Of a stretch of 64,000 nucleotides of DNA, positions 1 to 64,000 are shown in pieces (position 1 is the first letter of the stretch; each line of letters opens with the position of its first letter). The translations under genes were made by a program, and so were the position numbers. Source of the DNA: Corallococcus exiguus. GTDB lineage: Bacteria > Myxococcota > Myxococcia > Myxococcales > Myxococcaceae. Below the pieces are notes generated by a model. It worked only from the letters and a program-made list of their open reading frames with translations. It searched no databases and was not told the origin of the DNA. The DNA lies in the NCBI RefSeq assembly GCF_017302975.1, contig NZ_JAFIMT010000003.1. One strand, given 5' to 3'.

Positions 1-489
1 CTCCTTGAGCGGACCCACCAGCGCGTTCACCGCCTCCACGGCCTCGTAGGAGGTGAGGCGCGACAGGTCCAACGACACCAGCGCGAAGCCCGCGTCCACC
101 ACGCGGAAGATGCCGTCCTGGAGCGCGTCCAGCACGTCCGCGTCCGTGGAGTTCACCCGGAGGGGGCCGGCCTGGAGGAACAGGGGCCGGGTGTGCTCGG
201 CCTCCTGCGCCGCCGCGTGCACCGCCCTCACGAAGCGCTCCGGCGCGCCCCGGTCCGCCAGGGGGTGCGGGCAGGAGAGGCCCAGCACCGAGTCCTCCGC
301 GCGGGCCGCGCCCAACAGGCCCGGCAGCGCGCCCTTGGACAGCACCGGCAGGCACGGCAGCGCCATGGGCGTGGATTCCAGCGCCGCAAGCAGCTCTCGT
401 GGATCCAACAGGGGCACCCGGGAGCCCGGGCCCACCCGCGCCACCACGTTGCCCGGCCGCAGCGACAACACCTTGTCCAGCACGCTCAT
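1..489 (-). CDS. Partial CDS (N-terminal ~163 aa; the gene continues off the left edge). Hypothetical protein whose N-terminus reads approximately MSVLDKVLSLRPGNVVARV.
   Basis: The minus-strand reading from the ATG near 489 shows strong GC3 codon bias with no stop before position 1. The overlapping plus-frame ORFs (53..535 and 193..564) are Arg/Pro-rich shadow frames. The gene is absent from the ORF track because it has no in-window stop. I read the translation by eye, so the product is unassigned. Confidence 0.35.
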   Translation of the reverse strand, partial: MSVLDKVLSLRPGNVVARVGPGSRVPLLDPRELLAALESTPMALPCLPVLSKGALPGLLGAARAEDSVLGLSCPHPLADRGAPERFVRAVHAAAQEAEHTRPLFLQAGPLRVNSTDADVLDALQDGIFRVVDAGFALVSLDLSRLTSYEAVEAVNALVGPLKE

Positions 490-536
490 AGAGGCCCGCG
501 AGGATTCCCTCCTCGCGCGCCTTTCGCAAGCGTGAG

Positions 537-1544
537 TCAGTGCACCTCGCCCAGGTGGGCGTAGGACTGGCTCTCAATCTGGATGGTCGTGTGGTCGATG
601 CCGAACCTGTCGAAGAGGTCGTGCTTCACCGCGGACAGGATGTCGTCGTTGTTGCAGACCATGGGGTCCGCCACCACCAGGTGCGCGGACAGCGCGTACA
701 TCCCGCTGGAGATGGTCCACACGTGCAGGTCGTGCACCGCCTGCACGCCCGGCACCTTTCCCATGAGGTCGCGCACCTGCTCCAGGTCCACGTGCGCGGG
801 CACCGCCTCCAGGAGCACGTCCACCGCGTCCTTCACCAGCCGCAGCGCGCCCACGACGATGATCATCGAAATCAGCACGGAGATGATGGGGTCCACCACG
901 TACCAGCCGGTCCACCACATCACGCCCGCGCCAATCAGCACGCCCACCGAGGACAGCGTGTCCCCCAGCACGTGCAGGAACGCGCCGCGCACGTTCATGG
1001 AGTGCGTCTGGTGCAGGAAGCCCAGCGCCGCCAGGTTCGCCACCAGGCCGATGCCCGCCACCAGCGCCATGGGCCCCAACTCCACCTGCGCGGGCGAGCG
1101 CATGCGCTGCCAGGCCTCCATCAGGATGAAGATGGTGATGACCAGCAGCAGCACCCCGTTGAGGAGCGCGCTCAGGATCTCCATCCGGTAGTAGCCGTAG
1201 GTCTTCTTCAGGTCCGCGGGCCGCCCGGCGAACCAGAGCGCCAGCAGGCTCAGGACCATGGCCGACACGTCCGTCAGCATGTGCCCGGCGTCGGAGAGCA
1301 GCGCCAGCGAGTTGGTGAGGAAGCCGCCCACCGCCTCCGCCACCATGATGGTCGCCGTCAGCCCCAGCGCGAACAGCAGCCGCCGCCGGTCCTTGCGCCG
1401 CTCCTCCGCCAGCCCGCCCTTGCGCGGACCGTGCGAATGACCGTGCCCATGGCCGTGCGAATGCCCATGATGCGAGTGGTCATGGTCGTGGTCGTGCGAA
1501 TGACCGTGCCCGGCCCTGCCGTGTGTATGTGGGGGTGCGCTCAC
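537..1544 (-). CDS. czcD: Cation diffusion facilitator (CDF) family heavy-metal efflux transporter, CzcD/ZitB-like.
   Basis: A His-rich N-terminus (HGHSHDHDHDHSHHGHSHGHGHGH) is followed by six predicted TM helices. Conserved CDF motifs are present (LSDAGHMLTD, HVLGDTLSSVGV) along with a cytoplasmic C-terminal domain. Confidence 0.85.
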   Translation of the reverse strand: MSAPPHTHGRAGHGHSHDHDHDHSHHGHSHGHGHGHSHGPRKGGLAEERRKDRRRLLFALGLTATIMVAEAVGGFLTNSLALLSDAGHMLTDVSAMVLSLLALWFAGRPADLKKTYGYYRMEILSALLNGVLLLVITIFILMEAWQRMRSPAQVELGPMALVAGIGLVANLAALGFLHQTHSMNVRGAFLHVLGDTLSSVGVLIGAGVMWWTGWYVVDPIISVLISMIIVVGALRLVKDAVDVLLEAVPAHVDLEQVRDLMGKVPGVQAVHDLHVWTISSGMYALSAHLVVADPMVCNNDDILSAVKHDLFDRFGIDHTTIQIESQSYAHLGEVH

Positions 1545-1657
1545 AGGGAACCAGGGTACGCCATTGGCGCCGTCTTTCAGACAGGTGCCGCTGGATTGAT
1601 TTCGGACAACCCCGTAGATCCGTTGTCCTGATCCGCAACAGGCCGAGGGACGCGGGG

Positions 1658-3247
1658 ATGGACTTCGAGAAGCATCAGAATCTGCACACCATTGTCATGT
1701 TGAGGGATGTCATCCGCAAGTGGTGGCAGGTGGAGCTTTCGTTCGCGGATCGCAACGGCCTGGTGCACGACTGGCAGCGCGGGGATTTCATCCCGCCGCC
1801 CAACGACTTCTGCCGCCACTCGCTGGGGGCGCGGGAGGGGATGCGGCGGTGTGCCCAGTCGGTGCGGGTGCTGCATGAGAAGTTCAAGGCCGCCAAGAAC
1901 CTGCGCCGCTCGCTCTTCCACGACTGCCACCTGCGCCTGTCCATCGTGGGCGCGCCGCTCTACATCCGCAACGAGTACGAGGGCTTCCTCTTCGTGGAGG
2001 GCTTCGCCCGGCAGCCGCTCATGCCCGGAGACGGACAGGTCCTCCTGGGCAAGATGCGCGACATCGCGCCCGGGGCGATGCTGGAGCTGGAGGGCGCGGC
2101 GGAGCGCGTGCCGGTGCTGGACGGCTCGGAGCTGAGCAAGCTGTCGGACCTCTTGGAGTTCGCGGTCACGGAGATCGCCAACCAGGAGGTGGAGCTCACG
2201 CGCAAGGAGGAGACCATCCAGTCCATGGCCTCCGAGCTGTCCAACCGCTACCGCTTCGAGAAGATCATCGGCCGCTCCGGGGCCATGAACGAAGTGTTCC
2301 GCCTGATGGAGAAGGTGGCCCACTCCGACTCCACCGTCCTCATCAACGGCGAGTCCGGCACGGGCAAGGAGCTGGTGGCGCGCGCCATCCACCACAACGG
2401 CCCGCGCAAGGACAAGCCGTTCGTCGTGCAGAACTGCTCCGCCTTCAACGACAACCTGCTGGAGAGCGCCCTCTTCGGGCACACCCGCGGCGCCTTCACC
2501 GGCGCGCTCAAGGACAAGAAGGGCCTCTTCGAGGTCGCGGACCAGGGCACCTTCTTCCTGGACGAGGTGGGCGACATGTCCCCTGCCCTCCAGGTCAAGC
2601 TCCTGCGCGTGCTCCAGGAAGGCACCTTCCTGCCGGTGGGCGGCACCCAGTCCCGCGAGGTCGACGTGCGCGTCATCGCCGCCACCCACAAGGACCTGGG
2701 CGAGATGGTGAAGCGCGGCGAGTTCCGCGAGGACCTCTTCTACCGCATCAACGTCATCCGCCTGCAGCTGCCGCCCCTGCGCGAGCGCAAGGACGACCTG
2801 CCCGTCCTCATCGACCACTTCCTGCGCAAGCACCACCGCGAGGGCCAGCGCGCGCGGGGCCTGGCGCCGGAGGCCCTGGGCATCCTGGGCGCGTACGCGT
2901 GGCCGGGGAACATCCGCGAGCTGGAGAATGAAATCGAGCGGCTGCTCGTGCTGGGCGGCGAGCTGGAGACCATCCCCGCGGACCTGCTCTCCAGCCGCAT
3001 CCGAGACGCCGTCGTCCCCGGCGGCGGGCCCTTCATCGCCCCCCGCGCGCACGGAAAGCTGCACGAGGCGGTGGAGTCCCTGGAGAAGGAGATGATCCAC
3101 CAGGGCCTGGTGCGCACCCGCTACAACAAGAGCCGGCTGTCGCGCGAGCTGGGCATCAGCCGCTCCAACCTCCTCCTCAAGATCTCCCGCTACGGGCTGG
3201 ACAAGGGCATCCCCGAGGGGCTGGACACGGAAGAGGTGGAGGCGTGA
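1658..3247 (+). CDS. Sigma-54-dependent transcriptional activator (bacterial enhancer-binding protein) with an N-terminal Cys-containing PocR-like sensory domain.
   Basis: The central AAA+ sigma-54 interaction domain shows a Walker A (GESGTGKELVARAIH), the GAFTGA motif and an FLDEVGDM box. A C-terminal Fis-type HTH is present. The N-terminal region carries conserved Cys/His residues (FCRHSLGAREGMRRCAQS...FHDCHLRLS). I chose the internal ATG at 1658, preceded by a GAGGGA RBS, because the ORF-track start at 1523 would overlap czcD. Confidence 0.85.
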   Translation: MDFEKHQNLHTIVMLRDVIRKWWQVELSFADRNGLVHDWQRGDFIPPPNDFCRHSLGAREGMRRCAQSVRVLHEKFKAAKNLRRSLFHDCHLRLSIVGAPLYIRNEYEGFLFVEGFARQPLMPGDGQVLLGKMRDIAPGAMLELEGAAERVPVLDGSELSKLSDLLEFAVTEIANQEVELTRKEETIQSMASELSNRYRFEKIIGRSGAMNEVFRLMEKVAHSDSTVLINGESGTGKELVARAIHHNGPRKDKPFVVQNCSAFNDNLLESALFGHTRGAFTGALKDKKGLFEVADQGTFFLDEVGDMSPALQVKLLRVLQEGTFLPVGGTQSREVDVRVIAATHKDLGEMVKRGEFREDLFYRINVIRLQLPPLRERKDDLPVLIDHFLRKHHREGQRARGLAPEALGILGAYAWPGNIRELENEIERLLVLGGELETIPADLLSSRIRDAVVPGGGPFIAPRAHGKLHEAVESLEKEMIHQGLVRTRYNKSRLSRELGISRSNLLLKISRYGLDKGIPEGLDTEEVEA

Positions 3248-4167
3248 GCGCGCCGCACGGACAGGCCGTTTCCTTCCGGCAGGACTCGCTGCGGGTGCCG
3301 GACGGCGCGGACCTCTACTACCAGGTGCGGGGGGACGGCTCGCCGGGCATGGTCCTGTGCGACGGCCTGGGCTGTGACGGCTTCGCCTGGAAGTACCTGC
3401 TGCCCTACCTGGGCCGGCGCCACCGCGTGCTGCGCTGGCACTACCGGGGCCACGGCAAGAGCACCGTCCCCACGGACCGCACGCGCATTGGCATGGCGTA
3501 CACCTGCGACGACCTGGCGCGGGTGATGGACGCCGCGCAGATGGACAAGGCCGTCCTCTTCGGCCACTCCATGGGCGTGCAGGTGGCGCTGGAGTTCCAC
3601 CGCCGCTACGCCCGGCGCGTGGAGGGGCTGGTGCTGGTGTGCGGCAGCTACGGCCTGCCGCTGGACACCTTCCATGACTCCACGCTGCTCAAGCGCCTCT
3701 TCCCCACCCTGCGGGCCGCGGTGGAGCGCTTCCCCCGGCACACCGCGCGCATCGTGCACGGGGCGCTCACCACGGAATTGGTGGTGCAGCTGGCCATCCG
3801 CCTGGAGATGAACCCGGACCTCATCGCGCGCAACGACCTGGCCCCGTACTTCACGCATCTGGCACGCATGGACCCCGTCGTCTTCGTGCGCACCCTGGAT
3901 TCGCTGGCCAACCACACCGCCGAGGACCACCTGGACCACGTGGACGTCCCTACCCTGGTGGTCGCCGGGGAGAAGGACCGCTTCACCCCCGGCTGGCTGT
4001 CCCGGAAGATGGCCGAGCGCATCCCCTCCTCTGAGCTCCTGATGATTTCCGAGGGCACCCATACCGCCCCACTGGAAGTTCCAGGCCTGGTGGAGCTGCG
4101 GGTGGAGCGCTTCCTGAGGGAGCGGCTGGGCGTGGAAACCGCGGAAGTCGCCCCGAAGGTGGGATAA
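3244..4167 (+). CDS. Alpha/beta-fold hydrolase.
   Basis: A nucleophile elbow (GHSMGV, GxSxG) sits about 110 aa in. There is an HGxxxS-type oxyanion region and a C-terminal His in the ISEGTHTAP context. The start overlaps the stop of the upstream enhancer-binding protein gene. Confidence 0.75.
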   Translation: MSAPHGQAVSFRQDSLRVPDGADLYYQVRGDGSPGMVLCDGLGCDGFAWKYLLPYLGRRHRVLRWHYRGHGKSTVPTDRTRIGMAYTCDDLARVMDAAQMDKAVLFGHSMGVQVALEFHRRYARRVEGLVLVCGSYGLPLDTFHDSTLLKRLFPTLRAAVERFPRHTARIVHGALTTELVVQLAIRLEMNPDLIARNDLAPYFTHLARMDPVVFVRTLDSLANHTAEDHLDHVDVPTLVVAGEKDRFTPGWLSRKMAERIPSSELLMISEGTHTAPLEVPGLVELRVERFLRERLGVETAEVAPKVG

Positions 4168-4169
4168 GC

Positions 4170-4207
4170 GCCCAGCAGGCAGGGGGGCTGATTGTTTGCC
4201 TGCTGGA
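4170..4207 (+). terminator. Inverted repeat (CAGCAGGC … GCCTGCTG) immediately after the hydrolase stop; a possible terminator or regulatory hairpin.
   Basis: I read it directly. The stem is about 8-9 bp with a loop of about 17 nt and no U-tract, which is common in high-GC genomes. Confidence 0.3.
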
Positions 4208-4333
4208 CACCCGCCTTCATTGCAGGTGGGAAGCCCCCGGCATATAAGCCCCCGCCTTCCGGGTTCCGGTGGGATTGAGAAACCCCGTTCTGGGCGTCTC
4301 TCCTCGCACCTTCTTTTCCGTTAGTTGGTCCTG

Positions 4334-6184
4334 ATGATCTCTCGCGAAAACATCCGCAACGTCGCCATTGTCGCCCACGTCGACCACGGCAAGACCACCC
4401 TCGTCGACCACCTGCTCCGGCAGGCGGGGACCTTCCGCTCCAATGAGCACGTGGCCGAGCGGGTCATGGACTCGAACGACCTCGAGCGCGAGAAGGGCAT
4501 CACCATCCTCGCGAAGAACACTGCCGTCTCCTACAAGGGGATGCAGATCAACATCATCGACACGCCGGGCCACGCCGACTTCGGTGGCGAGGTGGAGCGC
4601 GGTCTGCGCCTGGTCGATGGCGTCATCCTGCTGGTGGACGCCGCCGAAGGTCCCCTGCCCCAGACGCGCTTCGTGCTCAGCAAGGCGCTGGCCATGGGCC
4701 TGAAGACGGTGCTGGTCATCAACAAGATCGACCGTCAGGACGCCCGGGCCAAGGAAGTGCTGGACCTGGTGTACTCGCTCTACATCGACCTGGGCGCGAA
4801 CGAAGAGCAGCTGGAGATGCCCGTCCTCTACACCATCGCGCGCCAGGGTCAGGCCTCCACGTCCCTGGACGTGCCGGGCAAGACGCTGGAGCCGCTGTAC
4901 GACGCCATCATCAAGCACATCCCGCCCCCGCCCCCGCCCCCGGCGGAGCAGACGACGCTGCAGCTGCTCGTCGCCAACCTGGACTACGACGACTACGTCG
5001 GCCGTCTGGCGGTGGGCCGCGTGCAGGCGGGCCGCATCACCCCGAACATGCCCGTGTCCGTCGTCCGCGAGGGCGGCAAGGTGCAGCAGGGCAAGATCGT
5101 CAAGCTGTTCGGCTTCTCCGGCCTGAAGCGCCAGGAGATCCCGGACGCCGGCCCGGGTGAGATCGTCTCCATCGCGGGCATCGAGGAAATCAGCATCGGC
5201 GACACCATCGCGGACTTCGAGAAGCCCGTGGCGCTGCCGCGCATCACCGTGGACGAGCCCACGATGATGATGATCTTCAAGGTCAACGACGGGCCGCTGG
5301 CGGGCAAGGAGGGCAAGTACGTCACCTCCCGCAACCTGCGCGAGCGCCTGTACCGCGAGGCCTACCGCAACGTGGCCGTGCGCGTGGAGGACACCGCGAC
5401 GCCGGACGCGTTCCGCGTGGTGGGCCGTGGCGAACTGGCGCTGGCGGTCATCATCGAGAACATGCGCCGCGAGGGCTACGAGCTCACGGCCTCCAACCCG
5501 GAGCCCATCACCAAGACGGTGGACGGCCAGCTCCACGAGCCCATGGAGCTGCTCTTCGCCGACGTGCCGGAGAACAGCGTCGGTGTGGTGACGGAGCGCC
5601 TGGGGCCCCGCAAGGGCCGCATGACGGACATGCAGCAACTGGGCTCGGGCCGCACCCGCCTCCAGTTCCGCATCCCCGCGCGCGGCCTCATCGGGTTCCG
5701 CTCGGAGTTCCTCACCATCACGCGTGGTGAGGGCATCATGAGCAGCCAGTTCGACGGCTTCGAGCCGTGGTTCGGCTACATCCCGAAGCGCGCCAACGGA
5801 GCCATGGTCTCCGACCGCCTGGGCGACACGGTGCCGTACGCGCTGTTCAGCATCCAGGAGCGCGGCCAGCTCTTCATCGGCGCGGGCACCACCGTGTACG
5901 AGGGGATGATCATCGGCGAGAACGCGCACCCGTCCGAGCTCAACGTCAACTGCTGCCGCGAGAAGAAGCTCACCAACATCCGCGCCGCCGGCCGCGACGA
6001 GAACGTCATCCTCGTCCCGCCGCGCGAGATGGGGCTGGAGAAGGCCCTGGAGTGGATCGCCGACGACGAGCTCGTCGAGGTGACGCCCAAGTCCATCCGC
6101 ATGCGCAAGAAGGCGCTGGCCGTGGGCGAGCGCTACCGCGCCGAGCGCGAGCGCAAGCGCGAAGAGCGCGCCGACGCGGAGTAG
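4334..6184 (+). CDS. typA: Translational GTPase TypA/BipA.
   Basis: The protein matches over its full length, including [19 protein letters not shown] (G1), [14 protein letters not shown] and NKIDR (G4), together with EF-G-like domains. The ORF track starts at a TTG at 4325; the ATG at 4334 gives the conserved MISRENIRN start. Confidence 0.9.
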
Positions 6185-6261
6185 TCCTTCCGCCAAGCGC
6201 CTGAAGCTTCCAGGGGCCGTCACCCAGCACACCGGGTGGCGGCCCCTTCCTCGTTCCGGTT

Positions 6262-7068
6262 TCAGAAGCCGAAGCGGACCAGGCGCGCGCGGTACGGCGT
6301 GGAGTTGCTCTTGCCCGCCAGGTCGTCCCAGCCCTTGAACTCCACGTCGTCCAGAAGCCGCTCCGTCTGACCATTGACGGTGACGGCGTTGATCAACGGG
6401 ATACCGATGGAGCCCACGTTGCGGCCCGCGAGCTGGTTGCCGGGGTCCAACGGCTCCTGCCGGCCCTGGGAGCAGCTGTCGGTGAAGTAGCAGCCCCGGT
6501 CGCAGGTGGCCTTCGAGTTGTACGAGCCATGCTTGTTCCCGGCCACGTAGATGCGCGGCGCGCCCCGGTACGCGCCCGCGTACTCGAGCTGCGCGTAGCC
6601 GTACCAGCCTGACGAATCGCACGCCGTCTCCAGGTGCGCGGCCAGGAAGGCCTGGTCCAGGTACCAGCGGCCGTCGGCGTAGTGCACGTCCAGCACCTGG
6701 AACTCGGAGTCCCCGTCGTGGGCGAAGACGTTGAAGATGCCCAGGCTGGGGATGCCGTGGTCCTCGTAGTACGCGGCCAGGTAGAAGATGCGCAGCGTGC
6801 GCAGGGCGGAGTTCAACGGCCGCGCCGCGAAGTACGGCCGGCGCGCCACGCCCTTCTCGCCCTGGGCAATCCACAGCGTGGGCATGAAGGCCGCGGCCAC
6901 CTGGAGCTCGCAGCTGTCGCTCACGCCGTCGTGGTCCGCGTCCGGCACCTGGCCCCAGCACTCCTCCGCGGACGGCAGGTTCGGGATGCCCTGCGCGAGC
7001 GCGGGAACGGACAGCAACGACAGCACCAGCACCCACACACGCGCAGGGGAACGGAGAACGGGGGTCAT
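6262..7068 (-). CDS. Secreted Cys-rich hypothetical protein with an Sec signal peptide.
   Basis: The N-terminus MTPVLRSPARVWVLVLSLLSVPALAQ is a signal peptide. GC3 codon bias is strong and at least eight Cys are spread along the protein. I do not recognise the family. Confidence 0.6.
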   Translation of the reverse strand: MTPVLRSPARVWVLVLSLLSVPALAQGIPNLPSAEECWGQVPDADHDGVSDSCELQVAAAFMPTLWIAQGEKGVARRPYFAARPLNSALRTLRIFYLAAYYEDHGIPSLGIFNVFAHDGDSEFQVLDVHYADGRWYLDQAFLAAHLETACDSSGWYGYAQLEYAGAYRGAPRIYVAGNKHGSYNSKATCDRGCYFTDSCSQGRQEPLDPGNQLAGRNVGSIGIPLINAVTVNGQTERLLDDVEFKGWDDLAGKSNSTPYRARLVRFGF

Positions 7069-7227
7069 GTGATTACCTGGAAAGAACCGCGAGGGTGACT
7101 TTCAGGGTGAGCACACGAGCGACGGAGCTGAATCCGCCCGCCAGGCCGGGGCACCTGTCCGGCGTCGGTCGAAGCGGTAGTAGAAGCGCGCCGGGACACG
7201 GACGTCCTGGAGGAGGCGGCAAGGCGG

Positions 7228-8043
7228 GTGGAGTCGAACGCGGGCAAGCCTCGGGGCCTGCTGTACCCCCGCCCGGATCCCCGGCACTTCGAGCATGTCC
7301 GCGTCCTGCCCGCGGAGGACCTGCGCCCGTGGGTCGAACACTTCTGGGCCGTGAGATGGGACCTGCGCGGGCAGCCGCCCTACCTCCAGCAGAGCCTCAG
7401 CCACCCGTCCGTGCACTGGGCCTTCCAGGACGGCACGTCGCGAGTGGGAGGCCCGCACCCGGGCCGCTTCTCCATCACGCTGGAGGGGCTGGGCGGCGTG
7501 TTCAGCATCAAGTTCCGGCCCGGTGGCTTCTTCCCCCTCGTGGGGACGCCGGTGTCCGCGCTCACGCGACGAACCGCTTCACCCGGTGCGTTGCTGGGTC
7601 CGGAGGCGCTGGAGCTGGAGGCAGCCATCCTCGCCACTGACGTCGCGCGAGACGCGGACCGCGAGCGCATCGCCCTGGCGGAGGCCTTCCTGCGGGCCCG
7701 CCTGCCCGCGCCGGATCCGAACGTGGCGCTCGTGCAGGGGCTCGTCACGCGCATCCTGGAGGACCGCGCGGTGACGAAGGTGGAGGATCTGCTCACGCCC
7801 GGAGGCCCGGGCCTGCGCACGTTGCAGCGGCTGTTCAACCGCTACGTGGGCGTGAATCCCAAGTGGGTCATCCAGCGCTACCGCCTGCATGAAGCCGCGG
7901 AGCGACTGCGCGAAACGCCGCCACCGGAGCTGGCGCGGCTGGCGCTGGAGCTGGGCTACTTCGATCAGGCGCACTTCATCCGCGACTTCCGGCGCATCGT
8001 GGGCTGCACGCCCGCCGGATACGCCCGGCAGGTGGCGCGCTAG
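7228..8043 (+). CDS. AraC-family transcriptional regulator.
   Basis: The C-terminus carries the AraC HTH signature (QAHFIRDFRRIVGCTPAGY). The N-terminal domain is uncharacterised. Confidence 0.75.
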   Translation: MESNAGKPRGLLYPRPDPRHFEHVRVLPAEDLRPWVEHFWAVRWDLRGQPPYLQQSLSHPSVHWAFQDGTSRVGGPHPGRFSITLEGLGGVFSIKFRPGGFFPLVGTPVSALTRRTASPGALLGPEALELEAAILATDVARDADRERIALAEAFLRARLPAPDPNVALVQGLVTRILEDRAVTKVEDLLTPGGPGLRTLQRLFNRYVGVNPKWVIQRYRLHEAAERLRETPPPELARLALELGYFDQAHFIRDFRRIVGCTPAGYARQVAR

Positions 8044-8639
8044 AACGTGTACTTCACGCGCGGGAACACCGCGAACGTCATGATGTTGGGCCCGAAGATG
8101 TAGCGCCCGAGCAGGTCCGCGCCCACGGAGAAGTGGTCGAAGGACGTGGCGTACTCCACGCCCACGCCCAGGCCCGCGTTGAAGGCGTTGATGGAGCGGC
8201 CCGGGTCGCCCTGATCCGGATCCACCGGCGTCGGGTCCAACCGCGTGTAGCCCGCCGCCACCTTGGGCGTCAGGTAGAAGCGGTTGGCCAGCCGCACGTG
8301 GTACGCGGCCGTCAGGTCGCCGAAGGCCACGGTGAAGTTGTCGGACAGGGCGCAGACGTTGGAGTCCGGCAGGTAGCCCGCGAAGCAGTTCTGCGCGGAG
8401 GAGCCCAGCGCGAAGTGGGCGCCCAGCGACAGCCGCTCCGTCAGGTCGTAGCCAATGCCCAACTGCACATACGACTGCGCGTTGGAGTAGCTGTTCTCGC
8501 CGCCCACCGTGAAGAAGACCCCGACGTCGGTCTCGGTGAAGAACCCCCGGCGCGGCTCGAACGGCACGCCCTCCGGCGGCGTGGCCCCCAGGGCCGGCGT
8601 CGCCAGCGCGAGCGCGGCCAACAGCAGCGACTTCCTCAC
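8040..8639 (-). CDS. Outer-membrane beta-barrel protein, GltH/NfsH-like; last gene of the Glt/Nfs-type operon.
   Basis: A signal peptide (KSLLLAALALATPALG) is followed by alternating amphipathic beta-strands, and the protein ends in Phe (…RVKYTF). I chose the GTG start preceded by GGAGG; the ORF-track start at 8765 adds an unlikely 42-aa leader. Confidence 0.6.
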   Translation of the reverse strand: MRKSLLLAALALATPALGATPPEGVPFEPRRGFFTETDVGVFFTVGGENSYSNAQSYVQLGIGYDLTERLSLGAHFALGSSAQNCFAGYLPDSNVCALSDNFTVAFGDLTAAYHVRLANRFYLTPKVAAGYTRLDPTPVDPDQGDPGRSINAFNAGLGVGVEYATSFDHFSVGADLLGRYIFGPNIMTFAVFPRVKYTF

Positions 8640-8803
8640 GACTCCTCCCGTCACGTTGTCCTCCTGCTCCCTTGCACGCCTGGCAGCAGTGGCACGGACA
8701 GTAGTGACGCCCGGCACGAAACGGCAGCGGGGAAAAACGAAAATGGCGTGGACCGTTTCGTCCACGCCATTTCGGTCTTCCAGTCTACGAAGTGCGCCCC
8801 GGA

Positions 8804-10870
8804 CTACTCAGCGGCGTCCGCACCCGAGGGCGAGAACAGCCAGGGGTACGTCACGTTCACCACGCCGCCGCCCTTGGGCTCCGGGAACTTCCAGCGGCGG
8901 ATGCGGGAGATCATGCACTGCTCCGCGGGAGAGCTGCCCAGCGTGGACTCGGACACGCTGGCGTCCGCCACCGCGCCCGCCGGGTCGATGGTGAAGGCCA
9001 CCGCGACCTTGCCGGCCAGCGACGGGTTCTTGTTCAGCTCCGACTCGTAGCAGTACTTGATCTCGTTCTGGTGCCGCCGGATGACCTTGGCGATGACGTC
9101 CTTGTCCAGGCCGCCAATCACCGTCGTCTTGCCGGGAATGACCTTGGTGACGGACTTGCCACGGCCGCCCAGGTCGATGCCACCAGAGCCGCCCGTGCCC
9201 CGGCCGTTGCCCTGGGTGCCCAGGCCGCCGATGCCCAGCGCCGTACCGCCACCGCCGTTGCCCGTGCCACGCGAACCCAGGCCGCCCACGCCGTGCGCGT
9301 CACCCATGGCCGCGCCGCCCTTGAGGCCGCCCAGCGAGTTGTTGATGCCGGTGCCGATGCCGCCCGGACCGAACACGTCGGAAGCGCCACCCTTCATGCC
9401 CTTGAGCGCGCCGAGGAGGCCCACCTTGCCCACCACCTGGCGGTCCTTCTCCTTCTTGGACTTGTCCACCACCTGGGTGCCCGGCTTGGAGGGGGCGGCC
9501 TCCTCCTGCTTCGCCTCCTCCTTGCCGAACTTGCCCTCTTCGTCCTTGGCCTTGGCCCCCTCCTCCACACCGGAGAGCTGGAGCTTCTTCGCCTCCACCT
9601 TCTTCTCCGGGGTGATGAGGAACTTGGCCACGCGCTGCTGGGACTCGAAGACGTCGTCCGCGGACTTCGTCTCCGTGTGCGGCGTCAGCAGCATGGCGGT
9701 GACGAACGCCGCCGCCGCGAGGATGCAGATGGCGGCGATCTTGAAGAAGCCGAAGTCGCGGTCGGACAGCGACGTCGCCAGGATGGCCGGCGACGGCTTC
9801 ACGTAGCGCATCACGAACGCCACCGTGCCCAGCGACACTTCCGCACGGTCATGCAGGCCCAGCGTGAAGAGCTGCTCCTGCTCCGACGTGGCGTTGTTGA
9901 GCTGACCCGCGGCGCGCAGCGCGTCCTTCGTGCGGACGTCGCCGTTGTTGGTGACGAAGACGCCAGAGCCCGCCGGAGCGCGCAGCTCGACCTTGTCGCC
10001 CTTGCTCACCGCGAGCACGTGGCGCTTGCCCACCTGCGGAGAGAAGACGGTGAAGGTGTTCTTCGCGCCCTCGCCGATGGTGACCGGTGCGCCGTCCTTG
10101 AAGTGCTGGACCTCCAGCATCTGGTCGCCCCAGAGCATGGACACCTGGAGAACCTTCGCGTCGGGCGTGGGCTGCGCATCCCGGGGCAGAGGTTCCTGCA
10201 GGTGCGGCGGAGGCTGCGGCTTGCGGGCCGCGGCCACCTGGGGCGGCGTGGCCTTGCGCGCAGCCACCGGAGGCGGCGGAGGGCCGAACACCGGGGTGGA
10301 CGTCACGTTCTGGGACACCTGCGTGCCCAGCGCGCCGCCCGCCGGAGCGGAGCGCGGCGTGCTCACCGTACCCACCACGTTCGTGGGCGCCGCGTTCATC
10401 GTGGGCCGCGGAGGTGGAGCCTGCCGCATGTTGGGAGGCACCGGAGCCGCGTGTGCCGCCGGAGGCGCCACCGGAGCCGCCGGGGGCATCACCGGGCGCT
10501 GCTGGAACACGCCGGGCTGCGCCACCGCCGCCGCCGGAGCCACCGGCCGGGGCACCTCACCGAAGAGCACCTCCACCTGCGAAGTGCCCACCGTGAGCAC
10601 GTCCCCGGGCTTGAGCGCCGTGGGGATGATGAGCTTCTGCCCAGACACCTGGGTGCCGCCTTCACTGCCCAGGTCGATGGCCGTCACGGAGCCATCGTTG
10701 TCCACCTTCAGCATCACGTGGAGGTTGGACACGCGCGGATCTTGAATCTTCACCGCCGCCTGGGCGCCCGACCCCACGATGACACTCTCCGCCTCCGAAA
10801 CCGTCTCCTGGATGGAGCCGTCCGGGGTGGTGATCCGAAGCGTCAAACCGTTTTTTCTCGCCGCCGCCAT
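8804..10870 (-). CDS. GltG/NfsG (AgmX)-like inner-membrane protein: FHA domain, Pro-rich linker, one TM helix, Gly-rich region and a TonB-C-like C-terminal domain.
   Basis: The N-terminal FHA fold reads LTLRITTPDGS…VGSG…HVMLKVDNDGSVTAIDLGSEGGTQVSGQKL. The TM helix is FGFFKIAAICILAAAAFVTAML. The C-terminus (VAFTIDPAGAV…VVNVTYPWLF) resembles TonB-C. Architecture and gene position match M. xanthus AgmX/NfsG. Confidence 0.7.
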   Translation of the reverse strand: MAAARKNGLTLRITTPDGSIQETVSEAESVIVGSGAQAAVKIQDPRVSNLHVMLKVDNDGSVTAIDLGSEGGTQVSGQKLIIPTALKPGDVLTVGTSQVEVLFGEVPRPVAPAAAVAQPGVFQQRPVMPPAAPVAPPAAHAAPVPPNMRQAPPPRPTMNAAPTNVVGTVSTPRSAPAGGALGTQVSQNVTSTPVFGPPPPPVAARKATPPQVAAARKPQPPPHLQEPLPRDAQPTPDAKVLQVSMLWGDQMLEVQHFKDGAPVTIGEGAKNTFTVFSPQVGKRHVLAVSKGDKVELRAPAGSGVFVTNNGDVRTKDALRAAGQLNNATSEQEQLFTLGLHDRAEVSLGTVAFVMRYVKPSPAILATSLSDRDFGFFKIAAICILAAAAFVTAMLLTPHTETKSADDVFESQQRVAKFLITPEKKVEAKKLQLSGVEEGAKAKDEEGKFGKEEAKQEEAAPSKPGTQVVDKSKKEKDRQVVGKVGLLGALKGMKGGASDVFGPGGIGTGINNSLGGLKGGAAMGDAHGVGGLGSRGTGNGGGGTALGIGGLGTQGNGRGTGGSGGIDLGGRGKSVTKVIPGKTTVIGGLDKDVIAKVIRRHQNEIKYCYESELNKNPSLAGKVAVAFTIDPAGAVADASVSESTLGSSPAEQCMISRIRRWKFPEPKGGGVVNVTYPWLFSPSGADAAE

Positions 10871-10926
10871 GAAGTTCTTCCTTCTTCCCTTCCCGTCCCG
10901 AAAACGTTCAACGCCACCTGTGTCGT

Positions 10927-11211
10927 CTAGAGATTGTCCGCCGACTTCTGAAGCTCCGGGTCGAAGTTCTCCCGGACCTTGATGAGGCTTTGGAAATCCG
11001 TCTTCTTGCGGTTGAGGACGTAGGAGCCCTCCGGCTTGGTGAGCTCGCCCTCCACCGCCACATCCGTGAAATCAATCACCGTCTTCTTGCGGTACACGGT
11101 GCGATCCTCCTCCTGGATGATCTTCACCGAGTCCTTGCCGTCCTGAGCAAGGGCGGGAGCCGCCACCCCCAGCCCCCCCGCCATCACCATCGCTGCCAGC
11201 AGTCGTTTCAT
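10927..11211 (-). CDS. Small periplasmic protein with a signal peptide, GltF/NfsF-like.
   Basis: About 94 aa from the internal Met (MKRLLAAMVMAGGLGVAAPALAQ). It occupies the position between the E-like and G-like genes, as in the glt/nfs operons. Confidence 0.5.
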   Translation of the reverse strand: MKRLLAAMVMAGGLGVAAPALAQDGKDSVKIIQEEDRTVYRKKTVIDFTDVAVEGELTKPEGSYVLNRKKTDFQSLIKVRENFDPELQKSADNL

Positions 11212-11370
11212 GTGATGTCTCCGCCGAGGCCCGCTTCGCGAATTCCATTGCAGGGCTCGCACCAACTCCAAGTCCCTGGATTCTAAGGGAGCCGCCCGGT
11301 CGCTTGCACCTGGGCGGCTAAAGGCGGGAAGAAAGTTCTCATCCCTCCCGCCGGGACGACTGTTGTTTCT

Positions 11371-12831
11371 TCAGGGCGTCGGAGCAGGCGACGGAGCCGT
11401 CTGTCCATTGCCGGACGCATCGTCGGACGCGGGGGCAGCCGGCTCTTCCGCCGGAGCCGTCTCCGGAGCCGCCTCGGGCGCGCTGGTGTCCTGGGGCAGC
11501 TGGTTCATCACGGACGAGCCCGCGCCCCCGGTGGCGGCGGCGTCCTTCTTCTCCTCGCCCTCGGCCTCCGCGGTGGCGGCCGGCGCCGGCGGCGGGTTCT
11601 TGAGCATGTTCTGCAGGCCGTTCACCTTGGCGGTGATGAGCTGCTTGTCCTGATCCGTCGTGGACGACAGCTCCTTGCAGCGGTCCAGGAACGCGATGGC
11701 CTTCTCGAAGGCCCCTCGCTCGGTCGCGTACGCCCAGCCCGCGCCGCACACCGCCTCCGGCTTGTCCGCGGAGCGCGCGAGCACCTTCTCGAACGCCTCG
11801 CCCGCGGCCACGCCCTTCTTCGGATCCAGGCCCTTCTGCCCGTCCAGCGCGTACGCCAGGTACAGCTGGCCCTCCAGGCCGTCCGGCTCCAGGGACAGGG
11901 CCTTGGTGAAGGCCTTCTCCGCGCCCGCGTAGTCGCGGTAGCTCAGCGCCAGGGCGCCCAGGTTGAGGTGGCCGGGCGCGAAGTTGTCATCCAGCGACAC
12001 GGCCTTCTGGAACTGGGCCAGGGCACGCGGGCGGTCGTCCATCTTCAGGTAGATCATCCCCAGCGTGTTGGAGATGGCCGGGTCGTCCTGCGCCACCTTG
12101 CGCGCGTTGATGACCAGCAGCTCCGCCAGGCGGTACTGGCCGCGGTCGTACGCCACCAGCGCCAGCGTCTTGTACGCCTCCGGGTTGTCCTTGCTGCGCG
12201 CGAGCACGCGCCGGCCGGTGGCCTCCGCCTCGTCCAGCTTGCCCGCCAGCCGGTACGTCGCGGCCAGCGCGTTGAGCACGGGCTCGTCGTGTTCATGGCC
12301 CGGCGTCTGGAGCGCCTTCGTGTACAGCGACAGGGCCTCGTCCAGCTGGCCCGCGTGCCGGTGCATCAGCCCCAGGTTCATCACGGACGGCGTGTGCGCC
12401 GGGTCCAGGGCGAGCACCTGCTCGTACGCCACGCGGGCGTCCGCCGGGCGGCCCTGCTTCTCCGCGATGACGCCCAGGTTGAAGCGCGCGTTGAGCGCCT
12501 TGGGCTGCTGTGAGACGACGGACTCGAAGCCCTTGCGAGCGGCGTCCAGGTCCCCGGCCTCGTAGGCCTTCAGGGCCTGCGCGAACTGGCCGTCCGCGTC
12601 GCCCTTCTCCGCCGGAGCGGGAGGGGGCGCGGCGGCGGGGACCGTGACGGCGGGCTTCTCCACCGCGTTCATCGCGACGGGCGTGGGCCTGGGGCCCGTG
12701 GCGCAGGCCGTGGTGAAGGCGAAGGCGAAGGCCCCCGCCAGGAACATGCGCTTGGTGCGAAAGCCGTTCATCCCCGTCGTCCCCATCCCCTTCAACTGGC
12801 TGCTGATGTCGATGCTGTGGTTCGTCTTCAC
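11371..12831 (-). CDS. TPR-repeat protein, GltE/NfsE (AglT)-like, probably a lipoprotein.
   Basis: There are several 34-aa TPR units and an N-terminal hydrophobic stretch ending in …FTTAC. The start is ATGA-coupled to the stop of the upstream D-like gene. The true start could instead be an internal Met, up to 60 nt further downstream. Confidence 0.7.
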   Translation of the reverse strand: MKTNHSIDISSQLKGMGTTGMNGFRTKRMFLAGAFAFAFTTACATGPRPTPVAMNAVEKPAVTVPAAAPPPAPAEKGDADGQFAQALKAYEAGDLDAARKGFESVVSQQPKALNARFNLGVIAEKQGRPADARVAYEQVLALDPAHTPSVMNLGLMHRHAGQLDEALSLYTKALQTPGHEHDEPVLNALAATYRLAGKLDEAEATGRRVLARSKDNPEAYKTLALVAYDRGQYRLAELLVINARKVAQDDPAISNTLGMIYLKMDDRPRALAQFQKAVSLDDNFAPGHLNLGALALSYRDYAGAEKAFTKALSLEPDGLEGQLYLAYALDGQKGLDPKKGVAAGEAFEKVLARSADKPEAVCGAGWAYATERGAFEKAIAFLDRCKELSSTTDQDKQLITAKVNGLQNMLKNPPPAPAATAEAEGEEKKDAAATGGAGSSVMNQLPQDTSAPEAAPETAPAEEPAAPASDDASGNGQTAPSPAPTP

Positions 12832-15800
12832 GGCCGCACCCCCTCGAGCGACGCGGTGGGTTCAGGCTTCGCGGGCTCCGTGCCCTCCGGCGTGGCGGCG
12901 GGCTTCGCGCCCTCGGCGGGAGATGCTTCCGGAGCGGCGGGCTTCGGATCCACGGAGGCGCTGATGGGGCCGTTGAGGTCCTTCAGCACGCCCGAGGCGA
13001 TGCGCGAATCACTGCTGCCCCGGTACGTCACCGGCTTCACCTGGGCGTAGGCACCCGGGCGCAGGCGGTTGATCTGATCCTGCGCGGCCAGCGTCCACTC
13101 GCTGTAGATGCCCAGCTCGTAGGCCTTCTGGAGCCCCTTCTCCAGGGCCTCGCTGGACTTGTCCTCCAGCGGAAGCGCCAGGTTCTCCAGCTCGCCGCGG
13201 TACATGCTGAGCTGCTCGTCATCCAGACCGGAGGGGTCCGGCGAGTCCATGATGTTGCGAGCGAAGTCCGCGTACGCGAGGCCGATGCGGGTCAGCGCCG
13301 CGATGCCCCACTCGCCGGAGCCCGTGGCGAGCACCGCCGCGTACTCCTTCTCCACGCGCTGCATCTCCTTCTGCTTGTTCGTCAGGTCGCGGCGGATGGT
13401 GGAGACGCGCGTGAACTTGATGTCGGAGAAGCGCTTCCACGTGGGCTCCAGCGCCAGGAAGCGCGCGTGGCCGTACGCGTTGAGCACCGCGGTGTCCTTG
13501 CGCACGCCCTCCGCGAGCTTGTTCCAGCCGCGCACCAGCTCGTCCTGCGCCTTCTCCTGGCCGCGCACGTCCTTCATCTTCTGGTACGCGAGCAGCTCGT
13601 GGTACCGCGCCAGGTACGCCTGCCCCGCGGCGGTGCGCGAGTCGCGGCCGTAGTCCTCCACGAACCGGTTGAAGGCGCGGGCCGCGTCGCCCCACTTCTT
13701 CTCCTTCTCCCAGACAAGGCCAATGGAGAAGGCCACCTGAGGCACGTCCTTGCGGTCCTTGAAGCGCGCCAGGTAGTTGTTCCACGCGGTGACGGCCTTC
13801 TGGGACTCGCCCAGGCCGTCGTACCAGACGCCCGCGTTGAAGAGGGCGTCGGCCACCCACTCGCCCGCCGCGTCCACCTGAGCCTTGAGCTCGGCGGCCT
13901 TCTGCGCGCGCTTGGACTCTACGTCCTCCACGGCGCCCGGCGTGTCGTCCTTCTTCGCGACGGTGGTGGCCTTGGCCTTCTCCTTGCCCTTCTTCGACTG
14001 CGTCTCGCGGGCCTTGATGGCCGCGTCGTACTCGGCCACGAAGGACTCGGACATGGCCGCGGCCTTCTTGAACTCGGCGACCTTCTCGTAGAGGCCGGAC
14101 AGCGTGTAGCGCGTCTTCAGCTCGAAGCTGCTGTTCGGGTACTCCTTGAGGACTCGCTCGCCAGCGATGATGCCCTTGTCGACCTCACCCGCCTCCTGCG
14201 CGATGACCATCGCGTAGGTGAGCGCGCGGTCCGCGTTCTCCGACTTGGGGAACTCCGTCACGAAGGTGAGGAACTCCTCGGCGGCCTTCGCCGGGTTCTT
14301 CTCCTTCTTGTAGACGACCTCATCCACGTACTTGTACTGGCTGCCCTCCACCACGCGTGAGACGCGCAGGGCGAAGTCCGAACCGGGCTTGGACAGCTTC
14401 TTGTTGCCCAGGAACTTGCGCGAGAGCGTGTTGAGCTCCTGCCACTCCTCGCGGCTCTCCAGCACGTACATGGTCAGGTCCGCGGCGTCGCGCGAGCGGC
14501 GCTCCTCCGGGAACTTCTCGATGATCTCCCCGAAGCGGCGGGCCGCGTCCACGAAGTGCGCGCGGTCGTAGAGGATGACGGCGGCCTGGTAGCGCAGGTC
14601 GATCTCATCCTGGTTGCCCGGGTAGAGGTTGTTGTACGTGTCGCACGCGGCGACCAGCCGGTCCTCGAACTTGGTGAGCGACTGCTCGGCCTGCTCCTTG
14701 GCGTCGCGCTTCACCAGCTTCTGCTTGGCGACGTCGCCCTTGTCCTTCTTCTCGTCGACCTTCTGGCCGTCCTTCAGGTCGCTCTTGGAGAGCTGGCCGC
14801 GTTCAATCTTGACGAGCTTGTCGTACGCGAGCACCGCGTTGTACGAGGCGCTCTTGCGGTAGGCCTCGTTGGAGACCTCCTTCGCGGAGTCGCGGTCCGG
14901 AATCTTGAACGCCACCACGGCGTCGTACTCACCGGCGGCGGCCTCCCACTCCTCCAGGGCCCAGAGGATTTCCGCGTAGAAGAAGCGGATGTTGAAGGCG
15001 GAGTCCGCCACGAACTCCGGGTTGTCGCTGGAGGCGAACGCGTCCACGTACTGCTTGTAGATGTCGCGCGCGAGCCGGTAGGTCTCCACCTGGCGCGTCT
15101 TCTGCGCCTCCTGGTGGTACTCGGTGACCATCACGCGCATCGCCTCTTCGGTGACGCTGAAGGCATTGCGCAGCACGCCCGCGTTGCTGGCGTTGGCGGT
15201 CCACCACTCGCCACCGGGGCGGTAGAGGTCCACCATCCGCTTCATCTCCTTGCGGACCTGCTGGCGCTGGCGCAGGCCTTCGAACGCACGCACCACCGCC
15301 TGCTGGTACTCCGGCGCGTTCGCGCCCATGGGCGAATCGTCGATGAGCGTGCGGTACACCAGGATGGCGCTGTCGAAGTGGCCCGCGTCCACCAGGCCCG
15401 CGGCCGTCTTCGCGAGCAGCCGGCCCTGGCGCTTGGCCGGAGCCTTCTGCTTGAAGTAGGCGAGCGCCTCCTTCGGCTGATCCAACTGGACGTAGAAGAC
15501 GGTGAGGTCGTTGAGGGCCTCCGTGCGCAGGTCGCCCAGCTCCTCGCCGCGCTGGCTGGCGTAGTCCACCACCTCGTGGAGCTTCTTCAGGCCCGCGTCC
15601 AGGTCGCCCGCGTTGAAGTCACACCAGGACAGCTTGTAGGTGGCGTAGGCGTAGATCTTCGGAACGCCAGAGGCGCGCGCCTTCTCGTAGTTCTCCTTCG
15701 CGGGCGCGAGCTTGTTGTTCTCGAAGTAGTGGTTGCCCAGCTGGATGTACGCGTCCGGGACGAACTGCGACTTCGGGAAGTCGCGGATCAGCTCCTCGTA

Positions 15801-16481
15801 GCGCGCCACCGCGTCCGCGCGGCGGTTGAGATCATAGAGGTTGTAGCCCAGGGAGAAGAGGACCTCGTCGCGGGCCGGGTAGTCCGGGTACTCGCTGAGG
15901 ATGGCCTCGTAGATGCGCATCGTCTCCGCGCGGTAGCGCTCGGAGTCGCGGTGGTCCTGCTCCGGCGCGGTCGCCTTCTCACCGCGCGCCACGGCGGCGT
16001 CGTAGGCCTTCTCCGCCGTGAGGAACTTCTCCATCTCCAGCTGGTAGAGGTACTTGGACTTCTCCCAGTAGAGCTCCGACAGGCGGTACTGCATCTCCGC
16101 CTTCTGCGTGGAGGTCTCCTGCAGCTTGGGGATGAGGCGCTTGAAGCCTTCAATGGCCTCGTCGCGCTTCTTGTCCGCGAGCGCGTCCTTCTTGGAGTCC
16201 GCGATGCGCGGCATGTCCGCGAACTTGGCCGTGGCGGGCTTCACCCGCGCCGGGCCCTTGCGCATGTCCTGGGGCGCCACGCCGGGTGGCAGCTCCGCCT
16301 TCTTCGCCTCCTCCTTGTCCTTCTTGCTCGCGGCCTCGGCCTTCCTGGCCGCGCCCTTCGAAGAGGACTTCTTCGTCGCCACCTTCCGCGGCGGTGCCGT
16401 CTCCTCCGCCGCCTCCCCCACCCCACCAGCCGCGAGCGCGACGCCCACCGCCAGTGCACCGAACCGAAGAACCACCTTCAT
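12828..16481 (-). CDS. Giant TPR-repeat protein, GltD/NfsD (AgmU)-like, about 1217 aa.
   Basis: A signal peptide (MKVVLRFGALAVGVALAAGG) after a GGAG RBS is followed by a Lys/Ala-rich region and more than 20 TPR-like repeats. The C-terminus is Pro/Ala-rich. The size matches AgmU/NfsD (about 1218 aa). I chose the internal Met; the ORF-track start at 16628 adds a 49-aa non-signal leader. Confidence 0.75.
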   Translation of the reverse strand: MKVVLRFGALAVGVALAAGGVGEAAEETAPPRKVATKKSSSKGAARKAEAASKKDKEEAKKAELPPGVAPQDMRKGPARVKPATAKFADMPRIADSKKDALADKKRDEAIEGFKRLIPKLQETSTQKAEMQYRLSELYWEKSKYLYQLEMEKFLTAEKAYDAAVARGEKATAPEQDHRDSERYRAETMRIYEAILSEYPDYPARDEVLFSLGYNLYDLNRRADAVARYEELIRDFPKSQFVPDAYIQLGNHYFENNKLAPAKENYEKARASGVPKIYAYATYKLSWCDFNAGDLDAGLKKLHEVVDYASQRGEELGDLRTEALNDLTVFYVQLDQPKEALAYFKQKAPAKRQGRLLAKTAAGLVDAGHFDSAILVYRTLIDDSPMGANAPEYQQAVVRAFEGLRQRQQVRKEMKRMVDLYRPGGEWWTANASNAGVLRNAFSVTEEAMRVMVTEYHQEAQKTRQVETYRLARDIYKQYVDAFASSDNPEFVADSAFNIRFFYAEILWALEEWEAAAGEYDAVVAFKIPDRDSAKEVSNEAYRKSASYNAVLAYDKLVKIERGQLSKSDLKDGQKVDEKKDKGDVAKQKLVKRDAKEQAEQSLTKFEDRLVAACDTYNNLYPGNQDEIDLRYQAAVILYDRAHFVDAARRFGEIIEKFPEERRSRDAADLTMYVLESREEWQELNTLSRKFLGNKKLSKPGSDFALRVSRVVEGSQYKYVDEVVYKKEKNPAKAAEEFLTFVTEFPKSENADRALTYAMVIAQEAGEVDKGIIAGERVLKEYPNSSFELKTRYTLSGLYEKVAEFKKAAAMSESFVAEYDAAIKARETQSKKGKEKAKATTVAKKDDTPGAVEDVESKRAQKAAELKAQVDAAGEWVADALFNAGVWYDGLGESQKAVTAWNNYLARFKDRKDVPQVAFSIGLVWEKEKKWGDAARAFNRFVEDYGRDSRTAAGQAYLARYHELLAYQKMKDVRGQEKAQDELVRGWNKLAEGVRKDTAVLNAYGHARFLALEPTWKRFSDIKFTRVSTIRRDLTNKQKEMQRVEKEYAAVLATGSGEWGIAALTRIGLAYADFARNIMDSPDPSGLDDEQLSMYRGELENLALPLEDKSSEALEKGLQKAYELGIYSEWTLAAQDQINRLRPGAYAQVKPVTYRGSSDSRIASGVLKDLNGPISASVDPKPAAPEASPAEGAKPAATPEGTEPAKPEPTASLEGVRP

Positions 16482-16741
16482 GCGAGCTCCTGGAGAACCG
16501 CGCCTCGCCTGACTGGGAAAACTTCTGCCCAATTGGGAGGGACGACGGAAAGTAGACGCGGGTACCCAGATTGAGAAGTGGCCCGGAACGTGCCTTGTGC
16601 CCCGGCGTACGCGATCACGCCGAGCCACCTTCCAGGACTCAACATCACGCGAAGAGGCCCCGTCCCCCGTGACAAACGCACGGTGGCGGGGCCTCTTGGT
16701 TGCTTCTCCTGGCGCACCGGGTGCGCCCGGCTCCTACTTGC

Positions 16742-18280
16742 CTACTTCTCCTGGCGTGCGGGGCAGCCCCGCTTGAGCGTGTACTGATAGTAGCCGATCT
16801 CGTCGATCCAGAACTCGCCCTGGAAGCGCCAGTAGTTCCACGCCGCGCCGGGCATCTTCGGGCGGTAGAGCGTCTGGCGGGTGAGCAGCGCCTTCTGGTC
16901 CACGCCCTCGGAGAAGAGGTCCTTCTCATCCAGCGCCGTCTGCACGCGGATGATCTCCGCCTGGTCGGAGAAGGTGCGGAGGTTGTCCGCGGCCTCCTTG
17001 ATGCGGTTCTTCGCCAGCGTGCCACCCACCTGGAGCAGCGTGGTGCGGATGTCCTCGAGCGACGCCACCGTCTGCGCGGCGAACGGCGTCCCGCGCCACG
17101 GGCCTTCACTGATGGCGCGCTTCTCCTGGTCCACGCGCGACAGGGTCCGCATCACTTCACGGATGCGCTCGTTGTTGCGGATCCACAGGTAGACGGCGCG
17201 CGGCAGGCGGCGGTTCTCGGAGGCCACCAGGTTGAACGCCTGGATGGGCGCCACGTCCTCGCCGGTGAAGGGCTCCAGCTGCTTCGCCATGGGGCCGTAG
17301 CGCTCGTCGAACGCGGCGAGCGTCGTCTTCACCTCGTCGTAGAGGCACGAGTAGTAATAGACGGTGGCCTTGAGGATCCACGACTCGGGCTGGAAGGCGC
17401 CCTCGAACTGAGGCGCGTGCAGCGCCTGGAGGCTGCCCAGCGCACCGCCGAAGTCCTCGTTCTGGAAGCGGGCGAAGCCGTTCTCGAACAGGGCCTGGTC
17501 CCAGAAGCGCGCGTAGCGGGGCACGCCTTCGTACGCCTTCACCGCGTCCGCGTACTCACCGCGGCGGTAGTGCACGCGGCCCAGCGCCAGCAGCGCCAGC
17601 TCGCGCGTCTCCGGCAGCTCCACCTGCGGCTCCTTGGTGTGGAGCACGGCCTGGAACGCGGCGATGGCCTCCTTGTCCAGCGTCTCCCCTTCCCCGGGAC
17701 GCCCCGGGAAGCGCGGGTCGGCCAGCACGGTGCCCAACAGGTAGCGGGCCTTCGCGTAGACGCGGCTGTCCGCGGGCACGGCCTCCAGGAGCGAGCGGGA
17801 CTCCTCGAAGCGCATGCGACGCTGGCTGGCGGTGCCGACCAGGTAGTTGATGCGCGCGAGCACCTCCTTGGGCAGCGTGACCCAGCGGTCGCGCACCTCG
17901 TCGGTGTAGGCCTGGTTGAGGATGCTGGGGATGAGGTTCTGCTCATCCAGCCGCTGCTGCATGTCCACCAGCCCCTCGATGGCCTTGAGGTACGAGGGGT
18001 GCGTGGGGCCGGCGTTGACGATGGCCGCGTAGGAGATGAAGGCCGCGACGGGCAGGTCCTTCTTGGCGAAGGTCTGCGCCAGGTAGAACTCGGCCTTGCC
18101 CTTCAGGTCCGCGTCCTCCCCTTCCGCCAGCTGCGCGAAGAGGGGGCCGGCGGCGTCGAGCTTGCCTTCGTTGAAGGCGGAGAGCGCGCGGTTGTAGGTG
18201 CCCACGTCCTGCTGGGCGAGGGCCACCGGGGACACGGCGAGGGGCCCGAGGACGACGAGGAGTCGGAGCAGTCGGGACAT
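16742..18280 (-). CDS. Periplasmic TPR-like protein, GltC/NfsC-like.
   Basis: A signal peptide (MSRLLRLLVVLGPLAVSPVALAQ) precedes TPR-like helical repeats. The gene sits between the two OMP genes and the D-like gene. Confidence 0.65.
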   Translation of the reverse strand: MSRLLRLLVVLGPLAVSPVALAQQDVGTYNRALSAFNEGKLDAAGPLFAQLAEGEDADLKGKAEFYLAQTFAKKDLPVAAFISYAAIVNAGPTHPSYLKAIEGLVDMQQRLDEQNLIPSILNQAYTDEVRDRWVTLPKEVLARINYLVGTASQRRMRFEESRSLLEAVPADSRVYAKARYLLGTVLADPRFPGRPGEGETLDKEAIAAFQAVLHTKEPQVELPETRELALLALGRVHYRRGEYADAVKAYEGVPRYARFWDQALFENGFARFQNEDFGGALGSLQALHAPQFEGAFQPESWILKATVYYYSCLYDEVKTTLAAFDERYGPMAKQLEPFTGEDVAPIQAFNLVASENRRLPRAVYLWIRNNERIREVMRTLSRVDQEKRAISEGPWRGTPFAAQTVASLEDIRTTLLQVGGTLAKNRIKEAADNLRTFSDQAEIIRVQTALDEKDLFSEGVDQKALLTRQTLYRPKMPGAAWNYWRFQGEFWIDEIGYYQYTLKRGCPARQEK

Positions 18281-18282
18281 GG

Positions 18283-19479
18283 TTAGAAGAGCACCGAGAA
18301 GCCAGCGTAGAAGCTGACGTTGTTGAGGACGTCCGACGAAGGCTCGGCGACGAGGTCCCTCCCGAGGATGATGTCCTCGCGGTAGTTCTTCTTCGTCTTC
18401 GGGTCCACGCCGTCGAACTTCGCCACCTTGCAGCTGCCGCTCAGGCTCAGGCCGTCGAAGGGCTGGTTGGCGGCACGCGCGGCCTCCAGCGCCTCGAAGT
18501 CCGCCAGGTTGCAGCCATCCACCTTGTCCACGCGCGCGGTGTAGATGAGGTCGCGCACCTCCAGGCGCAGGGCGTAGTGCTCACCGAACTGCACGCGGAA
18601 GCCGCCGCCCACCTCACCCAGGAACTTGTTGCCCGTGTCGCCGAAGCGCGCGGGCACCTGGAACGTCTGCCCCTCCACCTCGTTCGCCACTTCCGGGCGG
18701 ATGAGGTGGCGCGTCTTGCCGATGCCCGCGCCGCCGCTGAGCACCACGCTGAACTGCGCCAGCGAGTTGTTGAAGAAGGCGAACTTGCCGTAGAGCGGCG
18801 TGACTTCGACGCCCGCGTACGCGCCCCACTGGAGCAGGAGCGACGACGCGGCCTGGGCCTGCTCGCGCACCTTGTCGATGAGCTCCAGGTTGAAGTCGCT
18901 CTCGTCGGAGTACCAGTTGTACTGGCCGCCCACCTGGAGGGCGAAGTTCTCCTGCAGGTGGTAGACGTAGTTCAGCCCGGTGCCCACGTGGTTGGTGAAC
19001 TTGCCGTTCACCTGCACGACGCCGGGGTACAGCACCAGCTCGTGCTTGCCCTCGTCCGCGAAGCGCTTCTTCTGGACGATGTGGACGTTGACGTTCGGGT
19101 TGTAGAGCGGCGCGCCATTCACCAGCCGCTGCTGCTGCGCGTCCGTGGTGCGCGGCGCTTCGCCGGTGTCCAGCACCGGCGCGTCCGTGGGTGCAGTGGC
19201 GGCCGGAGCCTGGGCAGCCGGCGCGCTGTCCGCGTCGTCCTCACCGGTGACGGCGGGCGCGGACGGCGTGGCCGGCGCGGCTTCAGGAAGGGACTGGGGC
19301 ACGGCCGGCGCGTCGCGCTCGGTGCGCTGGCGCTCCGGCGGTTCAGCCGGTGAAGGAGAGGCCGGCGCGGTCGCATCCGGACCCGGAGCGGCCGGCGGCC
19401 GCGCCGGAGAGGCGCCTTGCGCGAACGCGAGGGCAGGCACCGCGGCGACGAGGAGCGCGATGGAACGGAAGGGTCGCAT
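18283..19479 (-). CDS. Outer-membrane beta-barrel protein, GltB/NfsB-like.
   Basis: A signal peptide (MRPFRSIALLVAAVPALAFAQ) and an Ala/Pro-rich linker are followed by a beta-barrel-like C-terminal half ending in Phe (…AGFSVLF). Confidence 0.6.
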   Translation of the reverse strand: MRPFRSIALLVAAVPALAFAQGASPARPPAAPGPDATAPASPSPAEPPERQRTERDAPAVPQSLPEAAPATPSAPAVTGEDDADSAPAAQAPAATAPTDAPVLDTGEAPRTTDAQQQRLVNGAPLYNPNVNVHIVQKKRFADEGKHELVLYPGVVQVNGKFTNHVGTGLNYVYHLQENFALQVGGQYNWYSDESDFNLELIDKVREQAQAASSLLLQWGAYAGVEVTPLYGKFAFFNNSLAQFSVVLSGGAGIGKTRHLIRPEVANEVEGQTFQVPARFGDTGNKFLGEVGGGFRVQFGEHYALRLEVRDLIYTARVDKVDGCNLADFEALEAARAANQPFDGLSLSGSCKVAKFDGVDPKTKKNYREDIILGRDLVAEPSSDVLNNVSFYAGFSVLF

Positions 19480-19488
19480 AGGAATGGG

Positions 19489-20307
19489 TCAGAAGGAGAA
19501 GGTGTAGCCGAGGTCGAACTGCACCAGGTGCGTGAGGCCCGGGCTGCCGGCGGGCTCGCCGGTGGGATTGCCGGCCTCCCAGTCGTCGCGCAGCAGGTTC
19601 ACGCGGTAGCTGTCCTTGAAGATCCAGTCGCGCAGCTCCAGCCGGATGCCGTGCTGCTCCTTGATGAAGAAGCGGAAGCCCAGCGCGGCGGACACCACCG
19701 GCGCCACCCGCGACTCCTTCACCCAGTAGTTCTCCGTGGCGCTGCCCCGGTCATCCACGGCCGTGCGGTTGTCACAGACGCCCGCGGCCCGGTCCACCAC
19801 CTGGGAGCACTGGATGACGGACTGGCGCTTCAGGTTGGTGAGGCCGCCGCCCGCCCAGAGGTACGTCTGGAAGTGCACCGGGATGTCCGCGACGAGGGAA
19901 ATCTTCCCGTAGATGGGAGCCCACCGCGCGCCAACGACGCCGTGCAGGCCCATCCGCCACATGTCCTCCAACTCGTCCGTGACGCGCTTGTCCTCGCGGT
20001 CCAGGAAGGACTCGGAGATGGAGCGCGCCAGGCCCGTGTGGCGGCTGACGGCGTAGCCCGCGCGAGCTTCCAGCGCGAACGTGTCGAACAGGTTGTAGGC
20101 CAGCCCGACGTCGAAGAAGTAGTGCGCCGTCAGGTGCGTCTGCACTGGCAGGCCCACGGACAGGGACACCTCCGGATGGCCCGCGGGCTTGTAGAGCCGG
20201 TTGCGGACGACCGCCGAGTCCAGGACGCCGTCTTCCTGTGCGGCGGCGCCGAGAGCCGTCAGCGAGAGGCTCAGCGCGGCGAAGACGCGAAGCGTGCGTG
20301 CGTTCAT
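19489..20307 (-). CDS. Outer-membrane beta-barrel protein, GltA/NfsA-like; first gene of the operon.
   Basis: I chose the internal Met after a GGAG RBS, giving the signal peptide MNARTLRVFAALSLSLTALGAAAQ. The protein ends in Phe (…GYTFSF) and is paralogous in character to the adjacent OMP. Confidence 0.6.
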   Translation of the reverse strand: MNARTLRVFAALSLSLTALGAAAQEDGVLDSAVVRNRLYKPAGHPEVSLSVGLPVQTHLTAHYFFDVGLAYNLFDTFALEARAGYAVSRHTGLARSISESFLDREDKRVTDELEDMWRMGLHGVVGARWAPIYGKISLVADIPVHFQTYLWAGGGLTNLKRQSVIQCSQVVDRAAGVCDNRTAVDDRGSATENYWVKESRVAPVVSAALGFRFFIKEQHGIRLELRDWIFKDSYRVNLLRDDWEAGNPTGEPAGSPGLTHLVQFDLGYTFSF

Positions 20308-20639
20308 ATCTCCTGCCCGGCCCGGGGGTGGGCCGTTGGGTGATCCGGATGGCAACCCGTCTGCTTGGACGGCGAGGCTCCGGCGTGGGACAGCGATGTG
20401 AGCACGGCGCCCATTCACCGCAAGCGGATCCCAGCGGCAGTCGGTAAAGTTTTCGCCCTTTGCCCCCAGGGCGACCAGCACTCAACGTTTCCGCGTGGAT
20501 GCGAGGCCTCCGCCCCCGCGCGCACGCGCGGACACCGCCCCCGGAAACGACGAACGCCCCGCCCGGCCACCCGAAGGTGCCCGAAGCGAGGCGTCGAATG
20601 GGGCGTTGTGTGAAGCGCCCCAGCGTCAGCGGCTGCGAA

Positions 20640-21308
20640 TTACTTCGCGGCCTTGTGCTGCGCGCGCATGGCCACCTTGATGGAGGGCCGCACGATGACG
20701 ATGCCGTCGTTGTGGCCGGCGACCGCGCCCTTCACGAGCACGAGGCCCTTCTCCACGTCCACGTCCACCACGGTCAGGTTCTGCGTGGTGACGCGATCGA
20801 CGCCGTAGTGACCCGGCATCTTCTTGTTCGGGTACGTACGGCCCGGCGTCTTACGCTGACCGATGGCGCCCGGGTGACGCTGATACTCGTGCGTACCGTG
20901 GGTCTTGGTCTGCGAACCCTTGAAGCTCCAGCGGCGCATGACGCCGGAGAAGCCGCGGCCCTTGGTCACGCCGGTGACATCCACCAGCTCGCCCTTGGTG
21001 AACATGTCCGCCTTGACGGCGTCGCCCACGTTGAAGGACGCGGCCTCCTCGGCCGTGACGCGGAACTCGCGCAGGTGGCGGCGCGGCGTGGCGCTGGCCT
21101 TCTTGAAGAAGCCGAGCTGCGGCTTGTTCAGGATCTTCTCGCGGATTTCGCCGAAGCCCACGGTCACCGCGGAGTACTGATCCTTCTCCGGGGTGCGCTT
21201 GCCGACCACCAGACAGGTGTTGACGTCGATGACCGTCACCGGAACGAGGTTGCCCTCGTCGTTGAACACCTGGGTCATGCCGATCTTCTTGCCAATCAGA
21301 CCCTTCAC
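20640..21308 (-). CDS. rplC: 50S ribosomal protein L3.
   Basis: The match is full-length: MKGLIGKKIGMTQVF…VTVIDV…VDVTGVTKGRGFSGVMRRW…GAIGQRKTPGR…LLVKGAV. It is not flanked by rpsJ or rplD, so it is a stand-alone copy. Confidence 0.85.
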   Translation of the reverse strand: MKGLIGKKIGMTQVFNDEGNLVPVTVIDVNTCLVVGKRTPEKDQYSAVTVGFGEIREKILNKPQLGFFKKASATPRRHLREFRVTAEEAASFNVGDAVKADMFTKGELVDVTGVTKGRGFSGVMRRWSFKGSQTKTHGTHEYQRHPGAIGQRKTPGRTYPNKKMPGHYGVDRVTTQNLTVVDVDVEKGLVLVKGAVAGHNDGIVIVRPSIKVAMRAQHKAAK

Positions 21309-21451
21309 GTCGTCCTCACAGCGAGCGCCCGTGGCGCTGAAAGCCCAATGAATTCAATGAACTGGCCTACACGCGTACCCGCGGCCGCCAGGAAGCGGCG
21401 CAAGATAGCAAACACGTCCTCAACGTCAAGCACCAAGGGTGGGCGTACCCC

Positions 21452-22222
21452 TCACTGCGCGACGTCCAACCGCTTGTAGAAGGGGTTGAGCTGCCCGTCC
21501 GCGATGCGCTGGGCATACACCTCTTCGCCGAGGAGGAACAGGGCCTGATCCAGATAATCTTCCGCGCCCTTGATCTCCTCCTCCTTGGTGGCGATGGCCT
21601 GGTCGAGCTCCGCCATCCGGGCGTCGTGCTGCTGCTTCTGCTCCGCCGCGGCGTCTTCCAGCTCGATCAGGCGCTTGTGCGCCAGGATGCCGGCCCCACC
21701 GGGCTGGCCGGGGGTGGGCGTGAGGGCGGTCGCCAGCTGGGACTCCCAGTCCTCCACCTCGCGCGCCAGACGCATCTGGGCGATGCGGTTCTTCTTGAGG
21801 TTCTGCTTGGCGGCGTCCAGCTTCACCGGATCCTGGGTGGTCATCTCCAGGTCCGCGAGCTTCGACTCCAGCTTCTTCAGGCCCGCGACGGCGTAGCGCA
21901 GGTCGGCGCGGCGCGTGTCCAGCGTCTTGCGCAGCCCCTTCACCTTGCCCTCCACCGCCGTCACGGCCTTCTGGAACTTGCCGGTGATCTCCCTCTGGGC
22001 GCCGCACTCGTCCTCGTGCTGCGCCAGGAAGTCCTGATAGGCCACGTCCTCGTCGTTCATCTCCGCTTCCAGCGCCGCCAGCTCGTCCCGGCGCGCCTCC
22101 AGCACCTCTTCGGCGCGGTAGACGCGTTCCATGGAGCGGGGGCAGTTCGGCTTGCCCGGGAGGACGTCCCGGGCCAGGTCGCCGAGCTGGAAGATGAGAT
22201 CGTTGTAGCTCTCCTTCGCCAT
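21452..22222 (-). CDS. Coiled-coil hypothetical protein.
   Basis: GC3 bias is strong and heptad-rich Glu/Lys/Ala segments run throughout. The likely start is MAKESYN. Confidence 0.6.
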   Translation of the reverse strand: MAKESYNDLIFQLGDLARDVLPGKPNCPRSMERVYRAEEVLEARRDELAALEAEMNDEDVAYQDFLAQHEDECGAQREITGKFQKAVTAVEGKVKGLRKTLDTRRADLRYAVAGLKKLESKLADLEMTTQDPVKLDAAKQNLKKNRIAQMRLAREVEDWESQLATALTPTPGQPGGAGILAHKRLIELEDAAAEQKQQHDARMAELDQAIATKEEEIKGAEDYLDQALFLLGEEVYAQRIADGQLNPFYKRLDVAQ

Positions 22223-22301
22223 GGGCGGAGTCATACGCCCAAGACGCCAGGACTGTCACCGGCCGAGCGCAATCCCCGCGCCCGGCCCTCTTTCCGTACC
22301 C

Positions 22302-22775
22302 TCAGGAATCCGCGGGAGCCGCGACGGCCTGGGACTCGCCCCGCCGCACCGCCGCCAGGGCCCCTTCCGCCAGGGCGAGCAGCTCCCGGGCGCGGTCCTG
22401 CTCCTCGGTCCGGTTCAGCTCGCACACCCAGGCGGATGACAGGTCCGCGTGCTGGCGCGCCATCTCTGCGGTCGTCTCATAGCGCGCGGCCGATGCTCGA
22501 GCGAAGGCCCCCTCCCGTCGCAGCTCCAGCACCGTGTCCGGATCCAGATCGATTTCCTCTGGGGGCACCGGCAGCGGCCCCCGTCCCAGCGCCGCCAGGC
22601 GGGCCAGGAGCCGTGATGCATGGGCGCGGCAGAAGGCGGCCAGCACCATCAGGCGCGCCCGGACCCGCGCGTCGTTCATGCGCTCCGCCAGCCCCGTCAT
22701 ACGACGGGCCGACACCACTTCTGCTTCCCACGCGGCGGCCAGTGCGGCTGCCAGCCGGGTATGCCTCGCTCCCAT
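22302..22775 (-). CDS. Hypothetical protein (157 aa), Ala/Arg-rich.
   Basis: The ORF fills the gap upstream of hupE with moderate codon bias. I see no recognisable motif. Confidence 0.35.
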   Translation of the reverse strand: MGARHTRLAAALAAAWEAEVVSARRMTGLAERMNDARVRARLMVLAAFCRAHASRLLARLAALGRGPLPVPPEEIDLDPDTVLELRREGAFARASAARYETTAEMARQHADLSSAWVCELNRTEEQDRARELLALAEGALAAVRRGESQAVAAPADS

Positions 22776-22830
22776 CAGCGTCCCTCCCCCACCCTCGTGA
22801 GACGCAAGCTAGGAACGCTGTTGGTGCAAT

Positions 22831-23484
22831 TCAACCGACCGCGCGAGCAACCATCCAATAAAGCCCCACTCCCGCGAGGCCAATGGACGACAGGCGCACA
22901 ACCCTCGAGTGCAGACGGGGCCTGCGCTGAACGATTCGCAGCACGGGAACCAGGAAGGCCACCACCGCCGCCTGCCCCATCTCCACCCCCAGGTTGAAGC
23001 CCAGGAGCGCTGTCACCACGTCCGCCCCCAGCCCGTAGCCGCCGAGCACGCTCGCGAAGCCCAGCCCATGCACCAGGCCGAACAGGAAGGTCAGCCCCGC
23101 GCGGTGCCCGTGCTGGCGCAAGAACAGGTTCTCCAGCGCCATGTAGAGGATGGAGGCGGCGATCGCGGCCTCGGCCCACCGCGTACCCCACGCGCCCAGC
23201 GTCACCACGCCCAGGGCCGTGAGCCCCAGCGTCAGCGAGTGCGCCAGCGTGAAGGACGTCACCAACAAGAGGATCCGCCGGAACGAGCCGCCCACCAGCA
23301 GCACCGCCAGGAGGAACAGGAGATGATCCGCCCCGGCCAGGATGTGGCGGATGCCCTCGCCCACCCAGCCGGCGAAGCCGTCCACCGTTCCGGGCGCGAC
23401 CTCTATTTCGTGGGCATGGGCGGCGGCCGGTCCCAGCAGGAGCAGGGCCAGCAACACCACCCGGACCGGGGGGAACGGCTTCAT
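22831..23484 (-). CDS. HupE/UreJ-family Ni2+/Co2+ transporter.
   Basis: A signal peptide is followed directly by the HAHE motif (AAAHAHEIE) and by GIRHILAGADHLLF. There are six hydrophobic helices in about 200 aa. Confidence 0.8.
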   Translation of the reverse strand: MKPFPPVRVVLLALLLLGPAAAHAHEIEVAPGTVDGFAGWVGEGIRHILAGADHLLFLLAVLLVGGSFRRILLLVTSFTLAHSLTLGLTALGVVTLGAWGTRWAEAAIAASILYMALENLFLRQHGHRAGLTFLFGLVHGLGFASVLGGYGLGADVVTALLGFNLGVEMGQAAVVAFLVPVLRIVQRRPRLHSRVVRLSSIGLAGVGLYWMVARAVG

Positions 23485-23524
23485 CGCGCGAAGGAGCCTG
23501 CCCTCCGCGCGCCCTGCCCGTCCA

Positions 23525-24094
23525 CTACTCGTGCACGAACTCCAGCTGCACCTGGTGGCGGCCCGAAAGCCCGCCGTGGTGCGCGCCGCAGCGCGGACAG
23601 ACCATTGGCAGATCCCATTCCCACTGGGCCTGCACCTCGTCCCCGCAGCAGACCATGGGGAGCGTGCGCAGCATCTCCTCGTCCGGAGGCAGCGGCCGGG
23701 GCAGCGGCTCCGGCGCCACGGAGATGAAGGTGGGCCTCGGGTTCTGGGACAGCGTGCGCTGCACGTACGCCAGCTGCTCGTACCGCACGTGGTTCGCCCA
23801 CGCGCGCGCCATCTGCTCCACGTGCGCGGACTGATCCGGCGTCAGCCACGCGTCCGGCAGCGCGCGGTGGCCGCAGTACAGGCAGTGCCACGCGGGCAGC
23901 TCCTCGGGCGTGTACGCCTCGTGGAGGTTTTCGAAGGGGAAGTAGCCCGCGAGCAGCCGCTGCAGCATCCCCGCGTCGTGGCGGCTGGGCCGCGTCTTGA
24001 AGGAGCGCTGGCAGCGGGGACATTCGCGCCGCACGAAGCCCGCCTTGTCCCGCGGCAGCTCCAGCCACGCCATGTCCAGCTCCGGCAGGTTCAT
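23525..24094 (-). CDS. Zinc-ribbon hypothetical protein with three CxxC pairs.
   Basis: CxxC pairs are CPRCQ, CLYCGH and CPRCGAHH. The start is ATGA-coupled to the stop of the tiny membrane-protein gene upstream. The first 58 aa of the ORF-track version (start 24268) lie in a different gene. Confidence 0.55.
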   Translation of the reverse strand: MNLPELDMAWLELPRDKAGFVRRECPRCQRSFKTRPSRHDAGMLQRLLAGYFPFENLHEAYTPEELPAWHCLYCGHRALPDAWLTPDQSAHVEQMARAWANHVRYEQLAYVQRTLSQNPRPTFISVAPEPLPRPLPPDEEMLRTLPMVCCGDEVQAQWEWDLPMVCPRCGAHHGGLSGRHQVQLEFVHE

Positions 24095-24237
24095 GCCAGC
24101 CCCCGCCGGCGCCCCAGCGACGCGACGGCCAGCACGAACGCGATGAGCGAGAACACCAGGAGCAGGTGCACCCACTGCCCCTCCGTTGAACCGGTGATCA
24201 GCCCCATCACCCACAACACCATCAAGATGATGCCCAT
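24091..24237 (-). CDS. 48-aa lmo0937-family small membrane protein.
   Basis: I translated MGIILMVLWVMGLITGSTEGQWVHLLLVFSLIAFVLAVASLGRRRGLA by hand. It is below the ORF-track size cutoff. It has two hydrophobic helices and a basic tail typical of this family, and a 4-nt overlap with the next gene. Confidence 0.45.
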   Translation of the reverse strand: MGIILMVLWVMGLITGSTEGQWVHLLLVFSLIAFVLAVASLGRRRGLA

Positions 24238-24541
24238 GGTCCAGTACACGCCACGCCTCCCGCCACACAGGGCCTCGGATAATCAGACCGGGCGCAAGCT
24301 AGGAACGAGGAGGCACCGCGGCAACAGGTGGAGCTTTCTGCAGGGTCAGGTTGGGAAACAAACTTCCCAGGCCGGGCATTTTTTCCGGATGCCGAGGGCC
24401 CTCCCGGTCCTGTTTCAGCCCCTCTCTTAAGGATCCGTGAGGCAGCTGGCGCACGCTACGTACGCTGGCACGTTGCCTGCTTAGCCGCTGGGTGTGGGCG
24501 AGTCAGCGGGCGCGAGTGGTTGGGCGCCAGGGGAGGGCGTG

Positions 24542-25279
24542 ATGAGGGGTTGGACGGTGGCGATGGCGGCGGCGGTGGTGCTGATGGGGACGAACGCGGT
24601 GGCGTTCCCGGTGCAGGTTCCGGTGGGTGCGCAGGGGGAAGCGCCGGACGTCGCGGCCCTGAGGGCGCAGCTGGCGGAGAAGGACGCACAGCTCAAGGCC
24701 GCCCTGGCCCGGCTGCAGCACTACGAGGATGAGGCGGACTACCTCCGCGCGGAGCAGATGGGCGTGGCCGAGGCCGTGCGCGCCTCCGGGCTCCCGGAGC
24801 GGCAGCAGCGCCGGCTGGCGGTCTCCATCGTCCGCGAGGCGGAGCGCAACAACCTGGATCCGCTGCTGGTGGTGGCGCTGATCCGCTGCGAGTCGTCCTT
24901 CAACAACTACGCGGTGTCCGGCGTGGGCGCCATGGGCCTCATGCAGGTGATGCCGGACACGGGCAAGTACCTGGCGGAGAAGTCCGGCTGGCGGCTGGGC
25001 CGCCACACCAACCTGTTCGACTTCGAGACGAACGTGAACCTGGGCACCGCGTACCTGGCGGACCTCATCAGCCGCTTCGGCTCCGTGGAGGGCGCGCTCG
25101 TCGCCTACAACGCGGGCCCCGGGCTGGCCAAGCGCATCCTGGCGAAGAAGGAAAACCGGGTGAAGTTCATGGCCGGTTACCCCGCCAAGGTCGTGAAGGA
25201 GTTCCGCAAGCTGAAGGCCCAGCAGGAGCGCGCCATCAGCCTGCGTGCCGAGCAGCCGACAGCCGACCGCAAGGGTTGA
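24542..25279 (+). CDS. Lytic transglycosylase (SLT domain) with a signal peptide.
   Basis: The SLT catalytic motif CESSFNNYAVSGVGAMGLMQVMPDTG is followed by AYNAGPG. The likely start is the Met of MRGWTVAMAAAVVLMG. Confidence 0.8.
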   Translation: MRGWTVAMAAAVVLMGTNAVAFPVQVPVGAQGEAPDVAALRAQLAEKDAQLKAALARLQHYEDEADYLRAEQMGVAEAVRASGLPERQQRRLAVSIVREAERNNLDPLLVVALIRCESSFNNYAVSGVGAMGLMQVMPDTGKYLAEKSGWRLGRHTNLFDFETNVNLGTAYLADLISRFGSVEGALVAYNAGPGLAKRILAKKENRVKFMAGYPAKVVKEFRKLKAQQERAISLRAEQPTADRKG

Positions 25280-25499
25280 CCGCTGCGTGACATGAGCTCC
25301 GCCCGATCGCCAACACTCCAGCCGAAGTTGCATGCCCGGCACTGACCTGATCGCCGGTGAAGGTGCACTGTTCGGCTCCGGCTGTGCACCCCCACCCCGC
25401 GGTGGGGACCCGGATCACCCCTGTGGTCCGGAAACGTGCGGCAGCCGCCATCACATCGCGGGTAGCACACACGTGCACACCTTAGCGGGAGCGCGGATC

Positions 25500-25826
25500 A
25501 TGACGGGGCTTCAGATTCATCGGGAGGAGGAGGCGGCGGGTCGGATCACGCTTCGCCTGGAGGGAACGTTGGATGGCCGTACGGCCCAGGAGCTGCGCAA
25601 CTCGCTCCAGGCGCTGGGCCAGAGCGAGGTGGTCCTGGACTTCGCGCACCTGCGTGAGTTCAAGGACAGCGCGGTGGGTGTCCTGACCCACGGCCTGAAG
25701 GACAGCGCCGTGCAGATGCGCGGGCTGGCCACGCACCACGAGCGGATGTTCCGCTACTTCGGCGTGCTGGCCTCGCCGACGACGAACCGGGCGTACTACA
25801 CGCCCGAGGACATCCTCTCCGTCTGA
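25500..25826 (+). CDS. STAS-domain protein (anti-sigma-factor-antagonist-like).
   Basis: About 108 aa with RITLRLEGTLDGRTAQELRNSL…VVLDFAHLREF, which fits the STAS/SpoIIAA fold pattern. It starts at an internal Met of ORF 25332..25826. Confidence 0.55.
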   Translation: MTGLQIHREEEAAGRITLRLEGTLDGRTAQELRNSLQALGQSEVVLDFAHLREFKDSAVGVLTHGLKDSAVQMRGLATHHERMFRYFGVLASPTTNRAYYTPEDILSV

Positions 25827-25962
25827 GGATGAAGAGCCCTCCGGGCCGCGTGCAGCCCCGGCAAGTGCCCGCGCCTCCAAGGCAAGCGGGCATCCGGCGT
25901 GGAACACGGGCGGCCTGGAGGGGTGCCGGCGGGCGTTTGCCTGGGCTAGAGTCCGCGCCCAG

Positions 25963-26943
25963 ATGACCCAGCCCGCTCGCGTCCTCGGTCCAGTTCCCTC
26001 CCCTGCTTCCGCGCGCGCGGTGATGGAGCGGCTCGCCGCCCAGCTTGGCCGCGCCGTGCAGGGAAAACCGGAGGAGGTGCGGCGCGTCGTCACCTGCGTG
26101 GTGGCCGGCGGGCACCTGCTGTTGGAGGACATGCCGGGCGTGGGCAAGACGACGCTGGCGGAGGCCCTGGCCCGCGCGTGCGCCCTGTCCTTCTCCCGCA
26201 TCCAGTTCACCGCGGACCTGCTGCCGGCGGACATCCTGGGCGCGCAGGTGTTCCACGCGCAGACGGCCACCTTCTCCTTCCGGCCCGGGCCGCTGTTCCG
26301 GCAGCTGGTGCTGGCGGACGAGCTCAACCGCGCGCCCCCGCGCACCCAGTCCGCGCTCCTGGAGGGCATGGCCCAGGGCCAGGTGTCGCTGGACGGGCAG
26401 ACCCACGCGCTGCCCTCGCCCTTCACGGTGGTGGCCACCCAGAACCCGGTGGACTTCTCCGGCACCTATCCGCTGCCGGACTCGCAGCTGGATCGCTTCC
26501 TTGTACGCCTGTCGCTGGGCCACCCGGCGCCGGACGTGGAGGCGCGCCTGCTCACCACGCGCGGCGCGGCGTCCCCGCTGCCGTCGGTGGAGGCGGTGAC
26601 GGGGCCGGAGGAGCTGGCGTCGCTGCGTGAGTTCACCCAGGACGTGAAGCTGGACGCGGCGGTGGCGGACTACGTGGTGCGGCTGGCGCGGGCCACGCGC
26701 GAGCACGGCGACCTGGAGCGCGGCGCGTCCACCCGCGCGGTGCTGGCGCTGGGGTCCGCGGCCCGGGCGCAGGCTTTGTGGGAAGGGCGCGACTTCGTCA
26801 CCCCCGGCGACGTGCGCGCCATGCTGGTGCCCTGCTGGGCGCACCGCGTGCTCTTGAGGAGCGCCGTGCAGGGCGTGTCCGCGCGGGACGAGGCAGCGCA
26901 CCTGGTGGAGGAGATCGCCCGCAAGGTGGCGGCGCCCCGGTGA
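25963..26943 (+). CDS. MoxR-family AAA+ ATPase.
   Basis: Walker A is GVGKTTLAEALA and Walker B / sensor is LLADELNRAPPRTQSALLEGM, followed by TVVATQNP and the typical LDRF. Confidence 0.9.
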   Translation: MTQPARVLGPVPSPASARAVMERLAAQLGRAVQGKPEEVRRVVTCVVAGGHLLLEDMPGVGKTTLAEALARACALSFSRIQFTADLLPADILGAQVFHAQTATFSFRPGPLFRQLVLADELNRAPPRTQSALLEGMAQGQVSLDGQTHALPSPFTVVATQNPVDFSGTYPLPDSQLDRFLVRLSLGHPAPDVEARLLTTRGAASPLPSVEAVTGPEELASLREFTQDVKLDAAVADYVVRLARATREHGDLERGASTRAVLALGSAARAQALWEGRDFVTPGDVRAMLVPCWAHRVLLRSAVQGVSARDEAAHLVEEIARKVAAPR

Positions 26944-27920
26944 AGGCCCCTGCCCGCCCCCCTCTCAAGGCGCGGCTGCGCGCCCTGCTTCGTCCGCCGC
27001 GCACGCTGTCGGTGACGAAGACGGGCCGCACGTATCTGGTGGTGACGTTCGGCGTGGGGCTGGGCGCGCTCAACACGGGCAACAACCTGCTCTACCTGCT
27101 GCTGGGCCTGCTGCTCAGCATGGTGGTGGTGTCCGGAGTGCTGTCGGAGCGCTGCCTGCGCGACCTGACGGTGCGACGGGTGGGCGCGGACGCGGCCTTC
27201 GCTCGCGAGCCCTTCGCCTACCGCTGGGCGGTGTCGCGCAAGAAGGGGCACGGCTTCGCGCTGACGTTCTCCGAGGACCTCTCGTCGCTCACCGGCACCG
27301 GGAAGCTGGGGCATCTGTCCGCGGGCAAGGAGCACATCGTCCGCGCGGACCTGGCCGCGCCGCACCGGGGCCCCGTGCGCCTGTCCGGCGTGCGCGTCAC
27401 CACCACGTGGCCCCTGGGCCTGTTCGCCAAGACGCGCGTGTTCTCCCTGGAGGGGACGCTGCTCGTGTACCCGCGCCGCGGCTACGCCTGCAAGGAACCG
27501 GGGCCCGCGGAGAAGGGCCCCCGGGGCGAGGCGGGCAGCCCGCGCCATCTGGACGGCACCGGCGACGTGGCGGGCCTGCGCGAGCTTGCCCCGAACGAGG
27601 ACGCGCGCCGCATCCACTGGCTGAAGAGCGCCGCGGCGGGGCGCCTCCTGAAGGTGGAGCGCGAGCGCGAGGAGCGCCGCATCTGGAAGCTCGCGCTGGA
27701 GACGGGCCTCACGGGGGACGCGCTGGAGCGCCGGTGTGAAGAGGTCGCCGCCCAGGCGCACCAGCTGCTGGACGCGGGACATGAGGTCGGCCTCCAGTTG
27801 CCGGAGCGCGCGCTGCGGCCCGCGGCGGGGGCTTCGCAGGAGCGGCGCATCCTCCAGGCGCTCGCGTGGGTGGGCTTCGAGGGCGTGGACGCAGGGACGG
27901 ACTCCCGGGAGGCGGCGTGA
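26940..27920 (+). CDS. DUF58-family protein (MoxR partner).
   Basis: The GTG start overlaps the MoxR stop (GTGA). It has two N-terminal TM helices and DUF58-like motifs (DxRRIHW). The 3-gene synteny with MoxR and a transglutaminase supports the call. Confidence 0.75.
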   Translation: MKAPARPPLKARLRALLRPPRTLSVTKTGRTYLVVTFGVGLGALNTGNNLLYLLLGLLLSMVVVSGVLSERCLRDLTVRRVGADAAFAREPFAYRWAVSRKKGHGFALTFSEDLSSLTGTGKLGHLSAGKEHIVRADLAAPHRGPVRLSGVRVTTTWPLGLFAKTRVFSLEGTLLVYPRRGYACKEPGPAEKGPRGEAGSPRHLDGTGDVAGLRELAPNEDARRIHWLKSAAAGRLLKVEREREERRIWKLALETGLTGDALERRCEEVAAQAHQLLDAGHEVGLQLPERALRPAAGASQERRILQALAWVGFEGVDAGTDSREAA

Positions 27921-29986
27921 AGCGCCCCTTGAGGCTGCGGCTCGCCCTGCGCGACCTGGCGGTGGGCTTCGCCTTCGCCGCGATGGCCATGTCCGGCCAG
28001 CTGCCCGTGTGGGTGCTGGGCGTCTTCATCGGGGCGCTGGTGCTGGCGCTGTGCGGCGTGCGGCTCGTCGCGCGCTTCTCCCGTCTGTCCGCGCTGGGGC
28101 TGCTGATCGCGGCGGTGCTCCTGGGCCTCCAGCTGACGGCCGGCGCGATGAACGCGGTGGTGGCGGCGTGCGCCTTCGCGAGCCTCATCGCCGCGCAGCG
28201 GATGCTGTCCACGCCGGACGCCGCGGCGGACGGCCAGACGCACCTGACGGGCCTCTTGATGGTGGCCGGTGGCGCGGCGCTGTCGGGCGACATGACGTAC
28301 GCGCTGTGCCTCATCGCCTTCGGGGTGCTGGCCAGCCTGGCGCTGGCGCTGGGCGTGGTGGAGGCGGCGGTGCCGGACGGCGAGCCCGTGCCGGTGCGCG
28401 CGGTGCTGCGGCCGCTGTCCGTGGGCGTGATGTTCGCGGTGGCTGGCGCGATGGCCTTCTTCGTCCTCTTCCCCCGCCTCAACTGGGCCATGGTGGGGCC
28501 GCGTTCGGCGCCGGGCTTCGGCGCGGTGAGTAGCGCGGGCTACTCCAACACCGTGCGGCTGGGTGGCGCGGGCACCATCAAGGGCAACCCGCGCGTGGTG
28601 CTGCGCGCCACGCTCACGCCGGATCCGGGCCGCGAAGCGCTGGACGCCTACTGGGTGGGCCGCACCTACGACACCTTCGACGGCATGGAGTGGACGAACG
28701 TCGTCGGCGCGCAGCAGACGGAGCGGCAGATCACCCTGCGCCCCGCCAGCGACAAGCTCCTCCACCAGCGCATCGAGCTCTTGCCCGCGTACGGTGCCCG
28801 CACGCTGATTGCCCTGGAGATGCCCTCGCGCCTGGGCAACGCCATGGCCCACACGCCCACCGGCACCCGGAACAGCCCGGTGCAGCTCCAGGGAGGCGGC
28901 GAGGTACGCTTCACCGTCACCGCGCCCTCGTACACCTACGAGGCCTACAGCCTGCCGCCGGACGCGAAGAAGGGCATGTCCGACGGCCTGGTCCAGGCGG
29001 AGCGCGACCAGCTCCTGGCGCTGCCCGAGCACCTGGACGCGCGCGTCGCGCAGCTCGCGGCGCAGGTGCTCCAGGGCGAGAAGGAGCCGCTGGCCGCCGC
29101 GCGCAAGCTCGCCACCTTCCTGCAGCGCGACTACGCGTACACGCTGGAGCAGGCAGGCACGCCGGAGGATCCGCTGGCGGAGTTCCTCTTCGTGCGCAAG
29201 GCGGGCCACTGCGAGCACTTCGCCACCGCGCTCACGCTGATGCTGCGCACCCAGGGCATCGGGGCGCGGCTCGCCACGGGCTTCTATGGCGGCGCGCGCA
29301 TGGACGGCGGCTACCTGGTGCGCGCGGGCGACGCGCACGCCTGGACGCACGTGCTCGTCCCGGGGCAGGGCTTCGTCACCGTGGACGCCACGCCCCCGTC
29401 GAACCGCACGAGCCAGGGCTCCGTGCTGCTGGAGAAGGTGCTCGCGCTCTATGAAGCGGTGGAGTCGCGCTGGCGCAACTCCGTCGTCGACTACTCCTTC
29501 CGCGACCAGTTCGAGCTGGCGAGCGCCCTGGTCCGCCCGCCGCGCCGTGCGCCCGGCGCCCCCGCCAACGAAGCCCCCAGCCGCCTGCCCCCGCCGCGCG
29601 CGTGGGTGACGGCCGCCCTCGTGGCCTTCGTCATCTGGCGCGCGGGCCGTTTCGTCTCCCGCTGGACGGGCCGCGCCCCGGTGATGGAGGCCACGCGCTT
29701 CCTCGACCGCGTGGACGCGCTGCTCCAGAAGGCCCATGTGCCGCGCTTCGAACACGAGACGCTGGAGGACCTGACCACGCGCCTGGCGCGCGACGGGCAT
29801 CCCCTGGCGCTGGCGCTGACGCCCCTCACCCGCCGCTATCTGGAGGCCCGCTTCGGCGGCCGTGCCCTGCGCGAGGGAGAGACCGAGCACCTGCTCGCCG
29901 GCTTGCGCCGCGCGCTGGAGGCGGAAGCCGCCCGCCGGGCAGTAAAGCCGGCCGGACAGGCGGGCCCTACCGCCCGCGCCTCCTGA
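27917..29986 (+). CDS. Transglutaminase-like membrane protein (TgpA-like).
   Basis: The GTG start overlaps the DUF58 stop. About six TM helices precede a transglutaminase core with a Cys-His-Asp triad (RKAGHCEHFATA … GDAHAWTHV … VTVDATP). The C-terminus may be DUF4129-like. Confidence 0.8.
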   Translation: MKRPLRLRLALRDLAVGFAFAAMAMSGQLPVWVLGVFIGALVLALCGVRLVARFSRLSALGLLIAAVLLGLQLTAGAMNAVVAACAFASLIAAQRMLSTPDAAADGQTHLTGLLMVAGGAALSGDMTYALCLIAFGVLASLALALGVVEAAVPDGEPVPVRAVLRPLSVGVMFAVAGAMAFFVLFPRLNWAMVGPRSAPGFGAVSSAGYSNTVRLGGAGTIKGNPRVVLRATLTPDPGREALDAYWVGRTYDTFDGMEWTNVVGAQQTERQITLRPASDKLLHQRIELLPAYGARTLIALEMPSRLGNAMAHTPTGTRNSPVQLQGGGEVRFTVTAPSYTYEAYSLPPDAKKGMSDGLVQAERDQLLALPEHLDARVAQLAAQVLQGEKEPLAAARKLATFLQRDYAYTLEQAGTPEDPLAEFLFVRKAGHCEHFATALTLMLRTQGIGARLATGFYGGARMDGGYLVRAGDAHAWTHVLVPGQGFVTVDATPPSNRTSQGSVLLEKVLALYEAVESRWRNSVVDYSFRDQFELASALVRPPRRAPGAPANEAPSRLPPPRAWVTAALVAFVIWRAGRFVSRWTGRAPVMEATRFLDRVDALLQKAHVPRFEHETLEDLTTRLARDGHPLALALTPLTRRYLEARFGGRALREGETEHLLAGLRRALEAEAARRAVKPAGQAGPTARAS

Positions 29987-30005
29987 GCGGAAGAGAAGTG
30001 CCCTC

Positions 30006-30033
30006 CGGACGGAAGCGGGCTTCCGTCGCCGGT
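30006..30033 (+). terminator. Stem-loop GACGGAAGC-GG-GCTTCCGTC immediately after the transglutaminase stop.
   Basis: I read it directly. It is a perfect 9-bp stem with a short loop and no T-run. Confidence 0.3.
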
Positions 30034-30294
30034 CGCCCGCCCTCCCCAGGAACGCCCGGCCGAGGTGGAGAAATGTCTCCACAGCCGCCACCCGTCGCCA
30101 TTAAGCGTTTCACGAAACCCCATTCGCGAACGTCATGACGACGTGCGCCCGAGGGCACCGCGCCGTGCATTTCCTCCCCTCGCAGACCCGCGGATTTCCT
30201 ACCGGCCACGGGTAACGGTTACAGACCGTTGCCAGGGGACGCCCATCTGCGCCTTCCAACCCCTCGGAGACACACGCGAATACATCCAACCCTG

Positions 30295-30313
30295 GTTGGC
30301 ATCCCGGTTGCTC
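30295..30313 (+). promoter_or_regulatory. Candidate sigma-54 (-24/-12) promoter, TGGCAT-N5-TTGCT, about 80 nt upstream of the sigma-factor gene.
   Basis: I read ctggTTGGCATcccggTTGCTcagg directly. The GG and GC elements have the correct spacing. Position is approximate to +/-2 nt. Confidence 0.45.
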
Positions 30314-30389
30314 AGGGCAGACACGTCAAGTTGTAGGACTTGAACCCAGAGCACCTTTCAAGCGCCTCCGCCGCGGCAGGAGGCCCGAT

Positions 30390-31292
<903 letters not shown>

Positions 31293-31362
31293 GGGCTGTT
31301 TTCGCGCCCCGGCGGAGACCCTGCTACAACGGGCCCCCTGATTTCCTGTCAGGAGTGCCTGC

Positions 31363-33828
31363 TTGTCCCACGGTTCCCCGCCGGTCGTCGATGATCGCGT
31401 CCCCCTCGCGGAGGCGCATGGTGCCCCGCACAAACCCTATGTGTCCCCCGAGCAGTCGCCCACGGAGCTGACAATCCGTGGCCTGGTGCTCGGGTCGGTG
31501 CTGGGCATCGTGTTCGCGGCGTCGTCCGTGTACCTGGCCATCAAGGTCGGCCTCACGGTGTCCGCGTCCATTCCGGTGGCGGTGCTCTCCATCGCCATCT
31601 TCCGGGCCCTGGGGCGCTCCAGCATCCTGGAGAACACCATCGTCCAGACGACGGGCTCCGCGGGTGAGTCGCTCGCGTTCGGCGTGGCGGCGGCGCTGCC
31701 CGCGCTGCTCATCCTGGGCTACGACATCAGCCTCACGCACGCGTTCCTCACCGCCGCGCTGGGCGGCGTGCTGGGCGTGTTGATGATGATTCCCCTGCGC
31801 CAGGGCCTCATCGTCCAGGAGCACGGCAAGCTCACCTACCCGGAGGGCACCGCCAGCGCGGACGTGCTCATCGTCGGTGAGCAGGGCGGCACCAACGCCC
31901 GCACGGTCATCCTGGGTTTCATCATCGGCGGCGTCTACAAGTTCGCCTACTCCGGGATGAAGCTCTTCAAGGAGGCCATCGGCACGCCCATCAAGGGGCT
32001 CAAGGCCGCGACGCTCTCCACGGAGGTGTCCCCGGAGCTGCTCGGCGTGGGCTACATCATCGGGCCTCGCGTGGCGGGCATCACCTTCGCCGGCGGCGTG
32101 CTCAGCTACCTCATCCTCATCCCGATGATCTCCTTCTTCGGCAGCGGCATGGAGACGCCGCTGCTGGTGCACAACGGGATGCTGATCAAGGACATGTCGC
32201 CGGATCAGATCCGCAACGCGTACGTGCTCTACATTGGCGCGGGCGCGGTGGCGACGGGCGGCCTCATCAGCCTCATCCGCTCCCTGCCCACCATCGTGGG
32301 CGCCTTCAAGCGCAGCGTGGAGACGCTGCGCCAGTCGGGCACGAAGGGGGCCCTGCCCACGGTGCTGCGCACGGATCAGGACCTGCCCATCACGGTGGTG
32401 CTGGTGGGAAGCGCGCTGCTCATCCTCGCCATCTGGCTGGCGCCGCCGCTGCACGTGAACTTCATCTCCGCCATCCTCATCGTCATCTTCGGATTCTTCT
32501 TCGTGACGGTGAGTGCGCGCATCACGGGTGAGATTGGCTCCTCGTCCAACCCCATCTCCGGCATGGTGGTGGCCACACTGCTCGTCACCTGCCTCGTGTA
32601 CCTGCTGTTCGGCTGGACGTCGTCGCCGGACCGCTTCATGGCGCTCACCACGGCGGCCATCGTGGGCATCGCCGCGTCCAACGGCGGCACCACCGCGCAG
32701 GACCTGAAGACGGCGTTCCTCGTGGGCGGCACGCCCAAGAAGCAGCAGATCGCCCTCTTCGTCGGCGTGCTCACCAGCGCCATGTTCATCGGCCTGGTGC
32801 TGGTGCTGCTCAACCAGGGCGCCACCGCGGTCATCCCGGAGACGCACCCGGGCGTGCAGGTGACGGAGCTGACGCAGGAGACGCGCACCCAGCACACCTG
32901 GCGCTGGGCGGTGTCCCAGGACGCGCTCACCCAGCGCGGCATGACGCCCGAAAAGCTCAAGCGCTCGCTGTGGGCGGAGCGCCTGGACGCGGCGCCGGTG
33001 GACGGAGCGCTGGAGCTGCGCAGCTGGCGCCCGATGCCGCCCGAGCAGCTGTCCGGCCTCACGCTGGCGCCGGCCAACGGCCCGTCGCTGAAGCTGTCGG
33101 ACGCGGGCGCCATCACCGCCGGTCCGGACCGCATCTACAAGGAAGGCTTCGTGCGCGGCGCGGACACGCCCGTGCCCGCCGGCCGCTACCTGGTGGATGA
33201 CCAGGGCAGCATCCAGTACGTGGTGGACCCGGGCATCGGCGGCCGCATCAGCGAGTACGAGGGCCAGACGCTCACCCGCTACTCCGCTCCGAAGGCGCAG
33301 CTGTTCGCGCTCATCATCGACGGCATCCTCACGCAGCGGCTGCCGTGGGACCTGGTGCTGCTGGGCGTCTTCATCGCGCTGATGCTGGAGCTGTGCGGCG
33401 TGTCCTCGCTGCCCTTCGCGGTGGGCGTGTACCTGCCCATCAGCAGCAGCGCCCCCATCTTCGTGGGCGGCATGGTGCGCCACTTCGTGGACAAGCTGCG
33501 CGGCGGCAGCGCGGCGGAGTCCGAGTTCTCCCCCGGCACGCTGATGTCCTCCGGCTACATCGCGGGCGGCTCCATCGCGGGCGTGCTCATCGCGTTCCTG
33601 GAAATCGCCAGCGACGGGGCCTGGACGCGCGCCATCAACCTGCCCGCCCTCTTCGGGCATGAAGGCGCGGTGGGCTCCTTCCTCAACGCCGTGGGCGAGA
33701 GCGAGCTGGCGCACCCGACGTGGTCCAACGTCTGGGGCCTGGCGTTCTTCGCCGTCCTCACCGCCGTGCTGTTCCGCTCGGCCCTCAAGGGCAAGAGCGG
33801 CGCGGAAGCCCCGCCGCCGTCGCACTGA
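31363..33828 (+). CDS. OPT-family oligopeptide transporter.
   Basis: About 820 aa with roughly 16 hydrophobic helices. N-terminal OPT motifs are present (LTIRGLVLG…AIKVGLTVSASIPVAVLSIAIF), and a large extracytoplasmic insert sits mid-protein. Confidence 0.8.
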   Translation: MSHGSPPVVDDRVPLAEAHGAPHKPYVSPEQSPTELTIRGLVLGSVLGIVFAASSVYLAIKVGLTVSASIPVAVLSIAIFRALGRSSILENTIVQTTGSAGESLAFGVAAALPALLILGYDISLTHAFLTAALGGVLGVLMMIPLRQGLIVQEHGKLTYPEGTASADVLIVGEQGGTNARTVILGFIIGGVYKFAYSGMKLFKEAIGTPIKGLKAATLSTEVSPELLGVGYIIGPRVAGITFAGGVLSYLILIPMISFFGSGMETPLLVHNGMLIKDMSPDQIRNAYVLYIGAGAVATGGLISLIRSLPTIVGAFKRSVETLRQSGTKGALPTVLRTDQDLPITVVLVGSALLILAIWLAPPLHVNFISAILIVIFGFFFVTVSARITGEIGSSSNPISGMVVATLLVTCLVYLLFGWTSSPDRFMALTTAAIVGIAASNGGTTAQDLKTAFLVGGTPKKQQIALFVGVLTSAMFIGLVLVLLNQGATAVIPETHPGVQVTELTQETRTQHTWRWAVSQDALTQRGMTPEKLKRSLWAERLDAAPVDGALELRSWRPMPPEQLSGLTLAPANGPSLKLSDAGAITAGPDRIYKEGFVRGADTPVPAGRYLVDDQGSIQYVVDPGIGGRISEYEGQTLTRYSAPKAQLFALIIDGILTQRLPWDLVLLGVFIALMLELCGVSSLPFAVGVYLPISSSAPIFVGGMVRHFVDKLRGGSAAESEFSPGTLMSSGYIAGGSIAGVLIAFLEIASDGAWTRAINLPALFGHEGAVGSFLNAVGESELAHPTWSNVWGLAFFAVLTAVLFRSALKGKSGAEAPPPSH

Positions 33829-33874
33829 CGGCTTGAAGCACCCTCCCCGCTTCGTCTTCGCGGGGAGGTTTCCG

Positions 33875-34207
33875 TCACAGCCCGGGCACCGACGGCGGCA
33901 CCTCCGTGTCGCCGCCGGCAGCGTCCGCCGACCCCTTCGCGCAGACGTACTCCGCGCGCAGCGGCGTCACGATGCCGAAGGTGAAGGCGTAGACGAACGG
34001 GCTCCACCACGGCCAGTACACGTCCACCCGGGACAGGCCATGCCGGCACTCCGCCGCGGCCACGTTGGACGTCGTCAGCCCCTCCACCAGGCTCACCCCC
34101 GTCTGGGCCTCCGGTGCGCCATCGCGCGGCGCCGGACTGCGCACGCTCATGCGGAAGCAGCCCGTGAGGGACGCCAGGACCAGGGCGGACGCGGCCAGTC
34201 GCTTCAT
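33875..34207 (-). CDS. Bor-family lipoprotein.
   Basis: I chose the internal Met giving the lipobox MKRLAASALVLASLTGC. The C-terminus (FVYAFTFGIVTPLRAEYVCA) matches phage-lambda Bor (…GFITLGIYTPLEARVYCS). Confidence 0.6.
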   Translation of the reverse strand: MKRLAASALVLASLTGCFRMSVRSPAPRDGAPEAQTGVSLVEGLTTSNVAAAECRHGLSRVDVYWPWWSPFVYAFTFGIVTPLRAEYVCAKGSADAAGGDTEVPPSVPGL

Positions 34208-34407
34208 GGACGGGACTCCAGGCTGCAAAGGGACTCCTTGCGTAACACACCGGGGCTTCACCGCCAGTCCGCCCCATGTTGCCCAGGTGTCACGCCAACC
34301 CCCTGGATTCTGGGCAGTTGTCGAATTGGGAGCCGGACCTGGACGGGAGTACACTCCAGGCTCCCCCCACCGGGGCCTTCCGCCCCCTCCGGATTCTTCC
34401 AGGATTC

Positions 34408-36174
34408 ATGGCACAGCCCCAGAAAGTCACGGACGCGACCGCGGAGCCGGAGCAGTCACCGGAGGTCCGCGAGAAGGTGGAGTTGGCGAAGACGTTCGCG
34501 TTCCACCTGCTCAAGGGCATCAAGCAGATTGGCATGTACCGCCACAACGAGGCGCGCTTCCCGGAGTTCCTCTCCAAGGCGCTGGAGGCCATCTCCACGT
34601 ACACGGAGAAGTTCGGACCGCTCTCGCTGAAGGTGGAGCAGCAGAACTTCATGCTGCACGGCGAGCCGCTCTTCTCCGAAGAGTCGCCGCTGCCCTACAA
34701 GTTCTTCCGCGACGGCATCCGTCAGCTCATCTTCCGGCCGGGGCTGCCGCTGGAGGAGCTGGTCACCCTCACGCTCATCGCGCTGTCGGAGCCGGAGCGC
34801 GGCGCGGACGACGTGCTCGCGCAGCTGTGGCGCGCGGGCATGCAGCAGGTGGAGTACGTGGTGGTGGAGGGCTTCTCCATGGAGGGCGCCTCCGAGGACG
34901 AAGTCCAGGTGGAGGTGGACAAGGTGGTGGGCTACCTCTACTCCCGCCTCCAGACGAACTCGGATGACTTCCTGCGCTTCGCGCGCGTGTCCGCGGAGGA
35001 CCTGGACGCGAAGCTGGACGGCGTGGAGCAGATCCGCGGCCTCGTCGTGGGCGGCCGGCACGCTTCCGACGACCTGAAGGCCCGCATCCAGCGCGAAATC
35101 ACGGAAGAAGAGAACGCGCGCCTCTTCCCCAAGCTGGTGGGCGCGGTGTTCCAGGTGGTGGAGGGCGGCGTGGATGACGCGGCGCTGCTGGAGGAAATCT
35201 TCCTGCAGCTGTTGGACATGCTGCTGCTCCAGGACGACTTCGCCACGGTGAACCAGATCGTCCTCAAGCTGCGTGCGCTCTCCCAGCGCGAAGGCGGCGA
35301 GGACCTGGGGCGCATGCTCAACAACTTCCTCCACAAGATGGGCGAGGAGCAGCGCCTCACGCGGCTGGGCGAGTCGCTGAAGACGACGCGCACGCGGCAG
35401 CCGCAGGACGTGACGCGCTACCTGCAGGCGCTGGGCGTGGACTCGGTGCTGCCGCTGCTCAGCGTGCTGGAGACGATTGAACTGCCGGAGAACCGACTGC
35501 TCGTGGGGGACGTGCTGGCCACGTTCGCGCGCGACCTGCCGGAGCCCTTCGTCGCGCGCCTGTTGTCGGACCGGCCGCAGACGGTGCGCGACATGGTCTA
35601 CATCCTGGAGAAGAGCAACCACCCGGAGCGGGTGAAGATGTTCGGCCAGGTGATGAAGAGCCCCAACCTGGTGGTGAAGCTGGAGGTCATGCAGATCATC
35701 GGAAAGGGACGCACGGCGGAGGCCCGGCGCATCATCCAGGACGCGCTCACCGACGGCGTCTCCCAGGTGCGCATGCTGGCCGCGAAGCTGCTGCCGGAGT
35801 TCGACCGCGAGCGGGCCTTCACGGACCTGGTGCGGCAGGTGCGCGAAGCGAGCTGGGACAAGAAGACGACGGACGAGAAGTCCGCCTTCTACGCCGCCAT
35901 CGGGGCCACCAACCTGCCCGCCGCGCTGTCCATGATGCAGCAGCTGCTGACGGTGAAGCCGTCCCTGCTCAACAAGCGGCGTGTGATGGAGGACAAGCTG
36001 CTGGCGATTACGGGCCTGGGCGGCGCGGGCTCCATCCAGTCCTACAAGATGTTGCAGGGCGTGTTGGAGGACAAGGCTCAGCCCTTGGACGTCCTCACCG
36101 CGGCCCGCAAGGCGATGTACCAGACGCGCAAGGCCCTGTTCGGGGACTCGGCGCTCCCGGAAGAGGCGAGCTGA
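34408..36174 (+). CDS. HEAT/PBS-lyase-type repeat protein of unknown function.
   Basis: The likely start is MAQPQKV. The sequence is helical and repeat-rich, and the C-terminal half has HEAT-like units (…VRMLAAKLLPEF…). The stop lies 4 nt before the downstream HD gene. Confidence 0.6.
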   Translation: MAQPQKVTDATAEPEQSPEVREKVELAKTFAFHLLKGIKQIGMYRHNEARFPEFLSKALEAISTYTEKFGPLSLKVEQQNFMLHGEPLFSEESPLPYKFFRDGIRQLIFRPGLPLEELVTLTLIALSEPERGADDVLAQLWRAGMQQVEYVVVEGFSMEGASEDEVQVEVDKVVGYLYSRLQTNSDDFLRFARVSAEDLDAKLDGVEQIRGLVVGGRHASDDLKARIQREITEEENARLFPKLVGAVFQVVEGGVDDAALLEEIFLQLLDMLLLQDDFATVNQIVLKLRALSQREGGEDLGRMLNNFLHKMGEEQRLTRLGESLKTTRTRQPQDVTRYLQALGVDSVLPLLSVLETIELPENRLLVGDVLATFARDLPEPFVARLLSDRPQTVRDMVYILEKSNHPERVKMFGQVMKSPNLVVKLEVMQIIGKGRTAEARRIIQDALTDGVSQVRMLAAKLLPEFDRERAFTDLVRQVREASWDKKTTDEKSAFYAAIGATNLPAALSMMQQLLTVKPSLLNKRRVMEDKLLAITGLGGAGSIQSYKMLQGVLEDKAQPLDVLTAARKAMYQTRKALFGDSALPEEAS

Positions 36175-36178
36175 CACC

Positions 36179-37489
36179 ATGGCCGACAATCTGAAGATCA
36201 ATCAGACCCAGGACGAAAACCTGGGCGAGTACGGTCGAGAGCACAACGAGAAGCTCCAGAACCTGTCGCGCTCCATGCTCGCCGGCCTCTACATGCTGGT
36301 GCGCTCGGTGAAGATGTATGACCCGGAGAACGCGGTCTTCGAAAAGCCGCTCCACCAGCTCCAGGACATCATCAACCAGATCATCGGCAAGGAAGGCCGG
36401 CTGGAGCTGACGGGCGTCAAGGACTCGTTCTACCTGAACGGCATGCTGGTGAAGGTGGACCTCAACTCCATCGAGAACCAGCGCTACCTGCTGTCGGAGC
36501 TGCGCTCCAAGGACGTGGGCGGCATCACGCTGACCAAGCCCGTCACCACGCAGGAGCTGAAGAACTTCGTCTGGATCTTCAGCAAGGAGCAGTCCACCGC
36601 CGCGGAGGAGGACGGCCTGCAGGGGCGCAAGCTGCTCAACATGCGCGTGGCGAAGTTCTCCAAGCTGAAGGAGAAGCTGAACAAGGACATGGACAACCCG
36701 GGCGACCAGAAGGTCGACCGCAAGAAGTACGCGATGACCGTGTACGCCCGCGCGGTGTTCTTCCTGCAGAAGTACCTGGAGTCCGTGCGCGCGGGGAAGC
36801 CCATTGGCTCCTCGCGGGCGCTGCGCCTGGTGCAGGACTTCGTGGACATCTCCTACGATCAGCGCACCCACTTCCTGGGCATGACGACGCAGAAGCGCGA
36901 GGAGGACTACCTCGTCTACCACCAGGTGAACGTGGCGCTGATGTGCATCGTGTTCGGCGCGGAGCTGGGCCTCACCAAGCCGCAGCTGCGAGACCTGGGC
37001 TACATCGCGCTCTTCCACGACGCGGGCATGACGACGCTGCCGGAGGAGCTGGCCACCAAGCGCGGCGCGCTCACCGCGGACGAGAAGACGACGGTGGCCC
37101 GCGCGCCGCTCATCAGCGTGCGCAACATCCTGATGGAGAAGGGCTTCAGCCGCTCCACGCTGCTGCGCGTGGTGACGACGTTCGAGCACAAGACGGACTA
37201 CGGCACCGCGGTGCGGGACGCGCGCGGCAACATCCAGATGATCATCCCCAAGACGAACCTGGGGGTGTACGCGAAGATCATCGCCATCTGCGACGCGTAC
37301 GACGCGCTCACCTCCCGCAGGCCCTACCGGGACGCGTACGGCCCGGAAGTGGCGCTGATGCTGATGTGGACGGAGATGCGCCAGAAGTTCGACCCGGAGC
37401 TGCTGTCCGTCTTCATGCGGGTGATGGCCATCCAGCCCATCAAGGTCCTCTCCCGCCGCCAGCAGCAGATCAGCGTTTCCGGCCTGTAG
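36179..37489 (+). CDS. HD-domain protein of the HD-GYP class with a degenerate GYP motif.
   Basis: The HD motif reads IALFHDAGM and downstream metal ligands read KIIAICDAYDALTSRRPYRDAY. An uncharacterised N-terminal domain of about 250 aa precedes them. Confidence 0.7.
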   Translation: MADNLKINQTQDENLGEYGREHNEKLQNLSRSMLAGLYMLVRSVKMYDPENAVFEKPLHQLQDIINQIIGKEGRLELTGVKDSFYLNGMLVKVDLNSIENQRYLLSELRSKDVGGITLTKPVTTQELKNFVWIFSKEQSTAAEEDGLQGRKLLNMRVAKFSKLKEKLNKDMDNPGDQKVDRKKYAMTVYARAVFFLQKYLESVRAGKPIGSSRALRLVQDFVDISYDQRTHFLGMTTQKREEDYLVYHQVNVALMCIVFGAELGLTKPQLRDLGYIALFHDAGMTTLPEELATKRGALTADEKTTVARAPLISVRNILMEKGFSRSTLLRVVTTFEHKTDYGTAVRDARGNIQMIIPKTNLGVYAKIIAICDAYDALTSRRPYRDAYGPEVALMLMWTEMRQKFDPELLSVFMRVMAIQPIKVLSRRQQQISVSGL

Positions 37490-38498
37490 CCTTCTTCGCC
37501 GCCGGCTTCTTCGCCGCGGGCTTCGCCTTCGTGGGCGGGCCCGCGGGGACGCTCGCCTCGCGCAAGCGCGTGAGCGCCTTCGTGAAGTCCTCCGGGAGGG
37601 GGGCTTCCAGGTCCAACGCCTTGTGGGTGCGCGGGTGCTCGAAGGCCAGGCGCCACGCGTGCAGCGCCTGGCGGCCCACCGCCTCCTGCGCTTCCGCCAC
37701 CGCGCCCTTCGCCTTGCGGCCGGCGCCGTAGAGCGCGTCGCACAAGAGCGGGTGTCCGGCTTCCGCCAGGTGGACGCGGATCTGATGCGTGCGGCCGGTG
37801 AGCAGGTCCACCTCCACCAGCGCGGCGCCGTCGAAGGCCTCTCGCACGCGGAACAGGGTGATGGCGGGCTTGCCCTCCTTCACCTTGCCGGTGAACTTCT
37901 GGCGGTGGATGGGGTGGCGGCCGTAGAGCGTCTCGATGCGCCCTTCCGCGGGCGGCACGCCGTGCACCAGGGCCAGGTACGTCTTCTGGACCTCGCGCGT
38001 CTTGAAGGCCTTCTGGAGCGCCACCAGGGCCTGCTCGTGCTTGGCGACGACGAGGCAGCCGGTGGTGTCCTTGTCCAGGCGGTGGACGATGCCGGGGCGC
38101 AGCTCGCCGCCGACGCCGGCCAGGTCCTTCACGCGGTGCAGGAGCGCGTTGACCAGCGTGCCGGACGCGTGGCCCGCGCCCGGGTGCACCACCATGCCGG
38201 CGGCCTTGTCCACGACGACGAGGTCGCGGTCCTCGTGCAGCACGGACACGGGCAGGGCTTCCGCCTGCGGGATGGCCGCGACGGGCGCGGGGACGTGGAG
38301 GGCCAGCAGCTCGCCACCGCGCAGACGCTGCGCGGCCTTGGCGGGCTTGCCGTCCGACAGCACGTGGCCGTCGGCGATGAGGCCCTGGAGGCGGGAGCGC
38401 GTGAGGTCCGGGAACGCGCGGGCCAGGTACGCATCCAGCCGCTCACCCCGGGCTTCGGGGAGGGCACGGTGCTCGCGCGTGTCGGGTGCGGCCACCAC
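37470..38498 (-). CDS. rluD: RluA-family 23S rRNA pseudouridine synthase (RluD-like) with an N-terminal S4 domain and a Lys/Ala-rich tail.
   Basis: The N-terminus is S4-like (RLDAYLARAFPDLTRSRLQGLIADGHV). The catalytic motif is HRLDKDTTGCLVVAK. The gene overlaps the convergent HD gene by about 20 nt. Confidence 0.85.
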   Translation of the reverse strand: MVAAPDTREHRALPEARGERLDAYLARAFPDLTRSRLQGLIADGHVLSDGKPAKAAQRLRGGELLALHVPAPVAAIPQAEALPVSVLHEDRDLVVVDKAAGMVVHPGAGHASGTLVNALLHRVKDLAGVGGELRPGIVHRLDKDTTGCLVVAKHEQALVALQKAFKTREVQKTYLALVHGVPPAEGRIETLYGRHPIHRQKFTGKVKEGKPAITLFRVREAFDGAALVEVDLLTGRTHQIRVHLAEAGHPLLCDALYGAGRKAKGAVAEAQEAVGRQALHAWRLAFEHPRTHKALDLEAPLPEDFTKALTRLREASVPAGPPTKAKPAAKKPAAKKATGRKR

Positions 38499-38509
38499 GG
38501 CTGAGGGCG

Positions 38510-38773
38510 CTACCAGATCTTCGACTTCACGTGCGCCTTGGAGCGCAACACGATGTCGTTGATGGCGCGCTCGAAGAAGTTCGCCTGGGTGCTGATTTCC
38601 GCGCTCACGCGGCTCTTGTAGAGCGCGCGCCCCTCTTCCAGTTCCTCCTTGAGGACCTCGAAAAGGTTGTCCTGCTCGATGCCCTTGATGATCTTCTGCT
38701 CGTTGTAGAGCGAGATATCGGAGGCGATCGCGCGAGCGAGTCGCATCGCCTTGACCTTTTCCTCTTCCGTCAT
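38510..38773 (-). CDS. Small (87 aa) acidic/basic hypothetical protein.
   Basis: It has clean GC3 bias and sits 11 nt upstream of rluD on the same strand. The sequence is MTEEEKVKAMRLARAIASDISLYNEQKIIKGIEQDNLFEVLKEELEEGRALY…; I do not recognise a family. Confidence 0.55.
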   Translation of the reverse strand: MTEEEKVKAMRLARAIASDISLYNEQKIIKGIEQDNLFEVLKEELEEGRALYKSRVSAEISTQANFFERAINDIVLRSKAHVKSKIW

Positions 38774-38850
38774 CGTGCCACTACTTAGGCACCCACCCCG
38801 TGCGAGTCAACTTTTCCCGTCGCACGGGAGGGGGTCTGGCCCACTCCCGG

Positions 38851-40599
38851 TCAACGGCCCGACTTGGCGGGTTTCTCGGAGAACAGCGCGAGGTAGCTCT
38901 TGGACACGCGCAGGGGGTCCAGGCCCAGCTCGCGGGCGAGGTTCATGAGGATGCCGCGCAGGTACACGGTGGTGGGGAGCGCGGTGTAGCGGTCCGCCTC
39001 CACGTTCTCCAGGTGACGCACGGAGATGCGGGTGCGGTCGGCCAGCTGCTGGATGGAGAGGCCGCGGGCCTCGCGGACGCGGCGGAGCAGTTCGCCGTTG
39101 AACTCGGCGTCCGAGGGGATGTCCACGCCCCGGGGACGGGCCTCGCGGACCTTGGCGGCCACCTGGGCCAGCGCGGACTCGGCGGTCGCGATGGCGGAAT
39201 CCTGCGCCAGGACCTGGGCGTCCCCGAGCTTGCGGACCGTGGGGCCTTTCACGGTCCCCGGCCCCGTGGGGCCCTTCTGCGACGGACGCGAGTCGATGGG
39301 GCGAGACGACGTCAGGGGCCGAACGGCGGCGCGGGAGGCCCCGGTGGCCGGGATCCGGGCCAGCGCGGTCGTACTGGAGTCCAGGGGCGGAGTGCCCGGG
39401 GCGGGGTTCGGATCCGACTCGCCCTGGGTGGTCGTCACCGCGGCCGCGTCGGAGGCGGGCTCGGGGCTGGCGGCCACGGATCCGGCCTCCGGGGCCTGGG
39501 GTGCGGCGCTGGCTTCCGGCGCGGGCGTCGCGGCCACCACTTCGGGCACGTGAATCGCGGCAACCAGCGCGGAGGGCGTGGCGCTCTCTTCCGGCGTGAG
39601 CGGCGCGGCGGGCGTGGCGCTGACCTCGGCCACGGGCGACGCGGCCACGGGATGGGGGTCCGTCACGGGCTGGGGAGCCGGGACCTCTGTTGCCTCGGAG
39701 GCAACAGGCGCATCGAAGGCCTCCACACGGTCCGGTGCGACCGCTGCGGAAGGCTCCGCGGTAACGGGAGGCTCCGCGGCCGCGGAAACGGATCCGGCCG
39801 GAGGCACGGCTTCCGCAGGCGACGCGACCACATTGGCAGGGGTCTCGACCGGGCCAGGCGCCTCGGCCTTGGGTGCCGAGGCAGCCGGCGTGTTCTCGGC
39901 AATGGAGGACTTCACGTCCACGGCGGGGGCCGGCGCTTCGGTGGCTCCCCTGCCCTGGCCGCGCAGCGGAGTCGCTGGGACGTAGACGAACGACAGGCTC
40001 CGGGTGAACGAGGCGCGGAAGGCCTCCACCACCGCCACGCCACCCACCATCACCGGCTCGGAGGGCACGCCTGGCGCGTCCATCCCCGAGGACTCCTGCC
40101 GCTTCGACTCCTCACCCCGCATCCGCTCCTCGCTCTTTCCAGGCGTCCCGCTCGCGCGAGGCGCCTCCCCTTCAGTGTCGCTCACGGACGTCGCGGCCTT
40201 CAGTCGCGACTCCGCCTCCAGCCTTTCGGCATCCACCGCGCCCGCGGCCTTCGCCAGCGCCGCCGCCGCGGTGGCCAGGGCCTCCGCGACACGCGAGGCC
40301 GAGTCCACCTTGTCCGCGGCCTCCGCCGTCGCGGCGGCCTTCGCGAGCCGCTCCGTGGACAGGCCGATGGAGCGGTCATACTCGACGCGCAGGTCCGCGT
40401 CGGTGAGCATCTCCATCGCCTCGTTCATCCGTTCACGCAGCGCTTCCACCTGATCCGGATCCCCCAGCGCGTACACCGCGATGGAATCCGGCGAATACAG
40501 CTCCATCAGGCGCTGGTGGGCCGCGCGGATCTCCGCGTCGGTCGCCGTGGGCGGCACCTCCAGGATTTCGTAGTAGGTCTGCTGCGCGAAGGGCTTCAT
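38851..40599 (-). CDS. J-domain-like N-terminus (HPD motif absent), long Ala/Pro/Glu-rich disordered linker, and a C-terminal RodZ/XRE-type HTH.
   Basis: The N-terminus is QQTYYEILEVPPTATDAEIRAAHQRLMELYSPD. About 400 aa are low-complexity. The C-terminus reads LSIQQLADRTRISVRHLENVEADRYTALPTTVYLRGILMNLARELGLD. The start is ATGA-coupled to the stop of the ParA-like gene. Confidence 0.6.
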   Translation of the reverse strand: MKPFAQQTYYEILEVPPTATDAEIRAAHQRLMELYSPDSIAVYALGDPDQVEALRERMNEAMEMLTDADLRVEYDRSIGLSTERLAKAAATAEAADKVDSASRVAEALATAAAALAKAAGAVDAERLEAESRLKAATSVSDTEGEAPRASGTPGKSEERMRGEESKRQESSGMDAPGVPSEPVMVGGVAVVEAFRASFTRSLSFVYVPATPLRGQGRGATEAPAPAVDVKSSIAENTPAASAPKAEAPGPVETPANVVASPAEAVPPAGSVSAAAEPPVTAEPSAAVAPDRVEAFDAPVASEATEVPAPQPVTDPHPVAASPVAEVSATPAAPLTPEESATPSALVAAIHVPEVVAATPAPEASAAPQAPEAGSVAASPEPASDAAAVTTTQGESDPNPAPGTPPLDSSTTALARIPATGASRAAVRPLTSSRPIDSRPSQKGPTGPGTVKGPTVRKLGDAQVLAQDSAIATAESALAQVAAKVREARPRGVDIPSDAEFNGELLRRVREARGLSIQQLADRTRISVRHLENVEADRYTALPTTVYLRGILMNLARELGLDPLRVSKSYLALFSEKPAKSGR

Positions 40600-41672
40600 G
40601 GGATGGCGGACTCGGGGGAAATGCCGTCGAGCGTCAGGATACGCGCGGCGATGCGCTGGAGTCCCTGGGATACGGGCGAATCGGGCCGCTCGAGGAGCAC
40701 CGGCTTGCGCTTGCGCACCGCGCGCCACGCTTCATCGTCGTGGCGCAGGGCGCCCAGGTCATCCATGTCGATGCCGAAGAACTTCTTCCACGCGGACACC
40801 ATCGCGGCGCCGACCTTCTCGTCCGCGTCCGTGCGCGCCTGGTTCACGACGAGCCGCACGTGGAACGCCGCCAGCTCGCGCTCCAGCCGCTCCGCGTCCG
40901 AAGGGGCCTTGCGCCGCACCTGCGCGACGATGTCGTGAAGCGTCCGCAGGCCGCCCTCGCGGGTGGACAGCGCGCCCTCGACCATGTCCTGGATGCCGTA
41001 GCGCGCCTCCGTCTGCTGGAGCTTGCGGAAGAAGGCCGCCTTGACGAAGCGGTACGCGTTCTCCACGGACGTGGGCTCCGGCAGCACGACGAGCAGGCCG
41101 TGGTCCGCGATGAGAAAGAAGTCGAGCGTATTGAAGCTGGTGCCCGCGCCCAGGTCCAGGATGAGGTAGTCCGCCGTCGTCTGCGACAGCAGCGTGCGCA
41201 GGAGCTTCTGCTTCTGCGCGTACTTGAGGTTCGCCGCGTCCAGCGAGTCCTGAGCGCCGGCGATCAGCGACAGCCCGGGCACGCCGGTGGCGACCATCAC
41301 CTCTTCGAGGTTGGCCTTCCCACGCCGCAGGAAGTCCGACAGCGTGGACTCCGGAGGCCCCACGCCCAGGCAGGTGTGCAGGTTGGCGCCGCCCAGGTCG
41401 GCGTCCACGAGCAGCACCTTCTGGCCTGCCTGCGCGAGCGCGACGCCCAGGTTCGCGGACACCATCGACTTGCCGATGCCGCCCTTGCCGCCGCCCACCG
41501 CGATGATCCGCCGCGCACGGGAGCGCCGCGCGAGGCCCGCGGGCCCCGAGGGCGATGCGTCATTGGCTGCACGCGGCGAGGTGCCAGCCAGTGGGGCGGG
41601 AGCGGATGGAGGCAAGGGGGCGGGCTTCACGAAGGCTCGCATCAAAGCCCGTCCTACCGCCCGAGTCGACAC
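40596..41672 (-). CDS. ParA/MinD-family P-loop ATPase with an N-terminal extension of about 70 aa.
   Basis: The deviant Walker A is AVGGGKGGIGKS, followed by LLVDADLGGANL and Walker B LILDLGAGTS. The N-terminal tail is Ala/Pro/Ser-rich. Confidence 0.8.
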   Translation of the reverse strand: MSTRAVGRALMRAFVKPAPLPPSAPAPLAGTSPRAANDASPSGPAGLARRSRARRIIAVGGGKGGIGKSMVSANLGVALAQAGQKVLLVDADLGGANLHTCLGVGPPESTLSDFLRRGKANLEEVMVATGVPGLSLIAGAQDSLDAANLKYAQKQKLLRTLLSQTTADYLILDLGAGTSFNTLDFFLIADHGLLVVLPEPTSVENAYRFVKAAFFRKLQQTEARYGIQDMVEGALSTREGGLRTLHDIVAQVRRKAPSDAERLERELAAFHVRLVVNQARTDADEKVGAAMVSAWKKFFGIDMDDLGALRHDDEAWRAVRKRKPVLLERPDSPVSQGLQRIAARILTLDGISPESAIP

Positions 41673-41764
41673 CCCGCCATTTCACGGCCGACCCTGTAGC
41701 ACCCGGAGCCCGCGCCCCGCCGCCAGGAGGCTCGGGGAGCAGGCGGCCGGGGAGCCGTTCGCTG

Positions 41765-42358
41765 TCACTCGTCGAGCAGTTCGACGTTCCAGTACGACAC
41801 GTCCGCGAGGTGCAGGAACGGCAGCCACTCCCGGTAGGTGATCTTCCGGATGGCGCCGCGGAAGAGCGGTGTCCAGCGCGGTCGTACGGGTTTCTTGAGC
41901 AGCCGCATCCCGGCCTGTTCCGGAGTGCGCCCGCCCTTCTTCAGGTTGCAGGGCACGCAGGAGCACACGACGTTCTCCCACGTCGTCTTGCCGCCCTGGG
42001 TGCGAGGGCTGACGTGGTCCAGGTTGAGTTCGCTGCGGGGCAGCTGCTTCGCGCAGTACTGGCAGGTGTCGTTGTCGCGCGCGTAGATGTTGAGGCGCGA
42101 GAAGCGAACCTTGGCGCGAGGCAGGTGGTCATACGCGCCGAGCACGAGGACGCGCGGCACGCGGATGGTGCGGTCGATGGTGGTGATGCTGTCCTGGGTG
42201 GCGCTGAGGGCGGCCCAGTCCTCGAACTCATACAGCCGGTACTGCTCGTCGATGGCTTTGGCGACGCCCTGATACAGCAGGGAAAAGGCCCGTTTGACTG
42301 ACGTCACGTGAACCGGTTGGTAGTACCGGTTTAAAACGAGCACGGCGCTGTTGATCAT
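41765..42358 (-). CDS. HNH endonuclease-family protein.
   Basis: The HNH core is CQYCAKQ…LDHVSPRTQGGKTTWENVVCSCVPCNLKKGG. The start (MINSAVLVLNRYY) is ATGA-coupled to the selA stop. Confidence 0.7.
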   Translation of the reverse strand: MINSAVLVLNRYYQPVHVTSVKRAFSLLYQGVAKAIDEQYRLYEFEDWAALSATQDSITTIDRTIRVPRVLVLGAYDHLPRAKVRFSRLNIYARDNDTCQYCAKQLPRSELNLDHVSPRTQGGKTTWENVVCSCVPCNLKKGGRTPEQAGMRLLKKPVRPRWTPLFRGAIRKITYREWLPFLHLADVSYWNVELLDE

Positions 42359-43749
42359 GGCTGGCTTCCCGAACGGGCGGCCGCCACAGCCTGCGCGACC
42401 TGCCCCAGGTCCTCCTCTGAGAGACACCGGACGTCGAGAACCACCTCGTCATCCGCAATCCTGCCAATAACGGGCACCTCGGCTTCGCGCAGACGTTCCA
42501 GGAATACTTTCGGCGCTTCTACGGTGAGGCTGCAAGCGTAGGAAGGCAACCGGGCCAGAGGCATGGCACCTCCACCTACTTGTCCGTCCACGGACATGAC
42601 ACGGCCCTCCACGCCGCGCGCCGCGAGCAGGGCCGCCAGGCGTTCGGCACGGGATTGCAACAAAGTCGGCTGCTGGGTGAGCAGGCTTTGGGTGGGGACC
42701 GCGTCCGCACGGCCATCCCGGTACAGCTCCAGCGTCGCCTCCAGGGCCGCGACCGTCATCTTGTCGACACGCAGCGCACGTGTGAGCGGGTGGGATTTGA
42801 TGCGCTGGAGCAGGTCCGCGCGGCCGACGATGACGCCGGCCTGCGGGCCGCCGAGGAGCTTGTCGCCGGAGAACGCGACGACGTCCGCGCCATCCCGGAT
42901 GGCCTGGCCCACGGTGGGTTCCGGGGTGAGACCCGGGCCGGACAGCGGCACGAGCGCGCCGGAGCCCAGGTCCTGGAACACGGGCACGTCACGGGAGCGT
43001 CCCAGTTCGGTGAGCTCCGCGAGGGACGCCTCTTCCGTGAAGCCGACAAGCACGAAGTTGGAGCGGTGGACCTTCACGATGAGGCCGGTGTCTGGACTCA
43101 GTGCGTTGGCGTAGTCCGCGCGGCGGGTGCGGTTGGTGGTGCCCACTTCGACGAGCTTCGCGCCGGACTGGCGCATGACGTCCGGGATGCGGAAGCCTCC
43201 GCCGATTTCGACGAGCTCACCGCGGGAGACGATGCATTCGCGGCCGGAGGTGAGCGCGGCGAGGACGAGCAGCACGGCGCCCGCGCAGTTGTTGACGACG
43301 ATGGCGTCCTCCGCGCCGGTGAGCGTGCGCAGGAGGCCGATGAGTGGGGCGTAGCGGCTGCCGCGTTCGCCTTCGTCCAGGTCGTATTCGAGGTTGGAGT
43401 AGCCCCGGGCCACGGAGACGACGCGTTCCACGGCTTCTGGAGCGAGCGGTGCGCGGCCTAGGTTGGTGTGGAGCACGACGCCGGTGGCGTTGATCACGCG
43501 CCGGAGATTCGGCGTGGCCAGTGACGCGAGCGCCGACTCCACGTCCTCGTCCTCGAAGGGGCGCGGATCCCCCCCGAGCAGCCTTGCGCGCACGCGTTCG
43601 ACGGCGAGCCGCAGCGCCGCGACCGCGCGGGCATGGGGAAGGTTCGCGAGCCGGGACTCCAACGACGGCCGATGCAGGAGTTGTTCAATGGAAGGAAGGC
43701 CGCGCAAGAGCGCATTCTTCCCTCCGGAGGAGTTCGACGCGGCACCCAT
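42355..43749 (-). CDS. selA: L-seryl-tRNA(Sec) selenium transferase SelA.
   Basis: The match is full-length, with NATGVVLHTNLGRAPL and the PLP-Lys motif VAFSGDKLLGGPQAG. I chose the internal Met (MGAASNSSGG). Confidence 0.85.
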   Translation of the reverse strand: MGAASNSSGGKNALLRGLPSIEQLLHRPSLESRLANLPHARAVAALRLAVERVRARLLGGDPRPFEDEDVESALASLATPNLRRVINATGVVLHTNLGRAPLAPEAVERVVSVARGYSNLEYDLDEGERGSRYAPLIGLLRTLTGAEDAIVVNNCAGAVLLVLAALTSGRECIVSRGELVEIGGGFRIPDVMRQSGAKLVEVGTTNRTRRADYANALSPDTGLIVKVHRSNFVLVGFTEEASLAELTELGRSRDVPVFQDLGSGALVPLSGPGLTPEPTVGQAIRDGADVVAFSGDKLLGGPQAGVIVGRADLLQRIKSHPLTRALRVDKMTVAALEATLELYRDGRADAVPTQSLLTQQPTLLQSRAERLAALLAARGVEGRVMSVDGQVGGGAMPLARLPSYACSLTVEAPKVFLERLREAEVPVIGRIADDEVVLDVRCLSEEDLGQVAQAVAAARSGSQP

Positions 43750-44008
43750 GGTCCCGGAGTCTACCCGGACCACCGTGCCCGGGGGCGTGCCCGGCGGCTT
43801 TTCTCCACCGCAAAGCCATACATCAATAACAGACGTCCCTCTCCTCACCCTGAGAGGACCCGGTGGAGGTCACTCAGCCGGAAACACCGTTTCGATGCGA
43901 CTGCAAGCCCCCTCCCCTGGGTCAAAAGTCGCCGTGAAGCGGGAGATCCAGCGGCTTGTCGGAGCCCAGGATGTTTCGTGAGACATTCGCGGGGTTCTCA
44001 ACGTTTAC

Positions 44009-47000
44009 ATGCCCTCCGGGGCGATGATGGAAACCATGACGTCACCCTCGGACGACAAGCGGGCCCTGCTGGCGAAGCTCCTCCAGGAGAAGGTCGCGGC
44101 CCCCAGGCGCTCTCCGCTCTCCTTCGCGCAGGAACGGATGTGGTTCCTCGAGCAGTGGAGCCCCGGGGGCTCGGCGCTGAACATGCCGGTGGGCGTGCGA
44201 CTCCTGGGCGAGCTCCAGGCACCGGTGCTCCAGCGCGCGCTCCAGGCGCTGGTGATCCGCCATGAGACGCTGCGCACCACCTTCGCGCTGTCGGACGGAC
44301 GGCCCGTGCAGGTCGTCGCCCCCACGCTGGAGGCGGCGCTTCCCTTGGAGAATCTGCAGGCGCTTCCCCCATCAGAGCGGGAGGCCCGTGCCGTCCAGCG
44401 CGTCGCGGAGGTGGCTCGTGAGCCCTTCGACCTGGAACGGGGGCCGCTGTTCCGGGCGCGCCTCTTCCGACTATCCGCGCGCGAGCACCTGTTGCTCTTC
44501 GCCATGCACCACGGGGTGTCGGACGCATGGTCCATGGGCGTCGTCGTCCGCGAGTTGACGGCCCTCTACGCGGCCTTCCAAGAGGGCAAGGCTCCCGAGC
44601 TGACTCCCCTGCCCCTGCAGTACGGCGACTACGCCAGCTGGCAGCGTCGGGCCCAGGAGGGCGAAGAGGCGGAGGCGCGGCTCGCCTGGTGGCGCGAGCG
44701 CATCGACCCCCACGCGTTGCTGGAGCTGCCCACGGACAAGCCGCGTCCGGCGGTGCTGGGCACTCGCGGCGCGCGCGAAGCGCTTGAGCTGCCCGCCGCG
44801 CTCACCGCGGACCTCAAGGCGTTCGCTCGGAAAGAGGGCCGCACGCTGTTCGTCACCCTGCTGGCGGTGTTCCAGACCCTGCTCCACCGCTACACCGGCC
44901 AGGAGGACCTCGCCGTCGGAACGCCCGTGGCCAACCGCCCCCGCGCGGAGCTGGAGGGGCTCATCGGCCTGTTCGTCAACACGGTCGTCCTGCGGACGGA
45001 CCTGTCGGGTGCTCCGTCCTTCCGGGAGCTGCTGGCGCGGCTCCAGTTGGTGGCGCTCGATGCCTTCGCTCGCGAGGAGCTTCCCTTCGAGCGGCTGGTG
45101 GACGCCCTCAAGCCGGGCCGCGACCCGAGCCGCGCTCCCCTCTTCCAGGCGATGTTCGTCCTCCAGAACGCACCGCTGCCGCCCCTGGAGGTGCCGGGCC
45201 TCCAACTGGAGGCGCGTCCGGTGGACACGGCTTCCGCCCAGTTCGACCTGACGCTCATCGCCGAGGACCTGCCCCAGGGACTGCGCCTCACCGCGGAGTA
45301 CCCCACGGACCTGTTCGAGCCCGGCACCGCCCGCCGGATGTTGGCGCACCTGGTCCGCCTCCTGGAGGGAGCCCTGGCCGCGCCGCACGAGCGCCTGTCG
45401 CGGCTGCCCCTGCTCACCCCGGACGAGCGCGAACAGTTGCTGGGAGCGTGGAGCGGCGCTTCCGCGCCCTATCCCCACGAGGACGGTCTGCACACCCTCT
45501 TCGAAGCCCAGGCGCGCCGCACGCCCGACGCGCCCGCGCTCACCTTCGAGGGCGAATCGCTGAGCTACCGGCAGCTGGACGCGCGCGCCAACCAGTGGGC
45601 CTGGCACCTGCGAGGGCTGGGCGTGGGGCCGGAGACCTACGTGGGGCTTTGCGCCGCGCGCTCGTTCGACATGGTGGTGGGCATGCTCGCGACGCTCAAG
45701 GCGGGCGGCGCCTATGTCCCGTTGGATCCCACCTATCCCACGGCGCGGCTGGCCTTCATGCTCCAGGACTCCGCCGTGAAGGTGCTGCTGGCCCACCGGC
45801 CCTTGCTCGCGGGACTGCCCTCCGCTCCGGGCGCGCGCGCGGTGTGCTTCGAGGATGGGGTGCCGGACGCGGACACCTCGCGGGCGCCTCCTGGAGCGCC
45901 CCTGCCGGACGGCCCCGCCTACGTCATCTACACCTCTGGCTCCACGGGCCAACCCAAGGGCGTCATGTGCACGCACCGCGCGGCCTGCAACCTGGTGGTG
46001 CACGAGGCGCGCGTCAGCGAGCTGGGCCCGGGCTCTCGCGTGCTCCAGTTCTCCAATCCCGGCTTCGACGTTTCCGTGGAGGAGATCTTCGCCACCCTCA
46101 CGGCCGGCGGCACCTTGTGCCTGGCGCCGGTGGAGCGGCTGATGCCCGGCGAGCCGCTGCACCAACTGCTGAAGCAACAGGCCATCACCGTGCTCAACGC
46201 CACGCCCACGGCGCTCGCGGCCACCGACGCCACGGGCCTGCCCGCGCTGCGCACCGTCTTCTCCGGTGGAGAGGCGTGCACCGCGGAGTTGGTCGCGCGC
46301 TGGGGCGAGGGCCGGCGCTTCATCAACGGTTACGGGCCCACGGAGGTGACGGTGACGGCCACCGCGACGGAGGTCCGGCCGGAGGGCCGCGCGCCGCCGC
46401 TGGGCCGCCCCATCCCCAACGTGCGCGTGTACGTGCTGGACGCGCGGCTATCGCCGGTACCGGTAGGTGTCCCCGGCGAGCTTTGCGTGGGCGGCGTGGG
46501 CCTCGCGCGCGGATACCTGAACCTGCCGGGCACCACGGCCGAGCGCTTCGTGCCGGATCCGTACGCGTCCGAGCCGGGCGCGCGCCTCTACCGCACGGGC
46601 GACCGGGTGCGCTGGCGGCCGGACGGGGAGCTGGAGTTCCTGGGCCGGCTGGATGGCCAGGTGAAGCTGCGCGGCTTCCGCATCGAGCTGGGGGAGATCG
46701 AGGCGGCGCTCCGTCAGCACGCCGCGGTGGAAGAGGCCGCCGTGCTCATCCAGGACACGCCCGCAGGGGGCCAGCGGCTCGTCGCGTGGCTCGTCCCGGC
46801 CACGGCGGGCCAGCCACCCACCGCGACAGCGCTGCACGCGTTCCTCCTGGAGCGGCTTCCGCCGCACATGGTGCCCTCCGCCTTCGTCGCCGTGACCGCG
46901 TTCCCACTCACCGCCAACGGCAAACTGGATGTTCGCGCGCTTCCGCCACCCACGGCGGGTCAGCTGGAATCGGGGCGAACGTTCGAGGCGCCGCGCACGG

Positions 47001-47359
47001 AGCGGGAGGAGCAACTGGCCCGGCTCTGGAGCGAGGTGCTCCAGGTGGAGCGCGTGGGCCTGGATGATGCGTTCTTCGAGCTGGGCGGCAACTCGCTGCT
47101 CGCGCTGCGGCTGCACCAGCGGCTGCGCGCGGAGCTGGGCGTGGAGCTGCCGCTGACGGTGCTCTTCCAGCACTCCACGGTCCGGGCCCTGGCGGAACGC
47201 CTGGCGCAGGGTGGCGGATCCGACAGCGGGGCGAAGTCCGGACGCGACCGGTCTCGCCGGCGGCAGGCCTTCGCTCGCAAGACGGTGGCCGCACCCGCGC
47301 GGGACTCGGACGACGACGTGGAGCTGGAGCCGGAGCTGGACGAGGACGCGGATGTCTGA
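44009..47359 (+). CDS. Non-ribosomal peptide synthetase, single module C-A-T; first gene of the biosynthetic cluster.
   Basis: The C domain carries HHGVSDAWS. A-domain core motifs are present (YVIYTSGSTGQPKGV, NGYGPTEVTV, GELCVGGVGLARGY, YRTGD, GRLDGQVKLRGFRIELGEIE, and a KLD Lys in LTANGKLD). The PCP motif is FFELGGNSLLAL. Confidence 0.9.
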   Translation: MPSGAMMETMTSPSDDKRALLAKLLQEKVAAPRRSPLSFAQERMWFLEQWSPGGSALNMPVGVRLLGELQAPVLQRALQALVIRHETLRTTFALSDGRPVQVVAPTLEAALPLENLQALPPSEREARAVQRVAEVAREPFDLERGPLFRARLFRLSAREHLLLFAMHHGVSDAWSMGVVVRELTALYAAFQEGKAPELTPLPLQYGDYASWQRRAQEGEEAEARLAWWRERIDPHALLELPTDKPRPAVLGTRGAREALELPAALTADLKAFARKEGRTLFVTLLAVFQTLLHRYTGQEDLAVGTPVANRPRAELEGLIGLFVNTVVLRTDLSGAPSFRELLARLQLVALDAFAREELPFERLVDALKPGRDPSRAPLFQAMFVLQNAPLPPLEVPGLQLEARPVDTASAQFDLTLIAEDLPQGLRLTAEYPTDLFEPGTARRMLAHLVRLLEGALAAPHERLSRLPLLTPDEREQLLGAWSGASAPYPHEDGLHTLFEAQARRTPDAPALTFEGESLSYRQLDARANQWAWHLRGLGVGPETYVGLCAARSFDMVVGMLATLKAGGAYVPLDPTYPTARLAFMLQDSAVKVLLAHRPLLAGLPSAPGARAVCFEDGVPDADTSRAPPGAPLPDGPAYVIYTSGSTGQPKGVMCTHRAACNLVVHEARVSELGPGSRVLQFSNPGFDVSVEEIFATLTAGGTLCLAPVERLMPGEPLHQLLKQQAITVLNATPTALAATDATGLPALRTVFSGGEACTAELVARWGEGRRFINGYGPTEVTVTATATEVRPEGRAPPLGRPIPNVRVYVLDARLSPVPVGVPGELCVGGVGLARGYLNLPGTTAERFVPDPYASEPGARLYRTGDRVRWRPDGELEFLGRLDGQVKLRGFRIELGEIEAALRQHAAVEEAAVLIQDTPAGGQRLVAWLVPATAGQPPTATALHAFLLERLPPHMVPSAFVAVTAFPLTANGKLDVRALPPPTAGQLESGRTFEAPRTEREEQLARLWSEVLQVERVGLDDAFFELGGNSLLALRLHQRLRAELGVELPLTVLFQHSTVRALAERLAQGGGSDSGAKSGRDRSRRRQAFARKTVAAPARDSDDDVELEPELDEDADV

Positions 47360-50300
47360 GGAGACAGCGGACACGGTGGAGCGCATCGCCATCGTCGGCA
47401 TGTCGGGACGCTTTCCGGGCGCTCCCACGCTCGACGCCTTCTGGGACAACCTCCGGCGCGGCGTGCACTCCCGGCGCGAGCTGACCGAGGCGGATCTGGA
47501 GCAGGCCGGTGTGCCCCGTGCCCAGCGCGAGCGGCCGGATTGGGTGCGCGCCGCGTATCCGCTGGATGGGCCCACGCACTTCGACGCGGGGTACTTCGGC
47601 TACAGCCCGCGCGAGGCGGAGGTGCTGGATCCGCAGCAGCGCGTCTTCATGGAGACAGCGCTGGAGGCCCTGGAGGACGCCGGCTACGACCCGGAGCGCT
47701 TCCCCGAGGCCATCGCCGCCTTCGCGAGCACCAGCACCAGCTCGTACCTGTTCCAGGCGCTCCTGCGGCGTCCGGAGCTGTTGCAGACGGTGGGCCTGTA
47801 CAATCTGTCGCTCGCCAACGACAAGGACTTCGTCGCCACGCGCACCTCGCACCGGCTGGGCCTGCGGGGGCCGAGCGCCACCGTGCAGACGGGCTGTTCC
47901 AGCGCGCTGGTGGCGGTGCACCTGGCCTGTCAGAGCCTCTTGTCGGGCGAATGCGAGATGGCGCTCGCGGGCGGCGTCTCCGTGGCGTTTCCGCAGACGG
48001 CCGGGTACGCGTACCAACCAGGGATGATCATCTCCCCGGACGGGCTGTGCCGCGCGTACGACGCCCGCTCGCAGGGCACCATCTTCGGCTCGGGCGTGGG
48101 CGTGGTGGTGCTCAAGCGCCTGTCGGAGGCGGTGCGGGACCGGGACACCATCCACGCGGTCATCCTGGGGTCGGCCGTCAACAACGACGGCTCCGCCAAG
48201 GCGGGCTTCACCGCGCCCAGCGTGGAGGGCCAGGCGGCCGCCATCGCGGAGGCGCTCGGCGTCGCGGGCGTGGAGCCGGAGGATGTGCAGTACGTGGAGG
48301 GGCACGGTACGGCGACGGCCCTGGGCGACCCGGTGGAGGTGGCCGCGCTCAACCAGGCCTTCGGCGGCGCGCGCTCGGGCACGCGGCGCTGCGTGCTGGG
48401 CACCGTGAAGGCGAACATCGGCCACCTGGACTCCGCCGCGGGCGTGGCGGGGCTGCTCAAGACGGTGCTGGCCCTGAAGCACGCGGTCATCCCCCCCACG
48501 CCTCACTTCCAGCAGCCCAACCCCGCCATCGACTTCGACGGTGGCCCCTTCTTCGTCACCGCCGAGCCCAGGCCGTGGGACGGAGCGGTGAAGCGCCGGG
48601 CCGGGGTCAGCTCGTTCGGCCTGGGGGGCACCAACGCCCACGTGGTGCTGGAGGAGCCGCCGCGCGCGAAGGCCGCCGGCACCCGGCGCGCGTGGCACGT
48701 GCTTCCGCTGTCCGCGCGCACGCCCCGAGCGCTGGAGGAGGCCACGTCCCGGCTCGCCGCGCACCTGGAGCGCACGCCGGGCCTGGAGTTGGCGGACGTC
48801 GCGTCCACGCTCCAGCGAGGCCGCCGCACGCACGAGCACCGGCGCGCGCTGCTCTGCCGTGACCTGGAGGATGCGCGGGCCGCGCTTGCGGATCCACGGC
48901 GCCACCTGGGGGGCTCGAGCGTGAACGCGCGCCGCCCCGTGGTGTTCCTCTTCCCCGGCCACGGCAGCCACCACGTGGACATGGGCCGCGCGCTGTACGA
49001 AGCGGAGCCCGTCTTCCGCAAGCACCTGGACGCGTGCCGAGACGCGCTGGCCCCGCATCTGGGCCAGGACCTGTGCTTCGTGCTGTTTCCGGATCAAGCA
49101 CCGCAGGAGGCGGAGGCGCTGCTGGAGCGGATGACCTTCGCGCAGCCCGCGATGTTCGCGGTGGAGTACGCGCTCGCGCAGCTGTGGCGTTCGTTCGGCG
49201 TGGAGCCGGAGGCCATGGTCGGCCACAGCACGGGCGAGTACGTGGCCGCGTGCCTCGCGGGCGTGTTCTCGCTCCCGGACGCGCTGGCGCTGGTGGCCGC
49301 GCGCGGGCGCCTCATGGATGCGCTGCCTCCCGGCGGCATGCTGTCGGTGTCCCTGCCAGAGGACGCACTCGCGCCGCTGCTGCCACCAGGGGTTTCCGTC
49401 GCGGCGGTGAACGCGCCCGCGCTGGTCGTGGTGGCTGGGCCCTCCCAGGCGTTGGAGGCGCTGGAGGCGACGCTGGCCGCCAGGGGCGTGAGCACCCGGC
49501 GGATCCGCGCCCGGCACGCGTTCCACTCAGAGGCCGTGGCGCCGATGGTGGAGGGCTTCCTCCAGGAACTTTCGCGCGTGCGCCTGTCGCCGCCGAAGCG
49601 GCCGTACGTCTCCAGCCTGACCGGGACGTGGATCACCGCCGCGCAGGCGACGGATCCACGAACCTGGGCGAGCCACCTGCGCGAACCCGTCCGCTTCGCG
49701 CAGGCCGCGACCACGCTGCTTGGGAGCACGGAGCGGCTCTATCTGGAAGTCGGTCCGGGCCAGGCGCTGGGGACATTCGTCCGGCAGTGCGCCCCCCCGG
49801 GCAGTCACCCCACCGCCCTCACGTCGCTGCCGCGCCCGCGCGATGGCCAGGACGCCCACCTGCACCTGACGGAGACAGCCGCCCGGCTCTGGCTGGCCGG
49901 CGCATCCATCGACCTGGCGAAGCTGTACGGCAAGGAGCCCCGCCGCCGCGTTCCACTGCCGCCCTACCCCTTCCAGCGGGAGCGCTTCGACCTGCTCGCG
50001 GTCGCGTCCGTTCCGGGTGCCCGGCTTCCGGCCTTCGCGGTGTCCGAGGTCCCCCGCGAGGACGTCACCCCCGCGCTCGAGTGCGCGGCGCCCACGTGGC
50101 AGCGCGTCGCGGGCGCTCCCGTCCCCCGCTTCGATGATCAGCGCTGGCTGGTGATGGAGGATGCGAACGCGCCGGGAGGAAGCATCGCGCGGCTGATGGA
50201 AGCACGAGGCGCGGATATCCTCGCGCTGGGATTGGACGCGGCATGGGCGCCGCTCGAGGAACGGCTGGCGGCCGGTGGAGGGCCGGACCACGTCGCGTTC

Positions 50301-53300
50301 CTGTGGCCCCTGGCTCCGGCGGAGGGCCCGGGCGCGGTGGACCGCGTGCTTCACGGACTGCTGGAGCTCGCTCGGCGGTTGGGGCCGGCCGCGGCCGCGC
50401 GGCCCGTAACGCTGGCCGTGATCACGTGTGGCGCCCAGGACGTGACGGGCGAGGAGCCCCTCCGCGCCTGGCAGGCCACCGCATCCGGAGTGTGCCGGGT
50501 GCTGGCTCAGGAGTACCCGGGGCTGCGCTGCCGCTCAATCGACGTGAGCCCGCCACGACCCGAGGAAGGTCCACGCTGGTCGGAGCAGCTGGTGGCGGAG
50601 CTGGGCGCGGGCGGGCCGGCCGTGGTCGCGCTGCGCGGACCGCACCGCTTCACGGAGTCGTTCGAACCGGTCGTCCCGCCGCGCACGGTGACATCTCCCC
50701 TGCGCCAGGGCGGCGTGTACCTGATCATGGGAGATCTGGAGGCCGGTGGCCTCGCCCTGGCAGAAGCGCTCGCCACCACCGCGCAAGCGCGGCTGGTGCT
50801 GTTGACCGACACCGTGCCCCAGGCGTCCCATCTGGAGCGCCTGGGAGGTCTCGAGCGCGCGGGGGCCCAGGGCGTGCTCTTCGCGCCGATGGGCGCGGGG
50901 GATCCCGAACCGCTCCTCCAGGGAATGATCGCCGCCGAGGCCCGTTTCGGCGCGATCCACGGCGTCTTCTTCTTGCCGCAGGGCACGGCGGGCGCGGACC
51001 GACAATCCCTGGCGGACGCCACGGCCGAGGCGTGGGCGCCCGTCTTCCGCTCCCGCGTGGGTGTGCTGGGCGCGCTGGCCGGAGCGCTCCAAGGGCGTGC
51101 TCCGGACTTCGTGACGGTGTGCTCGTCGCTGACGGCCGTGGTGGGCGGCGTGGGCCGGGGCGTGCTGGCCGCCGCGCATGCCGCGATGGACACCTTCGCG
51201 GCGCAACAGAACCGGGGCCCGGGCCCACGCTGGTACGTGGTGGACCTCGATGCGTGGCGGGAGGAGGTCATCCCGGTGTGGATGGGCCTGCTCGCCGCCT
51301 CGGGGCAGGGAGGACGCTGGTGGATCTCCCGGGGCCCGCCGCGCGCGGAGGAGCCGGAGGATGGTGGGACGCCCGGGACGGCGCCGGATCCGGCAAGCGG
51401 TTCCCGGGGCACCGGACGGCATCCCCGCCCGTCGTTGGCGACCCCGTACGTGGCTCCCCGTGGCGACAGCGAGCGCCGCGTGGTGGAGCTGTGGCAGGAG
51501 ATGCTGGGCATCGACGCGCTCGGCGTGGACGATGACTTCTTCGAGCTGGGCGGCCACTCGCTGCTGGCCACCCAGGTGCTCGCGCGCGTGAGGTCCGCCT
51601 TCGCCGTGGAGCTGCCCCTGCGCGCTTTCTTCGAAGCGCCCACGCCCGCGAAGCTCGCGGAGCGCGTGGACGCCGCGACTGCTGCTGGCGCTCCCGCGAA
51701 CGTTCTCCCTCCGCTGACGCCCGTGCCTCGCGATGGACAGCCCCTGCCGCTGTCCTTCTCCCAGCAGAGCCTCTGGTTCCTCGATCAGCTCCACCCGGGA
51801 GGCAGCGCCTACAACATGCCGTCCGCCCTCCGGCTGGAGGGCCGCGTCGACACGGCGGCGCTCGAGCAGTCCTTCACGGAGCTGGTCCGCCGGCACGAGG
51901 CGCTGCGCACCACCTTCCACGCGGACGGCGGCGCACCCCTGCAGCGCATCCACCCACCGGCGAACTTCCGGCTGGCGGTGATGGACGTGTCGTCCCACGG
52001 GACTCCCGAAGCGGAGTCGCACCGGCTCGCGGCGGAGGAGCAGCTGCGTCCGTTCGATCTCGCCGCGGGGCCGTTGCTGCGCGCGGTGCTGATCCGGCTC
52101 GCGGAGGCACGGCACGTGCTGGTGGTGACGATGCACCACATCGTCTCCGACGGCTGGTCGCTGGGCGTGCTCGTCCGGGAGATGGTGGCCCTCTACCAGG
52201 CCTTCGCGTCCGGACAGCCCTCCCCGCTGGCCCCGCTGCCGGTGCAGTACGCCGACCATGCCGCGTGGCAGCGCGCGTGGCTTCGGGGAGAGGCCCTGGA
52301 GTCGCGGATCCGCTGGTGGCGTCAGCAGTTGGAAGAAGCCCCCGCGTTCCTGACGCTGCCCACCGACTTCCCGCGTCCACCGGTGGCGTCCTTCCGGGGC
52401 GACGCGGTGCCCGTCGCCCTGCCACGCGCGCTCTCAGAGTCCCTGGCAGCGTTGTGCCAGGCCGAGGGCGTCACCCCGTTCATGGCCCTGCTGGCCGGAT
52501 TCCAGGCCCTGCTCAGCCGCTATTCGGGCCAGGACGACGTGAGCGTCGGCAGCGCCATGGCCGGCCGCCGGTTCGCGGAGCAGGAAGCGCTCATCGGCTT
52601 CTTCGTGAACACGCTGGTGTACCGCACGCGCCTGCACGCGGCCCCCACGTTCCGCGAGCTGCTCGCCCGCGTGCGCGACACGACCCTGGAGGCGCACGCC
52701 CACCAGGACCTGCCCTTCGAGAAGCTCGTCGAGGCGTTGCGGCCGGAGCGGGATCCCTCGCGCTCGCCTCTCTTCCAGGTGAACTTCACGTTCCAGAACA
52801 TGCCCATGGGCACGCTGGAGGCGCCGGGGCTGCGCTTCGAGCCCATCCCCATCGAGGGCGGCACGGGTCGCTTCGACCTGACGCTGGTGCTCACCGACAC
52901 GCCGCGAGGCCTGACAGGCACGCTGGAGTACGCCAGCGACCTGTTCCGCCCGGAGACGGCACGGCGCCTGGTCACCCACCTGCACGTGCTGCTGGAGGGG
53001 GCGCTGCGAAGCCCCCAGCTGCGGCTGTCCGAGCTGCCCCTGCTCACGGACGCCGAGCGCCACGAGGTACTGGTGGACTGGAACGCCAGCGACGCGGACT
53101 TCCCGCGCGAGGCGAGCCTGCACACGCTGTTCGAGGCGCAGGTCCGGAGCACGCCGGAAGCGCAGGCGGTCGTCTTCGAAGCGCAACACCTCACGTACCG
53201 ACAGCTGGACGCGCGCGCCAATCAACTCGCGCACCACCTGCGCGCGCTGGGGGTGGGCCCCGAGGTCATCGTGGGGCTGTGCGTGGAGCGCTCGGTGGAG

Positions 53301-56300
53301 GGCGCGGTGGGAATGCTCGCCATCCTCAAGGCGGGAGGCGCTTTCCTCTGCCTGGATCCCGCCCATCCCACCGCGCGGCTCGCGCTGATGCTGGAGGACT
53401 CGGGGCTCCAGGTGCTGTTGACCCAGGACGCGCTGCTGGACGTGCTGCCCCTGTCCTCGTCCTGCGTGCCGTGCTGTTTCGACGCCGACGCGGCCGCCAT
53501 CTCGCGCCGCCCCACGACGCCGCCGGAGGTGGAGGTCCACGCAGGGAACCTGGCCTACGTCATCTACACCTCGGGCAGCACTGGACGGCCCAAGGGCACG
53601 CTCCTCGCGCACCGGGGGCTGTGCAATTCGGTGCTCGCGGCGGTCCGGGCCCATGCGCTGTCCCCTACGAGCCGCGTCCTCCAGTACGCGTCCCCGACCT
53701 TCGATGCCGCCATCCTGGAGACCTTCGCGCCGCTGCTCGCGGGAGCCACGCTGGTGCTGGCCCCTCGGGAGCGGCTGCTGCCGGACGCGCCGCTGCGCGC
53801 GCTGTTGACCGAGCAGGAGATCACAACGGTCACGCTGACACCGTCGGTGCTGGCGCAGCTGACGTCGGAGGATCTCGCGAGCCTGCGCACCGTCATCTCC
53901 GCGGGCGAGGCCCTGTCTCCGGAAGTTGCCCGGCGCTGGAGCGAGGGCCGCACCCTGCTCAACGCCTACGGTCCCACCGAGGCCACCGTCTGCGCCTCCA
54001 TCACGCCAGGGCCGGTCCACGCCGACGCGCCCGGCATCGGCAAGCCGTGGCCCAACACGCGGCTCTACGTGCTGGATGCGAATCTGCGGCCGGTGCCCGT
54101 GGGCGTACCGGGAGAGTTGTTCATCGGGGGCGTGTGCCTGGCCCGGGGCTACCTGGGCCGTCCAGACCTCACCGCCGGGCGCTTCCTCCCTGATCCCTTC
54201 GGCACCGAGCCCGGCGCGAGGCTGTACCGCACCGGAGACCGCGTGCGCTGGAGGCAGGAGGGAGACCTCGAGTACCTGGGCCGGACCGACTTCCAGGTGA
54301 AGCTGCGCGGCTTCCGCATCGAGCTGGGAGAGGTGGAGGCCGCGCTGCAAGCACATGCGGCGGTCCTCCAGGCCGTGGCGATGGTGCGCGAGGACGCACC
54401 GGGGCTGCCCAGGCTGGTCGCATACGTGGTGGCGAACGGGGACGGGCCTCTGGACGTGGCCGCGCTGCGTGAGTTCCTTCTGCAGCGTCTGCCCGAGTAC
54501 ATGGTGCCCGCGACGCTCGTCGTGCTGGAGGCGTTGCCGCTCACCTCCAGTGGCAAGGTGGACCGAAGGGCCCTGCCTTCACCCGAGAGCCGCGCGAGCG
54601 GCACCCCGGGCTACGTGCCCCCACGCACGCCCACGGAAGAGCGGCTCGCGGCGCTCTGGGCACCGCTGCTCCAGGTGGAGCAGGTGGGCGCGGAGGATCA
54701 CTTCTTCGAACTGGGAGGCCATTCGTTGCTGGCCACCCAGCTCGTCTCCCGCATCCGCGCGGACTTCGGCGTCGAGTTGGCGCTGCAAGCCCTCTTCGAA
54801 GCCCCGACGCTCGCGGCGCTCGCACGCCGGCTGGACGCGGCCCGGCCCGAGGACGCATCGCGGGCCCCGCCCCTGCTGCCGGTGCCACGCACAGGTGCCC
54901 TGCCGCTGTCCTTCGCGCAGCAGCGCCTGTGGCTCATCGAGCAGATCGAACCCGGAGGCACCGCCTACAACATCCCCACGGTCCTGCGGATCCGCGGACG
55001 CCTGGACCGGGGCGCGCTGGGCAGGGCCTTCAGCGGGCTCGTCGAACGTCACGAATCCCTGCGCACCATCTTCGCCACGCAGGACGGCGAGCCCGTGCAG
55101 ATCATCCAGCCCTCCACGGAGTTCGCGCTGCCAGAGGTGGACCTGTCGGACGCTCCGGACTCGGAGCGCGTCCGGCAATGCGCCGAAGCAGAGACCCAAC
55201 GCCCGTTCAATCTGGCGGAGGGGCCGCTGCTCAGAGCCCTGCTGCTGCGAATGGGCGAGCAGGAGCACGTGCTCGTGGTGACGATGCACCACATCGTCTC
55301 CGACGGCTGGTCCATGGCCCTGCTCGTGCGTGAGGTCGCATCCCTCTACGCGTCCTTCTCCTCAGGCCTCGCACCCTCGCTTGCGCCCCTGAGTCTCCAG
55401 TACGCCGACTTCGCCGCGTGGCAGCGGCAGTGGCTGCAAGGCGACGTCCTCTCCCGCCAGCTCGACTTCTGGCGCCAGCAACTCTCCGGTGCTCCTGCCC
55501 TCCTGGAGTTGCCCACCGACAGGCCACGCCCCGCCGTCCAGTCCTCTCGCGGCGCCTGGGTCCCCTTCCATCTTCCTCAGCCCCTTACCTCCAGCCTCCT
55601 CAGCTTCTGCCAGCAGCAAGGCGCCACCCCCTTCATGGCCCTGCTCGCCCTCTGGCAGCTGCTCCTGTCCCGCTACTCAGGCCAGCTCGACATCAGCGTC
55701 GGCGCTCCCATCGCGGGCCGCACCCGCTCAGAAACCGAAGGCCTCATCGGCTTCTTCGTCAACACCCTCGTCCTTCGCTCCCACGTGGAGCCGCACTCGA
55801 CGTTCCGTCAGCTGCTCTCCCACGTGAGGGCCACCACTCTCGCCGCCTTCGAGCACCAGCACCTCCCCTTCGAGAAGCTCGTCGAGGAACTCCAGCCCCA
55901 GCGCTCCCTTCGTCACTCCCCTCTCTTCCAGGTGATGTTCACGCTGAGGAACACGCCGGACGCGGCCATCCAGGTGGAGGGGGGCGCTTCCGCGCTGGAG
56001 TTGAGTCCGGTGGATTCGGAGGTCGTCGCGGCGAAGTTCGACCTGAACCTCTCACTTGCGGAGACACCCGAGGGCCTGGCCGGGGAGATCCTCTACCGGG
56101 CGGACCTGTTCGATGCGGCCACCATCACCCGCATGGGCGAACACCTGCGCACGTTGACGGAGGCCACGCTCGCTGCGCCGGATGCGCCCGTGGGCGACCT
56201 ATCCCTGCTGTCCGCCGGGGAACACGCGCAGGTGCTGGAGGGCTTCAACGCGACCGCGGACGCATTCGTCGCACCAGGCCCCCTGCACTCGATCATCGAG

Positions 56301-59300
56301 GCTCGGGCCGCCCGCCACCCGGAGCGGCCAGCGGTGGCCTGCGCCGGTGAGGTGCTCACGTATGGGGCGCTGGACACGCGCGCCAACCAACTGGCGTGGC
56401 GACTGCGCTCGCTGGGCGTGGGTCCCGAGACGCGCGTCGGGCTGTGCCTGGAGCGCTCGGTGGACATGGTGGTGGCCCTGTTGGGGGTCTGGAAGGCCGG
56501 GGGAGCGTACGTCCCGCTGGAGCCGTCCCAACCCGCGCAGCGGCTACGGACCCTGGTGGAGGAGATCGCCGCCCCCGTCGTCGTGACAGCGTCTCGTCAC
56601 GCGGAGGCCTTCACTTCGCTCGCGGCGCACGTGGTGCGGATGGACACGGACGCGCAGGTGCTCGCGGCCCAGCCACGGGAAGCTCCCGCCCACGGCGCCA
56701 CCGCGCGGTCACTGGCCTACGTCCTCTTCACGTCGGGCAGCACGGGCCGGCCCAAGGGCGTGGCCGTGGAGCATGCCCAGCTCTTCCAGTACGTGCGGGC
56801 CGCCACCGAAAGGCTGCGGCTGGAGGAGTGCGCAAGCTTCGCGCTCGTCTCCACCTTCGCCGCGGACCTGGGCAACACGGTGCTCTTCCCCGCGCTGTGC
56901 ACGGGAGGCCTGCTCCACGTGCTGCCGCAGGAGTTGGCCAGCAGCCCCGCGGAGGTGGCGGCGTACTTCCAGCGCCACGCGGTGGACTGCATGAAGATCG
57001 TCCCATCGCACCTGGCGGCGCTGCTGACGGCGGCCGAGCCCCGCCACGTCCTGCCCCGGAAGAAGCTGGTGCTGGGAGGTGAGTCCTCCTCGCCGGCCCT
57101 GCTGGAGCAGGTGCGAGCGCTGGCGCCGGACTGCGAGCTGTTCAACCACTACGGCCCCACGGAGACGACCGTGGGAGTGAGCGCGGGTCCGGTGGAGGTC
57201 CGGCCCCAGGCACCGGTCCCTCTGGGCCGGGCCCTGGCGCACACGCGGCTGTATGTCCTGGACGAAAGGCTGCGGCCCGTGCCCGTGGGCGTCCCGGGCG
57301 AGTTGTTCATCGGCGGCGCGCAGGTGACGCGCGGCTATCTCGGCAGGCCGGAGCTGACGGCGGAGCGCTACTTGCCGGACGTGCACAGCCCGCTGCCAGG
57401 CGCGCGCATGTACCGCAGCGGGGATCGGGTGCGCTGGCTGCCGGATGGGCGCGTGGAGTTCATCGGTCGCGCCGACTTCCAGGTGAAGGTGCGCGGCTTC
57501 CGTGTGGAGCCGGGAGAAGTCACCGCGGCCCTGAACGAACACCCCGCCGTGCGTGAGGCCTGGGTCGTGGCGCGCGAGGACATGCCCGGGGATGCGCGGC
57601 TGGTGGCCTACGTCGTGAGTGCGGCGGAGCCCGTGCCCACCGGGGAGCTGCGCGCCTTCCTCCAGGAGCGGCTGCCGGCCTACATGGTGCCTGCCGCCTT
57701 CGTGCACCTGGAAGCGATGCCGCTCACCTCGAACGGCAAGTTGGATCGCAAGGCCCTTCCCGCGCCAGAAGACACGACCCGCGAGGCGGCCTTCATCGCC
57801 CCGCGAACGCCCACCGAGGAACGGCTCGCGGCCCTGTGGGCCGGGCTGTTGCGCGCGGAGCGGATCAGCGTGGAGGAGGACTTCTTCGCGCTCGGTGGCC
57901 ACTCACTGCTGGCAACGCAGGTGGTCTCGCGGGTGCGCCAGACCTTCGAGGTGGAGCTGCCGGTGCGAGCGCTCTTCGAAGCGCCCACCGTGGCCGCGCT
58001 CGCGGCGCGCATCGACTCCGCCGCGCGTACGCAGGCCCCTGCCCTGCGCCCTGTTCCTCGTGACGGGGACCTGCCCCTCTCCTTCGCCCAGCAGCGCCTC
58101 TGGTTCATCGACCAGTTGCAGCCGCTGAGCGCCGCCTACCACATGCCCACCTTCGTGCGGCTGGTGGGCCCTTTGGATGAAGCCTCGCTACAACGCGCGC
58201 TGGATGAACTGGTGCGTCGTCACGAAGCCCTGCGCACCACCTTCGTCCAGCACGAAGGCCAACCGCTTCAGCGCATCTCCGCCACGGCGCAGCTGCCGCT
58301 CGTCGTCTTGGAGCCGGGGGCCGTTCCCCTGGAGCCGCAGCTGAGAGAAGAGGCCTCACGACCCTTCCAGCTCGACTCCGGTCCCCTGGCCCGAGCGAGG
58401 CTCTGGCGCCTGGGCCCCACCGAGCACGTGCTCGCGCTCACGCTCCACCACATCGTCTCCGACGGCTGGTCCATGGGCGTGCTGGTGCGCGAAGTCGCCG
58501 CCCTCTACGAGGCCTTCTCCCAGGGCAGGCCTTCCCCCCTTCCACCTCTGCCCGTGCAGTACGCCGACTACGCCGTCTGGCAGCGACAGTGGCTGCAAGG
58601 CGACGTCCTCCAGGCGCAACTGGACTACTGGAAGCACCAGCTCTCTGGCTCCGCTCCGCTGGAGCTGCCCACGGACAAGCCCCGGCCTCCCGTGCAGTCC
58701 TCCCACGGCGCGCAGGTGCCTGTCGTCCTGCCGGCCGAGACGTCCCGTCGAATCAAGGCCCTGGGTCTCCAGGAGGGCGTCACGCCCTTCATGCTGTTGC
58801 TGGGCGCCTTCCAGGTGCTGCTCTCCCGCTACTCCGGCCAGGAGGACATCACCGTCGGCTCTCCCATCGCCGGACGTCAGCGCGGGGAGCTCGAAGACCT
58901 CATCGGCTTCTTCGTCAACACGCTGGTGCTTCGTGCACGCGTTGCCCCCGCCCTCTCCTTCCGGGCCTTGCTCGCGCAGGTGAAGGAGACGGCACTGGGG
59001 GCCTACGCCCATCAGGACGTCCCCTTCGAGCGGCTGGTGGAGGAGCTTCACCCCACGCGCGACATGAGCCGCGCTCCGCTCTTCCAGGTCCTCTTCTCCC
59101 TGCAAGGCGTACCCGGCACGGAGCCCCTTCGGAGCCAGGCCCTGTCGCTGCACCCATTGGAGGCGGACACCGCGACCTCCAAGTTCGAATTGCAGCTCAT
59201 CCTCTCCGCCCCCCCTGAGGGCTTCCGAGGCACGCTCGCCTTCAACACCGACCTCTTCGAAGAAAGCACTGCCTCACGCATGGCCGGGCACTTCGGCCGC

Positions 59301-62300
59301 CTCGTGGATGCACTGCTGACACGGCCCGACGCACCTCTGGCCTCCGTCTCCATGCTCGGCGAGGACGAACGGCGCCAGGTGCTCGTGGAGTGGAACACCA
59401 CTGCTTCCGACTTTCCTCGCGACGCCAGCATCCACTCGCTCTTCCACGAACAGTCGCTGCGGACTCCGGACGCCGTCGCCGTCGAGGCGGAAGGGACGAC
59501 GCTCACCTATCGGCAGCTGGATGCGCGCGCGAATCAGCTCGCGCGTTTCCTGCTGACACTGGGCCTGGGTCCGGAGCCGCGCATCGGGGTCTGTCTCCAC
59601 CGGAGCGTGGATCTGGTGGTGGGGCTGCTGGGCATCCTCAAGGCCGGTGGCTGCTACGTGCCGCTGGATCCTTCCTACCCGCCCCAGCGGTTGGCGTTCC
59701 TGCTCGGGGATTCGGATGTGGCGGCGGTGCTCACGCATCAGTCCCTGACGCCGGTGCTTCCGGAGTCCTCGCGCCCGGTGGTGTGCCTGGACTCCGACGG
59801 GGAACGGATTGCACGTCAGCCGGTGGAAGCGCCGCACGCGCCCGTCCGCGCGGATCAACTGGCGTATGTCACGTACACGTCGGGTTCGACGGGGACGCCC
59901 AAGGGCGTGGCCATTCCCCACCGGGGCGTGGTGCGGCTGTTGTTCGGCTCGCGCTTCGTGAAGCTGGGGCCGTCGGAGGTCGTGTTGCAGCTCGCGCCGC
60001 TGGCGTTCGACGCGTCGACCCTGGAGCTCTGGGGTGCGCTGTTGCACGGCGGCCGGTTGGTGCTCTTTCCCCAGGCGGTTCCGTCGATGGAGGAGCTGGG
60101 CCAGGCCCTGCTCCGGCATCAGGTTTCGGTGCTCTGGCTGACGGCGGCGCTCTTCGACCAGATGCAGCAGGAGCAGCCTCAAGCCCTCGCGGCCGTGGCG
60201 CAGCTCCTCGCCGGAGGCGATGTGCTCCCCGTGCCGCGGGTTCGCGAGCGGCTGGCCCAGTCGCGCGGCCTCGTGAACGGCTACGGCCCCACGGAGAGCA
60301 CGACCTTCACCACGTGTCACGTGATGGCTCCCGGAGACGCCGTGGGCGGCTCCGTGTCCATCGGCCGGCCCATCGCCAACACCCAGGTCTACGTGCTGGA
60401 TGCGGCGATGCAGCCGGTCCCAGTGGGAGTGCCGGGCGAGCTGTACATTGGCGGTGACGGCCTGGCGCGGGGCTACCTGGGGCGGCCAGCCCTCACCGCG
60501 GAACGCTTCGTGCCGCATCCCTTCGCGGCGTCGCCGGGCGAGCGGCTGTACCGCTCCGGGGACCGCGTGTGCTGGAGCGAGGACGGCACGCTGAGGTTCC
60601 TGGGGCGCATGGACTTCCAGGTGAAGCTGCGCGGCTTCCGCATCGAACCGGGCGAAGTGGAGGCGGTGCTGCGCGAGCACGCCGACGTCACCGAGGCGAC
60701 CGTGCTGGTGCGCGAGGACATCCCCGGAGACAAGCGACTGGTGGCCTACGTCGTGCCCGCGGAGCTGGACCCAGCGAGGCTGCGAGACCACCTGCGCCAG
60801 CGTCTGCCGGAGTACCTGGTGCCATCCGCCTTCGTGGCGATGAAGGCCTTGCCGCTGTCGGCCCACGGCAAGGTGGACCGCAAGGCACTGCCCGCACCGG
60901 AAGCCCCACGCGGCTCCGCGCCCCACGAGCCCCCGCGCAACGCGCTGGAGACCCAGCTGGTCTCGCTCTGGGAGAAGGTCCTGGGCCGGGAAGGCATCGG
61001 CATTCACGATCACTTCTTCGAACTGGGAGGCCATTCACTGCTGGCGACCCAGCTCGTCTCCCGGATCCGTTCCGCACTGGAAGTGGAGCTGCCAGTGCGA
61101 GCGCTCTTCGAAGCGCCCACCGTGGCCGCGCTCGCGGCGCGCATCGACTCCGCCGCACGCACGCAGGCCCCTGCCCTGCGCCCTGTTCCTCGTGACGGGG
61201 ACCTGCCCCTCTCCTTCGCCCAGCAGCGCCTCTGGTTCATCGACCAGTTGCAGCCGCTGAGCGCCGCCTACCACATGCCCACCTTCGTGCGGCTGGTGGG
61301 CCCTTTGGATGAAGCCTCGCTACAACGCGCGCTGGATGAACTGGTGCGTCGTCACGAAGCCCTGCGCACCACCTTCGTCCAGCACGAAGGCCAACCGCTT
61401 CAGCGCATCTCCGCCACGGCGCAGCTGCCGCTCGTCGTCTTGGAGCCGGGGGCCGTTCCCCTGGAGCCGCAGCTGAGAGAAGAGGCCTCACGACCCTTCC
61501 AGCTCGACTCCGGTCCCTTGGCCCGAGCGAGGCTCTGGCGCCTGGGCCCCACCGAGCACGTGCTCGCGCTCACGCTCCACCACATCGTCTCCGACGGCTG
61601 GTCCATGGGCGTGCTGGTGCGCGAAGTCGCCGCCCTCTACGAGGCCTTCTCCCAGGGCAGGCCTTCCCCCCTTCCACCTCTGCCCGTGCAGTACGCCGAC
61701 TACGCCGTCTGGCAGCGACAGTGGCTGCAAGGCGACGTCCTCCAGGCGCAACTGGACTACTGGAAGCACCAGCTCTCTGGCTCCGCTCCGCTGGAGCTGC
61801 CCACGGACAAGCCCCGGCCTCCCGTGCAGTCCTCCCACGGCGCGCAGGTGCCTGTCGTCCTGCCGGCCGAGACGTCCCGTCGAATCAAGGCCCTGGGTCT
61901 CCAGGAGGGCGTCACGCCCTTCATGCTGTTGCTGGGCGCCTTCCAGGTGCTGCTCTCCCGCTACTCCGGCCAGGAGGACATCACCGTCGGCTCTCCCATC
62001 GCCGGACGTCAGCGCGGGGAACTCGAAGACCTCATCGGCTTCTTCGTCAACACGCTGGCACTGCGCATCCAGGTGGACGGGCAGAAGTCGTTTGTTCACT
62101 TGTTGCGACAGGTGAAGGAGACGGCGCTGGGGGCCTACGCCCATCAGGATGTCCCCTTCGAGCGGCTGGTGGAAGAGCTTCAGCCCACGCGCGACATGAG
62201 CCGCGCTCCGCTCTTCCAAGTCCTCTTCGCCCTACAGAACGCTCCGGCCTCATCTCTTCGCGAGCAGGCCCTGTCGCTGCGCCCGTTGGACGTCGAGGCC

Positions 62301-64000
62301 TCCACCTCCAAGTTCGAATTGCAGCTCATCCTCTCCGACACCCCCGAGGGCTTCCAGGGGGCCCTCGGCTTCAACACCGACCTCTTCGACGCGAGCACCG
62401 CCTCGCGCATGGCCGCGCACTTCGGCCGCCTCGTGGATGCGTTGCTGGCACGGCCCGACGCGCCCCTGGCATCGGCCTCCATGCTCAGCGAGGACGAGCG
62501 GCGCCAGGTGCTCGTGGAGTGGAACAACACCGAGGCCAGCTATCCGCAGGACTCCACCCTTCCTGAAGTCTTCGCTCAGGTCGTCGCCCGATTCCCCGAG
62601 ATGCTCGCACTTGAGTTCGGAGAGGCACGCCTCACCTACCGGCAGCTGGACGCGCAGGCCAACCGCCTTGCGCACCACCTGCGCGGTCTCGGCGTCACCA
62701 CCGACTCGCGAGTGGCCATCGCGCTGGACCGCTCGCTAGAACTCGTCGTCGGCCTGCTCGCCATCCTCAAGGCTGGCGGCGCCTACGTACCGCTGGATCC
62801 CAGCTACCCACCTGAGCGTCTCGCGGCCATGGTCGAGGACGCCCGTCCGCGTGTCCTCCTCACGTCCCGTGCACTCCTGTCGAAGCTGCCCGAGGCCTTG
62901 TCCACGGTGGTGCTGGAGGAAGTCTCGCTGGAGGGCCTGCCGACCCACGCCCCTGCGCCTTCCGCCCTTCCTCTGAGCCTCGCCTATATCGACTTCACCT
63001 CCGGCTCCTCCGGCAGGCCCAAGGGCGTCGGCACTCCTCACCGCGCCGTCCTTCGCACCCTCTTCGGCAAGGGCCTCACCCACTTCGGGCCCGACGCGTC
63101 CTTCTTGCTCCTCGCCCCCATCTCCTTCGACGCCTCCACCTTCGAAATCTGGGGCGCCCTGCTTCACGGCTCACGTCTCGTCATCGCCCCCCCCTCTCCT
63201 CCCTCCCTCGAAGAGTTGGGCGCACTCATTCAGCGCTCATCCATCACCACCCTCTGGCTCACCTCCGGCCTCTTCTCCCAGATGGTCGACGGCCACCTCG
63301 AAGGCCTTCGCCCCCTCAAGCACCTGCTCACCGGAGGCGACGTCGTCTCGCTCGCGCACGCGCGACAAGTCCTCGACTCGCTCCACCTCCCCGTCACCAA
63401 CGGCTACGGCCCCACCGAGTCCACTGTCTTCGCCACGGCCCTCCACCTCCGTGACACAACCTTTCCCGGTGCCTCGCTGCCCATCGGCAAGCCCCTGGCC
63501 AATACCCGCGTCTACGTCCTCGACGCCCACGGCCTTCCGCTTCCCATCGGCCTGCCCGGTGAACTCTTTATCGGCGGTGACGGCCTCGCGCGCGGATACC
63601 TTGAGCAGCCCTCCCTCACCGCGGAGCGATTCCTCCCTGACGCCTTCTCCTCCACTCCCGGCGCGCGTCTCTACCGCACCGGCGACAAGGCCCGCTGGCG
63701 CACGGACGGCTCTCTCGAGTTCCTCGGCCGCCTCGACTCCCAGGTGAAGCTGCGCGGCTTCCGCATCGAGTTGCCCGAAGTCGAAGCCGCCTTGCTTCTC
63801 CACCCCGACGTACGCCAGGCCGTCGTCCTGCTTCGCGAAGACGTCCCCGGCGACAAGCGCCTCGTCGCCTACGTCACCGCCCCAGACACACTCTCCGCCT
63901 CCAGCCTGCGCCCTTTCCTCCTACGGCACCTCCCCGAGTACATGGTGCCCTCCGCCTTCGTGCACCTGGACGCCTTGCCCCTCACTGCCCAGGCCAAGCT
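47352..64000 (+). CDS. Giant hybrid PKS-NRPS gene, partial (continues beyond the window; more than 5,549 aa in window). Layout: KS-AT-KR(inactive-like)-T, then C-A-T, C-A-T, C-A-T, C-A(partial).
   Basis: The ATG overlaps the upstream NRPS stop by 8 nt. The frame is open to the window end; the ORF track lists no ORF in this frame, and every listed ORF here lies in the other two frames. The KS domain shows TGCSSALVA, EGHGTATALGDP and KANIGHL. The AT domain shows GHSTGEYVAA. The KR-like region lacks the GxGxxG and YAAAN signatures (GDLEAGGLA…LAAAH). The carrier domain reads DDFFELGGHSLLATQV. Four A domains carry SGSTG(R/T)PKG and K(L/V)RGFR(I/V)E core motifs; the first near 53.55 kb, 56.73 kb, 59.88 kb and 63.0 kb. 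C domains carry HHI(V)SDGWS. Confidence 0.85.
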   Translation, partial: MSEETADTVERIAIVGMSGRFPGAPTLDAFWDNLRRGVHSRRELTEADLEQAGVPRAQRERPDWVRAAYPLDGPTHFDAGYFGYSPREAEVLDPQQRVFMETALEALEDAGYDPERFPEAIAAFASTSTSSYLFQALLRRPELLQTVGLYNLSLANDKDFVATRTSHRLGLRGPSATVQTGCSSALVAVHLACQSLLSGECEMALAGGVSVAFPQTAGYAYQPGMIISPDGLCRAYDARSQGTIFGSGVGVVVLKRLSEAVRDRDTIHAVILGSAVNNDGSAKAGFTAPSVEGQAAAIAEALGVAGVEPEDVQYVEGHGTATALGDPVEVAALNQAFGGARSGTRRCVLGTVKANIGHLDSAAGVAGLLKTVLALKHAVIPPTPHFQQPNPAIDFDGGPFFVTAEPRPWDGAVKRRAGVSSFGLGGTNAHVVLEEPPRAKAAGTRRAWHVLPLSARTPRALEEATSRLAAHLERTPGLELADVASTLQRGRRTHEHRRALLCRDLEDARAALADPRRHLGGSSVNARRPVVFLFPGHGSHHVDMGRALYEAEPVFRKHLDACRDALAPHLGQDLCFVLFPDQAPQEAEALLERMTFAQPAMFAVEYALAQLWRSFGVEPEAMVGHSTGEYVAACLAGVFSLPDALALVAARGRLMDALPPGGMLSVSLPEDALAPLLPPGVSVAAVNAPALVVVAGPSQALEALEATLAARGVSTRRIRARHAFHSEAVAPMVEGFLQELSRVRLSPPKRPYVSSLTGTWITAAQATDPRTWASHLREPVRFAQAATTLLGSTERLYLEVGPGQALGTFVRQCAPPGSHPTALTSLPRPRDGQDAHLHLTETAARLWLAGASIDLAKLYGKEPRRRVPLPPYPFQRERFDLLAVASVPGARLPAFAVSEVPREDVTPALECAAPTWQRVAGAPVPRFDDQRWLVMEDANAPGGSIARLMEARGADILALGLDAAWAPLEERLAAGGGPDHVAFLWPLAPAEGPGAVDRVLHGLLELARRLGPAAAARPVTLAVITCGAQDVTGEEPLRAWQATASGVCRVLAQEYPGLRCRSIDVSPPRPEEGPRWSEQLVAELGAGGPAVVALRGPHRFTESFEPVVPPRTVTSPLRQGGVYLIMGDLEAGGLALAEALATTAQARLVLLTDTVPQASHLERLGGLERAGAQGVLFAPMGAGDPEPLLQGMIAAEARFGAIHGVFFLPQGTAGADRQSLADATAEAWAPVFRSRVGVLGALAGALQGRAPDFVTVCSSLTAVVGGVGRGVLAAAHAAMDTFAAQQNRGPGPRWYVVDLDAWREEVIPVWMGLLAASGQGGRWWISRGPPRAEEPEDGGTPGTAPDPASGSRGTGRHPRPSLATPYVAPRGDSERRVVELWQEMLGIDALGVDDDFFELGGHSLLATQVLARVRSAFAVELPLRAFFEAPTPAKLAERVDAATAAGAPANVLPPLTPVPRDGQPLPLSFSQQSLWFLDQLHPGGSAYNMPSALRLEGRVDTAALEQSFTELVRRHEALRTTFHADGGAPLQRIHPPANFRLAVMDVSSHGTPEAESHRLAAEEQLRPFDLAAGPLLRAVLIRLAEARHVLVVTMHHIVSDGWSLGVLVREMVALYQAFASGQPSPLAPLPVQYADHAAWQRAWLRGEALESRIRWWRQQLEEAPAFLTLPTDFPRPPVASFRGDAVPVALPRALSESLAALCQAEGVTPFMALLAGFQALLSRYSGQDDVSVGSAMAGRRFAEQEALIGFFVNTLVYRTRLHAAPTFRELLARVRDTTLEAHAHQDLPFEKLVEALRPERDPSRSPLFQVNFTFQNMPMGTLEAPGLRFEPIPIEGGTGRFDLTLVLTDTPRGLTGTLEYASDLFRPETARRLVTHLHVLLEGALRSPQLRLSELPLLTDAERHEVLVDWNASDADFPREASLHTLFEAQVRSTPEAQAVVFEAQHLTYRQLDARANQLAHHLRALGVGPEVIVGLCVERSVEGAVGMLAILKAGGAFLCLDPAHPTARLALMLEDSGLQVLLTQDALLDVLPLSSSCVPCCFDADAAAISRRPTTPPEVEVHAGNLAYVIYTSGSTGRPKGTLLAHRGLCNSVLAAVRAHALSPTSRVLQYASPTFDAAILETFAPLLAGATLVLAPRERLLPDAPLRALLTEQEITTVTLTPSVLAQLTSEDLASLRTVISAGEALSPEVARRWSEGRTLLNAYGPTEATVCASITPGPVHADAPGIGKPWPNTRLYVLDANLRPVPVGVPGELFIGGVCLARGYLGRPDLTAGRFLPDPFGTEPGARLYRTGDRVRWRQEGDLEYLGRTDFQVKLRGFRIELGEVEAALQAHAAVLQAVAMVREDAPGLPRLVAYVVANGDGPLDVAALREFLLQRLPEYMVPATLVVLEALPLTSSGKVDRRALPSPESRASGTPGYVPPRTPTEERLAALWAPLLQVEQVGAEDHFFELGGHSLLATQLVSRIRADFGVELALQALFEAPTLAALARRLDAARPEDASRAPPLLPVPRTGALPLSFAQQRLWLIEQIEPGGTAYNIPTVLRIRGRLDRGALGRAFSGLVERHESLRTIFATQDGEPVQIIQPSTEFALPEVDLSDAPDSERVRQCAEAETQRPFNLAEGPLLRALLLRMGEQEHVLVVTMHHIVSDGWSMALLVREVASLYASFSSGLAPSLAPLSLQYADFAAWQRQWLQGDVLSRQLDFWRQQLSGAPALLELPTDRPRPAVQSSRGAWVPFHLPQPLTSSLLSFCQQQGATPFMALLALWQLLLSRYSGQLDISVGAPIAGRTRSETEGLIGFFVNTLVLRSHVEPHSTFRQLLSHVRATTLAAFEHQHLPFEKLVEELQPQRSLRHSPLFQVMFTLRNTPDAAIQVEGGASALELSPVDSEVVAAKFDLNLSLAETPEGLAGEILYRADLFDAATITRMGEHLRTLTEATLAAPDAPVGDLSLLSAGEHAQVLEGFNATADAFVAPGPLHSIIEARAARHPERPAVACAGEVLTYGALDTRANQLAWRLRSLGVGPETRVGLCLERSVDMVVALLGVWKAGGAYVPLEPSQPAQRLRTLVEEIAAPVVVTASRHAEAFTSLAAHVVRMDTDAQVLAAQPREAPAHGATARSLAYVLFTSGSTGRPKGVAVEHAQLFQYVRAATERLRLEECASFALVSTFAADLGNTVLFPALCTGGLLHVLPQELASSPAEVAAYFQRHAVDCMKIVPSHLAALLTAAEPRHVLPRKKLVLGGESSSPALLEQVRALAPDCELFNHYGPTETTVGVSAGPVEVRPQAPVPLGRALAHTRLYVLDERLRPVPVGVPGELFIGGAQVTRGYLGRPELTAERYLPDVHSPLPGARMYRSGDRVRWLPDGRVEFIGRADFQVKVRGFRVEPGEVTAALNEHPAVREAWVVAREDMPGDARLVAYVVSAAEPVPTGELRAFLQERLPAYMVPAAFVHLEAMPLTSNGKLDRKALPAPEDTTREAAFIAPRTPTEERLAALWAGLLRAERISVEEDFFALGGHSLLATQVVSRVRQTFEVELPVRALFEAPTVAALAARIDSAARTQAPALRPVPRDGDLPLSFAQQRLWFIDQLQPLSAAYHMPTFVRLVGPLDEASLQRALDELVRRHEALRTTFVQHEGQPLQRISATAQLPLVVLEPGAVPLEPQLREEASRPFQLDSGPLARARLWRLGPTEHVLALTLHHIVSDGWSMGVLVREVAALYEAFSQGRPSPLPPLPVQYADYAVWQRQWLQGDVLQAQLDYWKHQLSGSAPLELPTDKPRPPVQSSHGAQVPVVLPAETSRRIKALGLQEGVTPFMLLLGAFQVLLSRYSGQEDITVGSPIAGRQRGELEDLIGFFVNTLVLRARVAPALSFRALLAQVKETALGAYAHQDVPFERLVEELHPTRDMSRAPLFQVLFSLQGVPGTEPLRSQALSLHPLEADTATSKFELQLILSAPPEGFRGTLAFNTDLFEESTASRMAGHFGRLVDALLTRPDAPLASVSMLGEDERRQVLVEWNTTASDFPRDASIHSLFHEQSLRTPDAVAVEAEGTTLTYRQLDARANQLARFLLTLGLGPEPRIGVCLHRSVDLVVGLLGILKAGGCYVPLDPSYPPQRLAFLLGDSDVAAVLTHQSLTPVLPESSRPVVCLDSDGERIARQPVEAPHAPVRADQLAYVTYTSGSTGTPKGVAIPHRGVVRLLFGSRFVKLGPSEVVLQLAPLAFDASTLELWGALLHGGRLVLFPQAVPSMEELGQALLRHQVSVLWLTAALFDQMQQEQPQALAAVAQLLAGGDVLPVPRVRERLAQSRGLVNGYGPTESTTFTTCHVMAPGDAVGGSVSIGRPIANTQVYVLDAAMQPVPVGVPGELYIGGDGLARGYLGRPALTAERFVPHPFAASPGERLYRSGDRVCWSEDGTLRFLGRMDFQVKLRGFRIEPGEVEAVLREHADVTEATVLVREDIPGDKRLVAYVVPAELDPARLRDHLRQRLPEYLVPSAFVAMKALPLSAHGKVDRKALPAPEAPRGSAPHEPPRNALETQLVSLWEKVLGREGIGIHDHFFELGGHSLLATQLVSRIRSALEVELPVRALFEAPTVAALAARIDSAARTQAPALRPVPRDGDLPLSFAQQRLWFIDQLQPLSAAYHMPTFVRLVGPLDEASLQRALDELVRRHEALRTTFVQHEGQPLQRISATAQLPLVVLEPGAVPLEPQLREEASRPFQLDSGPLARARLWRLGPTEHVLALTLHHIVSDGWSMGVLVREVAALYEAFSQGRPSPLPPLPVQYADYAVWQRQWLQGDVLQAQLDYWKHQLSGSAPLELPTDKPRPPVQSSHGAQVPVVLPAETSRRIKALGLQEGVTPFMLLLGAFQVLLSRYSGQEDITVGSPIAGRQRGELEDLIGFFVNTLALRIQVDGQKSFVHLLRQVKETALGAYAHQDVPFERLVEELQPTRDMSRAPLFQVLFALQNAPASSLREQALSLRPLDVEASTSKFELQLILSDTPEGFQGALGFNTDLFDASTASRMAAHFGRLVDALLARPDAPLASASMLSEDERRQVLVEWNNTEASYPQDSTLPEVFAQVVARFPEMLALEFGEARLTYRQLDAQANRLAHHLRGLGVTTDSRVAIALDRSLELVVGLLAILKAGGAYVPLDPSYPPERLAAMVEDARPRVLLTSRALLSKLPEALSTVVLEEVSLEGLPTHAPAPSALPLSLAYIDFTSGSSGRPKGVGTPHRAVLRTLFGKGLTHFGPDASFLLLAPISFDASTFEIWGALLHGSRLVIAPPSPPSLEELGALIQRSSITTLWLTSGLFSQMVDGHLEGLRPLKHLLTGGDVVSLAHARQVLDSLHLPVTNGYGPTESTVFATALHLRDTTFPGASLPIGKPLANTRVYVLDAHGLPLPIGLPGELFIGGDGLARGYLEQPSLTAERFLPDAFSSTPGARLYRTGDKARWRTDGSLEFLGRLDSQVKLRGFRIELPEVEAALLLHPDVRQAVVLLREDVPGDKRLVAYVTAPDTLSASSLRPFLLRHLPEYMVPSAFVHLDALPLTAQAK
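57960..58930 (+). repeat. Copy 1 of a near-identical direct repeat of about 0.97 kb inside the PKS-NRPS gene. It covers the end of a PCP domain plus the first two-thirds of a C domain.
   Basis: It is identical or nearly so to 61090..62060, offset 3132 bp. Identical shadow ORFs corroborate this: 58105..58359 with 61237..61491, and 58268..58474 with 61400..61606. Confidence 0.7.
61090..62060 (+). repeat. Copy 2 of the ~0.97-kb direct repeat. Diverged homology continues for about 0.5 kb further downstream of both copies.
   Basis: I aligned the text directly. Identity is essentially complete up to about 62,057, after which the sequence diverges for about 60 nt and then shows substitutions only. 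Confidence 0.7.

Follow-up and report, generated by a model that had tools for sequence, protein, structure and literature searches.

How two successive modules of one biosynthetic gene came to share almost a kilobase of nearly identical DNA, with different adenylation (A) domains beside it, is the question raised by this locus of Corallococcus exiguus. We analysed a stretch of 64,000 nt (the window), for which an earlier note had described a tandem repeat inside an NRPS gene and judged it consistent with recent module duplication or gene conversion. Comparison of the sequences indicates that the repeat was very probably left by recurrent gene conversion within the gene (concerted evolution), acting between the condensation (C) domains of the last two modules.

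The features of the locus are given in Table 1. The ATG of ORF2 at 47352 overlaps the stop codon of ORF1, and an HD-domain ORF is present upstream. The reading frame of ORF2 is open from 47157 to 63998, through both repeat copies, and the 3' part of the gene lies beyond the window end; its ortholog in Corallococcus carmarthensis (locus L001) ends with PCP-TE after module 5, the tail comprising a PCP and a thioesterase with the motif GWSLG. The NRPS elongation modules showed Condensation, AMP-binding and PP-binding domains in order, with Pfam matches far over the curated cut-offs, and the HHxxxDG, A3/A10 and GGxS motifs were found intact in them by motif scan.

Table 1. Features of the NRPS locus and of its internal repeat (positions in the window)
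Feature	Position	Strand	Basis or remark
ORF1, NRPS module 1 (C-A-PCP), 1,116 aa	44009..47359	+	ORF list; Pfam Condensation, AMP-binding, AMP-binding_C, PP-binding
ORF2, hybrid PKS-NRPS (KS-AT-KR-ACP, C-A-PCP x3, C-A)	47352..64000	+	Pfam domains
PCP3, thiolation domain of module 3	57819..58013	+	Pfam PP-binding; core motif LGGHSL from 57891
C4 condensation domain	58065..59381	+	Pfam PF00668, E = 2.6e-114; active-site motif HHIVSDG
A4 adenylation domain, outside repeat	59442..60872	+	Pfam; code DALWLGGTFK
PCP4	60954..61145	+	Pfam; core motif LGGHSL from 61023
C5 condensation domain, last module	61197..62510	+	Pfam PF00668, E = 2e-119
A5 adenylation domain, truncated by window end, outside repeat	62571..63998	+	Pfam; code DAFWLGGVFK
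Probable recent conversion tract, copy 1 (last 21 aa of PCP3, PCP-C linker, C4 motifs C1-C5)	57951..58926	+	5 mismatches/976 bp
Probable recent conversion tract, copy 2 (end of PCP4, linker, C5-domain motifs C1-C5)	61083..62058	+	
Island, copy 1 (17 codons right after C5 motif FFVNTL)	58927..58976	+	form VLRARVAPALSFRALLA
Island, copy 2	62059..62108	+	form ALRIQVDGQKSFVHLLR
Older, probably homogenised segment, copy 1 (motifs C6-C7)	58977..59096	+	5 mismatches/120 bp, 96% identity
Oldest homologous tier, copy 1 (rest of C4 and C-A linker to EWNTT at 59388)	59097..59395	+	
Older homologous tiers, copy 2 (C6-C7, rest of C5 domain, C-A linker to WNxT)	62109..62524	+	

Aligned at a constant shift of 3,132 bp (1,044 codons, in frame), 57951-58926 and 61083-62058 were identical at 971 of 976 bp (99.5%), which bears out the near-identical repeat of about 0.97 kb and its period as described earlier. 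The five mismatches (57962, 58025, 58028, 58386 and 58889) are all synonymous GC-to-AT transitions, each a singleton against the other three sequences of the two-species comparison below, and the 325 encoded residues are the same in both copies; perfect identity extends over runs of 357 bp and 502 bp. By the Pfam limits, the tract takes up the first 65% of each of the C4 and C5 domains, both in the last two modules, in agreement with the claim that it reaches from the end of one PCP through about two-thirds of the next C domain. In these columns, identity between other module pairs is 50-75%, which excludes chance. The C4/C5 repeat is the sole one with at least 85% identity in the 64-kb window, and the statement that everything else is unique holds for the window only. 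Of 159 NRPS loci used for comparison, about a quarter contain internal repeats that are 500 bp or longer and at least 80% identical. GC-biased conversion was considered and rejected, as the tract, with GC and GC3 of 0.69 and 0.85, is no richer than the remainder of the gene (0.71 and 0.88).

The neighbouring sequence, described earlier as some 0.5 kb of homologous but diverged DNA, turned out to be more layered. The tract is followed by an island of 50 bp with 36% identity between the copies, then by a segment of 120 bp at 96% identity and, after a 3-bp indel, by an outer tier (59097-59395) that is 83-87% identical to copy 2. Identity is at inter-module background upstream of 57951 and downstream of 59395, and the total duplicated region at 80% identity or above amounts to about 1.44 kb. 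The flanking A domains do differ as claimed, A4 and A5 sharing 53% amino-acid and 50-65% nucleotide identity (44-55% at the protein level for other A-domain pairs). Their specificity codes, the comparison of which had been proposed, are however similar and Val-like (DALWLGGTFK vs DAFWLGGVFK).

The region 49448-64000 aligned with C. carmarthensis NZ_RAWE01000069 as one block of 14,571 nt at 92% identity. The two clusters are collinear and have an identical module set, so that this number of modules was in place before the species diverged; the comparison of module number, also proposed earlier, thus gave no support to a recent duplication. We sorted the informative sites of the four sequences (W4 and W5, the two copies here; K4 and K5, those of C. 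carmarthensis) into those grouping the copies by genome and those grouping them by position. Within the tract, W4 and W5 differ at 5 positions, K4 and K5 at 34, and orthologs at 65-68; the copies here are thus 0.5% apart, and each is 6.7-7.0% from its own ortholog. Informative sites within the tract were 46 by genome and 0 by position, a count which, like the identity, could be inflated by bubble-popping that erased true differences, if the assembly is a short-read one. By position against by genome, the upstream flank gave 71:0, the island 28:0 and the A-domain start 42:2 (pooled, 141 and 2; Fisher's exact test against the tract, p = 5e-42). Since the flanks follow orthology, the event was confined to a bounded tract and does not reflect the history of the whole gene. 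Synonymous sites make up 31 of the 46 by-genome sites, which are spread over 57992-58885. The homogenisation is non-reciprocal, with copy number unchanged in the collinear 14.6-kb alignment.

C. carmarthensis carries a tract of its own, which is older (the 34 differences, none of which is common to the window copies by position) and has its first base at 57880, where the FF of FFxLGGHSL is encoded; the tract here begins 71 bp farther downstream (57951, still inside the PCP). The 3' boundary is common to both species. Read from their sequences, the two tracts are independent conversion events in sister species with the same 3' stop. Over 58977-59096, paralogs and orthologs show about the same degree of identity, and the event that homogenised this segment would therefore predate the species split.

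A protein database search with the PCP-C4-A4 unit gave only matches of at most 1,830 aa and at most 60% identity, with no ortholog of the protein of more than 5,600 aa. Scanning metagenomes with a 40-nt exact pattern gave 0 matches, and a protein-guided metagenome scan yielded 79 loci, none of which exceeded 61% identity or was an ortholog; they were used solely as a baseline set. Two Myxococcus loci (L002 and L003) having an A4-like domain with 76% amino-acid identity were tried as orthologs and rejected, as chunk-wise BLAST confined the likeness to the A domain; since the A domain alone is similar, they are different clusters.

Gene conversion is preferred to duplication because the modules are shared, the copies are closer to each other than to their orthologs, and the by-genome sites stand at 46:0. 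A recent tandem duplication of the whole module, its A domain later replaced or quickly diverged, would fit the period of exactly one module and the likeness of the two A-domain codes, and the 83-87% identity of the C-terminal third of C4 and C5 agrees with an old duplication of the C domain at least. However, any duplication predates the split from C. carmarthensis (about 7-10% nucleotide divergence, against 0.5% in the tract), the site pattern by genome demands homogenisation after speciation, and the near-identity of the whole unit including the A domain is absent, the 53% between A4 and A5 being background. Relatives with one module fewer were not found, and the sole ortholog from the genome and metagenome collections has the same modules. 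Recent duplication is thus very improbable, and of the two origins offered in the earlier note it is gene conversion that stands. The copies might also be truly more different and have been collapsed or homogenised by the assembler, or, in the extreme form, one copy might be spurious, a repeat of about 1 kb at such identity being a recognised hazard for short-read assemblers. Yet a separate assembly of another species has the same two-copy layout and the same 3' boundary, the open reading frame runs throughout both copies, and the C. carmarthensis copies retain their differences. Moreover, isolated single-base differences at 58386 and 58889 survive in mid-tract, where systematic bubble collapse would have erased both. 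We consider an artefact quite unlikely; for annotation, both copies are genuine and should neither be merged nor flagged as a duplication error, while the short-read hazard, of which the earlier note reasonably warned, persists.

Strong purifying selection or protein convergence, without DNA transfer, would account for the identical residues but not for the synonymous sites, where the 5 differences between paralogs compare with 39-44 synonymous codon differences to orthologs and where most of the by-genome sites fall. Because synonymous sites are homogenised as well, protein-level selection is not the cause, and we give it practically no weight. A GRINS element, recoding the region and favouring conversion as in assembly-line PKS genes, is unlikely, though GRINS have occasionally been seen in NRPS modules of hybrid clusters (PMC8256042). 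By definition these exceed 500 bp at more than 80% identity within a cluster and have mean absolute GC and TA skews both above 0.15 and strongly correlated (PMC8256042). The tract exceeds the size and identity limits (976 bp at 99.5%), and in 150-nt windows with a 30-nt step its mean absolute GC skew is barely over the threshold (0.151/0.152 for the two copies). Its TA skew (0.142/0.137) is under 0.15 and outside the strict definition, and the two skews are not positively correlated (r = -0.25 and -0.24). Non-repeated regions are as skewed or more so (GC/TA 0.175/0.142 in C3 and 0.278/0.171 in A5), and GRINS are rare in proteobacteria (PMC8256042).

Under gene conversion, the C4 and C5 domains, each with the C-terminal part of its feeding PCP, would form an old paralogous pair, the paralogous unit being bounded by the core motif of the PCP on one side and by WNxT in the C-A linker on the other. 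The copies lie 3,132 bp apart in direct orientation, and homologous recombination between them, with a presumed role for RecA, would have overwritten one copy with the other repeatedly, leaving the module number unchanged. The latest event here would have covered 976 bp and halted exactly at the 50-bp island after motif C5; it would be recent, with a paralog divergence of about 8-12% of that from C. carmarthensis, the number and timing of events being estimated from two lineages and a rough molecular clock because one orthologous genome was found. We infer that unequal crossover through the 357-bp and 502-bp perfect runs could plausibly delete or duplicate module 4 in frame. These runs lie one module apart and in frame, so the peptide of sister strains may have one residue fewer or more.

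The island lies between motifs C5 and C6, aligns to about residues 294-310 of Txo1 and has homogenised DNA on either side. Its copies differ at 32 of 50 bases, and copy 1 differs from its ortholog at 5 of 50. At the protein level, 9-10 of 16-17 residues differ between the modules and 0-1 between the species within a module, copy 2 being 100% conserved in C. carmarthensis. The form VLRARVAPALSFRALLA of copy 1 is the common myxobacterial one; ALRIQVDGQKSFVHLLR of copy 2 is unusual, with no close relative of this C5-domain version among the 159 NRPS loci, and no third donor for the island was found among the other C domains of the window or 80 comparison loci. The role of the C5-C6 segment is not addressed in a review of C domains. 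Tentatively, the island may be functionally non-interchangeable, and selection may shield it from repeated gene conversion. It could provide a module-specific contact with the downstream A domain or the acceptor PCP, or could reflect the terminal-module context; its module-specificity would result either from selective protection or from a mere block to heteroduplex extension. The pattern suggests that the part running from the C-terminal portion of the PCP as far as motif C5 can be swapped between the two modules and that the 17-residue segment after motif C5 goes unexchanged in nature. If this reading of the island is true, natural conversion tracts would offer a usable engineering boundary in C domains, from the T-core motif to just after motif C5.

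Comparison with published units places the outer block on known ground. The chirality unit extends from the T1 motif to the CA motif (PMC11428043), and the XUT and XU fusion points of Bozhuyuk et al. lie in the T-domain core and at WNATE in the C-A linker, respectively (bioRxiv 10.1101/2022.12.02.518901). As given in the available text of these two sources, their boundaries match the outer block here, which is bounded by the PCP core motif (57880/57891) and by EWNTT at 59388; in none of them does the block include the A domain or the first half of the PCP, and EWNTT follows motif C7 (59058) by about 102 aa, as does the CA motif. It is only the outer, older block whose raised paralog identity ends at 59390-59395. 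The recent tract, which ends at 58926, is shorter than the chirality unit as described there, starting about 20 aa past the PCP serine and ending after motif C5. This inner boundary is absent among the breakpoints and unit boundaries in the available text of both sources, and the repeats in two other loci examined (L054 and L070) continue straight through C5-C6, with no boundary after motif C5.

The repeat resembles GRINS (Nivina et al. 2021, PMC8256042) as an intragenic repeat of 0.3-1.4 kb with more than 80% identity between modules, attributed to gene conversion, and departs from them in its TA skew, in its uncorrelated skews and in lying in the NRPS part of a gene of a myxobacterium. In pyoverdine synthetase, the C domains Pa8 and Pa11 are near-identical with a few regions of low identity (Calcott et al. 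2020, PMC7486941); as here, two similar C domains of one pathway have short divergent regions that are candidate specificity determinants. Shuffling of Pa8 and Pa11 indicated that A-domain swaps were limited by the C-A linker and not by the divergent C-domain regions (PMC7486941), which calls for caution in viewing the island as a specificity determinant. Concerted evolution of NRPS/PKS domains by internal recombination, NRPS C and A domains included, has been described by Medema et al. (2014, PMC4256081). As in that study, paralogous domains of a cluster are closer than orthologs between related clusters, copy number is unchanged and functionally diverged parts escape homogenisation; the site pattern of 46:0 against 2:141 is the same signature at nucleotide resolution. 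That study drew on protein trees at the domain level for clusters that make different compounds, whereas here we have a single base-resolved tract, two apparently independent events, one in each sister species, and a short island within the repeat that escapes homogenisation. Gene conversion is a real but ordinary evolutionary route for modular genes, and the current understanding of NRPS evolution is unchanged; the repeat would be a clean, base-resolved new case of a known process, concerted evolution inside an NRPS gene.

The repeat lies in ORF2, the second of two neighbouring NRPS / hybrid PKS-NRPS genes, in which Pfam domains were found in the order KS-AT-KR-ACP, three C-A-PCP modules and a fourth C-A. 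The gene immediately upstream of ORF1, selA, is on the opposite strand, and the biosynthetic cluster therefore appears to start at ORF1, with selA as its border. The first C domain of ORF1, with which the assembly line opens, carries HHGVSDAWS, with Ala replacing Gly of the HHxxxDG motif, and could be of the starter (lipoinitiation) type.

Coordinates (window positions) of the genes, domains and repeat segments
Feature	Position	Strand	Remarks
selA (L-seryl-tRNA selenium transferase)	42355-43848	-	Pfam E = 3.6e-144
ORF1	44009-47359	+	C-A-PCP
ORF2	ATG 47352, open up to window end	+	start overlaps ORF1 stop
PCP3	57819-58013	+	Pfam fine mapping
C4	58065-59381	+	Pfam fine mapping
A4	59442-60872	+	Pfam fine mapping
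PCP4	60954-61145	+	Pfam fine mapping
C5	61197-62510	+	Pfam fine mapping
A5	from 62571	+	Pfam fine mapping
Tract, copy 1	57951-58926		C4 side
Tract, copy 2	61083-62058		C5 side
Island, C4	58927-58976		after motif C5
Island, C5	62059-62108		after motif C5

Comparison of the two tract copies at a fixed offset of 3,132 bp revealed only 5 mismatches in 976 bp (copy 1 positions 57962, 58025, 58028, 58386 and 58889), while the remaining module pairs of ORF2 showed 50-75% identity over the same alignment columns. From the Pfam fine mapping, each copy comprises the final 21 PCP residues, the PCP-C linker (17 residues) and the first 65% of the next C domain, spanning core motifs C1 to C5. The earlier note, made from sequence alone, had described a near-identical repeat of about 0.97 kb and 3,132-bp period, running from the end of a PCP through about two-thirds of the next C domain, and both its size and its extent hold. 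Directly 3' of the tract is a 50-bp island, where 32 of the 50 bases are unlike between the copies, followed by 120 bp (58977-59096) of 96% identity. A 3-bp (one-codon) indel, located in a low-identity short stretch right after motif C7 (59097-59130 versus 62229-62259), then brings the offset down to 3,129 bp; the next 300 bp or so, up to about 59395, are 83-87% identical. Outside these limits identity was that of the inter-module background, and megablast of the window against itself detected no other repeat of 85% identity or more.

A-domain codes were derived by alignment to GrsA, for which the procedure returned the canonical code, DAWTIAAICK, at the expected positions, a check on the numbering. 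The codes were DVENFGGVTK (A1), DALTIAAVCK (A2), DLTKVGHVGK (A3), DALWLGGTFK (A4) and DAFWLGGVFK (A5), of which that of A3 presumably resembles Asp codes and those of A4 and A5 presumably Val codes. A4 and A5 proteins were 53% identical, within the range of all A pairs (44-55%), so the flanking A domains do differ, as had been claimed.

Scanning one genome per species, we obtained a single orthologous cluster, that of Corallococcus carmarthensis CA043D, to which window positions 49448-64000 aligned as a single 14,571-nt block with 92% identity. This relative has the same modules, and its locus continues with PCP-TE after module 5, which makes module 5 the final one. Its contig NZ_RAWE01000069 stops within the thioesterase region (position 15694 of the locus), before any stop codon; therefore both the window and the ortholog locus end short of the 3' end of the gene. 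The next-best loci, from Myxococcus qinghaiensis (L002) and M. llanfair...gogogochensis (L003), were rejected as orthologs, as only an A4-like A domain is common and the clusters differ. That domain (L002 10001-11461; L003 10001-11452) showed 76% protein and 75-79% DNA identity with A4, with flanks at 66-74% in NRPS genes otherwise non-orthologous to the window gene, which suggests A-domain-level sharing among myxobacterial clusters.

The window copies (W4, W5) and the C. carmarthensis copies (K4, K5) were aligned and informative sites were scored as grouping by genome or by position. In the tract, 46 sites grouped by genome and none by position; the respective counts were 0 and 71 in the upstream flank, 0 and 28 in the island, and 2 and 42 at the A-domain start (tract versus the other three regions, p = 5e-42, Fisher's exact test). 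Pairwise differences in the tract numbered 5 for W4-W5, 34 for K4-K5 and 65-68 between orthologs. All five W4/W5 differences were synonymous GC-to-AT transitions and singletons with respect to the other three sequences, and look like mutations younger than the last conversion. Concerted evolution by gene conversion, later than the species split, is thus well supported. The earlier note had left recent module duplication and gene conversion side by side; the 46:0 site pattern upholds conversion, and the presence of the same modules in both species rules out recent duplication as the source of the near-identity. Protein-level selection cannot explain the by-genome pattern either, since 31 of the 46 sites are synonymous and they are scattered over the full length of the tract. 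An assembler might have partly homogenised the copies, but the independent C. carmarthensis assembly shows the same layout, isolated single-base differences are still present and the reading frame is open, all of which argue against such homogenisation. The repeat itself is a real feature.

Conversion also appears to have acted separately in the two species. K4 and K5 have 16 private changes each, not the 33 or so each expected if the last conversion had predated the split, and the by-genome class (46 sites) is enlarged to match; assuming roughly equal rates, this would imply at least one conversion in each of the two lineages on which, with a single ortholog, our view of the events rests. On this rough molecular clock, we place the conversion in the window genome at about 8-12%, and that in C. 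carmarthensis at about 40-50%, of inter-species divergence. The homogenised tract of C. carmarthensis begins at 57880, where the PCP core motif FFxLGGHSL has its FF, 71 bp upstream of the tract start in the window genome; in C. carmarthensis this 71-bp stretch is a mosaic in which some bases are W4-like and others W5-like. In the 120-bp and 300-bp tiers paralogs are about as similar as orthologs, so these tiers go back to older events or to the original C-domain duplication. The perfect-identity runs between the copies (357 bp and 502 bp) are spaced exactly 1,044 codons apart, and unequal crossover between them would remove module 4 or double it without disturbing the reading frame.

Among the 17 codons of the island, 3' of FFVNTL, 9-10 residues are unlike between C4 and C5. 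Each module has kept its own island between the species, with 1 and 0 non-synonymous codon changes, respectively. The C4 island has the form that is common in myxobacteria; for the C5 island, ALRIQVDGQKSFVHLLR, comparison of DNA and of protein with the window's other C domains and with 80 fetched loci gave no close relative. Conversions that overwrite the island may be removed by selection; alternatively, its mismatch of 64% may in itself be enough to stop a heteroduplex from extending. Short divergent regions of otherwise similar C domains were not a functional barrier in the pyoverdine case (PMC7486941), a precedent for caution in reading the island functionally.

The full block of elevated paralog identity starts at the PCP core motif and ends in the C-A linker, at the EWNTT motif (59388), which lies about 102 aa past motif C7. 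Its two boundaries are the same as those of the 'chirality unit', which extends from the T1 motif to the CA motif and which PMC11428043 puts forward as a unit of natural recombination in NRPSs. They also agree with the XUT and XU fusion points, which were obtained by evolutionary analysis (bioRxiv 10.1101/2022.12.02.518901). In other fetched NRPS loci, too, repeats often began at WNxT or close to the T core. The inner 3' stop right after motif C5 is at the same position in both species but is not general, because repeats in two other loci (L054, L070) continue through C5-C6.

Of 159 fetched NRPS loci, 38 had internal direct repeats that were 500 bp or longer and at least 80% identical, with a period of 1.5 kb or more; seven of these loci reached 90% identity or more and three 99% or more. 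Such repeats form a common continuum, with the window repeat at its recent end. L054, a 21.5-kb Methylocapsa aurea NRPS, has many internal repeats (0.5-2.9 kb, 90-99.5% identity) over several modules and is a case of extreme module homogenisation or recent duplication. GRINS are defined as duplicated sequences of >500 bp and >80% identity in which the mean absolute skew is >0.15 for GC as well as for TA (PMC8256042). The window repeat falls outside this definition: its GC skew was 0.151 and its TA skew 0.137-0.142, the two were uncorrelated (r = -0.25), and unduplicated parts of the gene were equally or more skewed. The tract had no sign of GC-biased conversion. The strongest GC skew of ORF2, negative on the coding strand (mean -0.28, 150-nt windows), was in the A5-coding region (62520-64000), in GRINS terms a single-copy skewed region. 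A Candidatus Binataceae MAG locus (L080) has a 1,322-bp, 100% identical repeat (3357-4678 versus 9909-11230) that begins at the WNxT linker motif and extends through A-domain motifs A3-A8, a mirror image of the window, with the A domain homogenised there and the C domain here. That NRPS and PKS domains undergo concerted evolution is well known (PMC4256081), and the window case is a further instance of this process.
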